Source of the DNA: Escherichia phage vB_EcoM_G17 | Strand: one strand, 5' to 3' | Sequence record: MK327931.1 | Length of the DNA: 64,000 nucleotides | Shown here: positions 1 to 64,000 of the stretch, piece after piece | Layout: each line of letters opens with the position of its first letter | Numbering within the stretch: the first letter of the stretch is position 1 | Position numbers and translations under genes: made by a program | Notes under the pieces: generated by a model | Told to the model about the DNA's origin: nothing | Database searches by the model: none | Seen by the model: only the letters and a program-made list of their open reading frames with translations

Positions 1-170
1 ACTGCTAGAGTATAAAGAAGTAATTCATACATGTCGTAACTTGTTACATTACCATTTGGTGCAATTACATCAACACTAACACCGTGCATTTTTACTTCTG
101 TATTAAATCCATCTTTATCAGAAAGAAAATCAGTGATTTGCTTTGTAAGGATTTTAATTTGGTCTATCAT
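1..170 (-). CDS. hypothetical protein, N-terminal part only (gene runs off window start)
   Basis: ATG at 168-170 on minus strand preceded by AAGGAA Shine-Dalgarno; frame stays open to position 1; below ORF-track threshold. Confidence 0.35.
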   Translation of the reverse strand, partial: MIDQIKILTKQITDFLSDKDGFNTEVKMHGVSVDVIAPNGNVTSYDMYELLLYTLA

Positions 171-193
171 ATTTCATTTCCTTATGTGATAAA

Positions 194-212
194 AGCCTCC
201 ATAATGGAGGCT
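194..212. terminator. intergenic hairpin (agcctcc-ataat-ggaggct) with flanking T-run
   Basis: perfect 7-bp inverted repeat between two minus-strand genes. Confidence 0.4.
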
Positions 213-223
213 TTTGTATTTAC

Positions 224-805
224 TTAGAGAGATTCTTCGTATTCAGCAACAATCTCAACCATTTCATTAATGAACTTGATGTGAGAATGTGTCACTGTAC
301 GGAAGTCGTAAACAAGTGACTGTTGGAAAAATACATCTTCATCAAGAGAACCATCAAAGTTCAAATCAATGTTTTCATCGTCATTGCTTGGTGCAACTTT
401 AATATTCAGAAGATTTTCATCAATGAACTTGATGTGAGAATGTGTCACTGTACGGAAGTCGTAAACAAGTGACTGTTGGAAAAATACATCTTCATCAAGA
501 GAACCATCAAAGTTCAAATCAATGTTTTCATCGTCATTGCTTGGTGCAACTTTAATATTCAGAAGATTTTCATCAACTGCAAGTTTTACAACACAACCCA
601 GTGCAATGGCAAGAACATATGCTGGTTTCTTAGCTTTTTCATTACGGAATGGTGCACGTAGAGCACAAAAAGTACTGCTAATCTCATCATTTGGTTCTTT
701 GTATTTAACATTGACCATTAGTTCTTCGATTTTGACGCTCTCAATAACACGACCAGTTTCTGGAGCGAAGAAAGAATGTTCACGGATAGTTTGTTCGATA
801 TTCAT
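224..805 (-). CDS. hypothetical protein containing an exact 51-aa internal tandem duplication
   Basis: 193-aa ORF; residues DENLLNIKVAPSNDDENIDLNFDGSLDEDVFFQQSLVYDFRTVTHSHIKFI occur twice in tandem. Confidence 0.55.
   Translation of the reverse strand: MNIEQTIREHSFFAPETGRVIESVKIEELMVNVKYKEPNDEISSTFCALRAPFRNEKAKKPAYVLAIALGCVVKLAVDENLLNIKVAPSNDDENIDLNFDGSLDEDVFFQQSLVYDFRTVTHSHIKFIDENLLNIKVAPSNDDENIDLNFDGSLDEDVFFQQSLVYDFRTVTHSHIKFINEMVEIVAEYEESL
262..576. repeat. 153-bp direct tandem duplication (about 2 copies, 1 mismatch)
   Basis: sequence 269-421 is identical to 422-574; period 153 nt, in frame with CDS 224-805. Confidence 0.9.
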
Positions 806-808
806 ATA

Positions 809-1003
809 TTATTCCTTATTTAGATTGCTAAAAATACGAAGATTGCGGTTTGCTTTAAACTGTTTCAAATCACCAAATCTATCATCAACGATGAAAGTTG
901 CTGATTTCTTTGACTGACATATTGTACAAATCAACATACCTTGTATTGTATACTCAGTTGAGCAATTTGTACAGTACTTTTTTTCATAAAGTTCAGTACT
1001 CAT
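809..1003 (-). CDS. small Cys-rich (zinc-ribbon-like) protein
   Basis: 64-aa ORF with CxxC...CxxC spacing. Confidence 0.45.
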   Translation of the reverse strand: MSTELYEKKYCTNCSTEYTIQGMLICTICQSKKSATFIVDDRFGDLKQFKANRNLRIFSNLNKE

Positions 1004-1335
1004 AAAACCTTCACATCAGTACGTTTTTCTCTTTGTTCTTTTTTAACCTCATCAGTTCTAGTATCTTCTAATTGTAACACAACTTCTTTTAGAATGTCAA
1101 CATCAATTGTTGCTTCTACATATTGATAGTCGTTTACACCAAAAACATACTTTACTGCAACCCATACACGGTTATACCATTTTAAAAAAGGATTTAAACG
1201 CATACTTATCAGACATTGACCAAGTTTATCATCTCCATATTCCTCTGTCAAGTCAAATTGTGCAATGTGAACGCAATGCTCCATTTTATCGCCACAAGAA
1301 CAACGTAAAATATACTCTTTACTATCTTCACTCAT
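1000..1335 (-). CDS. hypothetical protein
   Basis: 111-aa ORF, tightly packed with neighbours (start/stop overlap). Confidence 0.5.
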   Translation of the reverse strand: MSEDSKEYILRCSCGDKMEHCVHIAQFDLTEEYGDDKLGQCLISMRLNPFLKWYNRVWVAVKYVFGVNDYQYVEATIDVDILKEVVLQLEDTRTDEVKKEQREKRTDVKVL

Positions 1336-1754
1336 ACTGGATAAGCCTTTAAAAATTGTTTAAGAACTCCAAACTTAGATGAATCGTAATCGTATTGATA
1401 GTTAAGCTCTCGCTTATCATTCATACGATACACCATATGAAAATTTGGATAACCAATTCTAACAGGTTTTTTAGGATTAGCAAGTAAAATTGCCCATTCT
1501 TTTACTGGAAATACGTTTTCAGTCAGCATTTTGATATTTGTTTCAAAATACTTCATGGCTTGCTTTCCGTGTTTGTAATCTTCTTCACTAATCTCTTGAC
1601 AATCAATTCTATGTGTTTCGGTATCTAACACCCATTGTTGATCTTCGGTATATAAATCAATTACATCATCAATAGTATAACTATCAGGTAAATCATAAAA
1701 TACCCAATGAGATAAACCAGAACTTACACCAATTCGAATTTTAAAGAACTTCAT
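1332..1754 (-). CDS. hypothetical protein
   Basis: 140-aa ORF, overlapping-stop packing typical of phage operons. Confidence 0.5.
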   Translation of the reverse strand: MKFFKIRIGVSSGLSHWVFYDLPDSYTIDDVIDLYTEDQQWVLDTETHRIDCQEISEEDYKHGKQAMKYFETNIKMLTENVFPVKEWAILLANPKKPVRIGYPNFHMVYRMNDKRELNYQYDYDSSKFGVLKQFLKAYPV

Positions 1755-1987
1755 TCTTTATCACCTTTTACATAATTATAACACACGACACAGTGAATTA
1801 CAAGAAGAATTATTTCCACAATGTTAAGAGACAATACATGACTCTGCGGTGTGAAAAGTGCCAATAACAACATTATAGCAGGTATTGTGAATATTTTCCA
1901 AGTTTTTTTCATTTTATTCCTTTGTATATGCATATGGTAAAAATAAAACCTCTGCATTAGGAATGCATTGTGCCAATCCTTCAACAA
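1751..1987 (-). CDS. small membrane protein
   Basis: 78-aa ORF with two hydrophobic segments. Confidence 0.4.
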   Translation of the reverse strand: MLKDWHNAFLMQRFYFYHMHIQRNKMKKTWKIFTIPAIMLLLALFTPQSHVLSLNIVEIILLVIHCVVCYNYVKGDKE

Positions 1988-2400
1988 TAGATTTGTTTTA
2001 TTACATTGCCAAACTTAGTAATTTTATGTCTAAATACTTTTTTATCAACGACAATCCAGTACATGTCCATTTTAACAGTACTGTTATCAGATGGTGTTAG
2101 TAAAGTATCGATGTCATATGTATCAAAGATTTGTCGTTCATATAATCTCCTAATAAAATATTCTCGATTCTCTCTTATATACCCAGATACACAGTTAGTT
2201 GTGGCTTGGTTAGTGAATGAAATCTCACTATTGGACACGCCATTTGCATCACACAAAGGACATATTCCCATGTACTTGGGGGTCGGGTAGGTGTCCAATT
2301 TGTATTTTTCATTACACACCATGTACTGCTGTGGCAATACATCTAATATTATTTCATATTCTTCATCAAACACCTTGAAGCATACCCAACATTTACCCAT
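1981..2400 (-). CDS. hypothetical Cys-containing protein
   Basis: 139-aa ORF. Confidence 0.5.
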   Translation of the reverse strand: MGKCWVCFKVFDEEYEIILDVLPQQYMVCNEKYKLDTYPTPKYMGICPLCDANGVSNSEISFTNQATTNCVSGYIRENREYFIRRLYERQIFDTYDIDTLLTPSDNSTVKMDMYWIVVDKKVFRHKITKFGNVIKQIYC

Positions 2401-2883
2401 TATAGTTTTCCTTTAACACCGTTCTTATATATTCGAATGTTTTAACAAACCAATCATGTTCGTCGGATACATCTACAACTTTACCACCATATACATAGTA
2501 ATGGTAAAAAGGTAACTTGCTTTTTCTTAATCTTTCGGCTAACTCTGGATTTTGAATTATCTTAGCACAAATAGCATCTTGAATAATAGAAATACAATCA
2601 TCCGTCATTTCAATTCGATCATGCATATATTGTTAGCGGCTGCTTTTGCTGCTGCACCAGATACTTTTCTAAGGTCATCATGTTTTTGCCCAGTTAAAAA
2701 CCAAAAGTAAAATGTTTCAACTGAAGGGAACCAACCATATGGTTCAAGTGTGAAGCTATGTGAAGAAAAGTTAGATAGATCTCTACCTAACTTAGTTCTA
2801 GCTTTACTATAAATGTTAATGTGTCGGTATCCATCATCAGTAGGGTCAATAAAGTCAAATGACTCTTCTGGAAACTCAAACAT
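2393..2883 (-). pseudogene. NADAR (YbiA-like) domain gene split into two overlapping ORFs by a frameshift
   Basis: ORF 2605-2883 matches the YbiA N-terminal motifs (LSNF...PYGWFPSVETFYFWF; compare E. coli YbiA FSNF...WPTSEHYFQAQKF); ORF 2393-2626 carries the AKIIQNPELAERL block (compare AKFEQHAELRALL); frames differ, stop at 2633-2635. Confidence 0.55.
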
Positions 2884-2885
2884 AA

Positions 2886-3122
2886 TTATTCTTCTTCTCC
2901 TGAAGGAGTTCCACGTAGTTTGTCAAAATCAACCCAAATACCATGCTGATTTTTAAATCTACATTTCTCATAGTACCAGCTATAGTCAGTTTCAACACCT
3001 TGTGATATAGATCTAACACTACAATCATACATATTATATAAATGATCCCTGACAATATACGTATTAATCAGAATAACAAACAATACAATAATACCACAGA
3101 CTTTAGGATGATCCATAATCAA
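2886..3122 (-). CDS. hypothetical protein with N-terminal hydrophobic segment
   Basis: 78-aa ORF. Confidence 0.4.
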   Translation of the reverse strand: MIMDHPKVCGIIVLFVILINTYIVRDHLYNMYDCSVRSISQGVETDYSWYYEKCRFKNQHGIWVDFDKLRGTPSGEEE

Positions 3123-3243
3123 ATCTAGAACGGAACTCGTTTCAGTACTGTCAATTTACTACGACCGATGGCAACAGCTTTCAGTACTGCTAATGATACC
3201 AGTAATGAAATAACAAGAACACTCAAATAAATTAGCATAATTA

Positions 3244-3821
3244 GACTCCTACACCAAAACGTAAAAGGATGTTATTAACAAACACAAAATCAAATGGAGA
3301 CTTTGGTTCAGATACCGAGTACTGAAAAGTTTCAGCGGAGAAACTTTCCCTATTGTGCCATGTTGATGAATCGATTAGTAATTGTTTATCACCAATTGAC
3401 GTTGAATGTAATGGAAAGTGTGCTGATGAATTTATGGAATACGCATTTAGTTTTCCTTGTTCATCTAATGTGATACTAAGATAATATTTTTTCTCAATAT
3501 CAGGAATAAGTTCTTTTGTATACGAATAGATTGAATCAACCCATTCATCATGTACATTTTCTGCACCAATCAGGTGTCCGAATGATAAATTACGTTTAAC
3601 TGGCTTTGATCCTGGTCGAGTTAGAATGAATTGTTTTGTTAAGTAAAAATTATTATGTTTACTTCAATATTAACATTTTTAAAATTCACAACTTTATCAT
3701 ATACATTTCGAAAAACTGTTATATCCCAAGTACTAATTTCATCCATAATACTTATCACCAGTTCTTCTAGTTCTTGGATAAATGGCAAATCATCCTGATG
3801 AAATCTAGTCATGGTTTTCAT
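3244..3821 (-). pseudogene. hypothetical gene apparently interrupted by a frameshift near 3640-3665
   Basis: 60-aa ORF 3639-3821 is followed by a 140-codon open frame (3244-3663) with no ATG/GTG/TTG start; an A5 run lies at the junction. Confidence 0.35.
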
Positions 3822-4404
3822 ATACCTTTTTCAAATTCATAATTTCTAGAATGCTGTATTCTTTATCACCAATCAAATCTTCAGTGAATGCAGTGGGGTC
3901 GGCATCGCTATACAACTTACCATTGATGATAACACAACCATTACTAAGATACAATGCACTCATGATCTGTTGTCCTTCTTTCACATTTTGTGCTAGACCT
4001 GTATTTGTTACTACAAATCCATTTGTTGCTAATGATGATGTTAGTTCTGACCATTCAACTGATATTAAGTCGCGATAGTCCTTAGATACTTTTATATTCA
4101 CAATACAAGCAACTCGTTTAATAGGTGGAGTGCTAATCGTGTACATTTGTGGTTGTTGGTAATTAGAGTTGTATGTTTGTGGTGTTTTAACAGCAGTTCC
4201 TGAATTTTGAGTTGATTTGGTAATTACTGGTTCTACACTGGGGACTATTGTTCTTAGTGATATAATACGTCCAGTTTCATCCAATTTAAGGACTAAACGA
4301 TGAGTTTCATCCTCAGAGTAATAGGGAAACAAGCCACCGGAATTCATATTTTGAAGCATTTTAATTAATTCATAAGTATTTTTTAAAAACATAGTACACC
4401 CCAT
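3805..4404 (-). CDS. hypothetical protein
   Basis: 199-aa ORF. Confidence 0.5.
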   Translation of the reverse strand: MGCTMFLKNTYELIKMLQNMNSGGLFPYYSEDETHRLVLKLDETGRIISLRTIVPSVEPVITKSTQNSGTAVKTPQTYNSNYQQPQMYTISTPPIKRVACIVNIKVSKDYRDLISVEWSELTSSLATNGFVVTNTGLAQNVKEGQQIMSALYLSNGCVIINGKLYSDADPTAFTEDLIGDKEYSILEIMNLKKVYENHD

Positions 4405-4411
4405 AGAAAAG

Positions 4412-4430
4412 GGGAGTACAAAGTACTCCC
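4412..4430 (-). terminator. rho-independent terminator hairpin
   Basis: perfect 8-bp stem gggagtac/gtactccc followed on the minus strand by a U-rich tract. Confidence 0.5.
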
Positions 4431-4439
4431 AACATTTAA

Positions 4440-4994
4440 TTATAGTTTAATTGATTCTTGAATACCAGTATCCATTGCTTTCTTGGTACGTGTATCAGAT
4501 ACTACTGTACAAAGGTGTTCAATATTTTCACTTGGAAACGTATTCGAATCAAGAATTTTGGAATTCCAGAAGCCTTTGCGGAACTTAGCATAATCAGTAC
4601 ACTGGTCAATTTTCATTTTCTGAAGATTGTTGAACTTTGTACGTCCTGCTTCAATTGTCACCATCAATTCCTGATAAATTTTAGGATCAAGATTTGGAAC
4701 CTGTTGTTGAATCTGTGACATTACAAACTTCTGGTCAACACCTTCACGCCCTTTAAAGTATGACTCAATCGTTTCTTTCAACGCATTTTTGTACTTATCT
4801 GCTACTTGAACCTTATCTTGAATAGTAAGAGTATAATTGCTAAGTTGACTTTCAGATGCATCATAGTACTTTTTAATGTTTCCTTCAAACTCAACTGCAC
4901 GATCATGTGCACCAACATACATACTAATAGAACCAAACACCATTAGTACAATAACTACCAAAATACCAATTAACGCAAGGAGTTTACCATTCAT
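4440..4994 (-). CDS. membrane-anchored protein with LemA-like N-terminus (weak)
   Basis: N-terminal TM helix (LLALIGILVVIVLMVFGSI) resembling the LemA anchor; the conserved LemA core motif was not recognised. Confidence 0.4.
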   Translation of the reverse strand: MNGKLLALIGILVVIVLMVFGSISMYVGAHDRAVEFEGNIKKYYDASESQLSNYTLTIQDKVQVADKYKNALKETIESYFKGREGVDQKFVMSQIQQQVPNLDPKIYQELMVTIEAGRTKFNNLQKMKIDQCTDYAKFRKGFWNSKILDSNTFPSENIEHLCTVVSDTRTKKAMDTGIQESIKL

Positions 4995-6085
4995 AAATCG
5001 TTATCCCTCATATAAAGGCCAATGAAAATAGACAGAATCAACAAAACAATGGAAGCACCGATAAGAACATCTTTTCTAGGTTCCATTTTTACTGACAAGT
5101 ACTCAAACTCTTTATTAGAGAGTCTCTCAAACTGTGTGTCAATATTATGTACTTCTTTAACTAGTAAGTCAAGAGTTAATTTTTCATTTAATGCATCAAT
5201 ACGCATCTTTGCATGTAACTCTTCATTCTTCATTCCTTGTGCAAATGATGTACTGTAAAATTTGACAACGTTACCATCATTGTCAATACCAAAGAACATA
5301 ATAACATCATTCTTCTTACCACCACGCCACGATGCAAGGGTAGCATCAACAAAATCCACATCTTTGTAATCATAAACTAGTACTTGGATGTTTACCTGCT
5401 TTCGTGCACCCATCGTTTTTAGCTCATTACGAAGGTATTCATCGTAACCATCAACGTTGTAATTTGTAGTGTTAATTACGTGATGTGTTTTGTAATAATC
5501 AACTACACTTGGGTATTCTGGAATAGTACTAAGATACTTTTCATCATACATGTTGTGTAGTTCTTCAGGACTAAACAATGAGTTCTTATCAGCAAATAGA
5601 TAGTTGATATATGAACTCTCTGCGGCGGCATAGTCACCAATCATAACTTGCTGCCAACGTGGTGGTGTCATTGTACCTTGACGGTTCACACGTTCAATCT
5701 CAAACTCACCTACTGTACTTTTCACATACCAATCAACTTCATATGAGTAATCAAAAACCTTATATGATTCACACTCACGATGTGATTTACCTTTACTATC
5801 ATATCGCGTATGGCACTTCTCATGCCATGTATAGTGCTTACATGAACTAGATTGTGTGCAATATTCTTTGTGGCTGTATTTTGAAGTTACTTGACCATTC
5901 AGAATCTCAACATCATAAAGCTGGCTATAGTTGATTGCGTATGAAATACCAAGAACAAGAGCCGCACCAACCAGACAACAAGCAATATGAATCAATAGTT
6001 CTTTAGTACTGATATGCTTATCGTACATGTATTTCATAACGAATACAACGATAAGAGCAGGTATTAACAGAATAATGAAATTCAT
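4991..6085 (-). CDS. Cys-rich integral membrane protein
   Basis: 364-aa ORF with N- and C-terminal TM segments and a Cys/His-rich central domain. Confidence 0.5.
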   Translation of the reverse strand: MNFIILLIPALIVVFVMKYMYDKHISTKELLIHIACCLVGAALVLGISYAINYSQLYDVEILNGQVTSKYSHKEYCTQSSSCKHYTWHEKCHTRYDSKGKSHRECESYKVFDYSYEVDWYVKSTVGEFEIERVNRQGTMTPPRWQQVMIGDYAAAESSYINYLFADKNSLFSPEELHNMYDEKYLSTIPEYPSVVDYYKTHHVINTTNYNVDGYDEYLRNELKTMGARKQVNIQVLVYDYKDVDFVDATLASWRGGKKNDVIMFFGIDNDGNVVKFYSTSFAQGMKNEELHAKMRIDALNEKLTLDLLVKEVHNIDTQFERLSNKEFEYLSVKMEPRKDVLIGASIVLLILSIFIGLYMRDNDL

Positions 6086-6088
6086 GTA

Positions 6089-6778
6089 TTAATCCATTTT
6101 AAGCTTGTTTAGACAGAATGAAATCTGGATTGCTTCACGTGCTGCATCAAACAGTGGGTGATGTAACTCCAACCCATTAATCCCACACGTATTTGCATAT
6201 GTGATAAATTTATCCAACTGTACCGAAACGATTTCATCCATTTCAATACGAGCTTCTTCATTCAATAAACGTTTCAATGTGCGTGCATTTTCAGGTGCAT
6301 CATACTTCCACAACTCACCAGCGTTCATTAGTTTTAAATGGTTTGCTTGTAAAATACTACAATCGAAGTTACATCCGTTGCCCCAGACTGAATGAGGAAC
6401 TTCTTCACCATAATCATTGTAACGTAATTCTTTCCAGAAATCAACAATACTACTGTATGCAAAAAATCGTCGTGATTGACCATTCGGTCCATACAGTTCA
6501 GGTGCTTTGAGTTTCATAGTACTGGCAACTTCAGAATATGCATTAGAGTATTCTTTCTGACATGTATTCATCCAAAAATCCATTGCACCTGCGTCTGATT
6601 TTAAACCAGCAGCAACTTGATCCTGGTATGGTAATTTAATATATAAGAACTGACGAATGTCATTTTCAGGTTTACTTGGAACTACTACTGCTGCGTAATT
6701 TGGGATAATAATATCATAACCGGAAAGTTCAGGTGTTCCAAGAGCTTCAATATCAACACTAATATGACGACGTTTCAT
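6089..6778 (-). CDS. dexA: exonuclease A-like DEDDh 3'-5' exonuclease
   Basis: motifs DIEALG, NFDCSIL and HHPLFDAARE match the DnaQ-type exo motifs I-III and resemble T4 DexA. Confidence 0.65.
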   Translation of the reverse strand: MKRRHISVDIEALGTPELSGYDIIIPNYAAVVVPSKPENDIRQFLYIKLPYQDQVAAGLKSDAGAMDFWMNTCQKEYSNAYSEVASTMKLKAPELYGPNGQSRRFFAYSSIVDFWKELRYNDYGEEVPHSVWGNGCNFDCSILQANHLKLMNAGELWKYDAPENARTLKRLLNEEARIEMDEIVSVQLDKFITYANTCGINGLELHHPLFDAAREAIQISFCLNKLKMD

Positions 6779-6802
6779 AAGTTAGTTCCTTATCTGTACA
6801 TT

Positions 6803-6845
6803 AAAAAGAGTGCGTTTTCAATAAGATTATATTAAAAACGCACTC
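6803..6845 (-). terminator. rho-independent terminator
   Basis: 11-bp inverted repeat gagtgcgtttt/aaaacgcactc followed on the minus strand by a T-run. Confidence 0.55.
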
Positions 6846-6857
6846 ATATGTCAACTA

Positions 6858-7994
6858 TTACTTGTTAGCTTTTTCGGCAATTTCACGAAGAGTGTCTTCC
6901 AGTTCATAGGAAAGTTGTGCAATTTCCTGTTTAGCACGTTCACGTTCCAATTTGCCTTTTTTCTCTTCTTCAATAACTGCTTCAATACTGTCAATCATCG
7001 TTTTATGTACATTACGCAAGGTTTTAATATCCACAATACCACGGTTGTTTGCCTTTGCTGCGTCCAACATATTTGCTGCAACCATTTTAGAGTTAGTTTC
7101 CAAAAGACGGTTTGTCTCATTATCAATTAGATTGCCTAGTTCATTATCCTTACGTTGACGCTCGGAAATTAACTGTTCAGCCAATTGAGACTTCCATGCT
7201 GGAATAACAACAGATTTTAAATCTTCAAACTTAGAAACAGTGTTCAAGTTTACTTTTTTCATACTCATCAAACGTGGACCACTTAGCTCGCACATCATGA
7301 TAAGACGACGAATCTTATCTTCTTGTTTAGAAAGTGCTTCACAAATCATCTTTTGCTCTTGAATAGCAAAAGAGTCTACATTTTTGTCTGCTTGCATTTC
7401 TAATAATAATGCATCTTGTGTTTTAGTTACTTCTTCTAAACCAACTAATGTATCACGTAATTCAAACAAATATTCTTTGTTTTCATTATATGCTTTATCA
7501 AGCCATTCACATTCTCCGTGCTGGCGATTAATACCAGTTTGAAGAGTTTTCATAATTTCGTCAATTTGCTCTTTACTGTTTTTGTACTGATCACCTACTT
7601 TCTGTTGAGCATTAACAAAGAATTTCTTAATACGACCAACAATTGATTTATCTTCTTGAAGACTGTCAATATCAACTGCACGAGTCAACGTAAGAATTGT
7701 GGTGATTGATTTACCAAACTCGGTATTGTCATCCGTTACATTAACTTTAGACATAATTTCATCAGCCAAACGCCCAACAGCAGCACCAGCAGTTGTACCA
7801 ACAGTATTGATGTTTTGAACTGTTAGAGACATAGTATTTCCCTTAACATCTTTCAGTACTGGTAGTGATTTTGTAGTTTGGTTAAAAATATCACTTGCAT
7901 CAATTGTATGACCTTTAGACGCAGTTTTAGTAGTGCGTTTTGCTGATTTAGCTGCGGTGGATGCTTTTTTAGGATTGATTTCTTTCTCGGACAT
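6858..7994 (-). CDS. coiled-coil protein, possibly TelA-like (toxic anion resistance family)
   Basis: 378-aa ORF, largely helical; C-terminal NNRGIVDIKTL block recalled as resembling a conserved TelA/YceH motif (from memory, unverified). Confidence 0.4.
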   Translation of the reverse strand: MSEKEINPKKASTAAKSAKRTTKTASKGHTIDASDIFNQTTKSLPVLKDVKGNTMSLTVQNINTVGTTAGAAVGRLADEIMSKVNVTDDNTEFGKSITTILTLTRAVDIDSLQEDKSIVGRIKKFFVNAQQKVGDQYKNSKEQIDEIMKTLQTGINRQHGECEWLDKAYNENKEYLFELRDTLVGLEEVTKTQDALLLEMQADKNVDSFAIQEQKMICEALSKQEDKIRRLIMMCELSGPRLMSMKKVNLNTVSKFEDLKSVVIPAWKSQLAEQLISERQRKDNELGNLIDNETNRLLETNSKMVAANMLDAAKANNRGIVDIKTLRNVHKTMIDSIEAVIEEEKKGKLERERAKQEIAQLSYELEDTLREIAEKANK

Positions 7995-8042
7995 TTAGTA
8001 TTCCTCGTTTAATTTAATATGATGTGCTGCTCTGTGATAAAC

Positions 8043-8075
8043 ATTATACGGGCAGCACGTATGATAGTCAAGTAT
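8043..8075 (-). promoter_or_regulatory. sigma70-type early promoter (-10 TATAAT)
   Basis: minus-strand TATAAT at 8043-8048 about 45 nt upstream of the start at 7994. Confidence 0.4.
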
Positions 8076-9207
8076 TTTTTAACTCTTTGTTACCATATGC
8101 CAGATTACGAATAATTTCTACAGTACTCTCATCCACAGCTTTACCTGTCTGTGATTGTAAACGATTGATAATCAAAGGAATAGTAATAGTTTGAAGATCT
8201 ACCATACGATTCATATCAACTTGATATTGCTTACTTGTTGCAATAATGCTCGTTTCAGTCATGGAGGTGGTGATTCCCATTTTCATAATACGTTCTAATG
8301 TTAATTCATATTCAAACGCATCATCCACACAACGTAGTGCGTATTCACAACCCAACTTACCATATTCAAGTTCATTTTTGATTTCATTAACTTCGTTTCT
8401 AAGTTCTGAAAACATCGTACTAAGACCACTAAACTTATTAGTGTCATACTTAACTGCTTCATTTAGTGCTTTCATCACTTTTGGCAAATCTGATGGTTGC
8501 ACTTTGATATCAGTTTTACCAAACAATTTCTGTGTAAAGGTCGGCTTCAATGGGAACAACGTCTCCAACGCAACAGTAAGGTTATTCATAAGCATTCTAA
8601 TATAATCACTATGCTGTTGTAATGCTGAGTTAAGATCCAATTGACGTTCTGAAATTTGTTGAATCTTAGTTCCAATTTCTTGTGCACAAACTGGTAAGTT
8701 TACAAACCAGTCTAGTACTTTTACTGAATTCTTTTCAATAGTACTAGGGAATTCAACCCATCTTTCAATGTCATCAATTCTGCTATCGTCTGGGTTGATA
8801 GGTTTTTTCTTAAGAACAATAGGTGCAGGTACATCTGGTGATGTTTGTACCAAGTCTAAACGTGGTTTGGCACGACCTTCTTTCCATTCACGATATTCAC
8901 GCTCTAATGGCGGTACTGGCATGTTAGGATCAATTCTAATATTACTAAAATGAATTTTATCCTTCATTAAATCAAGAACTTTCAGACGTTTATTATCAAA
9001 ATAGATTTCATCTAATGACAGAGTTTTTACATCAAATAACGGATTACCCAGCGAGTCATAGGTGCGACGTACAATTACATTGTAAATGTATTTTTTGTTT
9101 GATGAACGGTCATATTGTTTCAATAAAGAGTTCAGTACATAATTATAGTTAAATTCTTGAATCTCAACTTCTTTGCCATTTTCAATGAAAAAATATTTAC
9201 CTTTCAT
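8068..9207 (-). CDS. hypothetical protein
   Basis: 379-aa ORF. Confidence 0.55.
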   Translation of the reverse strand: MKGKYFFIENGKEVEIQEFNYNYVLNSLLKQYDRSSNKKYIYNVIVRRTYDSLGNPLFDVKTLSLDEIYFDNKRLKVLDLMKDKIHFSNIRIDPNMPVPPLEREYREWKEGRAKPRLDLVQTSPDVPAPIVLKKKPINPDDSRIDDIERWVEFPSTIEKNSVKVLDWFVNLPVCAQEIGTKIQQISERQLDLNSALQQHSDYIRMLMNNLTVALETLFPLKPTFTQKLFGKTDIKVQPSDLPKVMKALNEAVKYDTNKFSGLSTMFSELRNEVNEIKNELEYGKLGCEYALRCVDDAFEYELTLERIMKMGITTSMTETSIIATSKQYQVDMNRMVDLQTITIPLIINRLQSQTGKAVDESTVEIIRNLAYGNKELKNT

Positions 9208-9284
9208 TATAAAACCTCATAATCAATTAAAATTTACGCTATGGTGATATTGTACATACTTCGACTACACATGTCAACACCTGA

Positions 9285-9316
9285 AAAGAAAAAAGGACGC
9301 ACCTTAGTGCATCCTT
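9285..9316 (-). terminator. rho-independent terminator
   Basis: about 10-bp stem (aaggacgcac / gtgcatcctt, one G-U) followed on the minus strand by UUCUUUUC. Confidence 0.45.
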
Positions 9317-10122
9317 TTGTTACTTTTATCCTTGTACCATACAAATGTCTTGACAGGTGGATATTTTTCATTCTTTGGTGGTTCAGGCATGTCGTATACA
9401 GTTGCATTTCTAAACTTAAGAATGTATGTGTCCATTAAACGGATTATACAATAGTTTAAACATTTTTGTGCTCTTTCTTTCCAAAAATGTTTATATGGTT
9501 CTGGACAACCAAGATAATCAAGTTTATACATACTCATAGCAACTTGCATAAATCTTTGGGCCGAGAATTTTCGCTTATCAATCTTACTTGCTCTGTGTTG
9601 GTCACATGTCCAACTTGATACACCAGGCAAGTGACAAAACAAATCAAAACTAACCATACTATCAAAGTATTTGTTATGACCATGTAACTCACCATAAAAT
9701 ACAGCTTCTGACACAGTATCATATAATGAGAAATTTGAATGTATATGTTCATTATCAAAAATACTTTTTAAATCTTTATAAGTTTCTGGAACAGGTGGCT
9801 CAGGTAATACTTCACCGAATACTTCAACACACCATATCTTCCATAAACCTTTTGTAAATTTATTTTCTAATTCTCTATCACTATCAATATAAAAAGTTTT
9901 TTCATTTATGAAAACTTTTCTAGCCATGTATGCTTTAAAAATTGCATCTGGATCAATGTCTTCACGATTTACATCATCCCAGCCTTTACCAATTCTTGAA
10001 ATTTCAAATCTACGCATATACATACGACATGCTAAATCTTTAGTAAGGCTGCGACGATACTTTTCATCCTGATGTAATTTGGTTGTTTCGTGAAGAGATT
10101 TAAGCATATTTAAAATTCTCAT
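9304..10122 (-). CDS. hypothetical protein
   Basis: 272-aa ORF. Confidence 0.55.
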   Translation of the reverse strand: MRILNMLKSLHETTKLHQDEKYRRSLTKDLACRMYMRRFEISRIGKGWDDVNREDIDPDAIFKAYMARKVFINEKTFYIDSDRELENKFTKGLWKIWCVEVFGEVLPEPPVPETYKDLKSIFDNEHIHSNFSLYDTVSEAVFYGELHGHNKYFDSMVSFDLFCHLPGVSSWTCDQHRASKIDKRKFSAQRFMQVAMSMYKLDYLGCPEPYKHFWKERAQKCLNYCIIRLMDTYILKFRNATVYDMPEPPKNEKYPPVKTFVWYKDKSNKRMH

Positions 10123-10799
10123 CGCAACACCAAATATTTCCCGTTTCTTCCAATTACATATTGATCACCACTTCGTAGTACTGTATAGCTTTCCCCTAGT
10201 ATGGAACTAAGACGCGAAGTGTCTAATTGTGTATCATTCTTTAATAACTTTTTCACATATGTTTCTGAAACAAAACCGCTTCCAGTACTGTAATGTAATT
10301 TACCATATGCTGTTTTTAATGTCAACATGTTTCCTTCTTTGATTACTGAAACACCAGCATAATCAAGGAACTCACTAATTGAACTAGGAATACCCAAATC
10401 AATTCTCTGCTGTATTTCTTCAAAATCAACATCGATTGGGTCATTAACACCATATAGTTGTATTTTCCAACCTGGGTCTGGACAAATATTTTCAATAGTT
10501 TTAATTAAACGTAAAAGTTTTTCAGGGAATTCAGCATTTCGTTCCATTTCAACATAAACTTGATATCGACCATCTAAATTTGGTGTTTCTGCTGCTTCTG
10601 TATCAGCTACATCAATAGGTGATTTTTCAATAAAAGAAGATAAATCATATGCTGCATCAAAATTGTTAAGTACCTGAAACATAATAACAATATTACTATC
10701 TTCAATTTTAGGAGTATATTCATCAACACTAATGATAGGATGAATCAAATCTTTGAGAACTTGCGGACGTAAGCCTTGTTCATTTAATTTCTTTTTCAT
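10119..10799 (-). CDS. hypothetical protein
   Basis: 226-aa ORF, stop/start overlap with neighbours. Confidence 0.55.
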   Translation of the reverse strand: MKKKLNEQGLRPQVLKDLIHPIISVDEYTPKIEDSNIVIMFQVLNNFDAAYDLSSFIEKSPIDVADTEAAETPNLDGRYQVYVEMERNAEFPEKLLRLIKTIENICPDPGWKIQLYGVNDPIDVDFEEIQQRIDLGIPSSISEFLDYAGVSVIKEGNMLTLKTAYGKLHYSTGSGFVSETYVKKLLKNDTQLDTSRLSSILGESYTVLRSGDQYVIGRNGKYLVLR

Positions 10800-11362
10800 T
10801 ACATTCCACCTTCTTGTGTCTCATCCGTTACTTCTACATCTAAATCCACATCATCACCAGTTACAGGTTCTTCAATATTCTCAGGAGAATTCATTGGATT
10901 ACTATTGAATTCTGCTGCCATTAGTTTATATTCATCAAAACTTTCTGGATTAATCAAGTTTCGTGGAATCTGCACTCTAACCAATAGTACTGGTATTCTT
11001 TCATTTTTTGGTATACGTACCGATCCTGATTGTGTCGCAACACTTTTCATATCAGCTTGTCGATTAGGTTCTTTGATAGGAGTTATTTCATAATCAGCTT
11101 TAACATATACTTTAGTACCATGCTTCTCCAAAATAGAGAATGCTGTCGGATCAGGGAAGTTTTCACGATAGTATTTAAAAGTTACAGTACACCAATACTT
11201 ACTTACAATTGGCCCCTCTACCAACTCACCCTCAATAATTCCTTTATACGCATATAAATCATTATCATCGAAATATTTCTCTACAGCAAGAAGTATATCT
11301 AACATACCACTGTTATCATACAACTGCTGAATAGCATTATCTGTATAATCTAAATCGTCCAT
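10799..11362 (-). CDS. hypothetical acidic protein
   Basis: 187-aa ORF. Confidence 0.55.
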   Translation of the reverse strand: MDDLDYTDNAIQQLYDNSGMLDILLAVEKYFDDNDLYAYKGIIEGELVEGPIVSKYWCTVTFKYYRENFPDPTAFSILEKHGTKVYVKADYEITPIKEPNRQADMKSVATQSGSVRIPKNERIPVLLVRVQIPRNLINPESFDEYKLMAAEFNSNPMNSPENIEEPVTGDDVDLDVEVTDETQEGGM

Positions 11363-11427
11363 ATTTTATATTATCCTTAAAAACTAGCACATATAATACT
11401 ATTTACTACTTTTAAAATACAACAAAA

Positions 11428-11446
11428 GGGGTTTGAATCAAACCCC
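11428..11446 (-). terminator. rho-independent terminator
   Basis: stem ggggttt/aaacccc followed on the minus strand by UUUUGUUGUAUUUU. Confidence 0.5.
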
Positions 11447-11458
11447 AATTTAAAAGTT

Positions 11459-12103
11459 TTATTTGTAATATTTACCTAGTACTGAATAAATTTTCAATCT
11501 AAGATCTGTCCAGTTCTCAATGTATTCAAAATTACCAGTGTTCTTATACATTGAATTATGAGAACATCCCATCATAACTGACGGAATGCCAAGTCCCATT
11601 GCAGTTTCAATATTATTGATATAATCATCAATCATAAGTTTTACATCATATCTAGACTGTAAATCCTCTAGTGCTTGTTTCTTTGATTCATTCATTTCGA
11701 TAATAATAATCTCATCAAAACAGTTTTCACCAAATTCACGCATTAGGTTTACATTACGTAAAACTTCACCATAACCTTTTTTACCACATTTCGTTAGTAC
11801 TACAAATTTTTCTTTATGAAAACGATCACGTAGCTCTTGTACAATATCAACTGTATTTGGTTCGACTGGTTTTAACAACCCAAACAAATATGATTGTTGG
11901 TTGAATTGTTCAAGAATTTTTTTAACTTCTTGTTGGGGGACACCCAACCAATCGGATAAATCATATTCTAATGGGTATGGTGTTGATGGTGTGATATTAT
12001 AAGTTTGTTTTACAAACTCAGAAAGCATACCCATATGGTCCAATAGAACTTCATCACAATCAAAAACTATACAACGTGGTTTCATTACATGTTCCCCGAA
12101 CAA
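11459..12103 (-). CDS. HAD-superfamily hydrolase (5'-nucleotidase-like)
   Basis: HAD motif I FDCDEVL near the N-terminus, conserved T/S and K, C-terminal DD motif (MIDDY). Confidence 0.55.
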   Translation of the reverse strand: MFGEHVMKPRCIVFDCDEVLLDHMGMLSEFVKQTYNITPSTPYPLEYDLSDWLGVPQQEVKKILEQFNQQSYLFGLLKPVEPNTVDIVQELRDRFHKEKFVVLTKCGKKGYGEVLRNVNLMREFGENCFDEIIIIEMNESKKQALEDLQSRYDVKLMIDDYINNIETAMGLGIPSVMMGCSHNSMYKNTGNFEYIENWTDLRLKIYSVLGKYYK

Positions 12104-13074
12104 ATTAGGTCAATCTCACACAGTAAAGCACTAAGATTCATTTCACGGTCTGATACTGTTGCTTGCTTAACAACTGCATCACGAATTTTAACTTTAATCT
12201 TCATCAGTGTGATTTCATCAGTACTGAACATTTCAGCATTTCTGTACAAGTAAGAGAAAAATGCATCCATCTCATCATCAGGGATATTTTGTACAATTTG
12301 TTCACGCATTTGGCGAATGTTGCCTGCCTTTAATGCTTCAACAATTGCAGTACGATACCCTGCTGAATTTTCAATACTATCTTCAAGTTTTACTAGCTTA
12401 CCATCAACAACTGAACTTTGCAATACGTTTAGTGTTTTACGGAAATCAGGATAGGAAGCATTGATGTACTTTTGAACTTGTTCAACACTATCATCACTAC
12501 TCAAATCAACACCTTCTGCTAGAAGAATATTATAAATTCGAGTCATGAATTGTTCCATATCATGCTTTTCGATTGTAATAACTTGAACACGAGAAATGAT
12601 AGGTTTTTGAATTTTATGTGGTTCGTTACTTGTTAAAATAAAGCGAGCATTTTCATGATAGTCTTCCATTACACGTTTCAAACTACCTTGTGCTTTGTGG
12701 TTCATCTGCTCCATTTCTTCAAGAACAAAAATACGATATCTACCAAAACATGATAGCTTTGCTGCGGCATCGATTTTGTCACGAACAGCATCAATGCCTT
12801 CATCGGACATGTTAAGCGTGGTCACATCACTTGGATCAAGGTGTCCATTTTGAACTAGTCCATTAATTAGTACTTTGATCGCAGATGTTTTACCAGTTCC
12901 TGCTGGGCCAAAAAACCCAATATGTGGAATGTCACCAGTCTTAATCCATTCTTCCATTTTCTGGCGTAGTGCATCGTTTTTTGATACATAATCTTCCATT
13001 GATTGTGGGCGATATTTTTCAGTCCATAGTGTGGTCATTTGTATTTCCTTATGTGTACGTGTTATAGAATCCAA
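12085..13074 (-). CDS. 44: sliding-clamp loader large subunit (gp44-like, RFC-type AAA+)
   Basis: WTEKYRP N-terminal motif, Walker A GPAGTGKTS, Walker B-like VLEEME, SRV sensor (RFC box pattern). Confidence 0.8.
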   Translation of the reverse strand: MDSITRTHKEIQMTTLWTEKYRPQSMEDYVSKNDALRQKMEEWIKTGDIPHIGFFGPAGTGKTSAIKVLINGLVQNGHLDPSDVTTLNMSDEGIDAVRDKIDAAAKLSCFGRYRIFVLEEMEQMNHKAQGSLKRVMEDYHENARFILTSNEPHKIQKPIISRVQVITIEKHDMEQFMTRIYNILLAEGVDLSSDDSVEQVQKYINASYPDFRKTLNVLQSSVVDGKLVKLEDSIENSAGYRTAIVEALKAGNIRQMREQIVQNIPDDEMDAFFSYLYRNAEMFSTDEITLMKIKVKIRDAVVKQATVSDREMNLSALLCEIDLICSGNM

Positions 13075-13334
13075 TCGGCTGAATTATATAATAAAGCCGT
13101 GAAAAGTTCTTCTGTCATTTCCAATTGATTTAATAAAAAATTAAAAGAATTTGCCTTATTTTTAATCCCAGTACTTTCAGCTTGGGCTGATGCAACTAAT
13201 AAAACTTTAAACATATCATGTGAAACTTCATATACATATTTGGTATTTTTTCTATCTTCAAACATGAATCTTCCGTTTTTAGATACTAATGTTACATCCT
13301 TGAAACTAAATTTTCCATCATCAGTTATCATCAA
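13062..13334 (-). CDS. hypothetical protein
   Basis: 90-aa ORF. Confidence 0.45.
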   Translation of the reverse strand: MMITDDGKFSFKDVTLVSKNGRFMFEDRKNTKYVYEVSHDMFKVLLVASAQAESTGIKNKANSFNFLLNQLEMTEELFTALLYNSADWIL

Positions 13335-13387
13335 AATCTGTCCAAATAAAAAGCCCAGATATTCATCCGAGCTTTAATTATATTTTA

Positions 13388-13714
13388 TTAACGACCAAAG
13401 GTTAGCATTTTAGTTCGTGGATCTTCATCTGAAACTAAACTAACTGCGGCTGGATAATCAACCAAGTTTAATTCAATACCATCAACTTCAATAGTTCTTG
13501 ACCATCGACCATGATCAATTAAAATCCATTGACCTTCTTTAATATCAGTAATGTCTTCGCCTACAGAATAAACTTTTGCCCAGCGAGAACGAATACCTCT
13601 AATTTTACCGTCATCGTTTGTTAAAACGATACCACCTGCTGTTTTGCGTTCACCATGTTCCAGTTCAGTTACCAGTACTTTACCTTTACATGCAGTCATT
13701 ACTTTATTAGTCAT
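13388..13714 (-). CDS. GroES-like co-chaperonin (Cpn10 family)
   Basis: KVLVTELEHGERKTAGGIVL ... VYSVGED ... EGQWILIDHG matches the Cpn10 pattern. Confidence 0.65.
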   Translation of the reverse strand: MTNKVMTACKGKVLVTELEHGERKTAGGIVLTNDDGKIRGIRSRWAKVYSVGEDITDIKEGQWILIDHGRWSRTIEVDGIELNLVDYPAAVSLVSDEDPRTKMLTFGR

Positions 13715-13722
13715 TTAATATA

Positions 13723-14067
13723 TTACTCCTGATCTTTGGTTCTAGCTCGACGTGGTGCTTTCTTCTCTTCAGAAACCTCAGCTTCTTGTTCTTCGGGCTT
13801 AACTTCAAAACTCTCATCATCCCATACTTCATCCGTACCATGTTCAGTACTATGAAGTTGATGTTCAGGGATATAATCAGGAATTTGCATTTCTCGTTCT
13901 TTTTCTTGAATCAACTCTTCACGAGTTTTAATAATTGTTCCACCTGAACCGATTTTATCACCACGTGCGTTTAAATTAGCATTACCTAATGCTACCTGAT
14001 GTTGATTTTGGTACTTGAGCATATCCATGTCAATTGTTGTACCACGATAAGTTGTATGTTTAGACAT
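13723..14067 (-). CDS. hypothetical acidic protein
   Basis: 114-aa ORF. Confidence 0.5.
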   Translation of the reverse strand: MSKHTTYRGTTIDMDMLKYQNQHQVALGNANLNARGDKIGSGGTIIKTREELIQEKEREMQIPDYIPEHQLHSTEHGTDEVWDDESFEVKPEEQEAEVSEEKKAPRRARTKDQE

Positions 14068-14112
14068 ATCAAAATCCTTTTATTGTATGTGTGATATAAG
14101 CCTACAATAAAC

Positions 14113-14145
14113 ATTATATCACATGTTTTTCTACCATTTCAAAAA
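14113..14145 (-). promoter_or_regulatory. early promoter with extended -10 (TGTGATATAAT)
   Basis: minus-strand TGnTATAAT at 14113-14123, upstream of the start at 14067. Confidence 0.45.
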
Positions 14146-14649
14146 TTCGTTAACATCAAGTTCATACTTCAATGAATCTACCATATGTAGTCCAATCAAA
14201 AACAAACAGTATGATGCAACAGAGCTTCCACGACCTAGACCCCAAAAGATCTCATTTTCTTCCATATAATCAACAAGCCATATCATACATCTTAGTAGCT
14301 TTGTCATATTATAATATTCATATAAATCAAGTTCATACTCAACACGTTTTCGTGCTTCATCGGATGTGCATTTTTGTAAGAAAAAGTCACGCAGATTTAT
14401 ATTGTCGTATACTGGATCATATCGCCACAGTTCATGATTTTTATCATGCTCAATTGTATAATCCAGCATACGTTGTTCTAAGCCAAATTTTTTACAGTTA
14501 TCATTGAATTTCAACCTTTCAGGTTCATCAATTTCCTGCAATTGTAAGTACTGGATATCTGCACCGCAATTGATTGCATAAACAACTGCGTTAAGATTAC
14601 ATTTCACATCACCATTGGGACTTATAAATCTGTTTCCTTGTACTTTCAT
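14131..14649 (-). CDS. small protein homologous to the region of DNA polymerase III alpha (DnaE) just before the catalytic aspartates
   Basis: C-terminal FWGLGRGSSVASYCLFLIGLHMVDSLKYELDVNEFL aligns with E. coli DnaE [35 protein letters not shown]; preceding YELDLYEYYNMTKLL matches ELQVINQMGFPGYFL; the ORF stops before the PDFDVDF catalytic motif. Confidence 0.5.
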   Translation of the reverse strand: MKVQGNRFISPNGDVKCNLNAVVYAINCGADIQYLQLQEIDEPERLKFNDNCKKFGLEQRMLDYTIEHDKNHELWRYDPVYDNINLRDFFLQKCTSDEARKRVEYELDLYEYYNMTKLLRCMIWLVDYMEENEIFWGLGRGSSVASYCLFLIGLHMVDSLKYELDVNEFLKW

Positions 14650-14920
14650 TTTTCTTCTTCTGGGCCTCTTCGTTGTCAGTTAGATATGAATCCATATCGA
14701 AGATACATGGATCTTCTTCGTCATAAACAGTTTTTTCTTTTTGTCCTTGGCGAAGTTCTAGTTCAGCATAACATTGATTTAAGACAGTTTGCATATTACC
14801 AATAATCATGTCGCTTAGGCCAGCAGCACGAGCAGAAGTTAAACGCATTGACTGTTCATTAATTTTTAACTGTAGTTCTTTTTCCGTCATTCCAGACGGG
14901 TCAAAAAACGGATTAAACAT
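14609..14920 (-). CDS. hypothetical protein
   Basis: 103-aa ORF overlapping its downstream neighbour. Confidence 0.4.
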   Translation of the reverse strand: MFNPFFDPSGMTEKELQLKINEQSMRLTSARAAGLSDMIIGNMQTVLNQCYAELELRQGQKEKTVYDEEDPCIFDMDSYLTDNEEAQKKKNESTRKQIYKSQW

Positions 14921-14921
14921 A

Positions 14922-17315
14922 TTAACCTCCTATGTTATTGTTTTGCAATGTAATCAAAAATGTATCTGAAACATAATTCACTGATTCATGCGAAAAGTAT
15001 CCGAATTCAACCGATGTGATTTCGAACTCTACACCTACCATTGTACCATGTTCATTGTTCTGAAGTAAAGTGTTGAAAAATGCTTCACCTTTGCCTGGTT
15101 GACAATATGCAACTGGAATGATAGGCATGAATTTTTTCTGTATACCATCTTCAATGTATGGGTGATTCATAAATCTTGGGACCGTATCAAGCATTTCATC
15201 ACTGATACTTGGTATCGCATCAACGTATAGACCACGATTTTGTAAATCGGTTGGGTCTTTTACTAAGTTGGTTGTGTCTTCACCAATAGCCTGAAAAATA
15301 TTTTGTCGTAAACCAAATAATTCACCAAGCTGACCGTTGTCGATTTGAGTATATTGACGTGGATTTTTGGATACAGATACTAAAGAACCTTCAGGTAAAA
15401 CCTCTCTATATAATAGATCATATTGTAAGTTACCTTGATTGTCAAGTGCTGATATTATTTTATAATTACCCATTACCATTTTAAATTTTCCATTTGGAAT
15501 AGTAGTTCCATTTGGGTTAATTATACTATTTCTCAATACTTTCTTGATATCAGAAAGGTTAGTATATGGATACGTTTGACTTAGGAAGTTTTCTTTCAAT
15601 AACATCTTCGGTATTTTCTGAAGACCATATCTATTGTCAGATTGTCGGAAAAATAGTTGATTAGTGAATGATGAAGTACTTATACATTTAAACCATTCTC
15701 TCTCAAATGCAACCGAAGGTAATACATGTGCACTCAAATAATTCTGTCCGAATCCTCTTACAATCTTAAGGTTAAATATTTTTCTTGCTTCACCACCTTC
15801 AGTACTAAATGCTTTAACATAAAACGATAATTTAATATCATCATTTTCACTAAAATCAATACTTTTGGCATATGCAGTTCCTACAAGATATCCATCTGGT
15901 GTCAAATCTATCCCATACTTTCTAATGTCATCACCACCATCTAAAACATACGAAACTTGATTAGAGCTATCAGTTTCAATTTTAGGATATATACTGTCTC
16001 CAAAATATTCACCAACATGTATGGTTCCTAAATCACTATCAGTAATAAAGTTTATATTATTACCTTCTTCTGCGTTTATCAAAACCCTGAACATTTTTTG
16101 CATACCAATGATATTATCACCAAGAGTAGAGTCATAATATCCTAAATCAATCCAATCACTACTATCATAAACGGGCTTAATTGTTCCATTATCGTATTCA
16201 CCACTAATTACGTATGGATACACAACATTATCTTTTAATTGATATAAATGATTGGGTAGTGGTTTTTCTGAAATAGAATATATAGTATCTATGTCTTCAG
16301 GACAAACCCACATTTGATATGCTTTATATCGTTGATTGATAGCAAACCTTTCACTTTCTTCGGTGTATGTACTTAATATATCAACAATCTCAACTTTAAA
16401 ATATGCATCACAAGCATCTGAGTCATATAAAAATGTTTGCAATAATTGCCCATTTGGGTTGAACACCATTCCAGTGTCAATTAAATTACCATTTCTATTT
16501 TGAATATTAACTTTTACTTCTTTGTTTATACCAGAAATAGGCCATGTTGATTGTGCTGGCTTGAATACTGCGAAATCATTCGTAATATGTTTATCTGGAA
16601 CTTCAGAAATATCCATGTCAATCAAACGATATGCTGGAAAAAAGACACGAGGTGTAATATCAGTAGTCATGTCAGTACCCAAAATGAAAGGTCGTCTTCT
16701 TCCAAATCCTTGAACGAACAATGTACTGTTGGAGCCATACTCAACATCACCAATACAATAAAGCTTTTTGTCATCACCAATCTCAACTCCGGGTGTAACC
16801 CAAACTTCTTGACTATCATATGTTATTGATGTATCAGTTAATCCTAGAACACCACTTGGTGAAATATTTCCAAAATACATAACATTTACTGCTTGTAAAT
16901 AAAAATTTATAATTTCTGTATTATTATAGGTTCCATCATTTTTACAATGAATTTTTATAAAATAAACATCTTCACTATTAGTACTTGCAGATAAGTTAAA
17001 TTCATTTTTGCTGATTTTACACTTATGCTTACCATTTACTAATTTATTACCAGTTGTACCATCTGAAATAGGAACAAAAGTATTTTCGTCATTACCAACA
17101 TAAAAAGTATAATGTGGTTCTGGATCAAATACAGCACCTGAACTATCCAAGCATTGTATGTTAAGAATCATTTCTAAGTATTCATCTTCATTTAATACAT
17201 AGCTATCATCCGTTGTGCTTTCTTTATTGATACTCAAACGCACAAGAATGTCTTGTCCTTCTTGTATATATCGAGCATCGGCTTTTATATCCCATCGTGG
17301 GGTAAAAGTTGTCAT
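14922..17315 (-). CDS. large late protein, putative virion structural protein
   Basis: about 800-aa ORF; exact TATAAATA late-promoter box at 17354-17361; likely start is the second ATG (17315), which has a GGAG Shine-Dalgarno. Confidence 0.5.
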   Translation of the reverse strand: MTTFTPRWDIKADARYIQEGQDILVRLSINKESTTDDSYVLNEDEYLEMILNIQCLDSSGAVFDPEPHYTFYVGNDENTFVPISDGTTGNKLVNGKHKCKISKNEFNLSASTNSEDVYFIKIHCKNDGTYNNTEIINFYLQAVNVMYFGNISPSGVLGLTDTSITYDSQEVWVTPGVEIGDDKKLYCIGDVEYGSNSTLFVQGFGRRRPFILGTDMTTDITPRVFFPAYRLIDMDISEVPDKHITNDFAVFKPAQSTWPISGINKEVKVNIQNRNGNLIDTGMVFNPNGQLLQTFLYDSDACDAYFKVEIVDILSTYTEESERFAINQRYKAYQMWVCPEDIDTIYSISEKPLPNHLYQLKDNVVYPYVISGEYDNGTIKPVYDSSDWIDLGYYDSTLGDNIIGMQKMFRVLINAEEGNNINFITDSDLGTIHVGEYFGDSIYPKIETDSSNQVSYVLDGGDDIRKYGIDLTPDGYLVGTAYAKSIDFSENDDIKLSFYVKAFSTEGGEARKIFNLKIVRGFGQNYLSAHVLPSVAFEREWFKCISTSSFTNQLFFRQSDNRYGLQKIPKMLLKENFLSQTYPYTNLSDIKKVLRNSIINPNGTTIPNGKFKMVMGNYKIISALDNQGNLQYDLLYREVLPEGSLVSVSKNPRQYTQIDNGQLGELFGLRQNIFQAIGEDTTNLVKDPTDLQNRGLYVDAIPSISDEMLDTVPRFMNHPYIEDGIQKKFMPIIPVAYCQPGKGEAFFNTLLQNNEHGTMVGVEFEITSVEFGYFSHESVNYVSDTFLITLQNNNIGG

Positions 17316-17353
17316 TATAATTCTCCATAGCCAAGCTGCCATTATCTATAGAT

Positions 17354-17361
17354 TATTTATA
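17354..17361 (-). promoter_or_regulatory. T4-type late promoter box TATAAATA
   Basis: exact TATAAATA on the minus strand immediately upstream of the 800-aa ORF. Confidence 0.55.
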
Positions 17362-17371
17362 TAAAGGACAA

Positions 17372-17392
17372 GGAAGACCCATAAGGTCTTCC
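17372..17392 (-). terminator. hairpin downstream of gp52 (ggaagacc-cataa-ggtcttcc)
   Basis: perfect 8-bp stem. Confidence 0.4.
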
Positions 17393-17402
17393 ATTAAATA
17401 TA

Positions 17403-18815
17403 TCAATTGTCTGATTTAGGAGTAAAGTCAATCTTTCTTAGTTCTTTTAGTTCAGATTTATAAATGTCCCAAATTAAGTCATGATTAGATAACAGTTCAT
17501 TGTACTTATCCATCAAATCAAGATTATCTTGAATATCTTGTAGTACTGATTGATAATTATCTTGCGTCCAGCGATATGAAGGGAAGTTTACAATGCTTTG
17601 AATATTCTCTTCCGTTGCTTCAATTTCGGTATTTAACGATTTAACGAATTCAACCATTTCAGCACGGTTTGCAAATCCTTTTACCTTAGCAATCATATCA
17701 TTATCGAAACATTCTTTAATTAGAATTTTATAACGAACTTCAGCAGCACAATCATCAAGTTTCTTTTCATAACGCTTGATGTAATATTTGAAACGGAAAT
17801 CAACGAAGTCTTTAATCAAATCCATCGTAGTATCGTAAACTTTCACTTTGCCATTTTCACCTAGAACAGTTAAATGTTGAGTCATTTTTTTGTTAATGCC
17901 AAAATACTCAATAACATCCATCTCTGTCCATTTAGCTGACGTTCCACGTGGAAGTTTAATGGTAATATCAATTACATCAGTACTATCATTGTCATAATCA
18001 CGAATCTCACCATCATCACTCATTTTGATTAGTTTTTCGATGAATTTCTCAATACTGTAATTAGGTGGTAAGCCTGTTACTTTAACAGTGCTTGCATCAA
18101 TAACCTCAGCTTTACCATAGAATTCATACTTATTTTCATCAAGCTTAGTCACAACATCACTTGCACCACATGAAACATAATATGGGGTCATTTCTTTTAG
18201 TGGTTTTTTATCAATAGCACGAATGCAATTATCAATAATATCTTCAATTTTATGTGGTAGAATTGTACTCTTATAACCAACTGACATACTATCATTACCA
18301 AACAATGATAATGGAATAATAGGCAAGAAATGAACAGGTTCATATGTTGTCCCGTCATAGTTCTCTTTCATTGGTATAATATCAGCATCACGCAAAACAA
18401 GCATCTCAGTACTCTTATTCTTTTTAACATAAGTGTAACGAGCAGATGCTGGCGTACTGTTTACTTGTGTACCAAAACCACCACGTTTTCCAATAAGAGG
18501 ATAGTTGTTAGCTACTGGAGATGCTAGATTTTGAAGTGTTCCTGATGCTGACGTGTCCCCATGAAGATAGATACCATCACTAATCATTTTTCCAGCACAT
18601 GATACTGTTTTAATTTCCCCACTAATTTTAGATAATGTGAAGATTGCTTTACGTTGTGAACTCTTTAGACCATCAATTCCAGGAATAGCACGGTCTAGTG
18701 TATACATCGAATATTCTAGTGATGTTGTATTCACATAATCAGAACTGTTATAATCTAGTAGAGTTAGTGTTTGGTTATCGATATTATTATTTTCTGTTTT
18801 TTTACTTTTAGCCAT
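17403..18815 (-). CDS. 52: DNA topoisomerase II medium subunit (gp52-like, GyrA-type)
   Basis: YSMYTLDRAIPGIDGLKSSQRK active-site region typical of type IIA topoisomerase A subunits. Confidence 0.85.
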   Translation of the reverse strand: MAKSKKTENNNIDNQTLTLLDYNSSDYVNTTSLEYSMYTLDRAIPGIDGLKSSQRKAIFTLSKISGEIKTVSCAGKMISDGIYLHGDTSASGTLQNLASPVANNYPLIGKRGGFGTQVNSTPASARYTYVKKNKSTEMLVLRDADIIPMKENYDGTTYEPVHFLPIIPLSLFGNDSMSVGYKSTILPHKIEDIIDNCIRAIDKKPLKEMTPYYVSCGASDVVTKLDENKYEFYGKAEVIDASTVKVTGLPPNYSIEKFIEKLIKMSDDGEIRDYDNDSTDVIDITIKLPRGTSAKWTEMDVIEYFGINKKMTQHLTVLGENGKVKVYDTTMDLIKDFVDFRFKYYIKRYEKKLDDCAAEVRYKILIKECFDNDMIAKVKGFANRAEMVEFVKSLNTEIEATEENIQSIVNFPSYRWTQDNYQSVLQDIQDNLDLMDKYNELLSNHDLIWDIYKSELKELRKIDFTPKSDN

Positions 18816-18865
18816 TCCATTGTCTCTTGGTAAAAGGGGAACACCATGTTCCCCATTAGTCTATA

Positions 18866-20830
18866 TTATTCCATCCAGTTCTTACGATCATCTGCACGTT
18901 TCTTGTTGAAAATCAAATCAAGAGTTTCTCCAAGACGTCCATCATCGGTGATCGCTACTGCAACACTATTAGTGAATGCATCACGGAAGTTTGCTTTTTC
19001 TAAAGTTCCTAAACCTTTTGCACGCGTTGCTTTCCAGCCTTTCCAATCATCTGGGTTATATTCATGCACATTATGACCATAGTAGTATTTTGATTCTTTA
19101 CCTTTCTCAAGAATGATAAATGGTGTTTTGAATACATACACAAATGGATTTTCTGGGTCTTGAAACAATTCAGGCCAGAATTTAAATAAGAAGTTACACA
19201 CTAGAGCACCAATGTTCTTCCCATCTTCATCTTCATCAGCACAGATGTAAAGCTTACCATAGTTTAGTTCAGAACGTTCTGCTTTAACACCTGGAACTAA
19301 GTTGATACTAGCCATTATATCATGTAAAGCCATTGAATCCATTAATTCTTTGGTTTTCTCAGTACCACTGACGTTCATAATTTTCCCACGCAATGGTAGA
19401 ATACCATGAATACTTGGTATACGAGCACTAGCCATGTTGGAAATTGCAGAGTCACCTTCTGCAATCAATAGAATACACTGTGAACGGTCTGTTCCAGTAC
19501 TATCCAATAGTTTTGCAACTTTACCTTTTAGAAGTTTCTTTGCTAGGCGACGATCTTCTTCTGCATCTTTCTTATTTGTACGGGCAGCACAACGTTCGAA
19601 GATTTCATCAACCCATTCTTTGTTCTTCTTAACTAATTCATCAAACCATTCGGTACTCATAGCTTGTTGAATTGGACGGATTACGTTTTCATTAGTTAGT
19701 TTAGATTTAATCTGTGAGTTGAATGAAGGTGCTTTCATAGTTGTGACATTATAAATCAACAAACCTTCTTCAATATCAGAACGATTAGGTTTCATCCTAC
19801 GTTTCTTAGATTCTTTCTCTAGTGCAGTTCCTACACCGAGTGAGAAGAATTTCTTGAATGTATCAAGATGTGTACCACCATCAAATGCAGGAGCATTGTT
19901 AACCAACCCATGCATATGGAAATTCGTGTTCATGCCAGCTACTGCATTAGGAACAATATAAAAAGTACTGTTAAAATTGAATGAATCATCTTTAACATTC
20001 AACTGCATTAATTTAGATGCATTGAAGAGTGCTTTTTCAGTGTTTCCTTTAATAGCAATACGTTTCCCGTTCAGAAAGATTTTATAAGTTGGGTTAGCTG
20101 CTGCCATTTCTTTAAGAATACTATAAAGTAATTCGGTTGGTAGTTTTCTGTTTGGAAAAACTTCTTTACTCAAAGTAAAACGAATTGTTGTTCCAGTTTT
20201 ATCGGTTTGTACCTTTCTAATAGTAGGTTCGTGTACATGAAGCTCAGGGAACATAATAGTTCCTTCCTCAAACTTCTGATTGAACTTATAAAACCCATCA
20301 TAACCATCATTACTACTTTGTGTTTTATACGGACGACCTTGGCGATGAATTTCTAACTCTGCCTTAGAACTGACAATCATTGCAACAGAACCACCTAAAC
20401 CATTCTGACCAATCGTTTCATCACGTTTTGAATCGTCAAAGTTACGGCCTGTTTTTGTTTCAGTCATTACCATAGTACACAAGTTTTTCTGATACTCTGG
20501 AACATAATCAATTGGAATACCACGTCCATTGTCACTAATTTCAAATGATAGTTCTTCTTCATTGAAATCAACTTTCAAAACAGGTTCTTTGGTTCCAGCT
20601 TTTTTAAATTCATCTAAGCTGTTATCAATAATTTCACGTGTAGCAGTAAGAATTGCAGGAACCCATTCTACGTTCTTAACCTCATAACCTGATTCGCCAA
20701 AAATCAGTACTTGACTTTCATGCACTGAACGAGAACCAAGATACATCTCGGTACGCAAACGAGCATGTTGATAATCATTTAGTCGTTGAACATCATGTTC
20801 CTGTAGAACAGCACTTTCTTTCTTAGCCAT
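18866..20830 (-). CDS. 39: DNA topoisomerase II large subunit (gp39-like; ATPase plus Toprim)
   Basis: GHKL ATPase region and Toprim motif LLIAEGDSA; 654 aa, i.e. unsplit gp39+gp60 equivalent. Confidence 0.9.
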   Translation of the reverse strand: MAKKESAVLQEHDVQRLNDYQHARLRTEMYLGSRSVHESQVLIFGESGYEVKNVEWVPAILTATREIIDNSLDEFKKAGTKEPVLKVDFNEEELSFEISDNGRGIPIDYVPEYQKNLCTMVMTETKTGRNFDDSKRDETIGQNGLGGSVAMIVSSKAELEIHRQGRPYKTQSSNDGYDGFYKFNQKFEEGTIMFPELHVHEPTIRKVQTDKTGTTIRFTLSKEVFPNRKLPTELLYSILKEMAAANPTYKIFLNGKRIAIKGNTEKALFNASKLMQLNVKDDSFNFNSTFYIVPNAVAGMNTNFHMHGLVNNAPAFDGGTHLDTFKKFFSLGVGTALEKESKKRRMKPNRSDIEEGLLIYNVTTMKAPSFNSQIKSKLTNENVIRPIQQAMSTEWFDELVKKNKEWVDEIFERCAARTNKKDAEEDRRLAKKLLKGKVAKLLDSTGTDRSQCILLIAEGDSAISNMASARIPSIHGILPLRGKIMNVSGTEKTKELMDSMALHDIMASINLVPGVKAERSELNYGKLYICADEDEDGKNIGALVCNFLFKFWPELFQDPENPFVYVFKTPFIILEKGKESKYYYGHNVHEYNPDDWKGWKATRAKGLGTLEKANFRDAFTNSVAVAITDDGRLGETLDLIFNKKRADDRKNWME

Positions 20831-20864
20831 TTGAATTCCTTATCATGTCTCTTTGTCATAAAAC

Positions 20865-20897
20865 ATTGTATCACCAATGTTTTGTTTGTCTCAAAAA
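20865..20897 (-). promoter_or_regulatory. possible early promoter (TGaTACAAT)
   Basis: minus-strand extended -10-like element about 30 nt upstream of the gp39 start. Confidence 0.3.
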
Positions 20898-20927
20898 AAA
20901 ATATCGGAACAATTTGTCCCGATATAT
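20893..20927 (-). terminator. rho-independent terminator
   Basis: imperfect hairpin atatcgg...ccgatat followed on the minus strand by U9. Confidence 0.6.
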
Positions 20928-20929
20928 TA

Positions 20930-21720
20930 TTATTTTACTAACATAAGTTGAAGTTCGGCACTTGGACTTGATTCATCATCACTCCAGTACTTATGAACCT
21001 TATCTGGACTCGCCTTTGCAAGTACTTCACCACCACCAACAATATAAACTTGATGGGAACCAATTAAACGGGTCCAGAATTTAATTGCATCATCAGTATG
21101 CAGACTATCACTCAGAACTTTAATACCATGTGATATCATATCCATAAAAATATTATAAATTATACCTTTAGTTCCAGTTTTAGATGCAGTTGCGGCAATT
21201 TCAAAAACGTTTTGAACACCAAGTACTGCATCATTGGATAAATGCCCACTAACTATAGCAAGCTGTTTACCAGACTTATCGTAAGCGATAAATCCAGTAC
21301 CGTTTTTGTTCATATATACATCATAGTCTTTATGTTCTGCGAACTTAACCATGTTGTGCTTACCTGTCATTTCGGCAGTTTTATCGACAAACTCGTCTCG
21401 GTCTTGACCTTGAAAACTATCGAAACGTTGTGGCATTTCATCCAACTTATCTTTGTCGTCTTCACATGAATCCATTATATCACAAGTTCTGTCGTCTGTA
21501 TCAGCTAATTCTGCATCTTGTACAATATCGACTAAACTACGCATACTTGCTTCTTTTACTTTATTAGGAAGTTTAGAACTTTTTTTAAGATTTCCTTCCT
21601 TTTCATCAGCGGCATTCCATTCTTTAGCAGCACTTTGCGAAATTCCAGCTTTCTTTGCAAATTCTGGATTGTGTGCGGCGGCTGCGAAGAATTTAGCCTG
21701 ACTTTTACTCTTACTTGGCA

Positions 21721-21721
<1 letters not shown>
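20930..21721 (-). CDS. hypothetical protein with a DUF3008-like N-terminus (recalled from memory)
   Basis: 263-aa ORF; N-terminal KSKSQAKFFAAAA pattern. Confidence 0.45.
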
Positions 21722-23886
<2,165 letters not shown>

Positions 23887-23898
23887 TAAGTCTATATT

Positions 23899-24961
<1,063 letters not shown>

Positions 24962-25005
24962 GTAATAAAAGCTCCAATATGATTTTAATGTTTTGTTCGA
25001 TAGTA

Positions 25006-25038
25006 ATTATAGGATAGAACATTAGTTCTGTCAAGCAC
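25006..25038 (-). promoter_or_regulatory. early promoter (-10 TATAAT)
   Basis: minus-strand TATAAT at 25006-25011, about 40 nt upstream of the IF3 start. Confidence 0.4.
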
Positions 25039-25225
25039 TATCATTGTGTTTTTTAATTGCTTCACAGATTGCTTGAACTTGAACAAGATAAGTTTTTGCA
25101 AATTCTGCTTGGGTTCGCACACGGGGGTTCGGTGCGTCTTTGATCATAAGTTCTAGGTCATAAACTACCTTATCAAAAACTCCCTTGTCTTCAATAATAC
25201 GATCATAAAATGTTTTGTCAGTCAT
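25031..25225 (-). CDS. hypothetical protein
   Basis: 64-aa ORF. Confidence 0.4.
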   Translation of the reverse strand: MTDKTFYDRIIEDKGVFDKVVYDLELMIKDAPNPRVRTQAEFAKTYLVQVQAICEAIKKHNDSA

Positions 25226-25248
25226 GTCAAGAACTCCATGTTATAAAA

Positions 25249-25839
25249 TTATAATTTAACGTAAGATACTACAGATGCATCAGAAACAGAAGGAACATTA
25301 AGATACACGTTCTCATACTCAATAAAATCAACAGTACTCGTAGTAAGAGCATTCTTGATACGTTGTATGGTTTTTTGTACAGTAATTTCTTCATTTTCTA
25401 GTGCATTAGTGCCATTACCTTTCAATGAATCATTGATTAGTGTTTGGATAATCTCAGCAGCTTTTGCTGTTTTCATATCTTCAGTAGTTAGTGCTGCTTG
25501 TTCTGCAACACTCAAAGTACTAAGAAAAGGTTGATAACTAATATATCCAACGGTGATTGTTGCACCAGTTGGAATCGTTTTTGCAGTTCCTGGTGTAGCA
25601 AATTCAACATTGCTATAAACTGGTACTGAATAAGTTGAAAGCAAACGAGAAAGTTGTAGGTAACGCAAAAGTGCAATTGACTTATCAATAGTTTGCTGGT
25701 CAGTCGGTGCGGTTGTTGGGGAAGATGAATCATAATCACCATACATATAATATGGGATATTATCTAGGTTCGTCCCTGCAACTTCAATTTTAAATACTTG
25801 TAGTAAATTGTTCATTGTATATTCTTCTCCATAATACAA
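25249..25839 (-). CDS. hypothetical protein
   Basis: 196-aa ORF (start may be the internal ATG at 25815). Confidence 0.5.
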   Translation of the reverse strand: MYYGEEYTMNNLLQVFKIEVAGTNLDNIPYYMYGDYDSSSPTTAPTDQQTIDKSIALLRYLQLSRLLSTYSVPVYSNVEFATPGTAKTIPTGATITVGYISYQPFLSTLSVAEQAALTTEDMKTAKAAEIIQTLINDSLKGNGTNALENEEITVQKTIQRIKNALTTSTVDFIEYENVYLNVPSVSDASVVSYVKL

Positions 25840-25898
25840 AACACTTTTGATTATTTATTATTAAAAATCAAAAATATTTACGTATAACATTTAGTCTT

Positions 25899-27242
25899 TT
25901 AGAATCGTGCATTTTGTCTCAACATAACACTATAACGTGGACGTGTCATGGCAGTGTATAAAATTCTACACTTAGTATCATTTGTACCAATACGTTCAAT
26001 AAAATCAGTATCAAACCAAATGTTATCAAAAGTACTTCCTTGCGATTTATGAACAGTTGTTGCGTAAGGATAATTGATAATATGCAATTTATTCTTTATT
26101 ACATAGTAATCCTGCCACATATATGGTTTCTTTGTCAATGGATTTATTTCTTTTTTCTCAATATCCTTAACAAGTTTATCTAGTTTTTCGTCCATTGCAA
26201 TTCTTGTTTCTGGTCCTACGCCTAAAATATAACTACCATTAGGTAAACGGAATTGCCAACAATCTATTCCCATGAAACTTTCACGTTTCACTTCAGGACA
26301 TTGTATAATTTGTTGTACTACATATGGACTATTCTCAGTTATGCTTTCAAAAACAATTGGTTCACCTTTAGTAAATTCATCTGGTACTTCAAATAGTTGA
26401 CTTCTAATGTAAATATTAGCCAAATTAACTCGATAGTTAGTATATGCTAAGATTTTATTTTCATTTACGAAATCAAATATTTTTTTAGATGAACCCTTGT
26501 TTTCCATAATAAATTCACGATAAACATCTAAAAATAAATCTTCATCATCAATAGGTGTAATAGTGCTTAAACCATATGTCTGATGCATAATATCAAATGG
26601 ATTTTTACTAGTTCCAATACACTCTCGAATAGCAGTTGCAACTGCCAAAATCGGATTATCCAATGCTTGACGTAAAACCTCAGTTAACTCATATTGAACA
26701 GGTACATCAAACGTAGGAGACAATTTAGTCTCTCCCATTGTACCTTCGGACTCAACTGGGGGCAATTGACAACGATCACCAATGAATAAAACTGCTCGAC
26801 GGACACGCCACAATTGATCCTGAATATGTTGGAATAATTCTTCTGAAATCATACTACACTCATCAACAATAAGAATGTCAACGTTAGTATTACTAACTTT
26901 ACTTTGGGGATCATGTTTCAGTACTTGACGATTCTTTTCATATACTAATTTTAGTCCTAAAAAAGAGTGTATTGTACTAACTTGTGCATCTTCCTTAGTA
27001 AGACCAGCATTATTGATTAGCATATTACGAATAACAGCATTGGCTTTATGTGTAGGTGAAGTTACTGCAATATTATAGTTTTTACATAGTGCTTTTACAA
27101 TCTCAGCAGTAGTGAATGTTTTTCCAGTTCCTGCTGGGGCAGACAAAACCGAAATGGTCTTACCTGCATAGTTGTAAACACGATCTATAAAATCATCAAA
27201 GATTTCTTGTTGCTTATCCGTAAGCTTAATTTTACTCATCAT
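25899..27242 (-). CDS. dda: Dda-like SF1 DNA helicase
   Basis: Walker A APAGTGKTF, Walker B IVDECSM, GDRCQLPPV motif; 447 aa. Confidence 0.85.
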   Translation of the reverse strand: MMSKIKLTDKQQEIFDDFIDRVYNYAGKTISVLSAPAGTGKTFTTAEIVKALCKNYNIAVTSPTHKANAVIRNMLINNAGLTKEDAQVSTIHSFLGLKLVYEKNRQVLKHDPQSKVSNTNVDILIVDECSMISEELFQHIQDQLWRVRRAVLFIGDRCQLPPVESEGTMGETKLSPTFDVPVQYELTEVLRQALDNPILAVATAIRECIGTSKNPFDIMHQTYGLSTITPIDDEDLFLDVYREFIMENKGSSKKIFDFVNENKILAYTNYRVNLANIYIRSQLFEVPDEFTKGEPIVFESITENSPYVVQQIIQCPEVKRESFMGIDCWQFRLPNGSYILGVGPETRIAMDEKLDKLVKDIEKKEINPLTKKPYMWQDYYVIKNKLHIINYPYATTVHKSQGSTFDNIWFDTDFIERIGTNDTKCRILYTAMTRPRYSVMLRQNARF

Positions 27243-27269
27243 TCCCTCGACTGATTTTTACATTTCAAG

Positions 27270-28572
<1,303 letters not shown>

Positions 28573-28657
28573 ATTACTTCTTTCTCCATATAAACTATGT
28601 AAAACGTAAAATTGGGTAAATACTTTATAAAAATAACAATAAGATTGGAGATTAACA

Positions 28658-30060
<1,403 letters not shown>

Positions 30061-30095
30061 AATAAAAGGAGCAACATTTTGTTGCTCCTTTTTTA

Positions 30096-30097
<2 letters not shown>
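30061..30097. terminator. bidirectional rho-independent terminator
   Basis: ggagcaac-atttt-gttgctcc with A-run upstream and T-run downstream, between convergent genes. Confidence 0.7.
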
Positions 30098-31571
<1,474 letters not shown>

Positions 31572-31717
31572 CTAGTGCCATCACTTAAGATTATACCATT
31601 ATCACAAACATCAATCACAGTACCCGTTACCTTTACACCACCAGTAAGATAAAAATCATATATAACGTTAGCATCTATTGTAAAAATATCTTTCATATAT
31701 TATACCCATAAGAAAAG

Positions 31718-31734
31718 GGATTCATAGAATCCCT
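31718..31734 (-). terminator. terminator hairpin after nrdB
   Basis: perfect 7-bp stem gggattc/gaatccc followed on the minus strand by UUUUCUU. Confidence 0.5.
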
Positions 31735-31746
31735 GTTAGTTTGAAT

Positions 31747-32871
31747 TTATAGTTTGAATGGTGTGAATGTATCTACTTGGATATCATTCACAATACCACC
31801 AATGATATAAGAACTTATTTCAGTTTCTTGTGGTGCAACTTGTACTGAACCACCACTAACCCAATGCTCAGTCCAAGGTAGTGGGTTACTCTTAGATACG
31901 GTATATGGACATTTAATTCCTAGTGCAGTCATACGCTTAGAACCAATCCAACGAACATATTGTTTTAGGATTTCTGCATTCAGCCCAATGATTGAACCAT
32001 CTTTAAAGAGGAAGTCTGCCCAAGCTTCTTCTTGACGGATAGCAGACATAAACATTTCCAGTACTTCATCATAACACTCTTCTGCTATTTTTACCATATC
32101 TGGATCTTCTTTTTTCAGAAGACGTAGAATCATTTGGGTTGCTGCTAGGTGTAGGTTTTCATCACGACAGATTAGACGGATAATCTTAGCATTACCTTCC
32201 ATTAGATTGTTTTCAGCAAACGCCCAAGAACACGCAAAGCTTGCATAAAAACGAACACCTTCAAGAATGTTAATACTATTCAGACACAACCAAAGTTTTT
32301 TCTTTAGTTCGTACAAACTAATTTCAACTGTTTCACCATTGATTGTATGTGTCCCAACGCCCAATGCACGGTATAAAGTTCCTAATACATCAAGTTCATC
32401 GTAGTATTTGGAAACATCAGCCGCACAATCTGTGATTTCTGGAATGTCCAACATAGTATCAAATACTTCAGATGGATTAGGATAAATGTTACGAATAATG
32501 TGAGTGTATGATTTGCTATGAATCGCACCTTCAAAGAATGCCCATGTCTCTATAAAGTTCTCTAGTTCAGGTAGAGATGCATATGGAAGTAACATTAGGT
32601 TTGGACCACGACCTTGTACGGAATCAAGAAGAATTTGACGTTTCAAGTTAGAGGTAAAAATGTGCTTCTCGGAATCATTAAGGTTGGCAAAATCAATTTT
32701 ATCTTTAGATACGTCAACTTCACCAGGAGTCCAGAAGAAACTTTTCTGTTGCTCTGTTAGTTTTTCAAGTGTAGAGTATTTGTTACTTTCAAAGCGTTGG
32801 ATATCAACACTTTCATCAAAAAACATATTTTTTTCTAGGTGAGACTTCTCGTTAATTTTGAAAACTGACAT
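31747..32871 (-). CDS. nrdB: ribonucleotide reductase small (beta) subunit, class Ia
   Basis: 374-aa ORF with overall R2-like sequence; immediately downstream of nrdA. Confidence 0.85.
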   Translation of the reverse strand: MSVFKINEKSHLEKNMFFDESVDIQRFESNKYSTLEKLTEQQKSFFWTPGEVDVSKDKIDFANLNDSEKHIFTSNLKRQILLDSVQGRGPNLMLLPYASLPELENFIETWAFFEGAIHSKSYTHIIRNIYPNPSEVFDTMLDIPEITDCAADVSKYYDELDVLGTLYRALGVGTHTINGETVEISLYELKKKLWLCLNSINILEGVRFYASFACSWAFAENNLMEGNAKIIRLICRDENLHLAATQMILRLLKKEDPDMVKIAEECYDEVLEMFMSAIRQEEAWADFLFKDGSIIGLNAEILKQYVRWIGSKRMTALGIKCPYTVSKSNPLPWTEHWVSGGSVQVAPQETEISSYIIGGIVNDIQVDTFTPFKL

Positions 32872-32902
32872 ATATATTCCTTTATATATTTTGAAATAAT
32901 AA

Positions 32903-32920
32903 TCCCGCCGAAGCGGGATC
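32903..32920 (-). promoter_or_regulatory. intercistronic C(UUCG)G tetraloop hairpin between nrdA and nrdB
   Basis: minus-strand transcript reads aucccgc-uucg-gcgggau. Confidence 0.55.
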
Positions 32921-32925
32921 TTAAA

Positions 32926-35244
32926 TTAGATTTTACAACTATCACAATCACCTTCATCCAAATCAGGAAGTGATGGTAATACAAATTGTCCAGATTCTGG
33001 TTTGGCAGCTTCTTTCAGTACTTTTTCAACGTCTACTTCATCTGAACCATCATTTGTATTATGATAATAAAGATTTTTCAAACCAACTTTATATGCATAC
33101 ATAAGTTCAGTTAGAAGAGTTGACATTGGCAACTTACCATCAGGGAAGTGTATTGGGTTATAACTAGTATTAACACTGATACTTTGGTCAATGTATTTTT
33201 GTAGAACACCACAGATTTGTAGATAACCAATGTTATCTTTCTGATCCCATAGTAAATCATATTTGTTTTTCAACTTATTGATTTCTGGAACTACTTGTTT
33301 AAGAATACCATCCTTAGATAGTTTCTTCGTTACAAGAGAACGTGGCTTTTCAATACCGTTAGTACTGTTACTGATTTGTGCACTTGTTTCTGCTGGCATT
33401 AATGCCATTGTTGTTGCGTTACGAATACCATATTCTTTGATATCGGCACGTAAGGATTCCCAATCTTGTTTTAGTTCTTTAGTTACTAATTCATCAATGT
33501 CCGATTTATAAGTATCGATTGGAAGGATACCTTTGGCATATTTTAGATTATCAAATCCTTCACACTTACCTTTCTCTTTAGCAAGCTGTACAGAAGATTT
33601 AATTAGATAGTAAGACCATGCCTCGGCCCACTCGTTAACTGTTTCTAGTGCTGCTTCATTATAACGTAAACCACGTTTAGCAAGGAAGTATGCAAAGTTA
33701 ATAATACCAACACCTAGTGGACGATACATTTTTGTAGCACGGTCAGCATGAACTACTGGGTAGTCTTGATAGTCTAATAGAGAATCAAGAGCACGAACAG
33801 AAAGATCACATGCCGTTTCCATATCTTCTGGACGGTCAAAGTTACCCCAGTTGATTGCACTCAATGTACATAAACTAATCAAACCTTCCCCAGTATTAAT
33901 GTCATCAAATGGCACAGATGGTAGTGCGATTTCTTGACACAAGTTGGATTGTTCAATAGGTGCAATAGATTCAATAAATGTTGAATGAGTGTTTGCATGG
34001 TCAATATTTTGAATATAGATACGCCCAGTTTCAGCACGCTCAGTCATTAAAGTACTGAATACTTCAACAGCAGGTACGGATTTTTTACGGATGCTTTGGT
34101 CAGCTTCGTATTTTTTATATAACTTTTCAAATTCTTTTTGATCAGAGCAGAATGCTTCATATAGCCCAGGGACTTCATTAGGACTAAAGAATGTAATATT
34201 CTTTCCATCAACCAAACGTTGATACAAAGTTTTGTTTACTTGGAAACAATAGTCCAGTTGACGCACACGGTTAAACTCAGTACCTTTGTTATTTTTAAGG
34301 ACTACCAAGTTATCAAATTCCAAATGCCACAATGGGAAGTGAACAGTTGCTGCACCACCACGAACACCACCTTGTGAACAGCTTTTAACAGTCTTAGCAG
34401 TAGCTGCAATGAACGGAATCAGCCCAGTGTGTACTGCATCACCTGAACGAATCTCGGAGTCCAGAGCACGAATGCGGCCCATATTAATACCAAGACCAGC
34501 TTTACGTGAAATATAACGTAGAATAGCGTGGTTAGAGGAACCAATACTATCCAAGCTGTCACCAACGTTTAGTACTACACAAGAGCTAAACTGACGTGTA
34601 TTTGTACGTAGACCAGCCATAATAGGCGTAGGAAGACTAATGTCAAAGTTACTTACTGCATCATAAAACTTTTTAACATATGACATACGAACAGAACGAT
34701 CATACTCCATAAAGATGATTGCTGCAATAGTCATATATGCCATTTGTGGAGTTTCATAAATTTTCTTAGTAACGCGATTTTTGTAAAGGTATTTTCCTTC
34801 CCATTGACGCATTGCAACATAAGTAAATTTATCGTCACGTTTATGTTTGATATAACGTCCAAGCTCTTCTATTTCTTGAAGAGTATATTTCTCAAGAATT
34901 TCAGGATCATATATTTTGGTATCAACCATTTCTTGAAGATGAGCAGTATATTTAATTGGGTCATACTGCCCATATACTTGCTTACGAATACTATAGTTTA
35001 ATAGTCTTCCAGCAACATATTGGTAATTAGGTGTATCTTCTGAAATAAGTTCTGCTGCTGCTTTAATAAGAATATCATGAATAGTACTAGTTTCAATACC
35101 TTCATAAAACTGAAGCTGTGCTCGGATTTCAATTTCAGAAACTGAAATACCACTTAAACCTTCAGCAGCGAAAAATAAAATTTGATGGATCTTATCCAAT
35201 GATAACGGCTCTTTCATTCCATTACGCTTGGTTACGTTAATCAT
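32926..35244 (-). CDS. nrdA: ribonucleotide reductase large (alpha) subunit, class Ia
   Basis: N-terminal ATP-cone, catalytic core, C-terminal Cys pair (CDSCKI); 772 aa. Confidence 0.9.
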   Translation of the reverse strand: MINVTKRNGMKEPLSLDKIHQILFFAAEGLSGISVSEIEIRAQLQFYEGIETSTIHDILIKAAAELISEDTPNYQYVAGRLLNYSIRKQVYGQYDPIKYTAHLQEMVDTKIYDPEILEKYTLQEIEELGRYIKHKRDDKFTYVAMRQWEGKYLYKNRVTKKIYETPQMAYMTIAAIIFMEYDRSVRMSYVKKFYDAVSNFDISLPTPIMAGLRTNTRQFSSCVVLNVGDSLDSIGSSNHAILRYISRKAGLGINMGRIRALDSEIRSGDAVHTGLIPFIAATAKTVKSCSQGGVRGGAATVHFPLWHLEFDNLVVLKNNKGTEFNRVRQLDYCFQVNKTLYQRLVDGKNITFFSPNEVPGLYEAFCSDQKEFEKLYKKYEADQSIRKKSVPAVEVFSTLMTERAETGRIYIQNIDHANTHSTFIESIAPIEQSNLCQEIALPSVPFDDINTGEGLISLCTLSAINWGNFDRPEDMETACDLSVRALDSLLDYQDYPVVHADRATKMYRPLGVGIINFAYFLAKRGLRYNEAALETVNEWAEAWSYYLIKSSVQLAKEKGKCEGFDNLKYAKGILPIDTYKSDIDELVTKELKQDWESLRADIKEYGIRNATTMALMPAETSAQISNSTNGIEKPRSLVTKKLSKDGILKQVVPEINKLKNKYDLLWDQKDNIGYLQICGVLQKYIDQSISVNTSYNPIHFPDGKLPMSTLLTELMYAYKVGLKNLYYHNTNDGSDEVDVEKVLKEAAKPESGQFVLPSLPDLDEGDCDSCKI

Positions 35245-35284
35245 GTGTCATCCTTGTTTTTTGATGTAAATTTCTTTTTTTAGT

Positions 35285-35310
35285 GGAAGAAAAAGGCGGG
35301 ACGCCTTTTA
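35285..35310 (-). terminator. rho-independent terminator
   Basis: stem aaaggcg/cgccttt followed on the minus strand by UUUUUCUUC. Confidence 0.5.
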
Positions 35311-35889
35311 AGGTTTGTCCCACCCACGATATACAAATTCTATATGATATCCTGAATTTAAATAATCCGAGTTAACTATGTTAAATTGCATATTTCCAGT
35401 TGTAGAATCATATGCAGGATCTTCAAATGAGATAGAAATAATTGCGTCAGTTCTATTTGTATTATTTGACTGTGCAATCATCGTGTTTGTACCAGCAGCT
35501 ACAATTTGAATAGTTCCTGATTCCAAAACCGTTTCGGTATCATCATATGCAATATAATCGATGAATACTCTACTTTCACTTTCAAGAATAACTTCTATAC
35601 TTTCTTGATTTTGTGGAAGATCAACTTTAAACGGTCTGTTAATTATTTTTGATACCGTTCTCCACGGTGAAAATTCTGTAATTATTTCTACGTTTTCTTT
35701 ACCTGAATTTGGATCAGTAGTCCAAGTTCTACCTGCAACTAAGCTGGCGGGGTCAGATGATGATGGAAGGCCAATAAAAACACGACCCACATCAGTACTG
35801 AATCCTATCTGACCTTTTTCTAATGCATCAGGTAAGTCTCTCTGTTTACCAGTTCTTACTTGTTGTAAAGCAATTTGTTGTTGTGCCAT
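35308..35889 (-). CDS. hypothetical protein
   Basis: 193-aa ORF. Confidence 0.5.
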   Translation of the reverse strand: MAQQQIALQQVRTGKQRDLPDALEKGQIGFSTDVGRVFIGLPSSSDPASLVAGRTWTTDPNSGKENVEIITEFSPWRTVSKIINRPFKVDLPQNQESIEVILESESRVFIDYIAYDDTETVLESGTIQIVAAGTNTMIAQSNNTNRTDAIISISFEDPAYDSTTGNMQFNIVNSDYLNSGYHIEFVYRGWDKP

Positions 35890-35917
35890 AAAAACTATCT
35901 CCTATAGTATTATAGGA

Positions 35918-36490
35918 TTATTTAGCTTTTTCTTTAACTTCCGCAATACGCTCATTAATTAGTTGAGATACAACTGAGCTATCTACAGAAGATAAAATTT
36001 GTTCTGGTACTAAAGATTTTAAATGTTTAACATAGTTGGAAACACTTTTAAATTCTTTAGTCTGTAATGCTTCTTTGATAATGTCCAAATCTTCTTTAGA
36101 TGAAACAACACGCTCAATAACGACTTCATCTTCTTCCAATTCAGGAGCAAGTTCTTCTGCAATAATTTCAACTTCTTCAGAAACTTTAACTTGTTCTTCA
36201 CTATCAACAACATACTCTTGGATAACTTCTGGTGGTACATTGCGTGATACTTCATCAACACTAATATCTTGTGCAATTTGTTCTTTAATTTCTTCAACAG
36301 GTTTAGCACCACGTTGTTTATAATCTTTGATATTTAGAATTAGCTTATTTGATAAATCAAGTTTATCAATCTCTTCTTCACTAAGTTTAATTACTTCTTC
36401 TAAATCATAACCTTTACTTACTAGTGCACGAATTGTATATAGATCTTGTTTCATTTTTTTATGCTGCTCCATTTGATTCAATTTCTCCAC
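35918..36490 (-). CDS. acidic coiled-coil protein
   Basis: 190-aa Glu-rich ORF. Confidence 0.5.
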   Translation of the reverse strand: MEKLNQMEQHKKMKQDLYTIRALVSKGYDLEEVIKLSEEEIDKLDLSNKLILNIKDYKQRGAKPVEEIKEQIAQDISVDEVSRNVPPEVIQEYVVDSEEQVKVSEEVEIIAEELAPELEEDEVVIERVVSSKEDLDIIKEALQTKEFKSVSNYVKHLKSLVPEQILSSVDSSVVSQLINERIAEVKEKAK

Positions 36491-37178
36491 GTAAAATATA
36501 GTATTGTTCTACACGTTCAATCCACATATTGACTGCATCTTTGAAGTCTTGACCTTCTATGACAAACTCTTGATATTGTAGATTGTTAGGATCTTTTCTT
36601 ACACAGATGAAAATCACACCACGTTCTATATTAGTACCAAACATTTGATTATGGGCTAATGCATATGCTGCAATTTGCATACGATAATTTTCGATTTGTC
36701 CCCACTTCTTAACTTTACGGGAATTTTTATAATCCATAATGGTTGGGATTCCATCATGAACACCTACTAAATCAGTTGTTCCGGCCCATAAACCTTCATA
36801 GTACAATGGGACTTCCTGTCCCCATACTTCATTAATTCTAGGCCATGCTTCTTGCTGAATTTTGTCAGCCATTCTACGTGCAAGAACTCGAATTGGCATA
36901 CCGCCTTCATGGTCTGGCTTTCCTTCCAATCTAAATTCCAAGTTCTCATGCATAAAAGTACCAACTGTACATGCTTCTAATGTAATCTCATTAGCCTTTT
37001 CTTCACCAACAAATTCTCTCCATTTCTTTAAACCTTCGTCATTCGAGGTCGCACTTAGAATTGTTGTTACTGACGGCAGATTACCTGTTGGAGTTGAATA
37101 AAGGCGACCTTCTGGGCCGCCTTCAATTCTATTGTAACCAACATATGTATATCTGCTAACAATTGGTGGTGTGTACAT
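36459..37178 (-). CDS. PD-(D/E)xK nuclease (RecB/Cas4-like fold)
   Basis: TTDLVG ... MDYKNSRK ... QIAAYALA pattern (D, DxK, QxxxY). Confidence 0.5.
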   Translation of the reverse strand: MYTPPIVSRYTYVGYNRIEGGPEGRLYSTPTGNLPSVTTILSATSNDEGLKKWREFVGEEKANEITLEACTVGTFMHENLEFRLEGKPDHEGGMPIRVLARRMADKIQQEAWPRINEVWGQEVPLYYEGLWAGTTDLVGVHDGIPTIMDYKNSRKVKKWGQIENYRMQIAAYALAHNQMFGTNIERGVIFICVRKDPNNLQYQEFVIEGQDFKDAVNMWIERVEQYYILRGEIESNGAA

Positions 37179-37217
37179 CCGTGTACTCCTAATTATAGCA
37201 TTATATTTTAATTTGTC

Positions 37218-37553
37218 TCAGTTTTTTTGTTTATTTGCTGTCACAGCAGCTTTTGTGGCCCAATCTTCAACTTGCTCTTCAGAATCTTGCTCGACTTCTT
37301 CTGAACCTTCTGCTGAATTTCCTGCAAAAGTTACAACATCAGAATTAGCATCCTGTACAAAAGGAAGGGAATTCAAAATGTCCATCATTACATTGTATGG
37401 AACATCGATGTTGGTTCTCTTTTTAATTTCAGAAATCAAAGATTGAACATTTACTTCTTCTCGACCCGTGGACACTAAAGACAACGCAATAGTAGTAATC
37501 ATATTGCGTATATCTTTACCAGGAGCCTCTTCAGTAAGATCACGAAATCTCAT
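37218..37553 (-). CDS. hypothetical protein
   Basis: 111-aa ORF. Confidence 0.45.
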   Translation of the reverse strand: MRFRDLTEEAPGKDIRNMITTIALSLVSTGREEVNVQSLISEIKKRTNIDVPYNVMMDILNSLPFVQDANSDVVTFAGNSAEGSEEVEQDSEEQVEDWATKAAVTANKQKN

Positions 37554-37569
37554 GTAGAATTGTCCTTAA

Positions 37570-38226
37570 TTATTTTTTAACGTATCCTAGAACACGTTTA
37601 ACTTTCTTTTCATTCTCAGAAAGCCATGTTTTCATTTCTTCTTTTGAACTAAAGTATTTAGTACCCACAGTTCCGCGAATACTTTCCATTTTTACACCAA
37701 CTTTACTTGGTTTAACAGATTCTTTCATTTCACGTTCAGTTGGTACTGGCTCAGAGATAATGTCTTCTTCAAAGTCTGCGTCTGCATCCATATCAAAAGT
37801 TGGGGTATCTGCTGCAATATCAATATCAACATCTTCACTTCCAATATCAGAAACATCTGGACCGTCAGTGATATCACCAGTTAGTTTAAGTGTTTCAGTA
37901 CTGATTTTGTCTTTTACATCCATTAAGGTAGTAACTGCATGTTGTAGTAGATGGCGAACATTATCACTAAAATTTTGTGCAGCATCTAGACCTTGCTCGG
38001 CTTTAATACGGTCAAGTAATGGGCCTAGTACGTCAACACCCATGTTGTTAATAACCTCAGATTGACGTTGGAGTTTATCCACAATCTCACCTTTTACTGA
38101 AAGAACAATTTCTGCTTTTTCAATATTAGATTCATTTAGTTGAATAAACTTCATAGCTTCTGCACGAGAAGCTGCTTCCATTAGTTTTTTATATTTTGAC
38201 ATTTGTATTTCCTTATAAAATATCAC
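37570..38226 (-). CDS. hypothetical acidic protein
   Basis: 218-aa ORF. Confidence 0.5.
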   Translation of the reverse strand: MIFYKEIQMSKYKKLMEAASRAEAMKFIQLNESNIEKAEIVLSVKGEIVDKLQRQSEVINNMGVDVLGPLLDRIKAEQGLDAAQNFSDNVRHLLQHAVTTLMDVKDKISTETLKLTGDITDGPDVSDIGSEDVDIDIAADTPTFDMDADADFEEDIISEPVPTEREMKESVKPSKVGVKMESIRGTVGTKYFSSKEEMKTWLSENEKKVKRVLGYVKK

Positions 38227-38234
38227 TCATTTAT

Positions 38235-38906
38235 TTACTTTATATAACCTTCGCCTTTTAGAAAGTTTAATACACGCTCTTTTAATTTATACGCTTCAGC
38301 TTTCTTTTCTGCAATAATTATATCTAAATCTTTTGCTTCATCATACTTCGATTCATTAAGTACGCGTTGACGTTTCTGGGCTGCTTTCAATGCTTCACTA
38401 ATCACATTCGTGTATTGAAGACCCGAACTGATTATACCAAGTACTTTTGCATCTGTCAACATTCTTCCTTCATTAAGAAGATTAACTAATGTAAGTGCTG
38501 CTTCATACATCATAATATTATTCATGATAATTTGTGAACTATGATTACACTTAATGCTATAAACTTTAGTAGATTTAGTACCTTGTACTTTTTCTTCCAC
38601 TAAACTCCAATTAGTTTTTGGTTTAAGAGGTGCTTGTGATGGTCGTGGCGAAGGTACTGGTGAATTCCCTGATAAATGTTCATTATACGGAGAATTGTAT
38701 TGAACCATATGTGGATGTTGTGGTTCACCATAATCCATACCTGCTTCATTTAATGAAGTTAAAATAGAAGCCATAGCACCGATATCACCACCAGTTTTAT
38801 ATGGAACCCCCGATGCGTTATGTGTTTCACCAGCTTCAATGTCATTCAATCCACTTAACAAATCAGCCATCTGATTAACTGATTGTTGATCATATTCGTA
38901 ATTCAT
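38235..38906 (-). CDS. hypothetical protein
   Basis: 223-aa ORF. Confidence 0.5.
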   Translation of the reverse strand: MNYEYDQQSVNQMADLLSGLNDIEAGETHNASGVPYKTGGDIGAMASILTSLNEAGMDYGEPQHPHMVQYNSPYNEHLSGNSPVPSPRPSQAPLKPKTNWSLVEEKVQGTKSTKVYSIKCNHSSQIIMNNIMMYEAALTLVNLLNEGRMLTDAKVLGIISSGLQYTNVISEALKAAQKRQRVLNESKYDEAKDLDIIIAEKKAEAYKLKERVLNFLKGEGYIK

Positions 38907-39121
38907 TTACTACTCCTAACTGTTTGGTAAGATTCAGTACCGTCATCATTTTCTATTTTATTTAGAACACCACGTGATACCATCTTATCAGCTAATTCCT
39001 GATAATATTCATTTACCTTTTCAACTGGAACAGTACCGCGTGCTTTTATCTTTTGTAATAGTTTATATTCTTCATTAGAAACCATTGTATTGTGACCATG
39101 CACATTTAGTACTGTTCTCAT
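38903..39121 (-). CDS. hypothetical protein
   Basis: 72-aa ORF, overlapping-stop packing. Confidence 0.4.
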   Translation of the reverse strand: MRTVLNVHGHNTMVSNEEYKLLQKIKARGTVPVEKVNEYYQELADKMVSRGVLNKIENDDGTESYQTVRSSK

Positions 39122-40119
39122 TAACGACCTCGCATACGATGACAGAAATCGATAATTTGGTCTACCATGTCATCATTATCAGATTGTGATGTGTTTGCCA
39201 TAACACTTTCATCACCATAGATATCATCTTCTTTTTCAATATCAGAAATTGCATGTATCATTTCGCCCATACCAGGTGCGTGATGTGACAATGGTGATGG
39301 TGTATCAGGATTACTATCAGGCTCTAAACTGGAATTAGCCATAAGTTCACTGTTAATTTCTTGTGGAGATTTTTCTTCACGAATTGGATTATTTTGATTA
39401 TCAATAGGATTAACATCACTCAAAGGAAAAACGTTCAACTCATTTGGCTTAGTCCCACTTTTAGTAATAACTAATGATTGCTCCGGTGTTTGTCCTGGGT
39501 CAACACCAACTACAGGTTCAACCGAATCTGTCCCGCTTTGTGTACCAGGAACACTAACTTTCATATTATTAGCATTTCTTTGCAACTCAGCTTGTTTCAT
39601 TTTAGCTTGAGTTTGTGGATTGACTTGTTGTTGACCCTGAGAAACATTCATTTTAGCAATTTGTTTTGCTTGCATTTGTGTGGCTTGATTTTGTAAATCT
39701 TCAAATACAATTGCTTTTAATTCTTGTGTGGTTAGTTTTGTTATATCTGAATATGTATAATTTTTATGATACTCTTCTGCTAATTGCTTTAGTGACATTG
39801 AATCAACAATACTATGAAGTTCAGTGCTTTCATTAATATGTTTGTTAACATTTTTAGTACTAAAATAATTATAACATTCACTCATCTGTGCTTTGTATTT
39901 TTGTAAAATTTGGAATATTTCACGATTGTCAGAATTATCAATCGCAGAATTTAAAGTGATAAAATCACCTGCATCCATATTATCAAGAATAACAGAAACA
40001 TCAACATTCAAATTATGTGCATCTGCGAACTTTTGAAGTTCAGTTGCTGTTTGGTTTATATCCATAATTTCTCCATATAAAATAAAAAGACCTCTGTCTT
40101 GCTTTATGATATTTATCAC
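39121..40119 (-). CDS. hypothetical Gln/Asn-rich protein
   Basis: 332-aa ORF. Confidence 0.5.
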   Translation of the reverse strand: MINIIKQDRGLFILYGEIMDINQTATELQKFADAHNLNVDVSVILDNMDAGDFITLNSAIDNSDNREIFQILQKYKAQMSECYNYFSTKNVNKHINESTELHSIVDSMSLKQLAEEYHKNYTYSDITKLTTQELKAIVFEDLQNQATQMQAKQIAKMNVSQGQQQVNPQTQAKMKQAELQRNANNMKVSVPGTQSGTDSVEPVVGVDPGQTPEQSLVITKSGTKPNELNVFPLSDVNPIDNQNNPIREEKSPQEINSELMANSSLEPDSNPDTPSPLSHHAPGMGEMIHAISDIEKEDDIYGDESVMANTSQSDNDDMVDQIIDFCHRMRGR

Positions 40120-40121
40120 AA

Positions 40122-40514
40122 TTAAGAAAAGGTCTGTTTGCTGATGCTAATGTTAATATCATCACCAGATGTGATAAATTTTGTTATTCGTTTTCCATTT
40201 AATTCGGTTGGTAGAACCAATGGTATACCATTCAAACGAAGTTCGACATCCATTGGTAATGCGAATTTGAATGTGCTTATGGTACATTTTCCCCAAGAAA
40301 TTGGCATGTTATAAAAAGATGAATTATTATCTTTATATAAATCGACTTCATTTTTAACAACGCTTACCATCATTGGATAGTCATATACCATAATAGCTTC
40401 CAACAACCTAGACAAGTTCATAGCACCAGTGAACTTAGAATCTATGATTGTTGGGGTTTTACCATCACCAATATCTACTACAGTGTGAATTGTGTAGAAT
40501 GTATATGGTTTCAT
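40122..40514 (-). CDS. hypothetical protein
   Basis: 130-aa ORF. Confidence 0.45.
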   Translation of the reverse strand: MKPYTFYTIHTVVDIGDGKTPTIIDSKFTGAMNLSRLLEAIMVYDYPMMVSVVKNEVDLYKDNNSSFYNMPISWGKCTISTFKFALPMDVELRLNGIPLVLPTELNGKRITKFITSGDDINISISKQTFS

Positions 40515-40705
40515 TCTTTGTCCTTATCTTTTTTCTCTACGACTTTGTATCCAAAGAAGTTAGTAGGAGGCAATCTACGATGTAATGGATAATGTAAACC
40601 AGTACTGACTGATGCAATAGCACCTGCTGAAGTAGCTCCAGAAGATGCATTTTCTTTGATATTCTTTTTCTTCATATTAATTTCCTTTATTACGTTTTTC
40701 ATCAA
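40511..40705 (-). CDS. hypothetical protein
   Basis: 64-aa ORF. Confidence 0.35.
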   Translation of the reverse strand: MMKNVIKEINMKKKNIKENASSGATSAGAIASVSTGLHYPLHRRLPPTNFFGYKVVEKKDKDKE

Positions 40706-40949
40706 GTGCTATATTCTCTAACCCTTTTTGAAACTTTTTATAATCTCGGTTTTTTATACTTAGAAATAAGCGTTTTTTTAAATCTTCAGCATCAGTTTGG
40801 TTAAACTCATCTTCAATGCTCTCCAATAAATGAATCACAGAGTTTATTGCGTGGTCGGCACGATTACTAAAACTCTGTAATGTATCTTTCTCTGGCGTAT
40901 AGTCAACTATACTATCAAGTAGATTCTTTTTATTGGATTTACTAGACAT
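40677..40949 (-). CDS. hypothetical protein
   Basis: 90-aa ORF. Confidence 0.4.
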   Translation of the reverse strand: MSSKSNKKNLLDSIVDYTPEKDTLQSFSNRADHAINSVIHLLESIEDEFNQTDAEDLKKRLFLSIKNRDYKKFQKGLENIALDEKRNKGN

Positions 40950-40952
40950 TTA

Positions 40953-42473
40953 TCATTTCCTTTGATTTAACCATTGCTTCATTGCATGAACACGATCAGT
41001 ACCAGCATGTGTCTGTGGATTCTGTATTTCGTTTTGTGTCGTAGAGTTAGGAGCACTATCAGTATTTAGTGTTACTGTATTGTCAGGTTGCACAGATGGT
41101 GATTTAGCTGCACCAGAAAGCGAATGACGTAATGTTTGCATAGTGCTGGGTGGTAACGCCATGTTCCCTCCACCAATCTTAGAAACACCGCTGTGACGGA
41201 ATCCATTACCTTCGGTTTCCATTTGTTGTACTGTAGTTGCGTGGTCAAGAACTCTCAATGAATCAATATCATATGACATACGCAAACGGGAACCTACTGC
41301 ACTACTGTTACGTGTTTTTTGGAAATCAAACCATAGTTCGCCAGTTTCTTTTTTTGCTTCAATATAAATTACGTTATCAGCAGTATAAATTTTTGAAATA
41401 CCACCAGCAATCTGACTTTGACTTTTCTTATCTTCGTCCATACCACTACGGTTAAACTGAGATGCAGTGAAAACAGTCAAATCCATTTTGGATGCAAGAG
41501 CACGTAATTCTTCTGATACAAATTTATCTTTAGTAAATGTATTGGATTTATCATTTGGTCCAAGACGATTAGAAGTTAATAGATCCAAATAGTCCACGCA
41601 TACATAATCAAGTTTGATTTCCATCTTAATTTGTAATTCACGTAGATAACTTTCAATATCGTCTGTGGTTGTTACAGATTCAGGTAAGCGTTTAATACGC
41701 AACATACCACTGTTTTTACCTTCAACTTTAACAGCAAATCCAATCTTTTCAGCTTCATTTTTTACGTTACTGAGTTTTGATTCAGTCATCATACCATAGA
41801 TACGAACAGCAACCAACTCTTCAGCTAGTTCAAGTGAAATGTATGCACCATTCATTCCAGCTTTCGCAAAGTTAACTGCTAAATTTTGCAGTACTACTGA
41901 TTTACCACCACCTGATGCAGCAGCAAAGATCTCTAACTCTCTACGCCCAAATCCACCGAAAAGTTTGTAATCAAGAGTTTCCCAACCACTCTTAAATGAT
42001 CCTTGCATTGTACTGAGTGAGCGGATTGTATCTTCAGGGTTTTCAAAAATATCCAAACCTAACTCATTCTGTACCGTTACCAACATTGCTTCTCGGATTA
42101 GTTCTTCGATTCCACCATATTTTTTCTGATGGACAAGTTCCATTCCTTTTTCAACGGCTAAAGCTAATGCTTTATGGCGACAAAATTCACCACAGGTATC
42201 AAGTACTGATTGTTTATGTAATTCTTGAACTTCATATTGATCGTATTGATAACCACCTTTAACTTCAATATCTTTCAAAGTAGGTGATGAACTATATTTT
42301 GCAGCATAATCATGCACGTATTGAATACTTTCATGAAATGTTTTATCAAAATATTCTGGTTTAAGGATATTTTTACAACGTACATATAAATCAGGATTAC
42401 TGAAAATCTGAGATAATAAGTATTGTTGTGCATTAATCCCATATTGTTTCACATCCACTGTGCTTTGAATCAT
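40953..42473 (-). CDS. 41: replicative DNA helicase (gp41-like, DnaB family)
   Basis: Walker A AASGGGKS, RecA-like core, 506 aa, adjacent to primase. Confidence 0.85.
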   Translation of the reverse strand: MIQSTVDVKQYGINAQQYLLSQIFSNPDLYVRCKNILKPEYFDKTFHESIQYVHDYAAKYSSSPTLKDIEVKGGYQYDQYEVQELHKQSVLDTCGEFCRHKALALAVEKGMELVHQKKYGGIEELIREAMLVTVQNELGLDIFENPEDTIRSLSTMQGSFKSGWETLDYKLFGGFGRRELEIFAAASGGGKSVVLQNLAVNFAKAGMNGAYISLELAEELVAVRIYGMMTESKLSNVKNEAEKIGFAVKVEGKNSGMLRIKRLPESVTTTDDIESYLRELQIKMEIKLDYVCVDYLDLLTSNRLGPNDKSNTFTKDKFVSEELRALASKMDLTVFTASQFNRSGMDEDKKSQSQIAGGISKIYTADNVIYIEAKKETGELWFDFQKTRNSSAVGSRLRMSYDIDSLRVLDHATTVQQMETEGNGFRHSGVSKIGGGNMALPPSTMQTLRHSLSGAAKSPSVQPDNTVTLNTDSAPNSTTQNEIQNPQTHAGTDRVHAMKQWLNQRK

Positions 42474-42495
42474 CTATGTTCCCTCATTATATGTA

Positions 42496-43551
42496 TTACA
42501 TCCATTTATCCGTTTGAGCTTTAATATAAAATGGCTCATCTACTATACTATCATGTATTAATTGTAAACAAAATAACCTACCAAATCGTGCACAAGCTTC
42601 TTCAAAGTCTTTGATATGACGTATTGTACTACCTTCTCTTACAGCACCAAAGTCTGGGAAGGAAACACTGAATCCATTTTCAAGTGCTTGGTCTATAGTT
42701 ATTAATCCATCTTTATCTCTATCTGGAACAATAACTATTTTTTTACCTTTTTGCTGTGCATCTTTTAATACATCAATCTGTACGTTTGATAATTTAAAGT
42801 TATTAGCAGATACACCACCCATTAATGCTGCGTCTAACGGACCCTCACATACTAAAATTGTTTTTATTCGTTCATCTTTTAATAAATCATAGTTATATAG
42901 TATATTAGTACTTACTTGATTTATGAACCTGTATGTACTTCCAGGATCTTTTAATTTATGTCGTGCAGTATAACCAATAATTTTACCATTCATGAAATAT
43001 GGAATAATAAATCTGTCATACATTTTATGTTCTTTATTAGGTGACCAATATAATTCTAAGTCTAACAGATATGGGTTTCTTTCATTGACATTATGCAAAA
43101 CACTTATAAATTCTTGTGGAATTTTATCTTCAGGTAAAGAAGCCCATTCCCAAAATGTTTTTGCATTTGATGGCAAATCACGTACTGTTACTCGGTCATA
43201 CAATTTTGATGCAACAGTTTCTTGTGCAGCAAAATCACCGCTGTCAACCATTTCTTTAATATAAAACTTAACTAATTCTATTTCTTTATCTTGTGCACCA
43301 AAAGAAATGAGCAAAGACTCCATATCTTTGCTCATATATTTTCCTGGTTGCCAACCAGTTTTTAAACTACAGTTAAAGCAGTTATATGAAACGGAACCAT
43401 CTGCATTGAACATATGATTACCACGGTGCTTTGTATCCGGCCTTGAATGTCCTCTGAACACACAAGCTGGACAGTTGTGTTGTGACCATGTACCAATCGC
43501 AGGTACTGGATCATTCATAATTTGTGCCATTATGTTTTGTACAGCGTTCAT
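42496..43551 (-). CDS. 61: DNA primase (gp61-like)
   Basis: N-terminal zinc-binding Cys/His cluster (CPAC ... CFNC) plus Toprim-like core; 351 aa. Confidence 0.8.
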   Translation of the reverse strand: MNAVQNIMAQIMNDPVPAIGTWSQHNCPACVFRGHSRPDTKHRGNHMFNADGSVSYNCFNCSLKTGWQPGKYMSKDMESLLISFGAQDKEIELVKFYIKEMVDSGDFAAQETVASKLYDRVTVRDLPSNAKTFWEWASLPEDKIPQEFISVLHNVNERNPYLLDLELYWSPNKEHKMYDRFIIPYFMNGKIIGYTARHKLKDPGSTYRFINQVSTNILYNYDLLKDERIKTILVCEGPLDAALMGGVSANNFKLSNVQIDVLKDAQQKGKKIVIVPDRDKDGLITIDQALENGFSVSFPDFGAVREGSTIRHIKDFEEACARFGRLFCLQLIHDSIVDEPFYIKAQTDKWM

Positions 43552-43580
43552 AAGTTAATCCTTGTCTTTTCTTACAAATG

Positions 43581-43613
43581 ATTATAGCACACCTTCTAGT
43601 TTTGTCTCATCTA
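43581..43613 (-). promoter_or_regulatory. early promoter with extended -10 (TGTGCTATAAT)
   Basis: minus-strand GTGTGCTATAAT about 30 nt upstream of the primase start. Confidence 0.5.
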
Positions 43614-44584
43614 CGTATCAAAATTTTAGGTACTGTTAGGAAAGGGTCATACACTTTTCGGACAGCAGCATAGTCATATGGTACTGGAACAATTTTGGGA
43701 TGAATAGCAACCACCAAACGTAACCACATATAATTTCCTTTAAAATTAAATGCTTGTATTCCGTCAAGTTCTTTTGGAAAACCTTCTGAATCAATTCCAT
43801 TTTCAATATAATCCTTTCCATCTAATTTAATAATAAACCATTTATAGTTTTCATTATCATTAGGTACGTTGTTACACAAGCACCCTTGTAGCTGTATTCT
43901 ACCAATAAATTTATCAAAATAGATTGCAATACTACTTAATCCATCTACTAATCCAAACTGCATTTGTGCTGGTAGTGGAGTTGATGCGAGAATATCATAT
44001 TCACCAATCATACCATTTCCAATTGGTTCATGATATAAACGCTTTATAGTTGTCCATGCTGGATTTTTATTAACTGATATTTCAGTACTGGGGACAAATA
44101 CAGGTGCTGCTTGGTCTGAAATTATTAGCTCTGCTGATGCCTCAAAGTTCATCCCTGTATATAGATATTGTGTTGGTTCTATAAGTGAACCATCCATTGT
44201 TACTTTAGTAATGCTCCATCTATATTTTGAACCAGGACTGGTATCTTGAATAACTCCTGCTGGAACAATACATCCATAATATACTTTCTTTTTATTTCCT
44301 AATGTTTGTCTTGCTTGTCCACTTTCTGATAACCAACTGGGTTCTTGTTTTTCTAATACAACATCAAATAGTTTAGTATTATTTCGTGCATCAAAAATCA
44401 TAAATGTAAGATATTCATTATCTTTCAATAAAGTATATTTTCCATCAGCGTTGTGAACAGTAAAAGATAAATTATTATTTGCCCCTCTATATATAGTTAG
44501 TTTTTCATTGCTATATGGCATATTAAAATTGCCCAATGATACTTCCTGATTATAAGGGTACATAAACACGCCGTGATGAGCCAT
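43607..44584 (-). CDS. late protein, putative virion structural protein
   Basis: start moved to the internal ATG at 44584 (GGAAGGA Shine-Dalgarno); palindromic late-promoter-like box upstream. Confidence 0.45.
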   Translation of the reverse strand: MAHHGVFMYPYNQEVSLGNFNMPYSNEKLTIYRGANNNLSFTVHNADGKYTLLKDNEYLTFMIFDARNNTKLFDVVLEKQEPSWLSESGQARQTLGNKKKVYYGCIVPAGVIQDTSPGSKYRWSITKVTMDGSLIEPTQYLYTGMNFEASAELIISDQAAPVFVPSTEISVNKNPAWTTIKRLYHEPIGNGMIGEYDILASTPLPAQMQFGLVDGLSSIAIYFDKFIGRIQLQGCLCNNVPNDNENYKWFIIKLDGKDYIENGIDSEGFPKELDGIQAFNFKGNYMWLRLVVAIHPKIVPVPYDYAAVRKVYDPFLTVPKILIRR

Positions 44585-44608
44585 AGTTTTTCCTTCCATA
44601 AATAATAG

Positions 44609-44622
44609 GTATAAATTTATAC
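44609..44622. promoter_or_regulatory. palindromic late-promoter-like element GTATAAATTTATAC (TATAAATT on both strands)
   Basis: perfect 14-nt palindrome between divergent genes; 7/8 match to TATAAATA in each direction. Confidence 0.4.
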
Positions 44623-44641
44623 TAATATTTATGGAACTAAT

Positions 44642-44995
44642 ATGAATCAATATAACACTATTCCACCATTCATTACTGTAATCCAGTATGATGGTAAAAC
44701 GTTTGTTGGTATCATCAAAATCAAAAGCAAACAGTATACAACTCTTTACTGTTTCGATGATATGGATGATTCAATGCAAGACGAATTGTTAGGTATAGCA
44801 CACGATTGGTGGTGGCAAAGTAATAGAACCATTCCAGTTTGTCTATTCTTTCAAGAAGAGATGGAGAAATTTGAACCGTACACACAGAGATTCGATACAC
44901 CGTCGGTGAATTTCGTATGTGGTCCAGTAGTTTCTTTAAGCAATTTGCCACAGAAACGCATCAAGCGTCGTAATGTGGCTCTTAAGAAGAAGTAA
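44642..44995 (+). CDS. hypothetical protein (plus strand)
   Basis: 117-aa ORF downstream of the palindromic box. Confidence 0.45.
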   Translation: MNQYNTIPPFITVIQYDGKTFVGIIKIKSKQYTTLYCFDDMDDSMQDELLGIAHDWWWQSNRTIPVCLFFQEEMEKFEPYTQRFDTPSVNFVCGPVVSLSNLPQKRIKRRNVALKKK

Positions 44996-45620
44996 GATGT
45001 TCAACTAAAGCATTTAGTTGTACAACAATCATTAAGCTATATGCGTAAGCATGTGGCTTTTTGAAATATCGTAATTTATTTCCTGCTTGGTCAGTGCCTA
45101 TAGTACTATAATCCCATATGGTAGCTTTAACTTCGTCCCATGTGTTCATACTTTGGCACTGCCTTTTTCCTGGGCGAATCATTGCAATAAACATTGCTAG
45201 TTCGTCTATAGATTTAGGCTTCCATACATTTAATAAAGTTACATGTTTTTTAATTTGCGATAGATGTTCTACAATTTCGGGTTCTAACAATAGATCCCAA
45301 TTTGGTTCCTGATTCATTAGTTCTTTTAAATGCTCTCTATCACGAACATACATGTAAGCTGACTGTGAAAGAATATCAACTTTTTGATACCCTAACCTTT
45401 CAGCTTCTTTATATTGTATACTTGCCAATCCAGTGATTGGATCAATAGGTATATTATCAAAATGAACACCACTATTATGGGGGATTAAACCATCCTCCGT
45501 AATTTTTTCAGTACTTCGCACACATGGAAGTTTAGCGATTACGCTTTTACTATCCTTGAAGTCAATGTCAATATCAGTTCGGGCTTTTCTATAATGTTTA
45601 GAATCGGTCGAATCCTGCAT
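44982..45620 (-). CDS. small protein resembling the fingers region of DNA polymerase III alpha (DnaE)
   Basis: ELAMFIAMIRPGK (compare DMIALVALFRPGP), KKPHAYAYSLMIVVQ (compare NKSHSAAYALVSYQ) and YQKVDIL (compare KFDFLGL) in DnaE order. Confidence 0.45.
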   Translation of the reverse strand: MQDSTDSKHYRKARTDIDIDFKDSKSVIAKLPCVRSTEKITEDGLIPHNSGVHFDNIPIDPITGLASIQYKEAERLGYQKVDILSQSAYMYVRDREHLKELMNQEPNWDLLLEPEIVEHLSQIKKHVTLLNVWKPKSIDELAMFIAMIRPGKRQCQSMNTWDEVKATIWDYSTIGTDQAGNKLRYFKKPHAYAYSLMIVVQLNALVEHLTSS

Positions 45621-45927
45621 TTTTTATTTGCTCCTGTAACTGTTTAACTGTATTAGTCAAAGTTGATATTTGATTCTCTAATAATCTACAATTTTGTTTT
45701 GTCTTTGCCAATTCTTGACTTAAACTGAAAAAGCGTTCTTCGTGTCTTTCTACCAAAGAAATAATTTTTTCAATACGAGCAGGATCATGAACTTGAAATG
45801 TTTTACCATCTAAAGTTATTTCAGTAATAGATCCTTGTCTAAGTAGAGATATTTGTTTTGATTTTTGTTCTTTAGGTACAGGTACATACCCTTCTGGTAT
45901 TTTATTATATATACTTTTTCCATTCAT
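45598..45927 (-). CDS. hypothetical protein
   Basis: 109-aa ORF. Confidence 0.45.
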   Translation of the reverse strand: MNGKSIYNKIPEGYVPVPKEQKSKQISLLRQGSITEITLDGKTFQVHDPARIEKIISLVERHEERFFSLSQELAKTKQNCRLLENQISTLTNTVKQLQEQIKNAGFDRF

Positions 45928-46634
45928 AATCCTGCCTCACATAGCATAATCTTAATTTCATCACAATCCTTTTTGTATTTTATAGTTTTGATTTCAAAAT
46001 AACTTGGATCGATGTATTTAAGTATATATTCAATTTCTGAGTTTGATAGTTTTTTAAAAAACTTATTAGTACTTTTTTTAGGAGCAAGCCAGATAATCCA
46101 AGGTGAAATTTTACCACTCTCAATCCATGCAATTGCACGGGCAGAACTTACATTTTCAAAGAAAGTATTCCATTGTACATTCAAATTTTCAGCCCATTCA
46201 ACCAGTGAGATAACACTTCTTGCAATTGCTTCTTTTGGGTGCTCGGCACGAATTGTTTTTAATATCCATTCATCTTTTGCTTTATATGTACTCCATTCCG
46301 TGATTGGTTTGTTATTGATAATCAAGTACTTTACAAACTCGTCCACATTAATAATATCTCTATTATTCAAATAGTATTCGGCAAAACTATAAAAATCATT
46401 AAAGTACTTTGACTTTATAAAAGCAATAAAAGGCTCTACGCCTTTTTTAAATGGGAACTTATTCAATTCCATAAATTGCATATATATACGAAAAGCCTCC
46501 ATCATCTGGCGGCTTTGGCGGTCTTCGTATCGGTCACGTTTTATACATTTATGTGTGTTTACAGTTTCTTCACGTTTAAATTCACGATCACAAAATCTAC
46601 AGGTATATACTTTATTACTTGATTTCTTTGCCAT
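45924..46634 (-). CDS. hypothetical protein with N-terminal C2H2-like zinc finger
   Basis: CRFCDREF ... HKC near the N-terminus; 236 aa. Confidence 0.5.
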   Translation of the reverse strand: MAKKSSNKVYTCRFCDREFKREETVNTHKCIKRDRYEDRQSRQMMEAFRIYMQFMELNKFPFKKGVEPFIAFIKSKYFNDFYSFAEYYLNNRDIINVDEFVKYLIINNKPITEWSTYKAKDEWILKTIRAEHPKEAIARSVISLVEWAENLNVQWNTFFENVSSARAIAWIESGKISPWIIWLAPKKSTNKFFKKLSNSEIEYILKYIDPSYFEIKTIKYKKDCDEIKIMLCEAGL

Positions 46635-47460
46635 ATTTTTTACATTCTTCTTTAAACAATTTCATCATAGATTTCTTTTCATTATCTTGAAAACCATTAT
46701 TGTCAAGAAATGTCTCAAATGTTTTTTTATCATACTGCAATAGAACAATTTTGTACTCATCTTCATTCATTTGAGTAGATATAGTATCAGGTTGTGAGCT
46801 TTTAATTAACTCAAATAATTCGTTATTTGCCTTTTTGAAATTCTTAGAAAAGTTTAACCAGTTACGTGGCATTTCTTGTCCACCAATCATATCATGGACT
46901 GAACACATAAGCTGATATACTAATTCTGGATGTTCTTTCATATCCCAAAATCCATCATTAACCATATCATTTAGCATAATAAGTTGGTATTTGACAACTT
47001 CAGTATCTACTAATGAAACAATTTCTGAACCTGATACGCCAAATTCGACCATTGAGGATATTAATTTTTGTGCGTCATCTTTTGATTGGACTGCAAATTT
47101 AATACGCCAATCATAATCACTATGACAGTACTTAGTTACTGATGAAACATTTGTCCCTGAAGACTTTAATTCAGTAACTAGTTCAGTCAGTGCTTCTTTA
47201 CCACCAGATTTCCATTTTCCAAATACACTTTCAACTTTACTACTAGGGTAGGTTACTTGTAACGAATCATCTAAAGAGCTTACCCATCGCAAAACAGTAT
47301 ATGGAGTAAACTCTTTTCGTTCTTTTTCGGTCATGTCATTATAGTACTTATAATCAGCACGGTCAATGTGTTTTAGAAATTCAGCAATAGAAAAAGAATG
47401 CTGTGTTGGTTTTTCATCATCATCGACCGACTTATTTTTAATATCACTGAAATCAAACAC
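46615..47460 (-). CDS. hypothetical protein
   Basis: 281-aa ORF. Confidence 0.5.
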   Translation of the reverse strand: MFDFSDIKNKSVDDDEKPTQHSFSIAEFLKHIDRADYKYYNDMTEKERKEFTPYTVLRWVSSLDDSLQVTYPSSKVESVFGKWKSGGKEALTELVTELKSSGTNVSSVTKYCHSDYDWRIKFAVQSKDDAQKLISSMVEFGVSGSEIVSLVDTEVVKYQLIMLNDMVNDGFWDMKEHPELVYQLMCSVHDMIGGQEMPRNWLNFSKNFKKANNELFELIKSSQPDTISTQMNEDEYKIVLLQYDKKTFETFLDNNGFQDNEKKSMMKLFKEECKKYGKEIK

Positions 47461-47464
47461 TATT

Positions 47465-47962
47465 TTATACTCCTAGATACAAATCTTGAATTTTTTCGTT
47501 TTCATCTGCAAAGTACACACATGGTGGATTTTCACCACTATGTAGTGGGACGCATAGTAAATTCTTTTTAGGTAACATTGGTATCTGCCACTTTGTAGTT
47601 AATGCAAATACACGTAGTACTTTGACTGGTTCAAACTTAGGATACATTGAACGGATAGGATTGTAAACAAAAGCTTTTGGTTCTTTCATGTTAAGAATGT
47701 TTTCAATTGTACACATCTCAACCATACCAGTTTCTTCATCACCTAACATAATTTGCCATCCTAGAGGCACTTGAATAATCTTTTCACCAATTTGAAGATC
47801 AGCACTAATACTATTAAATGATACGGTGTTTAGAATATGTCTAAAATAAAAATCAGATTCACCATTTGGGCTTAGATCCAAAACACAATACATTTCTTCA
47901 GGGATATGTTCTGTTACTAAATCCATGTCAAAAGAATTATTTTCAGGTGTTAATACGTTCAT
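47465..47962 (-). CDS. hypothetical protein
   Basis: 165-aa ORF. Confidence 0.5.
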   Translation of the reverse strand: MNVLTPENNSFDMDLVTEHIPEEMYCVLDLSPNGESDFYFRHILNTVSFNSISADLQIGEKIIQVPLGWQIMLGDEETGMVEMCTIENILNMKEPKAFVYNPIRSMYPKFEPVKVLRVFALTTKWQIPMLPKKNLLCVPLHSGENPPCVYFADENEKIQDLYLGV

Positions 47963-47971
47963 GTCATCTCC

Positions 47972-48400
47972 TTAGTACTGCGAATCTTCTTCGTCATCAT
48001 AATATTCTTCATCATCTTGGTCTTCTACCCCATAAAATTCAAGTCCATAAGTTTCACACATCTCTTGAATTTTATCTACATCAGTATCCAGATATGAATC
48101 AAAATTACCACTTAGACTTACTACATCAATAAAAGTTTTCGTGTCAGTACTTGCATAGATGATATCATATTTCAATGATTCTACTTTAGAATCAATTCGT
48201 GTCTGTAATTCATAGATATTAATCCAAGAATCACTATCAATATTACATCTCCATACGTTAGTATCATCCGTTTCTAGCTCAGGTATATAGTCAAGAGAAG
48301 ATACCATGTCATCCATAATACCATCATCGTTCAACAATACATCCATAACTTCTAAAGTTTCTTGGTCACAAATAAAAGCAATACTAGATCTCAATTCCAT
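47972..48400 (-). CDS. hypothetical acidic protein
   Basis: 142-aa ORF, Asp/Glu-rich. Confidence 0.5.
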   Translation of the reverse strand: MELRSSIAFICDQETLEVMDVLLNDDGIMDDMVSSLDYIPELETDDTNVWRCNIDSDSWINIYELQTRIDSKVESLKYDIIYASTDTKTFIDVVSLSGNFDSYLDTDVDKIQEMCETYGLEFYGVEDQDDEEYYDDEEDSQY

Positions 48401-48434
48401 TTTATTTTACATCCTTGTTGTTGTCATATGACAC

Positions 48435-48467
48435 ATTATATCACAAACAGCGGGTTTATCCCGCTGT
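48435..48467 (-). promoter_or_regulatory. early promoter with extended -10 (TGTGATATAAT)
   Basis: minus-strand TGnTATAAT about 30 nt upstream of the start at 48400. Confidence 0.45.
48448..48466 (-). terminator. terminator hairpin at the end of uvsW
   Basis: stem cagcggg/cccgctg overlapping the uvsW stop. Confidence 0.4.
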
Positions 48468-49940
48468 GTTTTCCCAATCTTTAACATCTATTATACTATG
48501 AGGATATTGTGCTTCCTTATAGTAAGCTAAACGTTCTCGTAAATGCTTAGCACTATACTTATTAGAACCACTAATATCATATATTTCTACGTGGTCTTTA
48601 TCTTCTGCTCGGCGTAATCCACGTCCAATTGACTGTATAGTTCTTACAAAACTTTTTCCTGGCTCAATCAATACTACATTATATAACCTTGAAATACTAA
48701 TACCAGTACTGGCAACGCCGTATGTCGCAATAAGTATTTTATTATCAGCCCAACGAATTTCACCATAAGATGATTCTCGATCTTTCTTTTTAGTTTCTCC
48801 ACGAACGAATTCTGATTTGGGAATGCCTAAAAATTCACATAGCAACTCACCTGCTTCAAGTCTATCTACTAAAACTAAAGTGTTTCCTGATTCAGATAAC
48901 GCAGATATCAATGACGCTACATATGCCATCCTATCTCTGTCAGTTACTAAGTATTTCAACTCTTCAGCATATGATGCAAACTTCATACTACTTTTTAGTT
49001 TGATGCAATTCACATTACATGTACTTAGTATTTGTTTATCTTGTAATTCCTTTGCAGTTATTTTAAATATAACATCACCAACATTACATTTGATTTTCGC
49101 GGCAACTACCGGATCTTTAGGAATTGTTCCAGTAAGACCCCAACGTAATGGTACGTTATTCATAACTTTAGAAAGTACTTGAACTAATGCGTCACCGCCT
49201 GCACCTTGACACTCATCAACGATAACACAAACTACTCCATCGATAAAATCATTCACGTCTTGTTCAGTTAATTCAATTTCACCTTTCTTGGTTTTCTTCC
49301 ATAGAGAGTTAAATGATTGCCAAGTCGTAATAGTATGTTGGTGACCAAAATCTTTTTGTGAACCATAGAACATGCCAGTATCCAACCCACACATAATGTA
49401 GTCATCATATGTTTGTTGTACTAAGTCAGTACTTGGTACTATTATAACAGAACGTCCATACTCTTGCACTTTCTTTGACAATGCAGCAGTAATGAGAGTT
49501 TTACCTGCACCAGTAGCTGCCAATAGCAGTCCGTGTGGATTAGCCAAACATGCATTAACCGCATTAACTTGATGTTCACGTAGTTTTATGGATTTACCTT
49601 CCATGTGGTGTCCTGCACCGAATACAACATCACTAAAAATATCTTCATCAATGGGGTCAAATTTAAATCCATAATCTACCCTATGATCTACTAATTCAAT
49701 GTCAATCTTAGCTTCATCAAGAATAGGCAATAACTTATCTAACATATGATAATAAGTTGTTCCGCCTAAATTCATAAACTGAACTTTACCATCCCAACGT
49801 CCAATACGTCCTGCTGGTGTGAACTTTGCATATGGTAACACATATTCAGTTGCACGAATCATCTTTTGTCTAATTGAGGGATCAAGTCCCTCAAATTTAC
49901 AATTCACCTCATCCAATAAGGTTAACTTACAAGTTTTCAT
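48456..49940 (-). CDS. uvsW: UvsW-like SF2 helicase
   Basis: Walker A ATGAGKT, Walker B IVDECQ, helicase C-terminal motifs; 494 aa. Confidence 0.8.
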   Translation of the reverse strand: MKTCKLTLLDEVNCKFEGLDPSIRQKMIRATEYVLPYAKFTPAGRIGRWDGKVQFMNLGGTTYYHMLDKLLPILDEAKIDIELVDHRVDYGFKFDPIDEDIFSDVVFGAGHHMEGKSIKLREHQVNAVNACLANPHGLLLAATGAGKTLITAALSKKVQEYGRSVIIVPSTDLVQQTYDDYIMCGLDTGMFYGSQKDFGHQHTITTWQSFNSLWKKTKKGEIELTEQDVNDFIDGVVCVIVDECQGAGGDALVQVLSKVMNNVPLRWGLTGTIPKDPVVAAKIKCNVGDVIFKITAKELQDKQILSTCNVNCIKLKSSMKFASYAEELKYLVTDRDRMAYVASLISALSESGNTLVLVDRLEAGELLCEFLGIPKSEFVRGETKKKDRESSYGEIRWADNKILIATYGVASTGISISRLYNVVLIEPGKSFVRTIQSIGRGLRRAEDKDHVEIYDISGSNKYSAKHLRERLAYYKEAQYPHSIIDVKDWENTAG

Positions 49941-49955
49941 CCATGATTACCTTTA

Positions 49956-50774
49956 TTAATTAGTTCGAGTATTATATTCGTACTCAAATGTATATACTAA
50001 ATCTTTATCACAGTTAGGGTTACTTGCATCTAAAATGTCACTATTAGTAATCATCCATTCAATGTAATTCAATGGAACTGTACTCATTGGCTCACCTTTG
50101 TGTTTACCAAATGGCATGAATTGATAACGCATTGGTGTGTTGCAGAAAGTTACAATTTGCTCACCAATATCACCATTAGGTTCGATATGTCCACGTTCGA
50201 TTGCAATTTCAACTAATTTGATTAGAACCTGATAACACATAAACACATCGTCTTTTGCTGCGTGTGCATTAACAGGTCGATGAACATCACGATAACATCC
50301 AAACTTATACCACAAATAACTTAGAGTTAAGTTTTTAAATTCAATATCTTCTGCGAACATTTTCTTAGCAAGACGAAGGGTACAAATCCATTTATTTTCA
50401 TCAAGTAAGTACTGTGAAATTGAGTTACGATATTTATATTCGTTATCTACCATCATTCTACGGTCAAATTGTACATTATGACCAACAAAATACTTACGGC
50501 ATCCCATAAGTGCATCAATGTTATCTAAATCATCTTTATACCCAACACAATTAGCTACATCCTCAGTACTGATAAAGTGCACAGCAGATGCCTCTGGTGG
50601 AATATCTTTCAAGGGTTTGTATCTCAATGTATAGTTATCAATAGTATCAATGTTTTCATGTGAAGTATGTGGATACGAGATACTAAATTCAATAATATCA
50701 TCTTCACTCTCAACCCCAGTAGTTTCAGTATCTAGAACTGCTACATTTGATAAAAACTCATTTAATTTTGTCAT
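49956..50774 (-). CDS. DEDDh 3'-5' exonuclease (DnaQ/RNase T-like)
   Basis: LDTETTG (exo I), GHNVQFDRRM (exo II), HAAKDDVFMC (exo III). Confidence 0.7.
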   Translation of the reverse strand: MTKLNEFLSNVAVLDTETTGVESEDDIIEFSISYPHTSHENIDTIDNYTLRYKPLKDIPPEASAVHFISTEDVANCVGYKDDLDNIDALMGCRKYFVGHNVQFDRRMMVDNEYKYRNSISQYLLDENKWICTLRLAKKMFAEDIEFKNLTLSYLWYKFGCYRDVHRPVNAHAAKDDVFMCYQVLIKLVEIAIERGHIEPNGDIGEQIVTFCNTPMRYQFMPFGKHKGEPMSTVPLNYIEWMITNSDILDASNPNCDKDLVYTFEYEYNTRTN

Positions 50775-50821
50775 TTTATTCTCGCATAGAAAAAGGACGC
50801 GATATGCGTCCTTAATGATAA

Positions 50822-51283
50822 TTATTCTAAACGTGCATCCTCAATACCAGCGGCACGTAGTCTCACAATATTGTTTAACTGAAAAGCTTTCATCTCTAAG
50901 GATTTAACAATACTTGAATATGTATTTCTTATATAAGATACCTCGTTTATAAGTTCTGCTAACTCACAAACATCTTTATCACCTTCAACATACTTTTTAC
51001 AGTCAGATGAAGATAGTGCACGGCGGTATCCTTCGAGAAAGTATTTGAACTTCTCGGCTTGTACCTGACGCATTTCAATTTCTAACATTTCCAATACTGC
51101 TTCAAGTTCTTGAAGCTGGCTTAGACGCGTCTCATGCCAGCCAGGAATCTCTTGAGCAATTTTTTCAATGATGCCAATCTTCTTTACTTCACGACGAGCT
51201 TCTTCAACTTCGTTGTTAAAGAACTCAATCATTTCAATAATTTTAGATTTATCATCTTTGATAATCCAATGCCAAGGTTTCAT
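50822..51283 (-). CDS. uvsY: UvsY-like recombination mediator
   Basis: size, position next to uvsX, and C-terminal similarity to T4 UvsY (DKDV..., amphipathic C-terminal helix). Confidence 0.5.
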   Translation of the reverse strand: MKPWHWIIKDDKSKIIEMIEFFNNEVEEARREVKKIGIIEKIAQEIPGWHETRLSQLQELEAVLEMLEIEMRQVQAEKFKYFLEGYRRALSSSDCKKYVEGDKDVCELAELINEVSYIRNTYSSIVKSLEMKAFQLNNIVRLRAAGIEDARLE

Positions 51284-52401
51284 TATTCCTCACTAATATC
51301 CACATCAGTACCAAAAGTTTCATCACCTTTTTCTTCTTCTTTAACTTCTTCAATCAAAGGATGATTTTTAAATTGATGCATTACCAAATCAAGACATGAA
51401 TCTTCATTACGCATCCACTCTTTGCGATATTTTAGAATCTGTTCGCCAGTTACAATATCAACATACAATAGACGGTTACCTGATTTAGTGATTAGACCGT
51501 ATTTTTCAAACATATCTAGTAGACCACTACGTGGGTCCATACCTTTATCCCAAGGAATTTTAATTTCTACATCTTCGAACGGCTTGTTGTAACGAGTCTT
51601 CATGACTTTACATTTAGCACGAATACCATTTACTTCGGAAGTTTTATTTCCGTCTTCATCTTCTTTAAGTTTTAATTTACCCATTGCGATAACCATAGAT
51701 GAAGCATAAATCAAGCCACTACCACCTGAAACTTTAGGATCTGGGTTAAACATGTCCTGAGATTCATAACTGTGGTTAACGCAAACCATACCAATGTTCA
51801 ATGAACCAATAGAGTTTACACAGTTTGTGATATATGCTTTAAGCTGTTTGGGTTTATGACCCATGTCACCTTTAAGGTTACCCGCTTTCATTTGATCATT
51901 GGCTACTTCAGTGTTTAGCATACCAATTGAATCAATAATAAACAATACTTTTTGACGTTCATCTTTAGGTGTATTTTCGTATTCTTTACGATATCCTTCA
52001 ATGAACTCATAGGTGAATTTTGCAACGTCACCAATCATACCCATATTGACTTTCAAAAGTTTTTCTTCAGAAGTGTCAACACCAAGTGCTTGAAGCCAAT
52101 CTGAATCCAATGCGTTCTCTGAGTCAATCATAACAACAAAGATGCCTTGTTTTTGAGCTTCACGTGCAATATTACCAGATACGATAAAAGATTTACCACT
52201 ACCTGATTCACCAGCAAACATCGTTACTTTGCCTAGTGGGATACCACGGTCAAAATAGCCACTGATGCGATAATTTAGTGCATAGTTACCAGTACTAACC
52301 CATGTATCTGGATCATGAAAACCAACACTAACACCAGTATTCTTTTTAACACTACCAGTACTGTTTTTAAGAATGTTCGCAAAACCACTTGTCATTTTCA
52401 T
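51283..52401 (-). CDS. uvsX: UvsX recombinase (RecA family)
   Basis: Walker A GESGSGKS, RecA core; 372 aa. Confidence 0.85.
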   Translation of the reverse strand: MKMTSGFANILKNSTGSVKKNTGVSVGFHDPDTWVSTGNYALNYRISGYFDRGIPLGKVTMFAGESGSGKSFIVSGNIAREAQKQGIFVVMIDSENALDSDWLQALGVDTSEEKLLKVNMGMIGDVAKFTYEFIEGYRKEYENTPKDERQKVLFIIDSIGMLNTEVANDQMKAGNLKGDMGHKPKQLKAYITNCVNSIGSLNIGMVCVNHSYESQDMFNPDPKVSGGSGLIYASSMVIAMGKLKLKEDEDGNKTSEVNGIRAKCKVMKTRYNKPFEDVEIKIPWDKGMDPRSGLLDMFEKYGLITKSGNRLLYVDIVTGEQILKYRKEWMRNEDSCLDLVMHQFKNHPLIEEVKEEEKGDETFGTDVDISEE

Positions 52402-52470
52402 AATTCGCTCCTTGAATTTTATGAAATAAAACGGGGCAAACTCCGTTGCCCCTTAACTTTTCAAAAACTA

Positions 52471-53523
52471 TTACTTACCTTGTTGTTTCAAACGAGCAAC
52501 TAGTGCAGATGCAGATAGTTGTTCTTTTGGTGCTTCAGGAGTGGTTGCTGCTGGGGTAGCGACTGGAGTTACTGGAGCAGCTTGTGGGGCTGGTGTAACT
52601 GGAGCAGTAGGTGCTACTGGTGCAGGTGCTGACTCTTGTTGTACTGGAGCAGGAGTTGGTTTTGATTCAGTAACAGTTCCAGAGTTAGGTTTTGGTACAC
52701 CTGCTGGACGATATGCAAATGCCCAACGTGCTGGATCATATGCTTCACCATTTACTGATGCTTCGAACATTTCTTCAATTGCTTTCAACTCTTCTGGAGT
52801 TGGTTGTTTTGGCATAAAATCATTTAGATTGTATAGGCCATATTTTTCAATTGCTGCTAGTTCTTCTTCGTTTAGTGGACGCTCAGACATGGAGAATTGA
52901 GACATGTCGTAGCTATTATAACCACCACCATTCTTAGTTTTAACAATACCAAAATCACGACCTTGAACGTAGTGAGTTGGAGACTCTTTGATGCCTGGGT
53001 TTAGCAGGATGGATTTAACTTTATCAAAGATATCTTTGTTAGCCAGAATACGACGAATTGGATTTTCTGGTGCAATGTCGTCTTTTACTGCAACGCTATC
53101 AGGAGCAATAAAACATTGCATTAGATAGGTTTTCTTCTTCCAGTAACGACCAGCCATTGCTTTTAGTTCTTCGTTCCCTGTTTCATTCGCACTTTGGAAC
53201 CATTGACGTACTTCTTTCAGAACCGGACAGGATTTAGGAACCCACATTTCGTTACAAGGTACTTGAACGGTAACTTTATCAGTGTGCATACCGACTACAC
53301 CATTGAAAGTTAGGTTAATCATGTCACGTTCACGCCAGAAGAATGGGTTAGACTCATCTGCATCTGGTAGAAAACGTAGGTTTAGTGGTTCGTTATAAGG
53401 TACGTTCCAGAAAGCTAAGAACGAATCAGCTTTACGCTCGCCAGTAAATGTACCATTCTTTTGAGCTTCTGCTTTTTCTTGTTCTGCTTTTAGGTGTGCA
53501 CGAATTTCAGCTAGAGATTTCAT
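52471..53523 (-). CDS. 32: single-stranded DNA-binding protein (gp32-like)
   Basis: N-terminal LRFLPDADESNPFF block resembling T4 gp32 (IRFLPSKNDEQAPF); Pro/Thr/Ala-rich C-terminal linker. Confidence 0.6.
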   Translation of the reverse strand: MKSLAEIRAHLKAEQEKAEAQKNGTFTGERKADSFLAFWNVPYNEPLNLRFLPDADESNPFFWRERDMINLTFNGVVGMHTDKVTVQVPCNEMWVPKSCPVLKEVRQWFQSANETGNEELKAMAGRYWKKKTYLMQCFIAPDSVAVKDDIAPENPIRRILANKDIFDKVKSILLNPGIKESPTHYVQGRDFGIVKTKNGGGYNSYDMSQFSMSERPLNEEELAAIEKYGLYNLNDFMPKQPTPEELKAIEEMFEASVNGEAYDPARWAFAYRPAGVPKPNSGTVTESKPTPAPVQQESAPAPVAPTAPVTPAPQAAPVTPVATPAATTPEAPKEQLSASALVARLKQQGK

Positions 53524-53610
53524 ATATATCTTCCTTGATTTTGGGTTTCTTTGTTATTTGTTAATTGGCTTCAATGTTTCAGAAACTTCATTGTTCCTTC
53601 AACGTTTTAC

Positions 53611-53643
53611 ATTATAGCACAGGTTTTTATACTGTCCCATATT
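53611..53643 (-). promoter_or_regulatory. early promoter with extended -10 (TGTGCTATAAT), proximal to gp32
   Basis: minus-strand CTGTGCTATAAT; leaves an A-rich leader of about 85 nt. Confidence 0.5.
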
Positions 53644-53650
53644 TTTTTAA

Positions 53651-58908
<5,258 letters not shown>

Positions 58909-58917
58909 TCATTGATA

Positions 58918-58950
58918 ATTATAGCACATCTTGAATCACTTTCCCAGATT
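58918..58950 (-). promoter_or_regulatory. early promoter with extended -10 (TGTGCTATAAT)
   Basis: minus-strand GATGTGCTATAAT. Confidence 0.5.
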
Positions 58951-59015
58951 TGATAAATAATATCATAGAAATTCATTAAATATCTCAGTAAATTTAAATG
59001 CTAGTGATATTTTTT

Positions 59016-59023
59016 GATAAATA
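59016..59023 (+). promoter_or_regulatory. late-promoter-like box GATAAATA upstream of the plus-strand paralog pair
   Basis: 7/8 match to TATAAATA about 45 nt upstream of the ATG at 59070. Confidence 0.3.
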
Positions 59024-59069
59024 ACTTTAAGCAGGATATACCTGCACAAAATTTGACAAGGAGATTTTC

Positions 59070-59669
59070 ATGAGTCTTAATTCTTTTAACCGTAACTATG
59101 GTATGTCTAGCGTTGCTCGCGAATGGTGGGGTGGTAATAACGGTTTCGTTACCATCGTAATCGATCTACCAACTGATGTTGAACTAGGTACTACCAAAGT
59201 TACTTCTGACGGTTCTGATGTTCAAGCTGAAGCGTATCAAACTGCTCTAAGTAATGCTCAATATAACCTATTCATGGTTACCCAACTACTACAACAACGT
59301 GCAGTTCTAGTTACTACCTCTCTACTAGCTCTTGATTCAGAAGTTGTTATTCCTGCTGATTTCAAAAATGCTAATCCAAACGTAGTTGCATTCGGTACTA
59401 GTGGTGCTGATGTAGCAGGTGGTGCTAATTCTGTTGCATTGACTTTCATCTGTGAACGTCAAGACGTATTTAACAAGCAAGAAGTTCGTCCTGGTTCAGC
59501 ATGTCCTGCTCCAGTTGATCCAACTGTTGACCTAGCTAAGTCTATCGCTCAAGCTAAAGTTTTCCGTACCAAAACTTTCGTAAGTCAAGGTACTGATGGT
59601 GTTGGTGATGCAGGTGCATCTACTGCTGTAGCAATTAAAGTACGTGCTGCTCTTCCTGTTCAACTATAA
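59070..59669 (+). CDS. hypothetical protein, paralog 1 of plus-strand pair
   Basis: 199-aa ORF with AAGGAG Shine-Dalgarno; shares QQRAVLVTTS and ERQDVFNK blocks with the next gene. Confidence 0.55.
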   Translation: MSLNSFNRNYGMSSVAREWWGGNNGFVTIVIDLPTDVELGTTKVTSDGSDVQAEAYQTALSNAQYNLFMVTQLLQQRAVLVTTSLLALDSEVVIPADFKNANPNVVAFGTSGADVAGGANSVALTFICERQDVFNKQEVRPGSACPAPVDPTVDLAKSIAQAKVFRTKTFVSQGTDGVGDAGASTAVAIKVRAALPVQL

Positions 59670-59683
59670 TAGGAGGATAGATT

Positions 59684-60373
59684 ATGTCATATACTAATAC
59701 TTCTTTTGAACGTATCAATGGTTATTCCTTTGAACGTATTCTAGGTTACTTTTGTGGCACTAACGCCCTAGCATCCATTGCTATCAGTAAGCTAGGAAAC
59801 GTAAACGTTCTAGTTACTGGTGCAGTTTCTTCTTATGCTGGTCTACAACGTTTTCTAAACACTGATATTCCAGAAGAAATTCTAGCATATCTAAATGATA
59901 AAGGTATCAAACGTATTGATGGAACTGCATTTGTTCTTGGCACACTAGAAGCTGATTACAATGCATCTTATGCAGCACAAACTAACGTTAAACGTATTGT
60001 CGATGTTGTTCAACAACGTGCGGTTATCATCGCTACCTCTAACATCGCAGGTAATGGTCTTGAAGTATTTCCAGTTACTGGTTTCACCAACGCACCTGAT
60101 GGTGTATTGAGTGCAGGTTCAGTTAGTATTGCTGATGCTTCCGTTGTAACCTTCCTAGTTGAACGTGCTGGTGTCTTTAACAAAGATCTTAAATCACCAC
60201 AAGGTGTACCAAGTACTGAATCCGAAGAAGGCCGTCTACTAATTGATGATCTAACTGGTGTTCCGCTACTTGCTAAAGATGGTGTTACTGAAGTTTATCT
60301 ACGTTCCCAGTCTGCTGATGCAGCAGGGGATTTCGGTGTTAAACTTTTCCAATACATCCCAGCATTGGTTTAA
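59684..60373 (+). CDS. hypothetical protein, paralog 2 of plus-strand pair
   Basis: 229-aa ORF with AGGAGG Shine-Dalgarno; QQRAVIIATS and ERAGVFNK blocks. Confidence 0.55.
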   Translation: MSYTNTSFERINGYSFERILGYFCGTNALASIAISKLGNVNVLVTGAVSSYAGLQRFLNTDIPEEILAYLNDKGIKRIDGTAFVLGTLEADYNASYAAQTNVKRIVDVVQQRAVIIATSNIAGNGLEVFPVTGFTNAPDGVLSAGSVSIADASVVTFLVERAGVFNKDLKSPQGVPSTESEEGRLLIDDLTGVPLLAKDGVTEVYLRSQSADAAGDFGVKLFQYIPALV

Positions 60374-60384
60374 TATTTTACAAA

Positions 60385-60420
60385 AGAAAAGGAGAGCAAA
60401 TGCTCTCCTTTTTTTATTTT
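60385..60420. terminator. bidirectional rho-independent terminator
   Basis: ggagagca-aa-tgctctcc with A-run upstream and T-run downstream. Confidence 0.7.
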
Positions 60421-61157
60421 TATCTATATGAACGAAATCCTTCAGGTAAACCAGGTAGCTTGTCTAATCCTTCGTTCGCACTCACTAGCTTTGTGTCGTA
60501 ATCATCACTGAAATCATCCGTAGCAAGTTTACGCCCCAAGTCTCTAACAAAGTTATCTATGATTTCTTCTTCATCATTACCTGGATGACCTTCGGCTTTC
60601 AACTTTTTCCAGAAATATTCGTTATAGTCAAAAACAAACTCAACTTCATTTGTTTCAGGATCAAGAACCACATCCAAATCAATCCAAGGCTCTTTTCGAA
60701 GTGTATATATCTCCTTTGAATATTCACTTTGAGTGATTTCTTCATAACGATATGCAAATTCTATAGCCTTAAGCCTTTTTTCATCACCGTCTGGCATTAA
60801 CTCAATGATTTCCATATCATATTCTTTTTCAGTAATAGAACCAGTACTTAGTTTTGCATCAAGAACTTTAACATTATACTGTTCACGAGTAATTTTAGAA
60901 TATTTTAGTTCAACATCAAGTACAGTAATTAGATATTCCAAATCTCCAATTACGCTATATTTCTTTTTAATATCCAATTGGGCCAGTTCAACTTCATATG
61001 GAGTTAGATATGTCAATTCAGCAACTTTCATATCAGCTTCATAATCATCATTGTAGTAGTATGCTTTAGCTATCTCTTTTGCCTTTCCAGAAAGTCCCCA
61101 GTGAGCAGGGACCATCCAAAATGGAATAAATTTCTTTTTAGCCATTTTTCTTACCAA
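60420..61157 (-). CDS. hypothetical protein (in the late unit with the GroES-like gene)
   Basis: 245-aa ORF. Confidence 0.5.
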   Translation of the reverse strand: MVRKMAKKKFIPFWMVPAHWGLSGKAKEIAKAYYYNDDYEADMKVAELTYLTPYEVELAQLDIKKKYSVIGDLEYLITVLDVELKYSKITREQYNVKVLDAKLSTGSITEKEYDMEIIELMPDGDEKRLKAIEFAYRYEEITQSEYSKEIYTLRKEPWIDLDVVLDPETNEVEFVFDYNEYFWKKLKAEGHPGNDEEEIIDNFVRDLGRKLATDDFSDDYDTKLVSANEGLDKLPGLPEGFRSYR

Positions 61158-61437
61158 AAATCTCTTCGATTTTCATTACATAATATGTATCTTCACCACC
61201 ACCAAGATCTTCAGTCAGAGGTGTGTTCAAAGATGAACGACCAAACACAACCATATCACCTTCTTTAATATTATGTTCTGCAAGTTGTCCGTTCGGAAGA
61301 ATTTTACCTGGACCAACGGAAATTACCATCCCAATACATGGTGGTTCAACATTACCTAGAATAATACCACCAGTACTTTTATTCTGTGCTTCAATTTGTC
61401 GAACAAGAACGTAATCATTAATCATTTTAATTTTCAT
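61138..61437 (-). CDS. GroES-like co-chaperonin (gp31-like, Cpn10 family)
   Basis: MKIKMINDYVLVRQIEAQNKSTGGIIL ... GMVISVGPG ... EGDMVVFG; start taken at the internal ATG. Confidence 0.6.
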   Translation of the reverse strand: MKIKMINDYVLVRQIEAQNKSTGGIILGNVEPPCIGMVISVGPGKILPNGQLAEHNIKEGDMVVFGRSSLNTPLTEDLGGGEDTYYVMKIEEIFGKKNG

Positions 61438-61438
61438 A

Positions 61439-61645
61439 TTAGTAACCTCCAGTATTTGCAAACCATTTTCCACGGAAATAAAGATTAGCACCCTTATCAC
61501 CTGGAGTGAACACTTCCAACTTCATAGTTTTTTCACCATTACATTTAGGACAATCATGAGGTTCATCACGATTTGCAATTTTAACAATTTTTTCCATGCT
61601 ATGTTTGCATTCTTCTTTTTCACAACGATATGTATATAATGGCAT
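61439..61645 (-). CDS. FmdB-family zinc-ribbon protein
   Basis: MPLYTYRCEKEECKH ... CPKCNG pattern. Confidence 0.5.
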   Translation of the reverse strand: MPLYTYRCEKEECKHSMEKIVKIANRDEPHDCPKCNGEKTMKLEVFTPGDKGANLYFRGKWFANTGGY

Positions 61646-61680
61646 TTTGTATTCCTTTACTTTTTAAATCAAACTAATTT

Positions 61681-61699
61681 GGGGAACATAGTGTTCCCC
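61681..61699 (-). terminator. hairpin after gp45 / in the late leader (ggggaac-atagt-gttcccc)
   Basis: perfect 7-bp stem. Confidence 0.35.
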
Positions 61700-61701
61700 G
61701 T

Positions 61702-61709
61702 TATTTATA
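61702..61709 (-). promoter_or_regulatory. T4-type late promoter box TATAAATA
   Basis: exact TATAAATA on the minus strand, overlapping the gp45 stop, upstream of the zinc-ribbon/GroES-like genes. Confidence 0.5.
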
Positions 61710-62441
61710 TTAGCAGCCTGTTACGTAAAATTTGTATACTGCAATTCCAGTATCTAGTGTTACATTTAGCATACCAGTTTTAGTAATACCAAGTGATACT
61801 GATTCGGCATTAGATACGCGAGATAATGCTTGAAGTACGCGATCAATATTATAACCAAAACCAAGACCTAATTCACCTTCAGTTTTAGAAAAAGCTAGAG
61901 AACCAACGTGGTTACTTTTGTTTTTCTCACCAACGTGAAAGTATAGGGTGTCGCCTTCAGTATACGGAGTTACAAGAGAACTAAAAGATTTAAATACACC
62001 AGAAAAACTCTTTAGTTCCTGAACTTTTGCTGCACTAGGAATAACCTGTACGTCATATGGTTGTTCATGAAAACGTGGTTGAACTGGAATAAGTTTTTCA
62101 GCTTGTACCATAAATGTAGTGCTTGCATCTTCAGATTTAAATGCCAGACTTTTAACTGAACCATCTTTAACATTTGATGTGATTGTGGTTCCTTCGGTAC
62201 TGTATGTTTTTAGAGACATTAGACCCTGAAGAAGACCTAGATTACCTAAGCCAAAACGACCCTGAACTTCAGGAACATCTTCTTTAGTATATGCTCGCAT
62301 TACAAGAGTTCGGTCATCTGTGTACGCTTCTAGATATACACGTTGTCCTTCACCACGGTCTTCACTGCTTACTGCAATACAAGAGAAGTCAATACCACTG
62401 GTTGTGTTTACGAGGTCACGTAGTACGTTGCGTAGATCCAT
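61710..62441 (-). CDS. 45: sliding clamp (gp45-like)
   Basis: size and position next to the polymerase; NTTSGIDF and LGLLQGLMSL blocks resemble T4 gp45 (ATINSGIML, LNGFLGILSL). Confidence 0.5.
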   Translation of the reverse strand: MDLRNVLRDLVNTTSGIDFSCIAVSSEDRGEGQRVYLEAYTDDRTLVMRAYTKEDVPEVQGRFGLGNLGLLQGLMSLKTYSTEGTTITSNVKDGSVKSLAFKSEDASTTFMVQAEKLIPVQPRFHEQPYDVQVIPSAAKVQELKSFSGVFKSFSSLVTPYTEGDTLYFHVGEKNKSNHVGSLAFSKTEGELGLGFGYNIDRVLQALSRVSNAESVSLGITKTGMLNVTLDTGIAVYKFYVTGC

Positions 62442-62542
62442 TATATAATTCTCCGTTTTATTTGTTAATCAAAAAATGTTTTTATGTAAGATTACTACAA
62501 GCACCATTATATCTCAAAAATGATGCTTGTCTCAATTTTTTA

Positions 62543-62839
62543 TCAGTATTTTGTATTCCAACGTTGAAGATAAGGCTTATCAATTGTAGAACTCATGCCA
62601 ATTTTATCGCGTAATTTTTTCAAGTCTTTTAATGTATGTACATCATCGACAAAAACAACTTTACGCTTTTTCACAAGAGTGTAAACATCAGCAATCTCTC
62701 CGTCAACTTCCACTGAACCAGTGCGAGTAAAACCCGCACCAATTAGAACTACTTCTTCATCATTATCATATGCTAGTACAGAATTAATGATACCATTACC
62801 TTCTAATACTTCACCAATACGCTTATATATATTACTCAT
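62543..62839 (-). CDS. hypothetical protein
   Basis: 98-aa ORF between clamp and polymerase. Confidence 0.4.
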   Translation of the reverse strand: MSNIYKRIGEVLEGNGIINSVLAYDNDEEVVLIGAGFTRTGSVEVDGEIADVYTLVKKRKVVFVDDVHTLKDLKKLRDKIGMSSTIDKPYLQRWNTKY

Positions 62840-62992
62840 TATTTTTACCTTGTAATGAAGTCCATTCTACATATTTTTCCCATGCCTCATTTACACTTTC
62901 TTCAGTAAGATTCAACATCTCATTAGTGAAAGTATCGTTTACTTCATCATAGTTTAGTTCAATTTCATTTACAATAACCATATTATTACTCC

Positions 62993-64000
62993 TTACCAAG
63001 TGAAGAATCCATTGTTTACTGACGCAGTACTTTTTTCATGAATACCAATATCCATATCCAAAATACCAAAAATATTCTCTAATTTTTTAGTTAGAACAAT
63101 CTCTTCCATTTTTTCAGTATCAAATGGTAGTTCCAAGAACCATTCTGGTAGATACTCAACACAGTCAATTGGATATCCAACAGCTTTAATTCCCATAGGA
63201 TTATCTTTTAAGTTACAGACAATTACTTTTGTTCCATCTGTTACTTCTGGAACAGATTTATCATCATAAACTTCACGTAGACGGTTCCATTGGATACCAG
63301 CAAGAACGTGACCAACTTTACACTTACCAGTTAGCTGATATTCAGCCTCTAAATTAGTGTAGTTTTTTACAGTTTTTGGTGAACCTTTTTCATGTACAGG
63401 CATATCCTTAAATACGTCCTTAAACTCACGTACACGCTGTTTTAGCTGCTGTTCACTCTCACCTACCAGTAATGCGATTAGAGTCTCTTCTAGGAAGTTC
63501 TGGATGTATTTTGGCGTGTCTGAGCGTTTAATTTCAAGACCCATCGCTTTGATTTCACCTGGTTTACCATCAATATCTTTACGGAACCCATCTTCCCAGT
63601 ACTTCAGAATTGCATAACGTTTTTTCTTCAAGAATAGGCCACGTGAACCAACCATCTCAAGGTCTGCACCAACAATCTTACCTTTTTCAATACCAGTGTT
63701 GAACATCTCATGCATAAATGATGGGAAAGATTCACCAACTTCTTCACCAATTTTAATATACATATCAACAATCTCTTCTTTAGATAGATTATATGGAATA
63801 CCTTGTTCTTTCAGATAATGCGTTACACTAAAGTAAACTGAGTCAGTATCACCATAAATTACTGAACCACCTTGGTGATTATATACACCAGTAGTAATCT
63901 CATTGATACGACTTGCCATATGTTTGGTCATAGAACGTCCAGTTAATGTTACGGATTGACCTAAACGTTTGTCAAAGAAACGAGAACCTTTGTTCAATAG
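62993..64000 (-). CDS. 43: DNA polymerase (family B, gp43-like), C-terminal part; gene continues beyond the window end
   Basis: Pol B motif C YGDTDS near the start of the fragment; frame open to position 64000. Confidence 0.85.
   Translation of the reverse strand, partial: LLNKGSRFFDKRLGQSVTLTGRSMTKHMASRINEITTGVYNHQGGSVIYGDTDSVYFSVTHYLKEQGIPYNLSKEEIVDMYIKIGEEVGESFPSFMHEMFNTGIEKGKIVGADLEMVGSRGLFLKKKRYAILKYWEDGFRKDIDGKPGEIKAMGLEIKRSDTPKYIQNFLEETLIALLVGESEQQLKQRVREFKDVFKDMPVHEKGSPKTVKNYTNLEAEYQLTGKCKVGHVLAGIQWNRLREVYDDKSVPEVTDGTKVIVCNLKDNPMGIKAVGYPIDCVEYLPEWFLELPFDTEKMEEIVLTKKLENIFGILDMDIGIHEKSTASVNNGFFTW

What the first reader, a model, noticed from the sequence alone, without database searches (positions are those of the whole stretch)
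262..576. Perfect 153-bp in-frame tandem duplication inside a coding gene
Positions 269-421 and 422-574 are identical, duplicating 51 amino acids of ORF 224-805. A perfect repeat of this length implies a very recent duplication or an assembly artefact.
Basis: seen in the sequence. Interest (0 to 1): 0.55.

Follow-up and report, generated by a model that had tools for sequence, protein, structure and literature searches.

The report
Record-specific tandem duplication in phage G17
The perfect 153-bp in-frame duplication is really in the sequence, but only in this one database record (E. coli jumbo phage vB_EcoM_G17), beside six equally private gene-breaking one-base deletions, so it is most likely a local sequencing or assembly error, or at best a very recent private mutation.

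Summary
Window 269-421 equals 422-574 exactly. This duplicates 51 codons (residues 78-128 and 129-179) of the minus-strand gene 224-805, giving 193 aa.

The window is phage vB_EcoM_G17 (MK327931), and the 193-aa product is deposited as G17_00226. All 21 close relatives have one copy (142 aa). So does phage Sharanji, which is identical to the window over 3659-64000 with no differences. The junction is absent from every collection searched.

The duplication lies at the left edge of a 3.4-kb patch (269-3658). That patch also holds six private single-T deletions that break five conserved genes. The window shows no substitution against Sharanji.

Seven indels and no substitutions in one short stretch point to a local sequence or assembly fault (about 0.57). 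The main evidence the other way is the junction. It lies on an 8/9-nt direct repeat (TTTCATnAA, chance about 0.003) at the centre of a 12-nt palindrome, as expected for real polymerase slippage. A real, very recent private duplication therefore keeps about 0.32.

Either way it is ordinary. The gene has no known function. PCR on the stock, or the raw reads, would settle it.

The parts
224..805 (-). Gene G17_00226 (QBO61715.1), 193 aa here. Orthologues are 142-147 aa hypothetical proteins (PHROG 23322).
269..421 (.). Copy 1 of the 153-bp unit. On the minus strand it encodes residues 129-179.
422..574 (.). Copy 2 of the 153-bp unit, identical to copy 1. On the minus strand it encodes residues 78-128.
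262..270 (.). Left-edge 9-mer TTTCATTAA. It lies inside a perfect 12-nt palindrome TTCATT|AATGAA (263-274), whose centre is the breakpoint.
415..423 (.). The new junction, TTTCATCAA followed by TGAACTT. This junction is not contiguous in any other record.
568..576 (.). Right-edge 9-mer TTTCATCAA. In the single-copy ancestor it lies exactly 153 nt from the left 9-mer and matches it at 8 of 9 positions.
1996..1999 (.). T-run one base shorter than in Sharanji and 121Q (T5 to T4). It frameshifts the gp266 homologue.
2015..2016 (.). T-run one base shorter (T3 to T2), in the gp266 homologue.
2130..2132 (.). T-run one base shorter (T4 to T3), in the gp266/gp267 overlap. It makes the deposited 139-aa G17_00231, against 92-93 aa elsewhere.
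2630..2631 (.). T-run one base shorter (T3 to T2). It splits the 163-aa gp268 homologue into G17_00233 (92 aa) and G17_00232 (71 aa).
3155..3157 (.). T-run one base shorter (T4 to T3). It frameshifts the gp269 homologue.
3658..3660 (.). T-run one base shorter (T4 to T3). It frameshifts the gp270 homologue. This is the last difference from Sharanji in the window.

Best explanation
The duplication is a true property of the deposited sequence of Escherichia phage vB_EcoM_G17 (MK327931, gene G17_00226), but most likely not of the phage. It marks the left edge of a 3.4-kb stretch (window 269-3658) in which this record alone carries seven insertion/deletion differences and no substitutions. These are the 153-bp tandem duplication and six single-T deletions that break five conserved genes. 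The most likely cause is a local fault in building the consensus. One possibility is a stretch left at draft quality in a long-read assembly; another is a join or patch made when the contig was re-linearised, with 153 bp of overlap left in. Shown: the anomalies are private to this record, they cluster, and they are derived. Inferred: the technical cause. The paper says only that each phage was sequenced by either PacBio RSII/HGAP3 or MiSeq/SPAdes.
For: (1) The window is G17. The 193-aa product is QBO61715.1 (G17_00226) on a 370,817-bp contig, and the frameshifted ORFs are deposited as G17_00231, G17_00232 and G17_00233. (2) There is one copy in all 21 relatives at 99.6% identity or more: their 1,247-bp matches equal 1,400 minus 153, and the junction-spanning query splits into two pieces in every one. 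(3) The 142-aa form is on more than 160 contigs, the 193-aa form on one, and no gene with that product is in the contig index. (4) The junction 36-mer is absent from IMG/VR, JGI metagenomes and GTDB genomes. The wild-type boundary was found in IMG/VR as a positive control for that collection only. (5) Sharanji (OR545507.1, Illumina/SPAdes) is identical to window 3659-64000 with 0 mismatches and 0 gaps. It differs only by the duplication and six T deletions at 1996-3658. (6) Sharanji and G17 share protein alleles found on no other contig, so Sharanji acts as an independent re-sequencing of the same strain. (7) 121Q has the Sharanji state at all six sites, and the intact proteins occur on more than 150 and more than 250 contigs. 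(8) Seven upstream proteins are exact in G17, so the patch is bounded on the left by the duplication.
Against: The breakpoints fall on an 8/9-nt direct repeat spaced exactly 153 nt apart in the ancestor (TTTCATTAA / TTTCATCAA). Only about 0.3% of random breakpoints would do so. They also fall at the centre of a perfect 12-nt palindrome, of which there are 30 per 64 kb. That is the signature of polymerase slippage or template switching on real DNA, and an arbitrary mis-join would not produce it. Stated coverage is 203.6x, at which polished consensus errors should be rare. The deletions hit T3-T5 runs and spare the T6 and T7 runs, which is not the usual homopolymer-length bias. If G17 was assembled from MiSeq reads with SPAdes, the junction k-mers would need read support. 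The duplication is in frame.
Confidence: 0.57

Rival explanations
1. A real, very recent duplication in the G17 stock that was sequenced. During replication the nascent strand slipped, or the polymerase switched template, between the two TTTCATnAA 9-mers 153 nt apart. This produced an in-frame head-to-tail duplication that inserts 51 residues between an intact N-terminal part (1-77) and an intact C-terminal part of a dispensable accessory protein. On this reading the six T deletions are unrelated record errors.
For: Microhomology at both breakpoints, p about 0.003. Palindrome centre at the left breakpoint. In frame with no stop codon. Perfect identity fits a recent event. The rest of the record is of high quality, with 60 kb showing no difference from Sharanji.
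Against: It is private to one record. It is absent from the same strain re-sequenced as Sharanji. It lies within 1.5 kb of the only error cluster in 64 kb, a coincidence of roughly 7% if the two are unrelated (own estimate). No homologue has a repeated module.
Confidence: 0.32
2. Both the duplication and the six frameshifts are real and arose together, in one tract of error-prone recombination-dependent (break-induced-like) DNA synthesis. The tract began with a microhomology-mediated template switch and ran in one direction through about 3.4 kb.
For: All seven changes lie in one 3.4-kb tract with the duplication at one end. All six are -1 changes in T-runs of the same strand, and there are no substitutions. 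From general knowledge, break-induced replication is frameshift-prone in homopolymer runs and is linked to microhomology-mediated template switches.
Against: Six frameshifts in 1.7 kb means about 9% of T-runs were hit. That is orders of magnitude above any reported in-vivo rate and matches raw-read error levels instead (own estimate). Five conserved genes would be lost in a viable phage. The preference for T-runs over A-runs is only modest, p about 0.03.
Confidence: 0.04
3. The duplication is real and shared by the G17/Sharanji strain, but the short-read SPAdes assembly of Sharanji collapsed it to one copy.
For: Sharanji was assembled from 2x151-nt reads with k up to 55, shorter than the 153-nt unit.
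Against: Junction k-mers would still form a loop that SPAdes normally traverses (own knowledge). All 20 other relatives, assembled by many methods, have one copy. No contig in the gene index encodes the 193-aa product, whereas the 142-aa form is on more than 100 contigs.
Confidence: 0.04

Closest known systems
Spontaneous tandem duplications between short direct repeats (slipped-strand mispairing or template switching), described classically for phage T4 rII and E. coli lacI. This comparison is from general knowledge and was not tested against those data here.
   Same: Head-to-tail copies without a spacer. The breakpoints lie on a short imperfect direct repeat (8/9 nt) present in the single-copy ancestor. 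The copies are perfectly identical. The unit is a multiple of three bases.
   Different: It is not shown to exist in the physical DNA. It is found in one database record only and sits beside six private frameshift deletions.
Residual overlaps and unpolished indels at joins or ends of long-read (for example HGAP) assemblies of circularly permuted or terminally redundant phage genomes. This comparison is from general knowledge.
   Same: A perfect tandem repeat lies at the edge of a few-kb stretch enriched in single-base homopolymer deletions, within an otherwise flawless record. The genome was re-linearised by the authors after assembly.
   Different: The technology used for G17 is not stated. 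The junction shows microhomology, which a plain trimming error would not explain. The deletions avoid the longest homopolymers.
PHROG 23322, a family of 142-aa hypothetical proteins of Asteriusvirus and related jumbo phages.
   Same: The gene matches this family at E = 1.2e-112, and its residues 1-130 align to profile positions 1-130.
   Different: All other members are 142-147 aa with a single copy of the segment. This one is 193 aa.

Membership tests
Microhomology-mediated (slippage) tandem duplication | Two head-to-tail copies with no spacer | tested here: met
   269-421 equals 422-574 exactly.
Microhomology-mediated (slippage) tandem duplication | A short direct repeat at the two breakpoints in the single-copy ancestor | tested here: met
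   TTTCATTAA and TTTCATCAA lie 153 nt apart in Sharanji. About 0.3% of random breakpoints would lie in such a pair.
Microhomology-mediated (slippage) tandem duplication | The single-copy state is ancestral | tested here: met
   All 21 relatives have one copy, and all 11 homologue clusters are 142-147 aa.
Microhomology-mediated (slippage) tandem duplication | Two copies present in the physical DNA (spanning reads or PCR) | not testable with these tools
   No reads for MK327931 are available here.
Sequence or assembly artefact | Private to one record and absent from independent data | tested here: met
   The junction is absent from 21 relatives, IMG/VR, JGI metagenomes and GTDB genomes. The 193-aa product is in one record only.
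Sequence or assembly artefact | Absent when the same strain is sequenced independently | tested here: met
   Sharanji is identical over 60.3 kb and shares private alleles with G17, and it has one copy. Caveat: sameness of strain is inferred from sequence.
Sequence or assembly artefact | Co-located with other implausible, record-private differences | tested here: met
   Six single-T deletions within 3.1 kb break five conserved genes, and there is no substitution across the 64-kb window.
Sequence or assembly artefact | Lack of read support, or position at a contig end or join | not testable with these tools
   Reads, assembly graph and per-phage technology are not available.
Proteins with a naturally repeated module | Homologues carry two or more copies of the segment | tested here: not met
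   All homologues are 142-147 aa. There are no paralogues in the window or in 7 kb upstream.
PHROG 23322 | Significant full-length profile match | tested here: met
   E = 1.2e-112, matching two stretches because of the duplication.

The most novel reading that the evidence does not exclude
The duplication and the six -1 frameshifts are all real and record a single, strand-specific, one-directional tract of highly error-prone recombination-dependent DNA synthesis in a jumbo phage. The tract would have been started by a microhomology-mediated template switch at a palindrome. That would make it a natural snapshot of clustered mutagenesis of the break-induced-replication type.
Probability: 0.04. 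Interest if true: 0.55.

Novelty: not a real feature. Interest (0 to 1): 0.1.

Why it matters
This is mainly a data-quality point. GenBank record MK327931 probably carries one falsely elongated protein (QBO61715.1) and five broken genes (among them QBO61720-QBO61722) within a 3.4-kb stretch. These products have already entered protein databases as separate cluster members. Anyone using G17 as an Asteriusvirus reference should take the Sharanji or 121Q state here. If the duplication is real, it is an ordinary example of a small accessory phage protein growing by slippage between short repeats, with no known functional consequence. A side result may deserve attention: phages G17 (Germany, 2016) and Sharanji (India) appear to be the same strain.

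Tried and rejected
1. Function of the gene. Pfam gave only sub-threshold noise, and NCBIfam and a PDB profile search gave nothing. PHROGs gave only families of unknown function.

2. Structure. AlphaFold2 on the orthologue with an 11-sequence alignment gave mean pLDDT 55, and below 50 across residues 56-120, which includes the duplicated segment. The 193-aa protein on its own gave pLDDT 32. Both are too poor for fold search, so none was run.

3. Paralogue array. jackhmmer of the 142-aa protein against all ORFs of the window and 7 kb upstream found only the gene itself. The extra PHROG hits to the C-terminal ~45 aa are therefore distant relatives elsewhere, not local paralogues.

4. A ~500-nt spacing of the last four deletions (500, 525, 503 nt). 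This might have pointed to consensus chunking or primer walking. The probability is 0.01 if period 500 is fixed in advance, but 0.22 once other periods are allowed, so it is not used as evidence.

5. Strand bias of the deletions. All six are in T-runs and none in the 44 A-runs, which is only modestly unlikely (about 0.03).

6. The G17 record itself is not in the 'phages' collection, and complete E. coli genomes hold no match. The sequence upstream of the window could therefore be checked only at protein level.

7. The per-phage sequencing technology for G17 was sought in the paper and its supplement and is not given.

Full report
OBSERVATION. Window 269-421 and 422-574 are identical, 153 nt each. 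The period-153 identity continues for two more bases, to 576. After a single mismatch (T268 against C421) six more bases match on the left. This is why Tandem Repeats Finder reports 262-576, 2.1 copies, 99% matches, score 623. No other exact repeat of 25 nt or more exists in the 64-kb window. The ORF 224-805 is real but lies on the minus strand (193 aa). The duplicated unit is 51 residues, at 78-128 and 129-179, in frame and without a stop codon.

WHERE THE WINDOW COMES FROM. The window is AT-rich (34% G+C) and packed with small minus-strand genes. It matches the ~350-kb E. coli jumbo phages of genus Asteriusvirus, such as 121Q, PBECO4 and slurp01. The exact 193-aa product is in public protein collections once only, as QBO61715.1, 'hypothetical protein G17_00226 [Escherichia phage vB_EcoM_G17]', on a 370,817-bp contig. 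Three other unusual ORFs of the window are also deposited G17 proteins. The window is therefore part of GenBank MK327931. That phage came from pig manure in Hameln in 2016, is held as DSM 103244, has a 20,649-bp terminal repeat and was sequenced at 203.6x coverage (PMC6563267). The record is not in the phage collection available here.

COMPARISON WITH RELATIVES.
- All 21 records at 99.6% identity or more match window 1-1400 over 1,247 bp, which is 1,400 minus 153.
- A 91-nt query across the new junction aligns in two separate pieces in every one of them.
- The single-copy 142-aa protein forms occur on more than 160 contigs; the 193-aa form occurs on one.
- No gene with the 193-aa product is in the 153-billion-gene contig index.
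- The junction 36-mer is absent from IMG/VR, JGI metagenomes and GTDB genomes. The wild-type boundary is found in IMG/VR, a positive control for that collection only.
- All 11 homologue clusters are 142-147 aa, and the PHROG 23322 profile is 142 positions long.
The single copy is therefore ancestral, and the duplication is private to the G17 record.

THE KEY NEW FINDING. The closest record is phage Sharanji (OR545507.1), from India, sequenced with Illumina 2x151 and assembled with SPAdes (PMC11895373). It is identical to window 3659-64000 with zero mismatches and zero gaps. Every difference lies in the first 3.7 kb. These differences are the duplication and six deletions of a single T in T3-T5 runs, at window 1996, 2015, 2130, 2630, 3155 and 3658. 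There is not one substitution.

Phage 121Q has the Sharanji state at all six sites. The deletions frameshift the homologues of Sharanji gp266 to gp270. For example:
- G17_00231 is 139 aa, against 92-93 aa on more than 150 contigs.
- A 163-aa protein found on more than 250 contigs is split into G17_00233 (92 aa) and G17_00232 (71 aa).
Seven proteins encoded in the 3.3 kb upstream of the window are exact in G17. The anomalous patch therefore runs from 269 to 3658, with the duplication at its left edge.

Of ten Sharanji proteins sampled about 70 kb and more away on either side of the window, nine are exact in G17. Five of those exist on exactly two contigs among about 15 billion proteins, namely G17 and Sharanji. 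The two phages are therefore effectively one strain, and Sharanji serves as an independent re-sequencing. It shows one copy and intact genes.

INTERPRETATION. Seven indels and no substitutions, confined to 3.4 of 64 kb, and knocking out five conserved genes, is not how phage lineages diverge. It is how a local consensus fault looks. The authors used either PacBio RSII/HGAP3 or MiSeq/SPAdes for each phage, and they re-linearised contigs at the physical ends. A stretch left at draft quality, or a join with 153 bp of overlap left in, would produce this picture. The technical cause is inference; the technology used for G17 is not stated. I put this explanation at 0.57.

EVIDENCE FOR A REAL EVENT. 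In the single-copy ancestor the two breakpoints lie on TTTCATTAA and TTTCATCAA, exactly 153 nt apart and matching at 8 of 9 positions. Only about 0.3% of random breakpoint pairs in this genome would lie in such a pair. The left breakpoint is also the exact centre of a perfect 12-nt palindrome, TTCATT|AATGAA, of which there are 30 in 64 kb. This is the signature of polymerase slippage or template switching, not of an arbitrary mis-join. An aligner forced onto a wrong diagonal could, however, also settle on the best local match. The duplication is in frame. Like any tandem duplication, it leaves an intact N-terminal part (1-77) and an intact C-terminal part (129-193, equal to wild-type 78-142). 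At 203.6x coverage, polished consensus errors should be rare, and the deletions spare the T6 and T7 runs. A real, very recent private duplication in the sequenced stock therefore keeps 0.32.

Two minor rivals get 0.04 each. The first is that all seven changes are real and arose in one error-prone, recombination-dependent synthesis tract. The implied rate, about 9% of T-runs hit, is far too high for any known in-vivo process. The second is that the repeat is real in the strain but was collapsed in Sharanji's short-read assembly. The 20 other single-copy relatives and the gene index argue against this.

THE GENE. G17_00226 belongs to PHROG 23322 (E = 1e-112), a narrow family of 142-147-aa proteins with no Pfam, NCBIfam or PDB relative and no local paralogues. 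Structure prediction failed to give a usable model. A 13-pair hairpin follows the stop codon directly. Nothing suggests that the extra 51 residues have a function.

VERDICT. The feature is private to one record. It is probably part of a 3.4-kb low-quality patch; otherwise it is an ordinary fresh slippage duplication. Interest is low. PCR on the stock, or the raw reads, would decide the question in a day.

Noticed in passing
window 1996-3660 (six T-runs: 1996-1999, 2015-2016, 2130-2132, 2630-2631, 3155-3157, 3658-3660): Six single-T deletions relative to Sharanji, 121Q and all other relatives. They frameshift five consecutive conserved genes, and the broken products are deposited as G17_00231 to G17_00233 and others. 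These are probably errors in GenBank MK327931.
   Followed up: yes
whole window; Sharanji OR545507.1 loci L004, L005, L007, L008: Phage Sharanji (India, chicken faeces) and G17 (Germany, pig manure, DSM 103244) look like the same strain. They show 60.3 kb with no difference, and five of ten sampled distant proteins occur on these two contigs only. The Sharanji laboratory bought another phage (Goslar) from DSMZ, the collection that holds G17. The origin of this identity may be worth checking.
   Followed up: partly
window 263-274: A perfect 12-nt palindrome, TTCATT|AATGAA, has its centre exactly at the left breakpoint of the duplication. There are 30 such palindromes in the 64-kb window.
   Followed up: partly
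window 189-217: A 13-pair hairpin (AAAAGCCTCC-ATAAT-GGAGGCTTTT) lies just past the stop codon (224-226) of the duplicated gene, with an A-tract on one side and a T-tract on the other. It looks like a bidirectional intrinsic terminator between this gene and the next.
   Followed up: no
window 2130, 2630, 3155, 3658: The last four deletions are spaced 500, 525 and 503 nt apart. This is suggestive of a 500-nt processing step, but it is not significant once other periods are allowed (p about 0.22).
   Followed up: yes
protein look-ups for genes of the window and of Sharanji: Many NCBI and Logan assemblies labelled 'Escherichia coli' contain 345-360-kb contigs of this phage genus, yet no RefSeq complete E. 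coli genome matches window 1-1400. This suggests frequent carriage or contamination of E. coli cultures by asteriusviruses in draft assemblies.
   Followed up: no
G17_00049 and G17_00662 (outside the window; equivalent to Sharanji gp097, 32.4 kb): The same protein is annotated twice in G17. This fits both copies of the 20.6-kb terminal repeat being included in the 370,817-bp record. After removing one repeat, G17 is 89 bp longer than Sharanji. The patch in this window adds 147 bp, so a net -58 bp of differences must lie elsewhere.
   Followed up: no

Follow-up and report, generated by a model that had tools for sequence, protein, structure and literature searches.

Two overlapping open reading frames (ORFs) on the minus strand of Escherichia phage vB_EcoM_G17 (sequence record MK327931.1) are, on comparison with related phages, the halves of one 163-aa gene interrupted by the loss of a single base. 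The intact protein has an established NADAR fold that needs both halves, and by its sequence it is a His-type phage NADAR whose nearest characterised relatives are the gp30.3/AdfN proteins of T4. The lost base is one of six of the same kind in a short stretch of the record, and we judge a sequence fault to be likelier than biological inactivation of the gene. The stretch of DNA analysed, referred to as the window, comprises 64,000 nt; all positions are those of the window, and strands are given as + or −.

The interrupted gene occupies 2393..2883(−) and measures 491 nt, versus 492 nt in relatives. The N-terminal ORF, 2605..2883(−), encodes 92 aa: native residues 1–84 followed by eight out-of-frame residues and a TGA at 2607-2605. 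It contains the motifs DG..HINIYSK, LSNF and SVE. The C-terminal ORF, 2393..2626(−), encodes 77 aa corresponding to native residues 87–163, and contains an HYYVYGGK motif, W145 and R154. Its ATG, at 2626-2624, is that of a native internal Met. The second frame is offset by −1 from the first and is open from 2632, being closed upstream by a TAA at 2633..2635(−). A frame change restoring the full protein is possible only between 2632 and 2608. An earlier sequence-only reading had proposed that a NADAR-domain gene is split here by a frameshift; its coordinates proved exact, in that both ORFs, their overlap (22 nt) and the TAA at 2635-2633 were re-found.

Comparison with relatives located the defect. 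At the same DNA, 23 related phage records carry an uninterrupted 492-nt CDS; the orthologs include gp268 of Escherichia phage Sharanji, AGC35112 of PBECO4 and gp73 of 121Q, each of 163 aa. The region is 99.6–99.8% identical to that of Asteriusvirus jumbo phages (Sharanji, slurp01, PBECO4 and others) and 93–95% identical to that of 121Q, phAPEC6 and SP27. All 21 of the 21 records that fully cover 2200-3200 have 1003 bases there, versus 1001 in the window. According to the alignment, the frameshift is caused by one T missing from the + strand at about 2629 (TT at 2630-2631 versus TTT), which corresponds to one A of the AAA run at Asn84-Lys85 (coding strand AA versus AAA in all relatives). Where the relatives have AAC AAA TAT ATG (..AAANKYMHD..), the sequence of the window is AAC AAT ATA TGC ATG. 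The halves match adjacent parts of the same profile: in phrog_652 (PHROG 652, function unknown) they cover positions 115–193 (E 4.9e-27) and 210–276 (E 5.5e-13), consecutively and without overlap, and the family HMM finds them at 7e-41 and 3.5e-28. The reading of the locus as one gene split by a frameshift therefore held, as did its suggestion to look for intact orthologs in related phages: every related Asteriusvirus record has a single intact ORF.

Programmed −1 ribosomal frameshifting or transcriptional slippage would produce a full-length NADAR from both frames, and the −1 offset of the second frame and the 22-nt overlap are of the kind expected for such recoding. However, the interval 2632-2608 contains neither an X XXY YYZ slippery heptamer nor a long A/T run, the two-frame layout occurs in no related genome, all of which have a single ORF, and the five neighbouring frameshifts of the same kind described below cannot all be programmed. 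Programmed frameshifting was ruled out on the first two of these grounds, and we allow recoding of any sort next to no chance. Hardly more credible is that the two ORFs are translated separately and that the polypeptides reassemble into an active split enzyme. The break point does fall in the loop between helices 76–84 and 95–110 of an AlphaFold model, and the downstream ORF does start at a native Met. However, no Shine-Dalgarno-like sequence was found upstream of ATG 2626, the 27 close homologs and the listed members of 2088 distant cluster representatives are all single-chain proteins, and the activity of T4 AdfN drops on loss of its last 15 residues alone (PMC11825919). A promoter and terminator scan returned nothing above shuffle expectation. 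Taken literally, the sequence makes the split allele null: its N-terminal fragment ends before H128, W145 and R154, no ribosome-binding site serves the C-terminal ORF, and the 15-residue loss is enough to weaken AdfN of T4.

The NADAR identity assigned in the sequence-only reading stood by remote homology, using profile and fold methods, but not by Pfam. Neither the halves nor the intact protein matched PF08719, PF08010 or any other Pfam model at E ≤ 10, and no match was obtained with NCBIfam or with phmmer against the PDB. As far as Pfam is concerned, this is the outcome that the sequence-only reading had named as one that would refute it. A homolog search yielded 28 proteins, 27 of which were used in alignments; these are unsplit proteins of 144–263 aa, each covering the query in full. 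Invariant in the family alignment are D17, H21, N23, Y25, S26, G33, L36-S37-N38-F39, G50, F52, E56, G76, K80, H128-Y129-Y130, W145 and R154. Searched against all PDB sequences (E ≤ 10), the family profile gave two matches only, 8bau (E 1.2e-4) and YbiA, 2b3w (E 5e-4). In a profile–profile comparison using hhalign, the family aligned with E. coli YbiA (probability 90.6%, E 1.3e-6) over residues 20–125, that is, across the break point. An AlphaFold2 model of a 98%-identical protein (P0001) had a pLDDT of 90.9 and a pTM of 0.84, and in Foldseek it matched, with a probability of 1.0, the NADAR structures 2b3w, 8bau and 8bat only. The same list of structures has been reported for T4 AdfN (PMC11825919). 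Sub-threshold matches were found to PF08719 in five of the 27 family members (best E 0.024) and to PF08010 in six of the 27 (best E 0.0042); no other families were matched by as many members.

The clade (PHROG 652) is large and rich in phage proteins: it comprises 2088 cluster representatives at E ≤ 1e-3 and is found in 537 phage records, among them those of Asteriusvirus, RaK2, Erwinia and Serratia jumbo phages, Ackermannviridae and Vibrio phages. Some members are multidomain proteins (P0024, P0035, P0040, P0047, P0054, P0069, P0080 and P0096), with fusions to DUF4326, DUF488-N3a, YAcAr/SLOG, Macro, a calcineurin-like phosphoesterase (metallophosphatase) or a canonical NADAR. The last occurs in P0096, a protein of 1415 aa that contains both a canonical NADAR domain and a His-type domain. 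These fusion architectures are those given for viral NADARs by Iyer et al. (PMC9503650), so specialists have effectively counted the clade already, and databases keep the name 'hypothetical protein'. The 163-aa 'hypothetical protein' of Asteriusvirus, RaK2-like phages, Ackermannviridae and many other phages can be annotated as a His-type NADAR related to T4 AdfN. Elsewhere in the 64-kb window, neither another member of the family nor a canonical NADAR was found.

Within the NADAR superfamily, a late β-strand residue distinguishes the YbiA family, which has Glu, from the DarT1-linked BC4488 family, which has Asp, and from the 'phage NADARs' or gp30.3 proteins, which have His (PMC11543638, PMC11125620). 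We aligned the T4 gp30.3 family and compared it with the family of the interrupted gene by hhalign profile–profile alignment, which gave a probability of 96.9% and an E-value of 1.5e-10 over 138 columns. The comparison pairs E56 with T4 E36, H128 with T4 H123 and R154 with T4 R149. The codon for Glu56 is at 2716..2718(−) and that for His128 at 2501..2503(−). E56 is invariant in all 28 sequences and aligns with the Glu of 8bau, YbiA and T4, the catalytic residue being E36 in T4 AdfN and E43 in PnNADAR (PMC11825919, PMC11543638). H128, likewise invariant, aligns with His123 of the T4 gp30.3/AdfN family (PMC11125620). In a MAFFT alignment to which single T4 and YbiA sequences had been added, the pairing of H128 was ambiguous by at least one residue. 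From the alignments, E56 and H128 are predicted to be close in space. These alignments argue that the interrupted gene encodes a His-type phage NADAR.

The likeness to T4 gp30.3/AdfN (PF08010) extends to overall form, both being stand-alone phage proteins of ∼150–160 aa with a near full-length profile match, and to the catalytic Glu, the diagnostic His and the C-terminal Arg, which are invariant in both families. By contrast, the protein of the interrupted gene gives no PF08010 match, and its family lacks the nearly invariant Lys43 of the T4 proteins, has its own signatures, DG..HINIYSK and HYYVYGGKV, and occurs in jumbo phages, Ackermannviridae and Vibrio phages but not in T-even phages. With canonical NADAR/YbiA proteins (PF08719; 2B3W, 8BAU and 8BAT) it shares the LSNF motif and the catalytic Glu. 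It differs from them in an identity of only 16–17%, in the lack of a PF08719 match, in having a His in place of the last-strand Glu or Asp, in lacking the phosphate-binding Lys, and in a β-hairpin, HYYVYGGKVV, that replaces the D..WG loop.

Homology makes ADP-ribose N-glycosidase activity, with release of ADP-ribose from a base adduct, the most likely function of the intact protein. It would thereby free guanine in phage DNA of ADP-ribose and so counter DarT1-type toxins, or act on a related adduct. Removal of guanine ADP-ribose installed by DarT1 would be its role by analogy with T4 AdfN, AdfN-Bas32 and AdfN-Bas60 (PMC11825919), although an anti-DarT role, as the sequence-only reading had raised, is suggested here by NADARs of other clades. 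Activity of this clade on ADP-ribosyl-guanine is an extrapolation, because a Lys is absent and no Pfam or NCBIfam model is matched at threshold. The Lys in question coordinates phosphate and lies seven residues after the Glu; the residue aligned with it, L63, varies across the family. Its counterparts, K50 of PnNADAR, K95 of E. coli C7 NADAR and K43 of T4, are needed for efficient hydrolysis of ADPr-guanine (PMC11543638).

Without that Lys, and with Macro, SLOG and DUF4326 domains fused to some members, the clade may have another substrate, for example soluble signals derived from ADPr (PMC9503650). A NADAR-fold protein of this kind might bind or process soluble ADP-ribose-derived immune signals rather than on DNA adducts, or might be non-catalytic, which we consider unlikely. 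Such a role would agree with the loss of the Lys required for efficient ADPr-guanine hydrolysis (PMC11543638), with the failure of the Pfam NADAR and Phage_30_3 models to reach threshold, and with the fusion partners, which are those linked to soluble ADPr derivatives by Iyer et al., who proposed that many phage NADARs act on soluble derivatives instead (PMC9503650). On the other hand, neither the catalytic Glu nor the His that defines the clade varies, and every NADAR clade assayed so far hydrolyses ADPr-guanine in vitro (PMC11125620, PMC11825919). An N-glycosidase acting on a base adduct remains our preferred assignment for the intact protein.

Among the orthologs of Sharanji, 121Q and ph0011, dN/dS was 0.019–0.044, indicating strong purifying selection. 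These ratios of 0.02–0.04, together with the full length of every one of the 27 more distant homologs, show clearly that the gene has a function in nature.

The frameshift in the NADAR gene does not stand alone. When the whole 64 kb was compared with Sharanji (OR545507.1), the differences consisted of six single-base gaps and a 153-bp tandem duplication with one substitution inside it; the remaining ∼60 kb are identical. Each of the six gaps is a T lost from a T3–T5 run of the + strand, at 1995, 2014, 2129, 2629, 3154 and 3657. All lie within 1.66 kb, where they disrupt the homologs of gp266 to gp270, five minus-strand genes in a row. The three deletions at ∼1995, 2014 and 2129 are in the gp266 and gp267 homologs; that at 2129 lies inside the 20-nt gp266/gp267 overlap and joins gp267 to out-of-frame gp266, and together they create a fused ORF, 1981..2400, of 139 aa. 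The deletion at 3154 leaves two ORFs, 2886..3122 and 3125..3238, in place of the gp269 homolog, and that at 3657 truncates the gp270 homolog, of which only ORF 3639..3821 is left from the start. The duplication, at 262..567, is in the gp261 homolog; its copies, 262-414 and 415-567, are 99% identical, differing by one C/T at 421. It is in-frame in ORF 224..805(−) and lengthens the gp261 homolog from 142 to 193 aa.

By our own calculation, the chance of six events falling in 1.66 of 64 kb is ∼1e-7. In the same stretch, six of ∼59 T runs were affected, versus none of 44 A runs (≥3 bases), with a p value of about 0.03. The spacing of the last four deletions, at 500, 525 and 503 nt, is oddly regular. 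Relatives diverging by up to 7% have no indels in window 2200-3200, and the duplication is present in none of 21 full-length relatives.

The allele was likewise confined to this record: neither the split product nor the duplication was found in any public record or contig examined, and the exact 92-aa product is absent from the public protein collection. The 364-aa protein of a neighbouring gene has three contigs on record that carry it, from Sharanji and Logan only; among the matches listed for this protein, Sharanji and one Logan contig both have the intact 163-aa gene. E. coli complete genomes and plasmids gave no match from which the split allele could derive. IMG/VR, GTDB genomes and JGI metagenomes do not contain a 33-mer spanning the deletion, but this says little, since IMG/VR, where the intact 33-mer was also looked for, lacks that one too.

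Gradual pseudogene decay was excluded. Beyond the changed patch, not one base of the 64 kb differs, and six independent frameshifts could not accumulate gradually under such conditions. Because the deletion is unique and one of six clustered changes of the same type, it points to a fault or to a single odd local event, and not to selection on the NADAR gene. We favour the former as the most likely cause: a local sequence fault, in the form of a poorly supported or poorly polished stretch or another non-natural alteration. Such a stretch could have been built on low-quality data or on data from one strand, for instance close to a join in the assembly, an origin that the unique tandem duplication beside the cluster would fit. 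Two points count against a fault. Homopolymer errors are usually genome-wide and are not restricted to one 1.7-kb patch with 60 kb perfect, and the shortened runs are short (T3–T5), which is atypical for Illumina data.

It is possible, if doubtful, that the allele is a genuine null, the deletions and the 153-bp duplication having arisen in one localised, strand-coordinated event of error-prone synthesis. The source of such an event, put forward with similar reserve, would be, for example, recombination-dependent or break-induced replication across a repaired break, with fixation by a plaque-purification bottleneck. The changes are confined to ∼3.4 kb, the deletions are one-stranded and a tandem duplication adjoins them, which would fit a single repair tract. 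Moreover, the broken genes are small, accessory and of unknown function, and plausibly dispensable in the laboratory. Against a genuine event, there are no substitutions outside the patch, the sole one, at 421, being in the duplication, and six independent frameshifts would need a special mechanism. None of the changes occurs in any relative, the gene is under strong purifying selection, and the regular spacing of ∼500 nt between the last four deletions looks unnatural. The more specific proposal that the changes are the footprint of one error-prone repair-replication tract of ∼3.4 kb, by which five accessory genes, the NADAR gene among them, were lost at once, is distinctly unlikely. With a sequence fault as the favoured cause, the real phage probably makes the intact protein.

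Disruption of a phage NADAR gene by a one-base indel nevertheless has a precedent, which speaks for a genuine event. In RB69, a 1-nt insertion causes a frameshift that truncates adfN, and this correlates with sensitivity of RB69 to DarTG1 (PMC11825919). Unlike the change described here, the RB69 insertion lies near the 3′ end, removes 15 residues and is alone in its genome; the interrupted gene of the window loses half of its protein through one of six clustered deletions and is matched by no other record. Also in keeping with a genuine event, truncated gp30.3 products are common in public T-even genomes. These truncated gp30.3/AdfN products, of 86–126 aa versus ∼152, include P0179-P0182, P0188, P0191, P0192 and P0267, and in some of them additional Pfam domains come from adjacent genes. 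Disruption or mis-calling of phage NADAR genes may be frequent in public genomes.

If the changes were genuine, the phage would lack the NADAR and four neighbouring accessory proteins, and it might be sensitive to guanine-ADP-ribosylating defences. It would constitute a natural knock-out among jumbo phages, and with Sharanji as a wild type identical in all else, protection by this NADAR clade against DarT1-like guanine ADP-ribosylation could be tested cleanly. A mutational signature of phage recombination-dependent replication would also be testable against the isogenic Sharanji. The sequence-only reading had held that an inactivated copy would be informative. That argument is weakened here, given that the deletion is unique and one of six of the same type in 1.66 kb of a 64-kb stretch otherwise identical to Sharanji. 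The changes in window 262-3657 are suspect for any conclusion on gene content.

In ph0011, the gene upstream of the NADAR ortholog (2148-2498, the homolog of window 2886-3238) is annotated as 'WWE domain-containing protein'. WWE domains bind ADP-ribose, which is suggestive beside a NADAR. An ADP-ribose-related neighbourhood was nevertheless rejected: the Sharanji ortholog of this neighbour has no Pfam WWE match, giving only a weak match to DUF6097 (E 0.011), and nine other neighbours gave no informative Pfam match either.

The remainder of the window, 4440-64000, is 100% identical to Sharanji and comprises a block of genes for replication and nucleotide metabolism, with a terminase-like gene after it. 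By identity with Sharanji, its genes encode TelA-like, DnaX-like, GyrA/GyrB, IF-3-like and RecD-like proteins and RNase H, as well as DHFR, NrdA/NrdB, a DnaB-type helicase, a RecA-like protein and PolB. Short tandem repeats are located at 27714-27755 and 52559-52622, with periods of 18 and 27 nt and 2.3–2.4 copies each.

Follow-up and report, generated by a model that had tools for sequence, protein, structure and literature searches.

A split conserved gene in the deposited genome of Escherichia phage vB_EcoM_G17 most likely reflects a sequencing or assembly error

Introduction

Residual homopolymer indel errors occur in assembled consensus sequences, in long-read assemblies and at badly joined contig ends. 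A different kind of split reading frame is known from programmed -1 frameshifting, as in E. coli dnaX and the phage tail-chaperone genes of the G/GT type, where an upstream ORF overlaps a startless -1 frame. A locus with this appearance is present in the genome of Escherichia phage vB_EcoM_G17 (genus Asteriusvirus; DSM 103244; GenBank accession: MK327931). The closest described relatives of the encoded protein are the members of the family phrog_23860, which are intact in the phages PBECO4 (AGC35114.1), slurp01 (SCA80562.1), 121Q (gp71, AIT13968.1), and Sharanji (gp270, WNN14551.1). The G17 locus resembles this family in that its two pieces jointly span the whole 190-position profile and the gene order is the same; unlike the relatives, the G17 copy is one A short, which leaves a 60-aa ORF and a startless frame. 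The window analysed here is a stretch of 64,000 nucleotides of the G17 record, and all positions given below refer to it.

Bacteriophage G17 was isolated from pig manure in Hameln. Its genome, sequenced at 203.6x coverage, was reported to consist of 370,817 bp with a terminal repeat of 20,649 bp and to contain 659 CDS at 91.1% coding sequence (PMC6563267). The genomes of that study were obtained using PacBio RSII and HGAP3 or MiSeq and SPAdes, and the contigs were re-linearised (PMC6563267).

Results and Discussion

Open reading frames at the locus

The genes of the locus are encoded on the minus strand. The first-pass annotation had described a 60-aa ORF followed by 140 sense codons in another frame with a five-A homopolymer at the junction, and this layout could be reproduced with the following features:

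3639-3821, minus strand: 60-aa ORF, with an ATG start, 60 codons at 3821-3642, and a TAA stop at 3641-3639
3663-3244, minus strand: downstream open frame of 140 sense codons in the -1 frame, bounded by TGA at 3666-3664 and TAA at 3243-3241
3645-3649: five-base run (plus strand, A5; coding strand, T5) in the overlap of both frames

The 60-aa ORF consisted of the true N-terminal part of the protein (MKTMTRFHQ...NIEV, to 3661), a codon spanning a shortened run, and five out-of-frame codons (NIIIFT in all), followed by the TAA. Scanning of the whole downstream 140-codon frame revealed no ATG or TTG; its sole GTG, with the first base at 3285, occupied sense codon 127, just 14 codons ahead of the stop. 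The earlier statement that this frame has no possible start codon holds in effect, since this late GTG is the only canonical start. The probability of 140 stop-free codons at the base composition of the strand, where stops amount to ~0.080 per codon, was P ~9e-6. Because of this low probability, and because both pieces match a single protein family from end to end, the 140-codon open frame is not a product of chance.

Conservation of the gene in related phages

Profile searches were conducted with the two pieces and with the intact protein of PBECO4. Residues 4-55 of the 60-aa ORF matched positions 1-52 of the 190 positions of phrog_23860 (E = 5.7e-26), residues 2-140 of the downstream frame matched positions 52-190 (E = 4.3e-76), and the PBECO4 protein matched positions 1-190 (E = 5.9e-109). 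The two pieces are colinear on one 190-position profile and therefore belong to one gene. By homology, the split ORF corresponds in G17 to a gene for 190-193 aa that is conserved in Asteriusvirus.

The megablast comparison of the region revealed matches to 33 records of jumbo E. coli phages of the genus Asteriusvirus, including PBECO4, slurp01, and 121Q, 13 of them at 99% identity or higher. One 573-nt CDS is annotated at the locus in slurp01, PBECO4, and 121Q, and a 582-nt CDS with an earlier start in ph0011 and Sharanji; in all five phages the gene is located between genes for a 199-aa and a 117-aa protein. When the intact 190-aa protein was used as the tblastn query, 33 of 34 phage records were found to encode it without interruption in a single frame; the exception was CMSTMSU, an Asteriusvirus record labelled UNVERIFIED_ORG. 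A search of 5.8 billion proteins returned 20 protein clusters, all 188-195 aa long and none truncated. According to both the tblastn and the cluster search, the protein is confined to Asteriusvirus-like phages.

The homolog comparison, which had been proposed as a check, settles that a single gene is broken, and the earlier suggestion of one gene interrupted by a single-base indel in a homopolymer is borne out, as the relatives carry one ORF of 188-195 aa. Among the relatives, dN/dS was ~0.15-0.2 on either side of the break, which indicates purifying selection on both parts and a functional gene in these phages. High conservation was also observed for the junction peptide around EVKHNNFYL, six of its nine residues (E50, V51, K52, N55, F56, and L58) being invariant down to 47% identity.

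In CMSTMSU (MH494197.1, 218003-219673), a continuous alignment was obtained only for residues 34-190, and the record has no annotated CDS at this place. Problems of sequence quality may affect the gene in this record as well.

No Pfam match could be obtained for the protein, and among the PHROGs it matched only phrog_23860, a family of unknown function. An AlphaFold2 model was of moderate confidence (mean pLDDT 61), and a Foldseek search with it against the PDB returned no match at E <= 0.001, with all TM-scores below 0.25.

These results also bear on a reading of the locus as two separate genes, the downstream one being translated from a non-canonical start such as ATT, ATA, or CTG. In-frame ATT, ATC, ATA, and CTG codons are indeed available, but the colinearity of the pieces on one profile (1-52 and 52-190) runs against such an arrangement, as do the 20 clusters, none of which contains a split homolog. 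Moreover, the break would fall inside a beta hairpin (strands 47-52 and 55-66) that is predicted by the moderate-confidence model. The probability of two separate genes is accordingly considered negligible.

An alternative start and independent homologs of the downstream frame, the two findings that would have spoken for a second gene, were looked for; one late GTG and no split homolog could be found. With its sole canonical start 14 codons from the stop and no split homolog in the 20 clusters, an independent downstream gene was rejected as a candidate.

Position of the missing base

Alignment with the relatives located the indel in the run next upstream of the T5 run on the coding strand, where G17 is short of one A in the context GAAGT-AAAA-CAT. 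The resulting features are:

3658..3660, minus strand: missing-base site (coding strand, A3; plus strand, TTT)
3241..3657, minus strand: C-terminal 138 codons of the split gene plus TAA, shifted to -1 with respect to the N-terminal part

This run is AAAA in Sharanji, slurp01, PBECO4, and 121Q, and AAAG in ph0011. The T5 run at 3649-3645 was invariant across all five aligned sequences (query positions T352-T356). As it is intact in every aligned relative, it is not the indel site, and the placement of the indel in this five-base run by the first-pass annotation was incorrect. When one A was re-inserted at 3658-3660, a 193-codon ORF was restored, of which the 190 residues from MTRF onward were identical to slurp01 SCA80562.1.

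The deletion allele was absent from the viral, metagenome, and genome contig collections searched, no protein corresponding to the 60-aa product is on record, and megablast of complete E. coli genomes produced no match.

Evaluation of recoding at the T5 run

The two-frame layout could in principle be decoded by the phage as a regulated event, through a -1 ribosomal shift or polymerase slippage at the T5/U5 run (3649-3645). The downstream frame does lie at -1 relative to the 60-aa ORF, and a tRNA-Phe on UUU 3647-3645 could re-pair with UUU 3648-3646 just before ACU UAA, so that a low-level unprogrammed slip on U UUU could take place. The sequence surrounding the run, however, offers little for a programmed event. 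No X XXY YYZ heptamer was present in the zero frame of 3660-3639 (AAC ATA ATA ATT TTT ACT TAA), and the longest run in the overlap is five bases, far below known transcriptional-slippage tracts, which typically have nine or more. The 85 nt downstream had a minimum free energy of -7.5 kcal/mol compared to a shuffle mean of -10.2 and folded no better than shuffled sequences (z = +1.04; 175 of 200 shuffles at least as stable); by this comparison, no stimulatory stem-loop or pseudoknot could be recognized 5-9 nt downstream. The relatives are equally at odds with recoding, as the frame is single in 33 of the 34 phage records and the length is 188-195 aa in all 20 clusters. A shift at the T5 run would also produce VNIIIFYL where the relatives have VKHNNFYL, which is highly conserved. 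Regulated decoding of the split is therefore regarded as highly improbable.

The locus differs from dnaX and the G/GT type by lacking the slippery heptamer, the stimulatory structure, and a conserved split, and programmed recoding was rejected as a candidate on these three grounds. Nothing new about recoding can be learned from this split.

Clustered anomalies in the window

The window was compared with the genome of phage Sharanji (OR545507.1), which was the best match over the first 25 kb and was assembled from deep Illumina NovaSeq data. The comparison revealed six single-base deletions, one mismatch (421), one 153-bp tandem duplication, and nothing else. All differences, the duplication included, fell in window positions 262-3658 and hence in an anomalous initial 3.7 kb, while the other ~60 kb (3659-64000) were identical. 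In addition to the deletion at 3658, the anomalies were:

1996..3155, minus strand: other single-base deletions, at plus-strand positions of about 1996, 2015, 2130, 2630, and 3155, in homologs of Sharanji gp266-gp269
262..576, minus strand: in-frame 153-bp tandem duplication in the gp261 homolog, with 2.1 copies and 99% matches

The six deletions, which occur within 1.66 kb, break five adjacent genes, the homologs of Sharanji gp266, gp267, gp268, gp269, and gp270. Each shortens a T3-T5 run of the plus strand by one T and hence an A run of the coding strand. If events were placed uniformly, six of them would be confined to 1,663 bp or less of the 64 kb with a probability of ~7e-8, and all six would lie in runs of three or more with a probability of ~8e-5. 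None of the six deletions was present in Sharanji, slurp01, PBECO4, 121Q, or ph0011 when six genomes, including the window, were aligned.

The plus strand of the deletion region (1996-3658) contains 48 T runs and 40 A runs, and the all-T outcome had p ~0.03. This mild strand asymmetry stays unexplained.

Several of the affected ORFs could be matched to deposited proteins by exact-sequence look-up. The ORF at 224-805 on the minus strand is G17_00226 (QBO61715.1), a 193-aa protein elongated by the 153-bp duplication; its cluster otherwise consists of 142-aa members, which were seen on more than 160 contigs, and the 193-aa length occurs only in G17. The single mismatch to Sharanji (421) lies within the duplicated stretch 262-576. 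The ORF at 1981-2400 on the minus strand (139 aa) is QBO61720.1, and the ORF at 2605-2883 is QBO61722.1.

QBO61720.1 is a fusion, in which the gp267 homolog (92 aa) runs into the frame of gp266 owing to the deletion at ~2130; two further frame changes, caused by the deletions at ~2015 and ~1996, precede the stop. The gp268 homolog (163 aa; 2393-2883, minus strand) is cut into ORFs of 92 aa and 77 aa by the deletion at ~2630. The gp269 homolog (117 aa, phrog_8041; 2886-3238, minus strand) is split by the deletion at ~3155, which changes AGTAAAATTG to AGTAAATTG and lies in the same AGT-AAAA context as the site in the split gene.

Origin of the deletions

The split, an ordinary one-base homopolymer deletion in a conserved hypothetical gene, does exist in the sequence as deposited, although the phage most probably lacks it. 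We infer that it most likely arose through an error of sequencing or assembly and not through mutation. A technical error is placed first because the 64 kb, which otherwise match Sharanji, contain six homopolymer deletions within 1.66 kb; this reading rests on the changes being deletions only, in homopolymers only, clustered, beside a tandem duplication, and accompanied by no substitutions. Such a pattern is that of a locally poor consensus and not that of natural divergence. As expected for a consensus error, the indels were confined to homopolymers, they were found in one record only, and repair of the split gene yielded the protein of the relatives.

In such a scenario, an A would have been undercalled in the homopolymer within a locally poor stretch of the assembly consensus, for example at a badly joined contig end. 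The poor stretch would cover at least window positions 262-3660 and may reach past the window start, and the 153-bp duplication is likely part of the same assembly problem. The reported mean coverage is high (203.6x), and the poor stretch would therefore have to be local. The phage itself would make the normal full-length protein, with no recoding involved.

The G17 deletions resemble residual homopolymer errors in that they are single-base, clustered, near a spurious-looking duplication, restricted to one record, and accompanied by an inflated CDS count: the 659 CDS of G17 are high for the genus, whose other members have ~550-620 annotated features. The publication names no platform for G17 in particular, either in the main text or in supplementary Table S4 (PMC6563267). 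The mild T-strand asymmetry counts against a technical origin, as it is not obviously predicted by a consensus of double-stranded sequencing.

Alternatively, the G17 stock may truly carry the six deletions, so that the gene and its four neighbours would be fresh pseudogenes in a dispensable accessory block. The deletions are present in the sequence as deposited, homopolymer slippage is a normal mutational route, and the bias to one strand could fit a replication-strand effect. The affected genes are also small and hypothetical with no detectable domain, and hence plausibly non-essential in the laboratory. Against this reading, six frameshifts would have had to arise independently within 1.66 kb, without a single substitution, beside 60 kb that do not differ at all from a foreign isolate. 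No known natural mutation spectrum fits this pattern, with its clustering probability of ~7e-8; runs of 3-5 bases are weak slippage sites, and none of these alleles occurs in any other assembly. Real deletions in the phage stock are thus considered unlikely. A more specific version, in which a localised, strand-specific frameshifting process would have inactivated the five-gene accessory block in G17, silenced or rescued at a low level by slippage at short A/U runs, is considered very improbable.

With a consensus error as the preferred explanation, these results serve mainly to flag the quality of the public G17 entry. In MK327931, six frameshifting undercalls and the 153-bp duplication appear to affect a stretch of no less than 3.4 kb. 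These anomalies yield split, fused, and elongated hypothetical proteins that are already in the databases (QBO61715.1, QBO61720.1, QBO61721.1, and QBO61722.1). Should the deletions turn out to be real, five Asteriusvirus genes would thereby be marked as dispensable for laboratory growth.

The identity of G17 to Sharanji over 3659-64000 was 100%, with Sharanji originating from chicken faeces in India and G17 from pig manure in Germany in 2016. This divergence is unusually small for independent isolates; the other relatives at 99% identity or higher differed by ~0.4-0.9% over the first 25 kb.

Follow-up and report, generated by a model that had tools for sequence, protein, structure and literature searches.

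Four consecutive genes, encoding a LemA-like protein (p1), a three-TM membrane protein (p2), an exonuclease (p3) and a TelA protein (p4), occupy the locus. The window, that is, the whole 64,000-nt stretch that was analysed, matches Sharanji, an Asteriusvirus jumbo phage of the 121Q/PBECO4 type, at 100% identity, and the genes of the locus have their equivalents in 121Q genes 65–70. All four ORFs are genuine and lie on the minus strand (Table 1), in the replication-gene region of the jumbo phage, where replication and nucleotide-metabolism genes surround them. A further gene, p5, lies outside the finding proper, upstream of the TelA gene.

Near-consensus promoters and terminators, all defined solely as consensus matches, predict three early units, namely p5, TelA, and exonuclease–TPM-like–LemA-like. 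Specifically, sigma-70 matches of at least 11/12 positions are enriched (3 observed vs 0.45 expected), and they fall exactly in the three gaps upstream of p5, TelA and the exonuclease gene. Comparable promoters stand upstream of p2 or TelA in GAP32, K64-1 and XacN1, those of TelA matching at 11/12 positions in GAP32 and 12/12 in K64-1. The exonuclease gene comes first in the operon that it shares with p2 and p1, and it is outside the conserved pair formed by these two, whose genes overlap by 4 nt and are a translationally coupled pair by prediction.

Table 1 Features of the locus, numbered along the window
Feature	Position (nt)	Strand	Residues	Evidence or sequence
Terminator-like hairpin ending the p3-p2-p1 operon	4412..4430	-		GGGAGTAC-TTT-GTACTCCC then T-rich tail
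p1, LemA-like, 184 aa	4440..4994	-		ORF
p1 LemA-like helical domain	4524-4916		~27-157	Predicted periplasm-facing
p1 N-terminal TM segment	4902-4982		~5-31	Predicted, TM at 1-31
p2, TPM-like, three-TM, 364 aa	4991..6085	-		ORF
p2 C-terminal TM segment	5003-5074		338-361	Predicted, TM at 336-361
p2 TPM-fold domain	5081-5473		~205-335	Predicted
p2 conserved-Cys beta domain without assigned fold	5486-5917		~57-200
p2 TM1-TM2 hairpin	5924-6085		1-54	Predicted, TM at 1-22 and 25-54
p3, DEDDh 3'-5' exo(ribo)nuclease, 229 aa	6089..6778	-		ORF + PF16473
Terminator-like hairpin after TelA, overlapping the p3-p2-p1 promoter	6808..6845	-		16 pairs + T run
Sigma-70-type promoter of the p3-p2-p1 operon	6826..6854	-		TTGACA-17-TATAAT, 12/12 matches
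p4, TelA, 378 aa	6858..7994	-		ORF + PF05816
p4 region aligned to PF05816	6885-7817		60-370	Pfam
Sigma-70-type promoter of TelA	8043..8071	-		TTGACT-17-TATAAT, 11/12 matches
p5, very small family, 379 aa	8068..9207	-		ORF
Sigma-70-type promoter of p5	9249..9277	-		TTGACA-17-TACAAT
Terminator-like hairpin preceding the p5 promoter	9291-9318

Fold and family of the encoded proteins

The 184-aa product, originally predicted as a LemA-like anchor, is probably a remote LemA homologue. It has the LemA architecture, with one TM anchor at the N-terminus and, after it, a ~150-residue helical domain, and its model is all-helical (pLDDT 73). The Pfam LemA profile (PF04011, gathering threshold 26.2 bits) finds no match in p1 itself at E≤1, and no precomputed Pfam domain is present in the 120 listed of the 204 p1 relatives found. 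In four p1-family members this profile is the top sub-threshold match, the best of them reaching 24.6 bits (cutoff 26.2; E 2.5e-5) and the others E 0.01, 0.024 and 0.096. An HMM built from seven bacterial LemA sequences scored up to 34 bits on p1-family members, and comparison of the p1 family (57 sequences) with seven bacterial LemA sequences by hhalign gave Prob 93.1% and E 3.1e-7 over 130 columns, the aligned part of the 200-position template running from 23 to 181. The reversed controls gave Prob 0.6-0.8%, and all controls, reversed and unrelated-family, remained at or below 1.3%. Profile–profile comparison thereby upholds the LemA assignment, though below the Pfam threshold. The N-terminus of the Burkholderia LemA carries a lipobox-like ...LAGC, as read from the alignment by eye, which is counted in favour of the periplasmic orientation described below.

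The 364-aa product had been described as a Cys-rich membrane protein. The membrane part stands, with three predicted TM segments, whereas "Cys-rich" is an overstatement for a protein with 6 Cys, two of them within TM2, and a TPM fold was missed. According to the structure model, p2 has the TPM fold ahead of its C-terminal TM segment. Pfam finds no match in p2 or in its ICP1 and LIMEstone1 homologues, and hhalign against bacterial TPM domains aligned the expected region at a non-significant score (Prob 2.3%, E 0.02); since the sequence similarity is not significant, the assignment rests on predicted structure. Residues for metal/nucleotide binding or phosphatase activity have been reported in some TPM members. 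The p2 family conserves a GGKKND motif, and on visual comparison the canonical G-Y-G-L-E stretch of bacterial TPM proteins has no clear counterpart in p2. The ectodomain Cys residues are conserved in the family (C76 89%, C82 98%, C91 92%, C105 66%).

Charge bias and Cys covariation predict that the domains of both proteins face the periplasm. The p1 N-terminus is positively charged in 44/57 homologues, and the C-tail of p2 also carries positive charge. Additionally, C132 and C162 of p1 are jointly present in 14/57 homologues and jointly absent in the other 43/57 with no exception, as expected for a disulfide.

The third product matches PF16473 (Rv2179c-like; E 4.1e-9, 36.8 bits vs cutoff 27), is assigned to the phrog_255 exonuclease family and contains the DEDDh motifs D-x-E, D and H-x4-D as VDIEALG, NFD and HHPLFD. 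Its homologues were found in Rak2-like and T5-like phages only; because of these T5-like relatives, the name "DexA-like" is valid at the level of the fold and not beyond.

In the 378-aa product, where only a possible TelA-type C-terminal motif had been proposed, we found TelA nearly complete. The p4 sequence matches PF05816 with E 2.2e-37 and 129.3 bits (cutoff 30), the alignment covering profile positions 14-331 of 332, and falls in phrog_5890. No TM segment is predicted in p4, probably a soluble TelA, encoded as a single-gene unit with its own predicted promoter and terminator. The family searches for the two named families were accordingly split, TelA being significant in Pfam and LemA by hhalign but not in Pfam. 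The usual TelA partners (TelB/KlaC, XpaC, TerC/TerD) were not seen here, the neighbours of p4 being p5 and the exonuclease, and of the 38 Pfam families matched by the remaining 70 ORFs in the window, the 25 that were listed include no Ter family. The p5 family is tiny (19 clusters among 1.84 billion representatives), with no Pfam match in 16 members. By hhalign against TelA it gave Prob 45-49% and E ~2e-4 over 177-201 columns, the reversed controls giving E 0.04-0.09, so that a diverged TelA-like domain may make up the C-terminal half of p5, a possible paralogue of p4. The gene is kept upstream of TelA in GAP32 and K64-1.

Conservation of the p2-p1 pair and of TelA

The p1 and p2 families each have hundreds of homologues, which argues that their features are not due to chance. 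They are present in 482 and 485 phage records, respectively, with near-identical genus and host distributions, and the two genes were adjacent in 14/14 sequence-checked contexts (the window, GAP32, K64-1, ICP1, LIMEstone1, pVp-1, PhiW-14, phiM7, Aci02-2, XacN1, RAY, a Variovorax element and two metagenomic contigs). The range of the pair includes Ackermannviridae, Rak2-like and other jumbo phages, ICP1, T5-like vibriophages, Acinetobacter phages and Aeromonas phages. On this basis, with adjacency checked in the 14 contexts, p2-p1 is a self-contained module, in the order p2 then p1, that ~480 sequenced phages, large, virulent and infecting Gram-negative hosts, keep irrespective of the genes around it.

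TelA, found in 257 records, is distributed differently. It occurs without the pair in Phapecoctavirus, Lactobacillus and Caulobacter phages, while the 2.5-4 kb flanks of the pair contain no TelA in ICP1, Ackermannviridae, T5-like vibriophages, or Acinetobacter and Erwinia phages; likewise, p3 is absent next to p2-p1 in ICP1, Aci02-2, RAY and XacN1. Only in Rak2-like jumbo phages do TelA and the exonuclease accompany the pair, together with the whole surrounding synteny common to these phages. There, Asteriusvirus, Alcyoneusvirus K64-1 and Mimasvirus GAP32 share the five-gene block of p5, TelA, exonuclease, p2 and p1 in synteny, and since the synteny extends over the whole region, including clamp loader and structural genes, the conservation of the block reflects common descent. 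Co-conservation therefore holds for the LemA-like gene and the 364-aa gene in every lineage checked, and fails for TelA and the exonuclease. The notion that LemA and TelA co-occur as a single stress cluster does not survive, given three predicted transcription units and a TelA that is not co-conserved with the pair beyond Rak2-like phages.

The LemA-like gene is paired with the gene for the 364-aa TPM-fold protein rather than with TelA. In bacteria, LemA lies beside TPM genes in Parabacteroides, Legionella, Burkholderia, Enterococcus and E. coli (reference pairs: Parabacteroides WP_005857030/WP_005857032 and Burkholderia vietnamiensis Bcep1808_7283-7281); this adjacency identifies the phage p2-p1 pair as a diverged LemA–TPM module. 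The E. coli LemA+TPM+TPM locus was matched in 1455/5426 complete genomes (27%) and is thus accessory.

Possible roles of the pair and TelA

We consider it somewhat more probable than its negation that the locus holds separate early units in which a diverged LemA–TPM pair and TelA serve the inner membrane. Host-RNAP promoters would drive early synthesis of p1 and p2; both would enter the inner membrane and work jointly on its periplasmic side, while TelA would act on the cytoplasmic face. Pair and TelA would keep the inner membrane of the infected cell intact and energised, or remodel it, over the long jumbo-phage cycle, and their adjacency in the Rak2-like lineage would be explained by inherited synteny and a common timing rather than by an obligate complex. 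Several roles are compatible with the data, membrane maintenance being just one of them.

Superinfection exclusion, in which TelA (as proposed for jumbo phages) and/or the pair would block DNA entry or periplasmic steps of competitors in the manner of T4 Imm and Sp, is unlikely but deserves attention. It can cite Iyer et al. in support, and it agrees with the early sigma-70-type promoters of the units, with the predicted inner-membrane and periplasmic topology of the pair and with the accessory status of the E. coli LemA–TPM operon. However, exclusion genes are usually lineage-specific and fast-evolving, whereas p2-p1 is fixed in order and length across unrelated phage families, and the PADLOC defence models gave no meaningful match to the phage or bacterial proteins.

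We regard as a long shot a bolder form of the membrane reading, in which p2-p1 would be a conserved periplasmic-face machine, for instance resealing or stabilising the membrane after genome injection, or building a membrane platform on which large virulent phages depend. TelA and the second, highly diverged TelA-like protein would complement it on the cytoplasmic side of the membrane in Rak2-like jumbo phages. If this were true, the phage pair would be the first tractable handle on a widespread, uncharacterised bacterial LemA–TPM module.

It is very unlikely that the LemA-like protein, the membrane protein and TelA make up one functionally integrated envelope-stress cluster into which the exonuclease has intruded. 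The syntenic five-gene block and the membrane or envelope association of all three families in bacteria speak for it, but separate promoters and a terminator divide TelA from the pair, the synteny of the whole region points to common descent, and beyond those jumbo phages TelA occurs without the pair, and the pair without a TelA gene in the 2.5-4 kb flanks covered.

It is highly improbable that p1 is a structural component of the virion, one that travels in the particle and enters the host membrane on infection, p2 being its partner in assembly. The label "virion structural protein" is attached to phrog_1383 and also borne by the RefSeq records of GAP32, PhiW-14, phiM7, RAY, Aci02-2 and LIMEstone1; yet the LIMEstone1 homologue (ORF195) does not appear in the set of 39 proteins that mass spectrometry confirmed in the virion, the 121Q record calls other genes structural and not gp69, and the gene lies behind a perfect early-type promoter among replication genes. 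The label on p1 appears to be a propagated annotation.

A lysis pair, in which p1 would be a type II membrane protein of the holin, antiholin or i-spanin-like kind and p2 would regulate it, is barely credible: i-spanins and the T4 holin do share the architecture of p1, an N-terminal TM segment plus a periplasmic helical domain with a probable disulfide, but p1 is homologous to LemA and not to lysis proteins, its expression appears early rather than late judging by the promoter, no ORF of at least 50 aa is embedded in p1 on the coding strand, no lipoprotein partner was noticed next to it, and linkage to an endolysin is not conserved, one being nearby only in PhiW-14.

The gain is modest, since the family labels pre-exist in GenBank and the roles are inferred only. 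The 121Q gp69 is already labelled "LEMA protein; bromodomain-like fold", and TelA is annotated for the equivalent gene in 121Q (gp66, "TelA-like protein"), PBECO4 and slurp01; the TPM assignment and the pairing seem not to have been described before. Bacterial LemA and TPM are common and usually side by side, with no established function for the pair, and the same largely applies to TelA. A diverged LemA–TPM pair now emerges as a fixed module of two genes, present in ~1% of the phage records sequenced. What had been annotated as two "hypothetical" or "virion structural" proteins thus becomes a testable unit, and phage genetics (ICP1, Kuttervirus) could help to find out what the bacterial module does. 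Moreover, the propagated structural annotation would be corrected, and the TelA neighbourhood would be read as inherited synteny rather than a functional operon.

Comparison with known systems

T4 Imm and Sp are early, small inner-membrane superinfection-exclusion proteins of a large virulent phage. They have no sequence or fold relation to p2-p1 and are narrowly distributed, in contrast to the broadly conserved pair.

TelA/KlaB of plasmid RK2 and TelA (YaaN) with XpaC of Firmicutes belong to the same family as p4, which is full-length and soluble like them. TelA with xpaC is connected with daptomycin resistance and the sigma-W regulon. Phage TelA genes were noted by Iyer et al. 2021; in Phapecoctavirus and Caulobacter phages TerC/TerD lie near TelA, while the window phage has a possible TelA-like paralogue upstream instead.

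MamQ of magnetotactic bacteria, a LemA homologue required for magnetosome membrane formation, resembles p1 in its single N-terminal anchor and LemA-type helical domain on the non-cytoplasmic side. Unlike p1, it is a recognisable LemA homologue and acts with other Mam proteins; the source on MamQ reports no TPM partner. TPM domains have been proposed as chaperone-like partners of PspA. YdjH of B. subtilis (ydjFGHL) is, like p2, a membrane protein with a TPM domain; it is tied to a membrane-stress system and has been suggested to act like a chaperone on membrane complexes, but its partner is PspA/ESCRT-III-like and not LemA, and the surroundings of the phage pair showed no PspA homologue.

The bacterial LemA (PF04011)–TPM (PF04536, DUF477) pair differs from that of the phage in several respects. 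The phage has the TPM-like gene first, the reverse of the bacterial operons examined, and both phage proteins fall below the Pfam thresholds. Specifically, a TM hairpin and a conserved-Cys beta domain of ~140 residues come in addition ahead of the TPM fold in p2, which is without the Gly-rich C-terminal tail of bacterial TPM proteins, while p1 is without a ~25-residue stretch from the middle of LemA in the hhalign alignment. Nevertheless, both pairs combine an anchored helical protein of ~185-200 aa with a membrane protein in which a TPM domain is followed by a TM segment, and in both the two domains are extracytoplasmic (by prediction in the phage) and the pair is linked to the envelope.

The p2-p1 gene pair

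The 184-aa protein p1, which the original prediction had described as a LemA-like membrane anchor, carries one N-terminal transmembrane (TM) segment. We compared 57 p1-family sequences by hhalign with the LemA proteins of seven diverse bacterial loci; Pfam confirmed three of the seven proteins, among them those from Parabacteroides and Acinetobacter, and the E. coli locus. The two sets aligned over 130 columns across the LemA domain (Prob 93.1%, E 3.1e-7), while reversed alignments gave 0.6-0.8% and unrelated families (TPM, p2, TelA, p5) at most 1.3%. Members of the p1 family also scored as high as 34 bits with an HMM made from those seven LemA proteins. Additionally, Pfam LemA was the top match in four p1-family members (E 2.5e-5, 0.01, 0.024 and 0.096), always through the same part of the profile, the best of them at 24.6 bits, below the cutoff of 26.2. 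The Pfam search with p1 itself gave no match, and PDB sequence searches with p1 and its profile yielded nothing useful. Structure searches with the p1 model (pLDDT 73) retrieved generic helical bundles only, with the LemA structure 2etd at rank 24 (Foldseek, E 2.4). Profile comparison thus indicates that the p1 family is homologous to LemA, yet not a Pfam-level member, and the LemA-like designation stands as remote homology below the Pfam threshold. Weak p1-like matches were also found in 10 Prevotella megaphage records, such as Prevotella phage Lak-C1 (540 kb; 27% identity, E 5e-4).

The partner p2 is a 364-aa protein with three TM segments that belongs to phrog_2087, a family of unknown function, and has no Pfam match. 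Its predicted structure has the fold of TPM, the membrane-protein domain partnering LemA in bacterial gene pairs, an assignment that is new here; sequence-profile comparison of p2 with bacterial TPM domains was not significant. No similarity was found between p2 and other bacterial LemA neighbours, namely a 342-aa Acinetobacter gene product, DUF3137 and DUF2207. The earlier description of p2 as Cys-rich was generous, since the ectodomain holds only four cysteines, but these four are conserved across the family.

Among the bacterial loci that we fetched, a TPM gene comes after the LemA gene in Parabacteroides, Legionella, Enterococcus and Burkholderia (where there are two); in Sulfitobacter a DUF2207 gene takes that place. 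DNA spanning the E. coli LemA+TPM+TPM locus (L025 2450-5122) was matched in 1455 of 5426 complete genomes, in each case chromosomally; this operon is accessory. A search of a plasmid collection with a LemA query close to the consensus returned 96 records annotated 'LemA family protein'.

In phages, p1 immediately follows p2 in all lineages given a sequence check, namely GAP32, K64-1, ICP1, LIMEstone1 (Ackermannviridae), pVp-1 (Demerecviridae), PhiW-14, phiM7, Aci02-2, XacN1, RAY, a Variovorax element and two metagenomic contigs, the last carrying the most divergent p2 relatives. One further contig has a candidate p1 gene of 186 aa in that place. Among 50,697 phage records, tblastn found p2 in 485 and p1 in 482, with matching p2/p1 counts by genus, for example 166/166 for Salmonella, 62/62 for Escherichia and 29/29 for Erwinia. 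Every host genus named in these records is Gram-negative. The flanking genes vary by lineage, and the p2-p1 pair is therefore a self-contained module. Our literature searches found no description of phage LemA/TPM; the widespread phage LemA-like/TPM-like pair is newly recognised. In the 816-kb Variovorax replicon (L019 4772-6591), the pair is surrounded by HTH regulators, a T5orf172 gene and small hypothetical genes, in what may be a mobile or prophage-like element.

The topology of both proteins was read from their sequences. The p1 N-terminus ahead of the TM segment is positively charged in 44 of the 57 homologues. Cysteines C132 and C162 are both present in 14 homologues and both missing from 43, never occurring singly, as expected for a putative periplasmic disulfide. 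The TM1-TM2 loop of p2 is Lys-rich and its C-terminal tail is basic in most homologues, and the beta domain (residues 57-200) and the TPM domain are therefore predicted to lie in the periplasm. In bacterial TPM partners, a TM segment comes after the TPM domain. The Burkholderia LemA N-terminus shows a lipobox-like ...LAGC motif, as read from the alignment.

The neighbouring TelA, exonuclease and p5 genes

Bases 4000-9300 of the window match Escherichia phage Sharanji at 100% identity and PBECO4, slurp01 and 121Q at 99%; these are Asteriusvirus jumbo phages of ~350 kb. The four ORFs of the original prediction (p1 to p4) were confirmed as described and at their positions. The family names LemA and TelA were already in GenBank, because the 121Q record carries both.

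Features of the window, with the GenBank annotation of the 121Q equivalents
Feature	Position	Strand	Remark
ORF, 193-aa hypothetical protein	224-805	minus	
Tandem duplication, 153 bp	262-576	minus	inside the 193-aa ORF
Terminator after p1	4430-4412	minus	hairpin
p1	4440-4994	minus	gp69, 'LEMA protein; bromodomain-like fold'
p2	4991-6085	minus	gp68, hypothetical
p3, exonuclease	6089-6778	minus	gp67, 'metallopeptidase'
Terminator after TelA	6845-6808	minus	hairpin; overlaps next promoter
Exonuclease promoter	6854-6826	minus	perfect TTGACA-17-TATAAT; gap directly upstream of exonuclease
p4, TelA	6858-7994	minus	gp66, 'TelA-like protein'
TelA promoter	8071-8043	minus	sigma-70 match of at least 11/12; gap directly upstream of TelA
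p5	8068-9207	minus	gp65, hypothetical
p5 promoter	9277-9249	minus	sigma-70 match of at least 11/12; gap directly upstream of p5
Terminator	9318-9291	minus	hairpin
ORF, 172 aa	14131-14649	minus	'DNA polymerase III alpha subunit'
IF-3 homologue, 167 aa	24458-24961	minus	

The guess that the 378-aa p4 is TelA-like was borne out: its match to PF05816 is full-length (E 2.2e-37) and covers profile positions 14-331 of 332. The exonuclease p3 is Rv2179c-like, of the DEDDh type (PF16473, E 4e-9), with its catalytic motifs present, and has relatives beyond the Rak2-like phage group in T5-like phages. PDB sequence searches found no solved relative of either protein. As a candidate member of the module, p3 was rejected, since outside the Rak2-like phages the pair lacks it as a neighbour. 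We found TelA in 257 phage records. Its distribution is unlike that of p2-p1, its carriers including Phapecoctavirus, Justusliebigvirus and phages of Lactobacillus, Listeria and Caulobacter, in some of which it lies near TerC/TerD-type genes or an SprT-like gene. For example, in the Phapecoctavirus Escherichia phage ESCO5 (L005 209-4508), an SprT-like metalloprotease gene overlaps TelA upstream and a TerC membrane-protein gene lies ~2 kb upstream of TelA, a context unlike that of the window. TelA adjoins p2-p1 only in Rak2-like jumbo phages. These phages have the clamp-loader and structural genes on the flanks in common as well, which makes the adjacency inherited synteny. Neither TelA nor the exonuclease belongs to the p2-p1 module. 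The clustering that had been noted was confirmed, and its interpretation is partly supported: the LemA and TelA family guesses hold up in the main, but a single co-occurring LemA/TelA cluster is not borne out.

The 379-aa p5 belongs to a family of 19 clusters among 1.84 billion representatives, none of whose members searched matched Pfam, and is conserved in GAP32 and K64-1. In profile comparison, its C-terminal half aligned with TelA over roughly 180-200 columns (Prob 45-49%, E ~2e-4; reversed controls E 0.04-0.09), while BLASTP of p4 against p5 found no similarity. The profile signal suggests, but does not establish, that p5 is a diverged TelA-like paralogue. Neither TelA nor p5 has a TM segment. 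NCBIfam and PADLOC gave no matches for p1 to p5, and PADLOC gave nothing meaningful for the bacterial LemA/TPM proteins and phage homologues.

The remaining genes of the window, where the minus strand carries almost every ORF, serve replication and nucleotide metabolism, encoding ribonucleotide reductase, gyrase/topoisomerase, a helicase, a RecA-like protein, a B-family polymerase, RNase H and DHFR. The IF-3 (translation initiation factor) homologue has its N-terminal domain (E 6e-16) as well as its C-terminal domain (E 8e-14), and the 172-aa ORF matches (E 2e-9) no more than a fragment of the NTPase domain of bacterial DNA polymerase III alpha. The tandem duplication (2.1 copies, 99% identity) doubles ~51 residues in frame.

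Predicted transcription units

Between 3500 and 10300, no more than three sites matched the sigma-70 consensus at 11/12 or better, all on the coding strand, while random sequence of the same composition gave a mean of 0.45. The -10 box of the exonuclease promoter falls within the loop of the TelA terminator hairpin (6808-6854, minus); with the terminator nested in the next operon's perfect promoter, termination and re-initiation therefore share 47 bp. The exonuclease and p2 genes are 3 nt apart, and p2 and p1 overlap by 4 nt. Promoters, terminators and tight spacing therefore define the units p5, TelA and exonuclease-p2-p1, all three probably early as predicted from the consensus matches. GAP32 and K64-1 have similar promoters upstream of TelA, and these two phages and XacN1 have them upstream of p2.

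Proposed role and relation to bacterial modules

Beyond the observed identities, pairing and regulatory signals, the mechanism that we infer leans on the bacterial families. For TPM domains, a chaperone-like partnership with membrane-stress systems has been proposed; TelA/XpaC is implicated in envelope-antibiotic tolerance and lies in the sigma-W regulon; and the LemA homologue MamQ is needed for magnetosome membrane formation. Specifically, p1 and p2 would be made early, inserted into the inner membrane and act jointly at its periplasmic face, while TelA, and possibly p5, would act beneath the membrane. Their shared purpose during infection may be the upkeep of a working inner membrane, or its remodelling.

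The main rival is superinfection exclusion. Iyer et al. (2021) noted TelA as a standalone gene in these jumbo phages and proposed that it acts against superinfecting phages, with no mention of LemA or TPM; the slurp01 genome note also mentions TelA. For the pair, we rank exclusion below membrane maintenance, since conservation between phage families is rare for exclusion genes. A virion role is less likely. Homologues of p1 are named virion structural proteins in their PHROG family and in many RefSeq records (among them GAP32, PhiW-14, phiM7, RAY and Aci02-2), as well as at L003 5136-5705; the p1 homologue ORF195 is absent from the 39 virion proteins identified by mass spectrometry in the LIMEstone1 paper, and given this absence and the early-type promoter we treat the label as propagated annotation. 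Likewise less likely are a single functional cluster of the pair with TelA, and a lysis role, a spanin or embedded gene having been rejected as p1 contains no embedded coding-strand ORF of at least 50 aa.

Together, the phage pair represents a variant of the known bacterial LemA-TPM module, whose function is uncharacterised, and differs from it in gene order: the TPM-like gene comes first in phages, opposite to the bacterial arrangement.

Follow-up and report, generated by a model that had tools for sequence, protein, structure and literature searches.

Two divergent Cpn10 co-chaperonin genes, one gp31-like and one GroES-like, in a Rak2-like jumbo phage

Introduction

The co-chaperonin gp31 of phage T4 takes the place of GroES on GroEL to fold the capsid protein gp23, its long loops and missing roof enlarging the folding cage (PMC3012670, PMC6318259); the roof found in GroES is lacking, and the mobile loop has 22 residues against 16 in GroES (PMC6318259). 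Co-chaperonin geometry is thus the textbook reason why T4 needs gp31 for capsid-protein folding. Both T4 gp31 and RB49 CocO can also substitute for GroES in all essential host folding (PMC3012670). Closer to the phage considered here, two GroES-like ORFs were reported in Pectobacterium phage CBB and compared with those of T4 and RB49 (Buttimer et al. 2017; PMC5259590), and a "GroES chaperonin" is listed among the clade-conserved orthologues in the XacN1 paper (PMC5852040). Chaperonins and promoters are not mentioned in the paper on Escherichia phage Sharanji, nor chaperonins in those on fEgEco12 and UE-S1, and the main text of the PA5oct omics paper says nothing of EST35_0290, the PA5oct homologue of the first gene described below.

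Here, we describe two Cpn10 genes in a 64,000-nucleotide stretch of phage DNA (the window), copy 1 at 13388-13714(-) and copy 2 at 61138-61437(-). GenBank annotation already covers both, and the literature already records such genes for the phage group; because both are annotated as chaperonins in the deposited record, the gene pair is not new. To this we add the contrast of one gp31-like lid with one GroES-like lid, evidence on promoter classes, a third paralogue in relatives, and a set of fusion proteins.

Results

By megablast, both gene regions are 100% identical to Escherichia phage Sharanji (OR545507.1; 350 kb, Asteriusvirus, a Rak2-like jumbo phage; Sharanji position = window position + 111630), 98.6-100% identical to PBECO4, phAPEC6, SP27 and most of the other group members listed, and 94-99% identical to 121Q. 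The two genes lie 47 kb apart in Sharanji and have promoters of different classes. Copy 1 is annotated there as "chaperonin 10 Kd subunit" (Sharanji_gp283) and copy 2 as "10 kDa chaperonin" (Sharanji_gp344, groS); the corresponding labels are "chaperonin" (gene 58) and "GroES-like protein" (gene 615) in 121Q, and "head morphogenesis" and "co-chaperonin GroES" in the RefSeq record of PBECO4. When the window was searched by tblastn for a third Cpn10 gene, using GroES, gp31, CBB_131, copy 1 and copy 2 as queries, only these two loci were returned. The window also holds, by record annotation, adjoining genes for a ClpS-like Clp protease adaptor and IF-3 at 23899-24444(-) and 24458-24961(-), further phage proteostasis or translation genes alongside both co-chaperonins.

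The first-pass annotation had read the two ORFs as divergent Cpn10 genes, and this holds: both pass the Pfam Cpn10 model (PF00166; gathering score 21.1 bits), and they share 33% identity across 63 residues. Copy 1 (108 aa, 12.1 kDa) passes marginally, with a partial match of 24.8 bits over residues 8-66. Its residues 1-79 of 108 match phrog_931, the T4 gp31 family classed under "head morphogenesis", at 1.5e-20 (control: 3.7e-50 for T4 gp31, the query being confirmed as identical to PDB 1G31). AlphaFold2 predicts a single-domain Cpn10 beta-barrel (pLDDT 89.6, pTM 0.83), for which the top 19 Foldseek matches in the PDB are all Cpn10, GroES, Hsp10 or gp31. The best PDB sequence match is chloroplast Cpn11, at an E-value of only 0.066, and 1G31 was not found when the PDB was searched with copy 1 by phmmer, the connection to gp31 appearing only through profile and predicted-structure comparisons. 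Family alignments were built from database homologues (n=77 for copy 1, n=25 for copy 2) and compared by hhalign, where the copy 1 family matches the gp31 family profile at 90% (E 1.6e-6), with no gap at the roof, and the copy 2 family at 89% (E 2e-6); on these profiles, copy 1 is about equally distant from the two. Alignments of copy 1 to gp31 stop at about residue 63-79, leaving its C-terminal third unaligned, and the gp31-type C-terminal region (KQKFVTCHYK...Y) is scored as absent from copy 1 because the profile match ends near residue 63. Across the copy 1 family W45, R70 and W71 are invariant, all three being absent from GroES and gp31, and the loop is near-invariant at D34, G36, G40 and R44. 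A disordered mobile loop is not usually so well conserved, and a different partner could be the reason.

Copy 2 (99 aa, 10.7 kDa) is clearly of the GroES type by sequence comparison. It matches Pfam Cpn10 over its full length at 61.8 bits and phrog_3188 (GroES) at 8e-28, close to the 4e-31 of the E. coli GroES control, and scores only 0.033 on phrog_931; in the PDB it finds the Thermus thermophilus protein (5.7e-12) and E. coli GroES (3e-9), and hhalign aligns it with E. coli GroES at 98.5% (E 2.4e-15). The AlphaFold2 model has a Cpn10 fold at moderate confidence (pLDDT 75.2, pTM 0.64), because the underlying alignment is shallow, and its Foldseek matches in the PDB are Cpn10, GroES, Hsp10 or gp31 at all of ranks 1-36. 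AlphaFold2 and Foldseek therefore give a Cpn10 barrel for both proteins, neither falling outside the fold. The 99-aa reading frame, starting at the ATG at 61437, is supported by the family alignment and by a GGAGG placed 8 nt before that ATG. In the RefSeq record of PBECO4 the orthologous ORF is longer (336 nt; NC_027364.1 286924-287259, L003:3425-3760) and overlaps the neighbouring zinc-ribbon gene.

Loop and roof anatomy was read from the profile-profile alignments (hhalign) and from a 13-sequence MAFFT alignment with GroES, gp31 and relatives. This comparison with gp31 and GroES, proposed in the first-pass annotation, separates the two copies. Copy 1 lacks the roof hairpin, with a 9-residue gap in its place, and its mobile loop is 5 residues longer than that of GroES (1 before and 4 after the hydrophobic tripeptide) and carries GGIVL; copy 2 keeps the roof hairpin (GPGKILPNGQLAEHN) and has a loop shortened by 2 residues that carries GGIIL, followed in the copy 2 family by invariant E31, P33 and C34. 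Secondary structure in the AlphaFold2 models concurs, copy 2 having a bridge pair at 46 and 52 (the roof) and copy 1 being strandless between 52 and 62. The motif G-I-(I/V)-(I/L), predicted to dock on GroEL, is near-invariant in both families, with G28 in 76/77, I29 in 75/77, I/V30 in 77/77 and I/L31 in 76/77 members of the copy 1 family, and G24, I25 and L27 each in 25/25 and I26 in 24/25 members of the copy 2 family.

A search of 50,697 phage records for a phage GroEL (tblastn of E. coli GroEL, with an approximate query sequence that matches a Salmonella groL at 99.2%) yielded no indication that this phage group encodes one: 252 phage records matched, and Escherichia is outside the ten commonest genera among them, the smallest of which has 7 records. 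Rak2-like Escherichia phages with both Cpn10 genes account for 33 records. Both lids would therefore have to use host GroEL.

Copy 1 was placed among early genes in the first-pass annotation, and its setting agrees with this in that it lies among replication genes and has the promoter class associated with them. The gene gp284 (114 aa, phrog_14844; 13723-14067(-)) ends 8 nt upstream of copy 1, and the two are presumably co-transcribed. They are preceded by a promoter-like TTGAAA-18-TATAAT element with a TGTG extension (TGAAATGGTAGAAAAACATGTGATATAAT; 14113-14142(-)), of the class found before replication genes, and followed by an intrinsic-terminator-like hairpin of 11 pairs with a T-run (13350-13375(-), tail TTATTTGG). 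The extended -10 motif TGTGMTATAAT occurs 7 times in the window, where 0.35 are expected, and always on the coding strand (14113, 21474, 31495, 43581, 48435, 53611 and 58918, all -). All but one of these sites are intergenic, upstream of gp284 (the copy 1 operon), gp306, gp322, gp330, gp335 and the RNase H gene; the seventh is inside gp290. A near-match is present in the gyrB promoter (TGATACAAT). The motif corresponds to the "divergent RpoD-like" promoter class of CBB and GAP32.

In CBB, the promoter Porf_329 (TGAAATGGTAAAAAAAATTATGGTATAAT), which stands before CBB_329-CBB_330, is near-identical to that of the copy 1 operon (PMC5259590 Table S6), its class is found mainly upstream of DNA-synthesis genes, and a terminator, Torf330, is listed after the copy 1 orthologue (PMC5259590). 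The order PolIII-alpha fragment, small ORF, Cpn10, small ORF, clamp loader is common to Sharanji and CBB; a 2-kb metagenomic contig (L011) has the first part only, with the PolIII-alpha fragment, the small ORF and Cpn10 modules.

Copy 2 is the middle gene of a tight operon, as read from the sequence, in the order zinc ribbon, GroES, virion protein. The first gene, gp345 (68 aa; 61439-61645(-)), encodes an FmdB-type zinc-ribbon protein (Zn_ribbon_8, 41.7 bits; phrog_13665, 5e-40) and has its stop codon 1 nt ahead of the copy 2 ATG, so placed that the GGAGG ribosome-binding site of copy 2 is inside the 3' end of gp345. The last gene, gp343 (241 aa; 60420-61145(-)), encodes a virion structural protein (phrog_13349, 1.8e-120), with an 8-nt overlap between its start and the copy 2 stop. 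A bidirectional terminator at 60384-60415 closes both this operon and convergent virion-protein genes. Upstream, directly 3' of the gp346 stop codon, stands an exact TATAAATA, a T4-late-promoter-like box (61702-61709(-)), which bears out the earlier reading that copy 2 sits with a zinc-ribbon gene behind such a box. Between box and operon is a hairpin, GGGGAACA-CUA-UGUUCCCC (61681-61699(-)), of about -13 kcal/mol and without a clean U-run, which may be a weak gp346 terminator and/or a 5' stem-loop of the late mRNA. Hairpins of the form GGGGAACA-nnn-TGTTCCCC recur after gp346, upstream of gyrA (about 17370-17400(-)) and in the CBB terminator list, with one at the equivalent position in RaK2 (L012:2247-2265), and this appears to be a terminator or stem-loop element shared by the phage group.

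The upstream neighbour of the operon, gp346 (243 aa, 26.56 kDa; 61710-62441(-)), has a sigma70-like promoter at 62506-62535 and separates the copy 2 operon from the DNA polymerase region. It has no Pfam match and no PDB sequence match, and might be a T4 gp45-like sliding clamp; its mass exactly matches that of virion protein gp215c in the portion of the phAPEC6 virion table available to us.

The core of the late box, ATAAATA, is about 3-fold depleted in the window (12 occurrences, 39 expected). Nine of these occurrences fall in intergenic DNA, which makes up only 4.3% of the window. These nine (17354, 23857, 25852, 40110, 44598, 44626, 58953, 59017 and 61702) are all sense-oriented; eight stand 36-63 nt upstream of a gene start, and the one at 58953(+) is about 110 nt upstream of gp341. 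Among the genes preceded are the virion-protein genes gp287 and gp341, whose product masses match gp158c and gp210 among the phAPEC6 virion proteins in the same portion of that table. Depletion together with intergenic sense placement fits a T4-like late promoter under counter-selection inside genes. ATAAATA has been proposed as the late promoter of the CBB/GAP32 group (PMC5259590), and a gp55-like sigma factor is encoded by CBB (CBB_244) and most Rak2-like phages (PMC5259590, PMC6102473). On motif evidence of this kind, late transcription of the copy 2 unit in Sharanji is a reasonable expectation.

The assignment of copy 2 to a late unit thus stands in part, on the exact box and the intergenic enrichment of ATAAATA, but RaK2 and CBB do not share this box. 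No ATAAATA precedes the orthologous operon of RaK2, which has GTAATAAC and then the hairpin at that position; in CBB there is none in 4 kb around the orthologous operon, no late promoter is listed there, and the nearest upstream promoter listed is the replication-class Porf_265 (PMC5259590). Because the late box is missing from these two phages, a temporal split between the copies may be specific to Asteriusvirus, or not real. Transcription from the replication-class promoter of gp346 may read through the weak hairpin into the copy 2 operon.

Both paralogues were found by tblastn in Asteriusvirus, in RaK2-like and CBB/GAP32-like phages, and in Serratia BF, Yersinia fHe-Yen9, Erwinia pEa_SNUABM, Xanthomonas XaC1 and Salmonella SE_PL phages. 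Genes of the copy 1 type are present in 88 phage records (tblastn), covering all of the Rak2-like genera listed together with PA5oct-like phages, Atu_ph07 and SCTP-2, and an exhaustive search with the copy 1 profile returned 534 clusters at 50% identity (E <=1e-3); genes of the copy 2 type are limited to the Rak2-like core by tblastn. Copy 2 orthologues keep their zinc-ribbon and structural-protein neighbours in RaK2 and in CBB, the latter having CBB_267 (zinc ribbon, IPR013429) and CBB_269 (annotated structural protein).

In the CBB paper, the GroES-like pair consists of CBB_131 and CBB_268 and does not include the copy 1 orthologue. CBB_131 (KU574722.1 67407-67688; L008:5408-5689) is a third Cpn10 paralogue, of 93 aa and with its roof partly deleted, and adjoins a tyrosyl-tRNA synthetase gene. 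This paralogue is carried by CBB, GAP32, Serratia BF, Yersinia fHe-Yen9, Erwinia pEa_SNUABM, XbC2 and EJP2, and gave no tblastn match in Sharanji and other Asteriusvirus records or in RaK2 records, so that CBB-like phages have three Cpn10 genes and Sharanji two.

The copy 1 family further includes tandem Cpn10 fusions, all of them unverified metagenome gene calls: P0200, P0201, P0211 and P0321 have two modules (about 200-214 aa), and P0199 has three (362 aa). In P0211 a roofed GroES-like module is joined to a copy 1-like module, and on its contig (L011:922-1840) it is preceded by a separate 99-aa Cpn10 and by a PolIII-alpha fragment, as in the copy 1 neighbourhood.

Discussion

We think it somewhat probable that the two genes encode genuine Cpn10 co-chaperonins for host GroEL, which differ in lid geometry and descend as old, separately conserved paralogues. 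Each would form heptamers and bind GroEL through its conserved loop motif. Copy 1 would be a gp31-like lid whose dome, lacking a roof, stays open and whose loop exceeds that of GroES by about 5 residues. It would be transcribed with gp284 from the replication-gene promoter class, and should on the strength of that promoter be present from mid-infection onwards. Copy 2 would be a GroES-like roofed lid with a short loop and an invariant EPPC, encoded inside a virion-protein cluster and translationally coupled to the zinc-ribbon and virion proteins behind a T4-type late box. Such a pair would most likely serve to re-tool and boost host GroEL capacity for a large phage proteome, each lid having its own clients and/or its own period of action. 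Neither Cpn10 matches by mass a protein in the portion of the phAPEC6 virion table available to us.

The two lids could instead be redundant, copy 1 being ancestral in a wider jumbo clade and copy 2 a GroES-type gene gained later and maintained because it raises dosage or guards against differences in GroEL between hosts, with no client meaning in the geometry. The far wider range of the copy 1 type (PA5oct, Atu_ph07, SCTP-2; 534 clusters), set against a copy 2 type found only in the Rak2-like core, fits such a history, as do the ability of gp31 and CocO to replace GroES in the host (PMC3012670) and the third paralogue of some relatives, which suggests that Cpn10 genes are easily gained. We nevertheless regard redundancy as unlikely, since the paralogues are retained together across the several Rak2-like genera sampled, at identities to Sharanji of 59-65% for copy 1 and down to about 55% for copy 2, and the invariant residues and conserved gene surroundings are particular to each, all of which argues for separate selection on each copy. 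Copy 1 could also be a protein of Cpn10 fold with a replication-linked job and no role as a GroEL lid, which would make copy 2 the only true lid. The gene order shared with CBB around the PolIII-alpha fragment and clamp loader, part of which recurs on L011, the replication-class promoter and the marginal Pfam score would all suit this reading, and it is retained mainly because of the invariant W45, R70 and W71, which GroES and gp31 lack, and the unusually conserved loop; we judge it improbable, more so than redundancy.

A further proposal, that the copies co-assemble into mixed heptameric lids like those of chloroplast Cpn10/Cpn20, draws on the metagenomic tandem fusions (P0211, with its roofed and copy 1-like modules; P0200, P0201, P0321; P0199) and on the separate 99-aa Cpn10 directly beside the P0211 fusion on L011. 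It seems very improbable for Sharanji, where the genes are 47 kb apart and under different promoter classes, the fusions being unverified metagenome calls. Within the favoured reading of two genuine GroEL lids, one may go further and imagine a programmed change of the GroEL cage, with roofless copy 1 acting from the replication phase, roofed EPPC-bearing copy 2 arriving with the virion proteins, and different clients for each, or else paralogues mixed in one ring to tune its geometry; this extension is speculative and on balance doubtful. If true, either a cage change or a mixed ring of this kind would mean that a virus naturally runs a chaperonin system with several lids.

A capsid-folding duty for copy 2, suggested in the first-pass annotation, is not favoured: it is weakened because copy 1 is the copy with the gp31 hallmarks (no roof, long loop, phrog_931), because T4 gene 31 itself lies among early genes, and because the major capsid protein of this phage group has only 42 kDa. 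The latter mass is that reported for phAPEC6 (PMC7247149), T4 gp23 having 56 kDa (PMC3012670, PMC6318259). A 42-kDa capsid protein fits the normal GroEL/GroES cage, so that an enlarged cage is not obviously required and the T4 rationale may not apply.

With a gp31-like and a GroES-like lid in one phage group, a third lid in some members and apparently no GroEL, these phages offer a natural experiment on how lid shape and timing relate to clients. Should the lids have distinct clients, cage size and roof closure could be compared on one GroEL within one infection; the significance would be modest unless there is a real division of labour between them.

Several known systems bear comparison with this gene pair. 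The chloroplast Cpn10/Cpn20/Cpn23 system (for example that of Chlamydomonas, 7EKQ) likewise has several co-chaperonin paralogues for one chaperonin, with tandem modules in a single chain. Searches with the Sharanji Cpn10 proteins retrieve Cpn11, Cpn20 and Cpn23 chains by sequence or fold, and the copy 1 family has tandem fusions too, whereas the Sharanji genes are unfused and far apart, and mixed rings would be hypothetical there. Pectobacterium phage CBB belongs to the same phage group, and its CBB_268 is the copy 2 orthologue, with the same zinc-ribbon and structural neighbours; CBB_330, the copy 1 orthologue, was left "hypothetical", its sole pointer to GroES being an InterPro "GroES-like" flag given in the supplement (PMC5259590). 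Bacterial GroES (E. coli, 1AON) is the counterpart to copy 2, which aligns with GroES over residues 1-67 at 39% identity and resembles it in the roof hairpin, in GGI(I/V)L and in length (99 vs 97 aa). Copy 2 differs from GroES in that an invariant E-P-P-C replaces A-A-A-K-S-T, the loop is 2 residues shorter, a 4-residue insertion (GGGE/LGGG) precedes the last strands in Asteriusvirus and the C-terminus FGKKNG is conserved, and in being phage-borne, in an operon with zinc-ribbon and virion-protein genes. Copy 1 is distant in sequence from T4 gp31, one of the pair gp31 and RB49 CocO with which it is best compared (about 15% identity by structural alignment; 25% over 59 profile columns), and its likely client differs, given a major capsid protein of 42 kDa in this phage group vs 56 kDa for T4 gp23. 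Even so, T4 gp31 and copy 1 share both departures from GroES, the lost roof and the lengthened loop, and copy 2 has neither.

Follow-up and report, generated by a model that had tools for sequence, protein, structure and literature searches.

A 172-residue protein of a RaK2-like jumbo phage as the probable N-terminal half of a split, minimal Pol III alpha-like nucleotidyltransferase

We suggest, with a probability of about 0.8, that the 172-aa protein encoded on the minus strand at 14131..14649 of the DNA analysed here (a stretch of 64,000 nucleotides, hereafter the window) is the N-terminal subunit, responsible for nucleotide binding, in a minimal nucleotidyltransferase of the C family (Pol III alpha-like) made of two polypeptides. 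Its partner would be a 212-aa protein encoded on the same strand at 44982..45620; we refer to the two proteins as the N-unit and the C-unit. The suggestion builds directly on the homology of each half to Pol III alpha, the complementarity of their break points, the invariance of catalytic residues, the co-occurrence of the two genes, purifying selection, and a setting within blocks of replication genes; from these we infer that the halves physically associate, that they have polymerase activity, and what biological role they might play. A split minimal Pol III alpha is already known, and the present work is confirmation and detail rather than discovery; new here are the confirmation by predicted structures, the analysis of selection, the pattern of two genes that are never fused and never adjacent, the two conserved gene neighbourhoods, and the presence of the pair outside jumbo phages.

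The N-unit ORF runs from ATG to stop and encodes a stand-alone protein, its 5' end sharing 41 nt with an upstream ORF of 103 aa. The 63-nt gap 3' of its stop codon has an AT-rich inverted repeat inside. The peptide FWGLGRGSSVASYCLFLIGLHMVDSLKYELDVNEFL, quoted in a first-pass annotation of the window, is found in this ORF. The sole Pfam match in the protein is PF07733 (DNA_pol3_alpha), which covers residues 92-171 (QKCTSDEARKRV...NEFLK; 14137..14376, minus strand) and profile positions 16-95 of 260 with an E-value of 1.9e-9 and 37.9 bits, against a curated gathering cut-off of 23.9 bits. Several NCBIfam DnaE models match residues 58-170 (best E 1.6e-8), with scores far under their full-length cut-offs because the match covers just ~110 residues. 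A profile of 37 diverse N-units, searched against PDB sequences, found Pol III alpha chains only (E 3e-3) and placed residues 100-172 on residues 320-392 of E. coli alpha; hhalign of the N-unit against E. coli DnaE gave a probability of 86% (E 4.8e-6), with an identity of 22% over 77 aligned columns. The corresponding PHROGs family is phrog_11127, with 171 positions.

When these matches are laid on E. coli DnaE, N-unit residues ~58-172 cover the beginning of the palm (helices, strand beta1, the GS loop and the next helices; DnaE ~280-394), while residues 1-57 form a family-specific N-terminal extension. The GRGS motif G139 R140 G141 S142 (14224..14235, minus strand) is equivalent to E. coli G361-S364, the 'GS' loop of Pol-beta-like nucleotidyltransferases, and is the best-conserved part of the protein: G137, G139, R140, G141 and S142, which align to E. 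coli G359-S364, are invariant in 34-37 diverse family members. The AlphaFold model has a mean pLDDT of 88.8, and its best 16 Foldseek matches in the PDB are all Pol III alpha or PolC. Within the conserved half of the model there is a single dip in confidence, at residues ~131-140, where DnaE has strand beta1; here no strand is assigned and pLDDT falls to 74, as might be expected if the segment were an edge strand dependent on a sheet from a partner. In E. coli DnaE the GRGS motif starts at residue 361 and the PDFDVDF motif at residue 400. The C-terminus of the N-unit is the equivalent of N393/P394, about 8 residues short of the catalytic Asp401/Asp403, and the catalytic Asp triad (E. coli D401, D403, D555) is absent from the polypeptide. 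The first-pass annotation had described a stand-alone DnaE homologue ending just before the PDFDVDF aspartates of the catalytic site, without giving its (minus) strand; the homology searches and the motif positions in E. coli DnaE confirm both the homology and the end point.

The C-unit was found by way of the RefSeq annotation of phage PBECO4, which draws on PHROGs and gives the label 'DNA polymerase' to this second small gene (phrog_11778). A phmmer search with the single E. coli DnaE sequence against all ORFs of the window had missed the partner, the true C-unit scoring an E-value of 5.4. Its sequence would account for the remaining palm, with the catalytic strands, and for reduced fingers, without a thumb. 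The N-terminus MQDSTDSKHYRKARTDIDIDF matches the DnaE motif MPDFDVDF (PDIDIDF in M. tuberculosis DnaE1), the site of the first two catalytic aspartates, and its invariant DIDID stretch D16-D20 (45561..45575, minus strand, as are the motifs that follow) aligns to E. coli D401/D403/D405. K80-V81-D82 (45375..45383) aligns to E. coli K553-F554-D555, of which D555 is the third catalytic Asp. Two finger motifs also have their counterparts: R149-P150-G151 (45168..45176) aligns to F-R639-P-G-P, and H190-A-Y-A-Y194 (45039..45053) to N-K-S-H-x-A-x-Y, which in E. coli starts at residue 757. Across 24 diverse members of the family, D16, D18, D20, K80, D82, R149, P150, H190 and Y194 do not vary, and D16, D18 and D82 are the equivalents of the catalytic triad. 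Among four stretches reported for the C-unit family profile on M. tuberculosis DnaE1, three motifs are colinear: DIDID at 412-424, GY-x-K-x-DFL...RPG at 568-669 (with the K553/D555 equivalents), and F-K-K-x-H-A-x-A-Y (KSHA) at 764-787.

The predicted structure of the C-unit points the same way. Its AlphaFold model has a pLDDT of 93.4, the best 12 Foldseek matches are all Pol III alpha, with probabilities of up to 1.0, and the model superimposes over ~190 residues on a polymerase palm plus fingers. Scores from sequence comparison are weak: hmmsearch against the PDB gave an E-value of 0.1, hhalign against a single DnaE an E-value of 0.011 and a probability of 3.8%, Pfam a weak match to the finger domain PF17657 (E 0.045), and the NCBIfam models no match. 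On its motifs and predicted structure, the C-unit is probably the other half of a Pol III alpha. Because the Pfam and NCBIfam models miss it or match it weakly, it is often recorded as hypothetical or as a 'putative membrane protein'. This calls for caution with public annotation: the N-unit widely goes under the name 'DNA polymerase III alpha subunit', which suggests a truncated gene, and is also recorded as 'DNA-pol3-alpha domain-containing protein' or simply 'DNA polymerase'; its partner is mostly 'hypothetical' or a 'membrane protein'. In the C-unit, DIDID and KVD are only 59 residues apart. E. coli DnaE, whose thumb is inserted at this place, has 147 residues between its counterparts of these motifs; the C-unit therefore lacks that insertion. 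As judged from Pfam and from the lengths of the proteins, a PHP domain, a thumb, a beta-clamp-binding motif and an OB fold have no match in, and no room within, either unit.

The two halves meet at nearly the same point of the DnaE sequence, the N-unit ending at N393/P394 and the C-unit motif beginning at P400/D401. This break is kept across the family: in 80 of 80 IMG/VR viral loci the N-unit ORF ends 0-8 residues past the end of the profile, and in 69 of these exactly at it (0 residues), while several C-units begin with M-D-I-D-I-D. Split-intein DnaE exists in cyanobacteria, and a covalent joining of the phage halves, by a split intein of that kind or by recoding or splicing, is an obvious idea to consider. 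We searched for split-intein fragments and found none; N-units continue for 0-12 residues beyond EFLK, which leaves no intein N-fragment, and C-units have 0-15 residues before DIDID, many of them starting in the way just described and so having no intein C-fragment. The genes lie on the same strand 30.3 kb apart in the window, and in the order of transcription the C-unit comes first, upstream of the N-unit, so that read-through or recoding cannot join the halves. The separation varies across phages: it is 11 kb in Slickus01, ~14 kb in CM1, 30-34 kb in RaK2-like phages, ~44 kb in the PA5oct group, and 116-224 kb in SCTP-2, Atu_ph07 and Phosso. We regard covalent joining as effectively refuted. 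Because there is no intein, the genes are 30 kb apart and the C-unit lies upstream, the halves must associate non-covalently if they are to form one enzyme.

Nor did we find the halves fused or adjacent anywhere in the records and loci searched. A tblastn search with a fused query matched 304 places in 211 phage records, which means that 93 records have two separate places, and in none of the 211 records were both halves in one place; the jumbo-phage rows listed in this search had two places in 60 of 60 cases. Profile scans of 160 IMG/VR viral loci (2.5 Mb, flanks of up to 10 kb) found no N-unit in 80 C-unit loci (1.20 Mb) and no C-unit in 80 N-unit loci (1.30 Mb). When the fused query was run against 5.8 billion proteins, no fusion occurred among the best 120 matches, which were stand-alone C-units (157-220 aa, coverage up to 74%) and N-units (coverage 28%). 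The classical support for a functional link that comes from gene fusions or operons is thus absent here.

The N-unit is under strong purifying selection, with dN/dS of 0-0.03 against three relatives: there are 21 synonymous and 0 non-synonymous differences to 121Q, and dN/dS is 0.027 against ph0011 and 0.013 against fEgEco12. Over larger distances, the N-units of XacN1, Atu_ph07 and the PA5oct/MIJ3-type phages, at 27-37% identity, have 169-182 aa, a common end point and the same gene order. When 1.84 billion representative proteins were searched exhaustively with a profile, 483 N-unit clusters (50% identity) reached E<=1e-30; the best 150 of these are all 156-196 aa long, with a match reaching the C-terminus or to within a few residues of it. 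These data bear on a further proposal of the first-pass annotation, that the gene is a decaying remnant of a horizontally acquired dnaE. The N-unit is indeed truncated relative to DnaE, and the genome paper on phage CBB called its 172-aa homologue truncated; however, a decaying gene fits neither the measured selection, nor a length and end point kept in the best 150 of 483 clusters and in 80 of 80 viral loci, nor the synteny retained across lineages at 27-37% identity. The remnant reading is refuted by these data, and we give it next to no weight. Related phages, which that annotation had proposed to compare, carry a fragment of similar length together with a separate C-unit, and no joined form was found in the records and loci searched.

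In its phyletic distribution the N-unit follows the C-unit closely. By tblastn, 93 phage records contain the N-unit and 95 the C-unit, and the counts per genus are equal except for one extra Klebsiella record with a C-unit. For Alishewanella phage Slickus01, a non-jumbo phage of 141 kb, tblastn had listed the C-unit alone; when co-occurrence was tested with a profile search of the whole genome, an N-unit came to light at 79799-80314 (E 2.5e-17), with 11 kb between it and the C-unit. The hosts of the family include Escherichia, Pseudomonas, Agrobacterium, Xanthomonas, Salicola and Alishewanella, and the conserved core is shared among them.

Another suggestion made for the fragment was that it serves as a mimic or decoy of Pol III alpha, titrating a partner of the host replisome. 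Phage-encoded mimics of host proteins are common, and the N-unit does resemble a piece of the host DnaE. We nonetheless consider this very improbable, and found no further evidence in its support: the 22% identity to E. coli DnaE is low, the segment is an internal piece of the palm, which is not known to be among the surfaces by which alpha binds epsilon, beta or tau, and the same core is conserved across phages of very different hosts. Moreover, the 'missing' catalytic part exists as the separate gene at 44982-45620, which co-occurs across phages and has invariant active-site residues.

Each gene has its own conserved neighbourhood, as defined by gene order across loci. Downstream of the N-unit lies a block on the minus strand (12085..14067) with a 114-aa protein (phrog_14844, 13723-14067), a GroES/gp31-like co-chaperonin (13388-13714), an ORF of 90 aa and a gp44/RFC-type clamp-loader ATPase (12085-13038/13074). 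The 114-aa protein is found at this place in 79 of 80 viral loci and the GroES-like gene in 73 of 80; the clamp loader is found in 57 of 80, a count to be read with the fact that 58 of the 80 loci reach at least 3 kb downstream. The C-unit lies in a replication block of the same strand (40953..49940). Upstream of it are a DEAD/DEAH helicase (48456-49940; 65 of 80 loci) and the genes p165 (72 of 80), p281 (63 of 80) and p236 (45924-46634; 77 of 80), and downstream of it are a primase subunit (42496-43551; 62 of 80) and an AAA ATPase (40953-42473; 51 of 80). By association, these blocks of replication genes would suit a role of both halves at the replication fork. Scans for promoters and terminators near the two genes gave results no better than those for shuffled sequence, and of the T4 late-promoter word TATAAATA the window has 4 copies, fewer than the 10.7 expected.

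The adjacent 114-aa ORF (13723-14067), with its ...RGTTIDMDML, conserved D-x-D/E and ARGD, was considered as a candidate for the missing catalytic strand and rejected. The real C-unit matches much better in both motifs and structure, its family profile gives no significant match to this ORF, and Slickus01 has both units and no detectable homologue of it.

The different neighbourhoods could be taken to mean that the N-unit has a function of its own without the C-unit, for example as a nucleotide-binding or adaptor protein of a clamp-loader module. Its conserved neighbours are indeed the clamp loader and the GroES-like gene and not the C-unit, the two genes are nowhere adjacent, and the protein carries a family-specific N-terminal extension of ~57 residues. 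Still, the fragment stops inside a fold, so that an independent protein would be left with a lone beta-strand and a GS loop and no catalytic sheet, and it is just this strand segment (131-140) that has no strand assignment and a pLDDT of 74 in the model. Its most conserved residues are those of the GRGS loop of a catalytic site, and its phyletic pattern is that of the C-unit, including the most divergent genome tested. We therefore believe an independent function to be improbable, and the N-unit to be better understood as one half of a two-polypeptide enzyme.

The phage itself has a second polymerase. The C-terminal part of a T4-type family B DNA polymerase, cut by the end of the window, is encoded on the minus strand at 62993..64000 (PF00136 over 62993-63997, E 5.5e-11; gp512 of PBECO4), as the first-pass annotation had recorded, so that the split Pol III-like genes and a family B polymerase gene occur together in one genome. 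Compared over 3 kb, Escherichia phage Sharanji shares 100% identity with the window; the identity is 99.9% for PBECO4, 93.8% for 121Q, and 99.6-100% for the set of PBECO4, SP27 and other Asteriusvirus jumbo phages (~350 kb). On sequence identity, the window can be assigned to an Asteriusvirus (PBECO4/121Q/Sharanji-like), a RaK2-like jumbo myovirus. It is T4-like, as the first-pass annotation called it, in a distant sense only.

Taken together, we propose the following arrangement. The N-unit would supply two long helices, strand beta1, the triphosphate-binding GxGRGS loop and the helices after it, as part of a Pol-beta-like palm. The C-unit would begin at the next structural element, the strand with DIDID (E. 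coli D401/D403), and add the remaining sheet with K-x-D (K553/D555) and cut-down fingers with the RPG and K-x-H-A-x-A-Y motifs. A single active site would be completed when the two associate non-covalently, and the resulting complex would have no PHP domain, thumb or OB fold and would lack the parts of cellular alpha that bind the clamp and tau. We believe that it is most likely a small accessory DNA polymerase that works at the phage fork or in repair, beside the family B polymerase. With neither a thumb nor a clamp-binding region, templated and processive synthesis is not assured.

The N- and C-unit might form one enzyme that is not a DNA polymerase of the replicative type: it might carry out non-processive primer extension or gap filling, act as a terminal or untemplated transferase, or be a nucleotidyltransferase for another substrate. 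The absence of thumb, clamp-binding, OB and PHP modules, with 384 aa in the two units together compared to 1160 aa in E. coli DnaE, would be in accordance with this, as would the complete family B polymerase already present in the phage; that the C-unit adjoins a primase in 62 of 80 loci fits primer extension. On the other hand, the C-family finger motifs that contact template and dNTP (RPG, K-x-H-A-x-A-Y) are invariant, and the C-unit superimposes over ~190 residues on a polymerase palm and fingers. We consider such a non-replicative enzyme unlikely, though it would refine, and not contradict, the two-polypeptide nucleotidyltransferase proposed here.

More tentatively, and with slightly less than even confidence, we speculate that the pair could be the smallest known C-family polymerase, an obligately split heterodimer of ~44 kDa without PHP domain, thumb and clamp-binding region, one half passed on together with the clamp-loader/GroES-like block, its counterpart together with the primase/helicase block. 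It might act at the fork beside the family B enzyme, for instance in primer extension, as DnaE extends primers for PolC in Bacillus. The strict and ancient separation of the genes, for which no collection searched held a fused or adjacent form, might serve control at the level of assembly, or might reflect an ancestral state of Pol III alpha before fusion; such a pre-fusion state is a speculation of Iyer et al. 2021 (PMC7824862). If the pair is truly active, these phages have two unrelated polymerase families each, an archaeo-eukaryotic-type B and a bacterial-type C enzyme, and the latter would show how small the catalytic core of the bacterial replicase can be; this would be useful for understanding the evolution of Pol III alpha and for enzyme engineering.

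The same system was predicted computationally in 2021 by Iyer, Anantharaman, Krishnan, Burroughs and Aravind (Viruses 13:63, section 3.4.1; PMC7824862), who described a 'split minimal DNA polymerase III alpha' in group 2.2 jumbo phages. In their account, an N-terminal NTP-binding unit and a C-terminal Mg2+- and template-binding unit are encoded by separate, distant genes in RaK2-like, Atu_ph07-like and related phages, which have a family B polymerase and lack the other Pol III domains; the split enzyme may cooperate with the family B enzyme in the synthesis of one strand or in repair (PMC7824862). Earlier genome papers had reported a truncated alpha subunit (CBB) or listed a Pol III subunit (Atu_ph07); the omics paper on PA5oct mentions neither gene, and in the searchable literature we found no experimental or biochemical study of a split Pol III alpha. 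The window has the traits of this system, namely a stand-alone N-unit that ends before the Mg2+-binding strand and a distant C-unit in the same genome, and also its setting: the phage is T4-related (group 2.2, RaK2-like) and encodes both a family B polymerase and a clamp loader of the RFC type.

The split DnaE of cyanobacteria is comparable in that a C-family polymerase comes from two distant genes. There the protein is broken at another place, and an intein joins the halves by trans-splicing. In the phage enzyme the break falls between the helices of the GS loop and the DxD strand, with no intein sequence. For the RNA polymerase of phiKZ-like jumbo phages, which is also made in multiple pieces, assembly and activity are experimentally established. 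Its beta/beta' cognates (discussed in PMC7824862) resemble the pair described here in that a core polymerase is encoded as several polypeptides thought to assemble into one enzyme; they differ in having an unrelated fold, the double-psi beta-barrel, and in that the assembly and activity of the split Pol III-like pair are predicted. Compared to bacterial DnaE and PolC, the phage enzyme would consist of two polypeptides with 384 aa in total instead of ~1100-1450 aa, would lack the PHP, thumb, beta-clamp-binding, OB and tau-binding domains, and has an identity of 15-20%; what it shares with them is a Pol-beta-like palm with the GS loop, the Asp triad, the K553 equivalent and the finger motifs, in predicted folds that superimpose on theirs.

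Directly downstream of the N-unit, the ORF encoding the first part of the proposed split Pol III alpha-like enzyme, lies a gene for a 114-aa protein (13723-14067, minus strand; phrog_14844), which has no match in Pfam. Its N-terminal region carries the conserved motif RG-x-x-(V/I)-D-h-(D/E)...N-A-R-G-D...G-G, while the tail is charged and of low complexity. Of 80 viral (IMG/VR) loci that were compared, 79 have a homologue of this protein downstream of the N-unit; no homologue was detected in Alishewanella phage Slickus01. Between the N-unit stop codon and the 114-aa gene lies a 63-nt gap (14068-14130). It contains an inverted repeat rich in A and T (ATGTGATATAA...TTATATCACA), and an 11/12 match to a sigma-70-like promoter with an extended -10 element (14142-14113, minus strand) overlaps it. 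The transcription unit of the 114-aa gene probably starts here.

The Cpn10/gp31-like gene at 13388-13714 (minus strand; PF00166, E 2e-5) is also tightly linked to the N-unit, being present in 73 of the 80 loci. It is one of two GroES-like genes in the window; the second (~61138-61500, minus strand) corresponds to gp507, 'co-chaperonin GroES', in the annotation of the close relative PBECO4. We note that the co-chaperonin gene at 13388-13714 is linked to both the N-unit and the clamp loader.

On the upstream side, a G+C-rich, terminator-like hairpin (17392-17372, minus strand) is directly followed by the T4 late-promoter word TATAAATA (17361-17354, minus strand), and this combined site (17354-17392) precedes the gene for an 806-aa virion protein. 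From there to the N-unit, two genes downstream, no terminator-like sites were found. Across the whole window, TATAAATA is rarer than expected by chance (4 seen vs 10.7 expected).

The C-unit, which supplies the catalytic-Asp strands, has p236 (45924-46634, minus strand; phrog_11058) upstream of it in 77/80 viral loci. For most lineages p236 is the immediate upstream neighbour, and the 109-aa 'virion structural' gene that separates the two was detected in only eight of the 80 loci. The N-terminus of p236 gives weak C2H2 zinc-finger-like matches, and the protein may be another part of the machinery to which the C-unit belongs. A DnaQ/RNase T-type 3'-5' exonuclease (49956-50774, minus strand; PF00929, E 7e-15; phrog_192, 'DNA polymerase exonuclease subunit'), encoded 4.3 kb upstream of the C-unit and ending in a short QSregVF_b-like segment, might serve as a proofreader for the mini-polymerase, but near the C-unit it was detected in only 8/80 loci.

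Several GenBank records (GAP32, CBB, the pEa_SNUABM phages and Muenster) label the C-unit a 'putative membrane protein', which is almost certainly an annotation error. Other labels in the window come from the PBECO4 annotation: a TelA-like 'tellurite resistance' gene (6858-7994), an 'ATP-dependent protease' (23899-24444) and a 'translation initiation factor' (24458-24961), all on the minus strand.

Both units are also found in Slickus01 (OQ508957.1), a 141-kb non-jumbo myovirus, where the N-unit (79799-80314) and C-unit (68349-68957) are labelled merely as hypothetical proteins; the proposed split enzyme is therefore not restricted to jumbo phages.

Follow-up and report, generated by a model that had tools for sequence, protein, structure and literature searches.

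The TATAAATA octamer at positions 17354-17361 raises the question of whether late genes of a jumbo coliphage are mixed with its replication genes, and which signal would direct their transcription. In phage T4, the late promoter has TATAAATA at positions −13 to −6, a start site about one helical turn downstream and no conservation at −35 (PMC2988020). It is read by gp55 together with gp33 and the gp45 clamp; position −13 is the most variable one, where most sites have T and 9 of 50 have A (PMC2988020). The first-pass annotation of the window (the whole stretch of DNA analyzed here, 64,000 nucleotides) had reported such boxes among replication genes, and had proposed that a palindrome between two divergent genes acts as a bidirectional late promoter. 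Our main reading is that the boxes are late promoters of a 350-kb Escherichia coli jumbo phage and are read by a gp55-related sigma factor; we assign this reading a probability of roughly 0.8.

The window is part of the genome of an Asteriusvirus jumbo coliphage (Sharanji/PBECO4/121Q group). In the two stretches that were compared, it is 99.9-100% identical to the Asteriusvirus coliphages Sharanji, PBECO4, SHEFM2K, 121Q and phAPEC6. Its counterpart in Sharanji (OR545507.1) is positions 111631-175630, and the gene coordinates of Sharanji were used for the window. These apply directly outside the first 3.8 kb: within positions 1-3821, a 1-nt indel relative to Sharanji shifts the coordinates of the first 11 genes by 1. 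Genome-wide tests were performed on the PBECO4 RefSeq genome (NC_027364; 348 kb, 554 CDS), which was assembled around the window and whose CDS coordinates were validated by start codon, stop codon and frame. The non-coding share is 4.3% of the window, and 12.3% of the genome is intergenic.

The window holds a replication and nucleotide-metabolism module (topoisomerase II subunits, clamp loader, primase, helicase, RNR, UvsX, SSB and DNA polymerase), in which many genes with the PHROG-based label "virion structural protein" are interspersed. One small gene of this module, gp285 (14131-14649, minus strand, 172 aa), has a single match, the NTPase domain of bacterial DNA polymerase III alpha (PF07733, 1.9e-9). 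Its sequence fits the split minimal Pol III alpha described for group 2.2 jumbo phages (PMC7824862), and this Pol III alpha-like protein coexists with a family-B polymerase.

Position and abundance of the ATAAATA word

The coordinates in the first-pass annotation were all correct: TATAAATA at 17354-17361 and 61702-61709 (both minus), GTATAAATTTATAC at 44609-44622, and GATAAATA at 55032-55039 (minus) and 59016-59023 (plus). The list was incomplete. It lacked TATAAATA at 28907 (plus) and 50431 (minus), three intergenic GATAAATA copies at 23857 (minus), 40110 (minus) and 58952 (plus), AATAAATA at 25851-25858 (minus), and two CATAAATA boxes that flank the palindrome. A genome-wide motif scan had been suggested there as a check. 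When it was run, the 7-mer ATAAATA proved to be strongly positioned, but TATAAATA was not enriched by its count in the window, where 4 copies are present against 10.7 ± 3.3 expected. Because the exact octamer is under-represented and half of its copies (two of four) lie within genes, it was rejected as the motif. The GATAAATA octamer is present in 5 copies against 6.7 expected. It had been described as a variant of the box; this description does not hold. The base before the 7-mer, which corresponds to T4 position −13, is unconstrained (A11 C5 G8 T11 in 35 sites), and since the first T of the T4 octamer is thus not conserved, the GATAAATA sites are full matches. The features found in the window are collected in Table 1.

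Table 1. Predicted late promoter boxes, other promoters and associated structures in the window
Feature	Position	Strand	Assignment or basis
GTAAATA, position-1 variant	11400..11406	-	37 nt upstream of gp279 (virion structural); candidate weaker late promoter
TGTGCTATAAT-type promoters (8 intergenic sites)	14121, 31503, 37200, 43589, 48443, 53619, 53695, 58926	- (all)	
TATAAATA box (core ATAAATA 17354-17360)	17354..17361	-	predicted late promoter of gp287 (virion structural; start 17315, 38 nt downstream)
Intrinsic-terminator-like hairpin (GGAAGACC TTAT GGGTCTTCC and T-rich tail)	17372..17392	-	terminator scan and folding
15-bp hairpin enclosing the 23857 box	23833..23887	-	alignment fold; 15 pairs kept in 4 phages
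ATAAATA box (GATAAATA)	23857..23863	-	candidate for gp292, then gp291 and gp290 (virion proteins); in loop of conserved hairpin
ATAAATA box (AATAAATA)	25852..25858	-	36 nt upstream of gp296; exact in TH47, Klebsiella phage and GAP32 (28-36 nt before ATG)
TATAAATA, intragenic in gp301	28907..28914	+	TH47 has TATAAGTA instead
GTAAATA, position-1 variant	38232..38238	-	29 nt upstream of gp314 (virion structural); candidate weaker late promoter
ATAAATA box (GATAAATA)	40110..40116	-	44 nt upstream of gp317 (virion structural); kept in three diverged genomes
ATAAATA box (CATAAATAAT)	44598..44604	+	predicted late promoter of gp324 (start 44642); invariant in 9 phages
Perfect 14-nt palindrome GTATAAATTTATAC	44609..44622		spacer and predicted initiation region between facing boxes
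ATAAATA box (CATAAATATT)	44626..44632	-	predicted late promoter of gp323 (virion structural; start 44584); invariant in 9 phages
TATAAATA, intragenic in exonuclease gene gp332	50431..50438	-	ATAAATA kept in TH47 and Klebsiella phage
ATAAATA box (GATAAATA)	55032..55038	-	29 nt upstream of gp336 (virion structural); overlaps terminase gene stop codon
Distal ATAAATA box (GATAAATA)	58953..58959	+	110 nt upstream of gp341; overlaps upstream region of divergent gp340 middle-type promoter
Proximal ATAAATA box (GATAAATA)	59017..59023	+	46 nt upstream of gp341/gp342 (virion structural); kept in three diverged genomes
TATAAATA box	61702..61709	-	56 nt upstream of gp345 (zinc ribbon), then gp344 (GroES-like) and gp343 (virion); candidate

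In the window, ATAAATA occurs 12 times on both strands, and 10 of these copies lie in or touch the non-coding DNA. Each of these 10 reads toward a gene start, at a distance of 29-56 nt (110 nt for one of them). In the whole genome there are 53 copies on both strands, of which 37 are fully and 5 partly intergenic (42 of 53). When all 10,954 7-mers with at least 15 copies were ranked by placement 5-70 nt upstream of a co-oriented start codon, ATAAATA came first, above the Shine-Dalgarno words: 33 of its 53 copies (62%) are promoter-like, against 1.25% for the median 7-mer. Single-base variants lose this positional bias, except those with C or G at the first position; of the copies of GTAAATA and CTAAATA in the genome, 24% have a promoter-like placement.

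The word is also rare. Its 53 copies compare with 189-329 for 7-mers of the same composition and with 229.5 expected from an order-1 Markov model. The maximal-order Markov expectation is 68, but this test carries no information, since two sub-words, TAAATA and TAAATAA, are depleted too. Within CDS, the sense strand carries 9 copies against about 115 expected and the antisense strand 2 against about 81, a 13- to 40-fold depletion. Depletion on both strands points to a DNA-level signal, stray copies of which are harmful in either orientation, and argues against an mRNA signal. Judged by its placement and its avoidance, the working signal is the 7-mer ATAAATA and not the TATAAATA of T4.

Conservation was examined by locating orthologous start codons with local tblastn in three genomes: TH47 (~87% identity), a Klebsiella Alcyoneusvirus-like phage (~73%) and Cronobacter phage GAP32 (~71%). 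For seven of the nine boxed genes in the window, the exact 7-mer lies 28-53 nt before the orthologous ATG in all three genomes, while the flanking intergenic DNA has diverged; among control upstream regions, 2 of about 45 contain ATAAATA. The word is found at orthologous positions in GAP32, CBB and in Klebsiella, Yersinia, Salmonella and Xanthomonas phages. The box at 17354 is exact in TH47. Ahead of the orthologous ATG, GAP32 carries CATAAATAC at a distance of about 34 nt and the Klebsiella phage the position-1 variant GTAAATA at 27 nt. The boxes at 23857 and 55032 are exact in all three genomes, at 29-30 nt and 29-34 nt before the ATG, respectively. The distal box at 58953 has an orthologous second box in GAP32 (L022 position 4906, minus strand). 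The box at 61702 is the weakest candidate late promoter: of the three genomes, only TH47 keeps it (the GAP32 orthologue has an extra gene there and no box), and the predicted +1 is G instead of A. As for the two intragenic octamers, the one at 28907 was rejected as an internal promoter and is probably a chance copy, not being conserved even in TH47. Conservation of the one at 50431 is uninformative because it lies within conserved codons (x-Lys-Tyr).

Could the boxes act in RNA, where they might direct processing, affect stability or influence translation from the 5′ leader, or be no more than AT-rich intergenic filler? They are strand-specific, their distance from the start codons varies rather little, and several of them adjoin hairpins. 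However, the antisense depletion exceeds the sense depletion, which an mRNA signal would not bring about. Furthermore, AT-rich words of the same composition show no comparable positioning upstream of starts, and the exact 7-mer is conserved while the neighboring AT-rich sequence drifts. We consider this explanation extremely improbable.

The anatomy of the predicted promoter was derived from 35 promoter-like sites genome-wide; the logo was conditioned on the exact 7-mer, so that the box is invariant by construction. Upstream of the box, from −40 to −1 relative to it, information does not exceed 0.27 bit at any position, and no −35 element was found across the 35 sites. Downstream, the sixth base after the box is A in 25 of the 35 sites (0.51 bit). 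Given the geometry of the T4 late promoter (PMC2988020), this enriched A falls at the predicted +1. The five bases between the box and the predicted start are slightly enriched in AT (~71%, against ~66% for the genome). The distance from the box to the ATG ranges from 6 to 64 nt, with a median of 35 nt. For the boxes of the window, the predicted starts lie at about 17348, 23851, 25846, 40104, 44610 (plus), 44620 (minus), 55026, 58965 and 59029 (both plus), and 61696. Compared with the 8-bp late box of T4, seven of the eight positions (−12 to −6) agree.

The gap between gp323 and gp324

The palindrome GTATAAATTTATAC had been read as a bidirectional late promoter that presents TATAAATT to both genes. 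As a functional unit it could alternatively be the operator of a dimeric regulator. It is perfect over 14 nt and is centred between the divergent genes, whose start codons are 24 and 29 nt away. The window contains 10 perfect palindromes of 14 nt or more, so the existence of this one is unremarkable, although it is the only intergenic one among them. Moreover, the word that it contains, ATAAATT, is promoter-like in 8 of 247 copies genome-wide. This is the background level, and the word is not depleted.

We aligned the gp323/gp324 gap from nine phages belonging to at least five genera. Both boxes in the gap, (C/T)ATAAATA on the plus strand and ATAAATA on the minus strand, are invariant in all nine. 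In contrast, the spacer between them (21-25 nt) diverges freely. The palindrome is perfect only in the window and in TH47; JNE01 has a 1-nt insertion that disrupts it, and in Muenster, CBB, Yen9-03, GAP32, 7t3 and XaC1 unrelated sequence takes its place. On the basis of the word statistics and this lack of conservation, the palindrome was rejected as a promoter or operator, and we regard either function as very unlikely.

The gap probably does contain a bidirectional pair of late promoters, formed by the flanking boxes. In this 57-bp gap the two promoters would face each other, and their predicted starts, 44610 (plus) and 44620 (minus), cross. Because the predicted transcripts cross within the palindrome, its symmetry is accounted for without a function of its own. 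Elsewhere in PBECO4 (L010), ATAAATA pairs at 13799 (minus)/13856 (plus) and at 49005 (minus)/49040 (plus) stand back to back in divergent gaps, between a virion gene and the baseplate hub gene and between gp545 and a tail protein gene. In contrast to the gp323/gp324 pair, these do not cross.

Genes preceded by the boxes and the candidate late sigma factor

Genome-wide, a box is present at 21 of the 66 virion-annotated genes and at 13 of the 488 others (OR 17, p = 5e-13), the virion labels being annotation transfers (PHROG/RefSeq) from two different records and not proteomics of this isolate. A virion gene lies within the next three co-directional genes for 29 of the 34 boxed genes, against 133 of all 554 genes. 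The boxed genes include those for the major head protein, tail sheath, tail tube, baseplate hub and wedge, and tail fibres. Isolated virion genes in the early region (182-184 kb and 201 kb) have a box each. No box lies directly upstream of the other 45 virion-annotated genes, which must rely on operon read-through or on variant boxes. In the window, boxes precede the virion genes or operons gp287, gp292-290, gp317, gp323, gp336, gp341/342 and gp345-343. With virion genes dispersed across the replication module, every one of them, or every short operon, has its own box 29-56 nt before the start codon. The earlier claim that late genes are mixed with early ones therefore stands in this form: late-type boxes occur among the replication genes, each before a virion-annotated gene or short operon, as judged by sequence statistics and comparison only.

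The replication genes in the window have a different motif, a GGGACA-, GAGACA- or TGGAAC-like −35 element followed by N12-13 and the extended −10 element TGTGCTATAAT. Sites of this type precede gp284, gp306, gp312, the primase gene gp322, gp330, the SSB gene gp335 (twice) and gp340. They probably represent a middle promoter class, and they resemble the "divergent RpoD-like" motif described for CBB and GAP32. Separately, a perfect 12/12 match to the sigma-70 consensus promoter (TTGACA, 17 nt, TATAAT) lies at 25006-25034 (minus strand), directly upstream of gp294, the gene for a phage-encoded translation initiation factor IF-3. An 11/12 match is located at 25202-25230, upstream of gp295.

Which factor would read the ATAAATA box? 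The annotated late sigma factor is PBECO4 gp530 (279 aa), whose gene lies beyond the window. It matches PHROG 234, the T4 gp55 family, at 8.4e-18; reciprocally, T4 gp55 matches PHROG 12791, the family of this clade, at 4.8e-7. In a pairwise BLASTP comparison the two proteins are 24% identical (E = 2e-4). When a profile of 24 gp530 homologues was compared with the PDB, T4 gp55 (7D7C/7D7D chain F) was the sole significant match (E = 4.7e-8). Only profile methods succeeded with the PDB: a single-sequence phmmer search of it with gp530 gave no match, and a Pfam scan of gp530 also gave none. The gene lies immediately upstream of the gp47 (4e-20) and gp46 (1e-31) homologues (NC_027364 306073-310086; L010 16289-20302), which is the order and orientation of genes 55, 47 and 46 in T4. 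On this evidence, gp530 is homologous to T4 gp55. It differs in having an N-terminal extension of about 120 aa, which T4 gp55 lacks. The homologue profile also bears a weak resemblance to the TFIIS N-terminal domain (PDB 7FAW), which is not significant (E = 0.045).

In the proposed mechanism, the host RNA polymerase core with gp530 would recognize a single −10-type element, ATAAATA, at the positions equivalent to −12 to −6 of T4. No −35 element would be needed, and transcription would start about 6 nt downstream of the box, usually at A. We infer that gp530 reads the box, and the exact start sites and the late timing are predictions as well.

Another sigma factor could use ATAAATA as its −10 element, either the RpoD-like PBECO4 gp356 or host sigma-70. 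Indeed, the phage does encode this second, RpoD-like sigma factor, the box looks like an AT-rich −10 hexamer, and it is only by inference that we pair the box with gp530. However, the box is accompanied by neither a −35 element nor extended −10 conservation, and the separate class with the GGGACA-like −35 and TGTGCTATAAT before the replication genes is the natural client of an RpoD-like sigma factor. Furthermore, the box is seven-eighths identical to the element of T4 gp55, a homologue of which is encoded, and the association with virion genes suits a late factor. Thus, we judge another sigma factor to be an unlikely reader of the box and favor the gp55-related one.

As for the co-factors of T4 late transcription, phmmer searches with T4 gp45, gp62 and gp33 (residues 12-112), which as single-sequence searches are too weak to exclude homologues, gave nothing below E = 0.2 among the 554 proteins. 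A phmmer search of the phage proteome with rpbA gave nothing credible. The clamp-binding LDFL motif of T4 is absent from the gp530 C-terminus. A gp44-like clamp loader is present (3e-22), and gp33 orthologues and PCNA-type clamps have been reported for group-2 jumbo phages by Iyer et al. (PMC7824862).

The predicted promoters share with T4 late promoters a single −10-type box, the absence of a −35 element and a start about 6 nt downstream (predicted, in the present case). In both phages, virion genes of either strand have the box in front of them, and the rest of the genome avoids it. Unlike in T4, position −13 is unconstrained and the late genes are scattered within the replication module. 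A motif of this kind has been described before. In the report on Pectobacterium phage CBB (PMC5259590), MEME detected ATAAATA upstream of structural genes as a "third promoter" of CBB and of Cronobacter phage GAP32; the motif was likened to TATAAATA, and a gp55-like sigma factor was noted. The 7-mer, its inferred role and the RaK2-like clade are the same as those of the window, and individual boxes of the window have orthologous counterparts in GAP32 and CBB. The CBB analysis concerned another genus (Mimasvirus) and did not include depletion statistics, a strand test, orthologous conservation, start-site geometry or the divergent pair. For Asteriusvirus, we found no published promoter analysis, the Sharanji and phAPEC6 papers containing none, and our literature search found no transcriptome or primer-extension data. 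Thus, the ATAAATA late motif had already been predicted in sister phages, and what is corrected here is the consensus and the role of the palindrome, for which the earlier reading was attractive but wrong.

This is not a new kind of system, and our account of it is built entirely from sequence analysis. It provides a usable rule for late genes in the genus, namely ATAAATA 30-50 nt upstream of the start codon. These 350-kb coliphages are therapy candidates in which about 80% of the genes are hypothetical. The comparison also suggests that the logic of T4 late transcription, with a minimal promoter, a gp55-type sigma factor and a promoter within a hairpin for translational timing, reaches a very distant clade of jumbo phages, with a relaxed position −13.

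Hairpins around the boxes

At about 8 of 35 sites, a strong terminator ends 8-14 nt upstream of the box, and other boxes lie in the loop of a hairpin. The terminator-like hairpin at 17372 is located at the end of a gyrA-like gene and finishes 10 nt upstream of the box at 17354. The same order, terminator and then box, is found at gp287 in GAP32 and in the Klebsiella phage. A terminator hairpin just before or around a box would block read-through from the preceding replication gene.

The hairpin of gp292 encloses its box. In the covariation alignments, which comprise four sequences only, this hairpin has one compensatory change (A-U to G-C), and its loop has diverged except for the box. The 3′ arm includes the Shine-Dalgarno sequence GGAG and is followed by a run of seven T. 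The predicted +1 (23851) falls in the loop, so that a transcript starting there would be without the 5′ arm. A likely analogue is the T4 gene e (lysozyme)/I-TevI arrangement, in which a late promoter within a stem-loop that sequesters the ribosome-binding site provides temporal control of translation (PMC3014915). Unlike the T4 hairpins, the gp292 hairpin is followed by the T run, and it could terminate read-through besides masking the ribosome-binding site. The box of gp317 also lies inside a terminator-like hairpin, and a long perfect stem surrounds its GAP32 counterpart. The consensus fold of the gp317 leader from four phages is weak (7 pairs, −3.6 kcal/mol), although the individual sequences fold well.

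A wider reading can be sketched, which we hold to be possible but doubtful. Where the starts cross in the gp323/gp324 gap, the open complexes would be mutually exclusive and the mRNAs would have complementary 5′ ends of about 11 nt. The gap might then act as a competitive or antisense device that fixes the ratio of the virion protein to its divergent partner. On a wider scale, late promoters nested in hairpins that would act as terminators or mask ribosome-binding sites may let virion genes live in the replication module. These may be read by a gp55-type sigma factor that lacks the clamp-binding tail, perhaps without replication coupling of the T4 style.

Downstream of the proximal box of gp341, a 5-bp hairpin, GCAGG...CCTGC (59031-59045, plus strand), begins about 2 nt beyond the predicted start of transcription. 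Four phages share it; its loop varies, two of its pairs show compensatory changes, and it may stabilize the mRNA at its 5′ end. The box at 61702 is likewise followed by a similar hairpin, GGGGAACACTATGTTCCCC.
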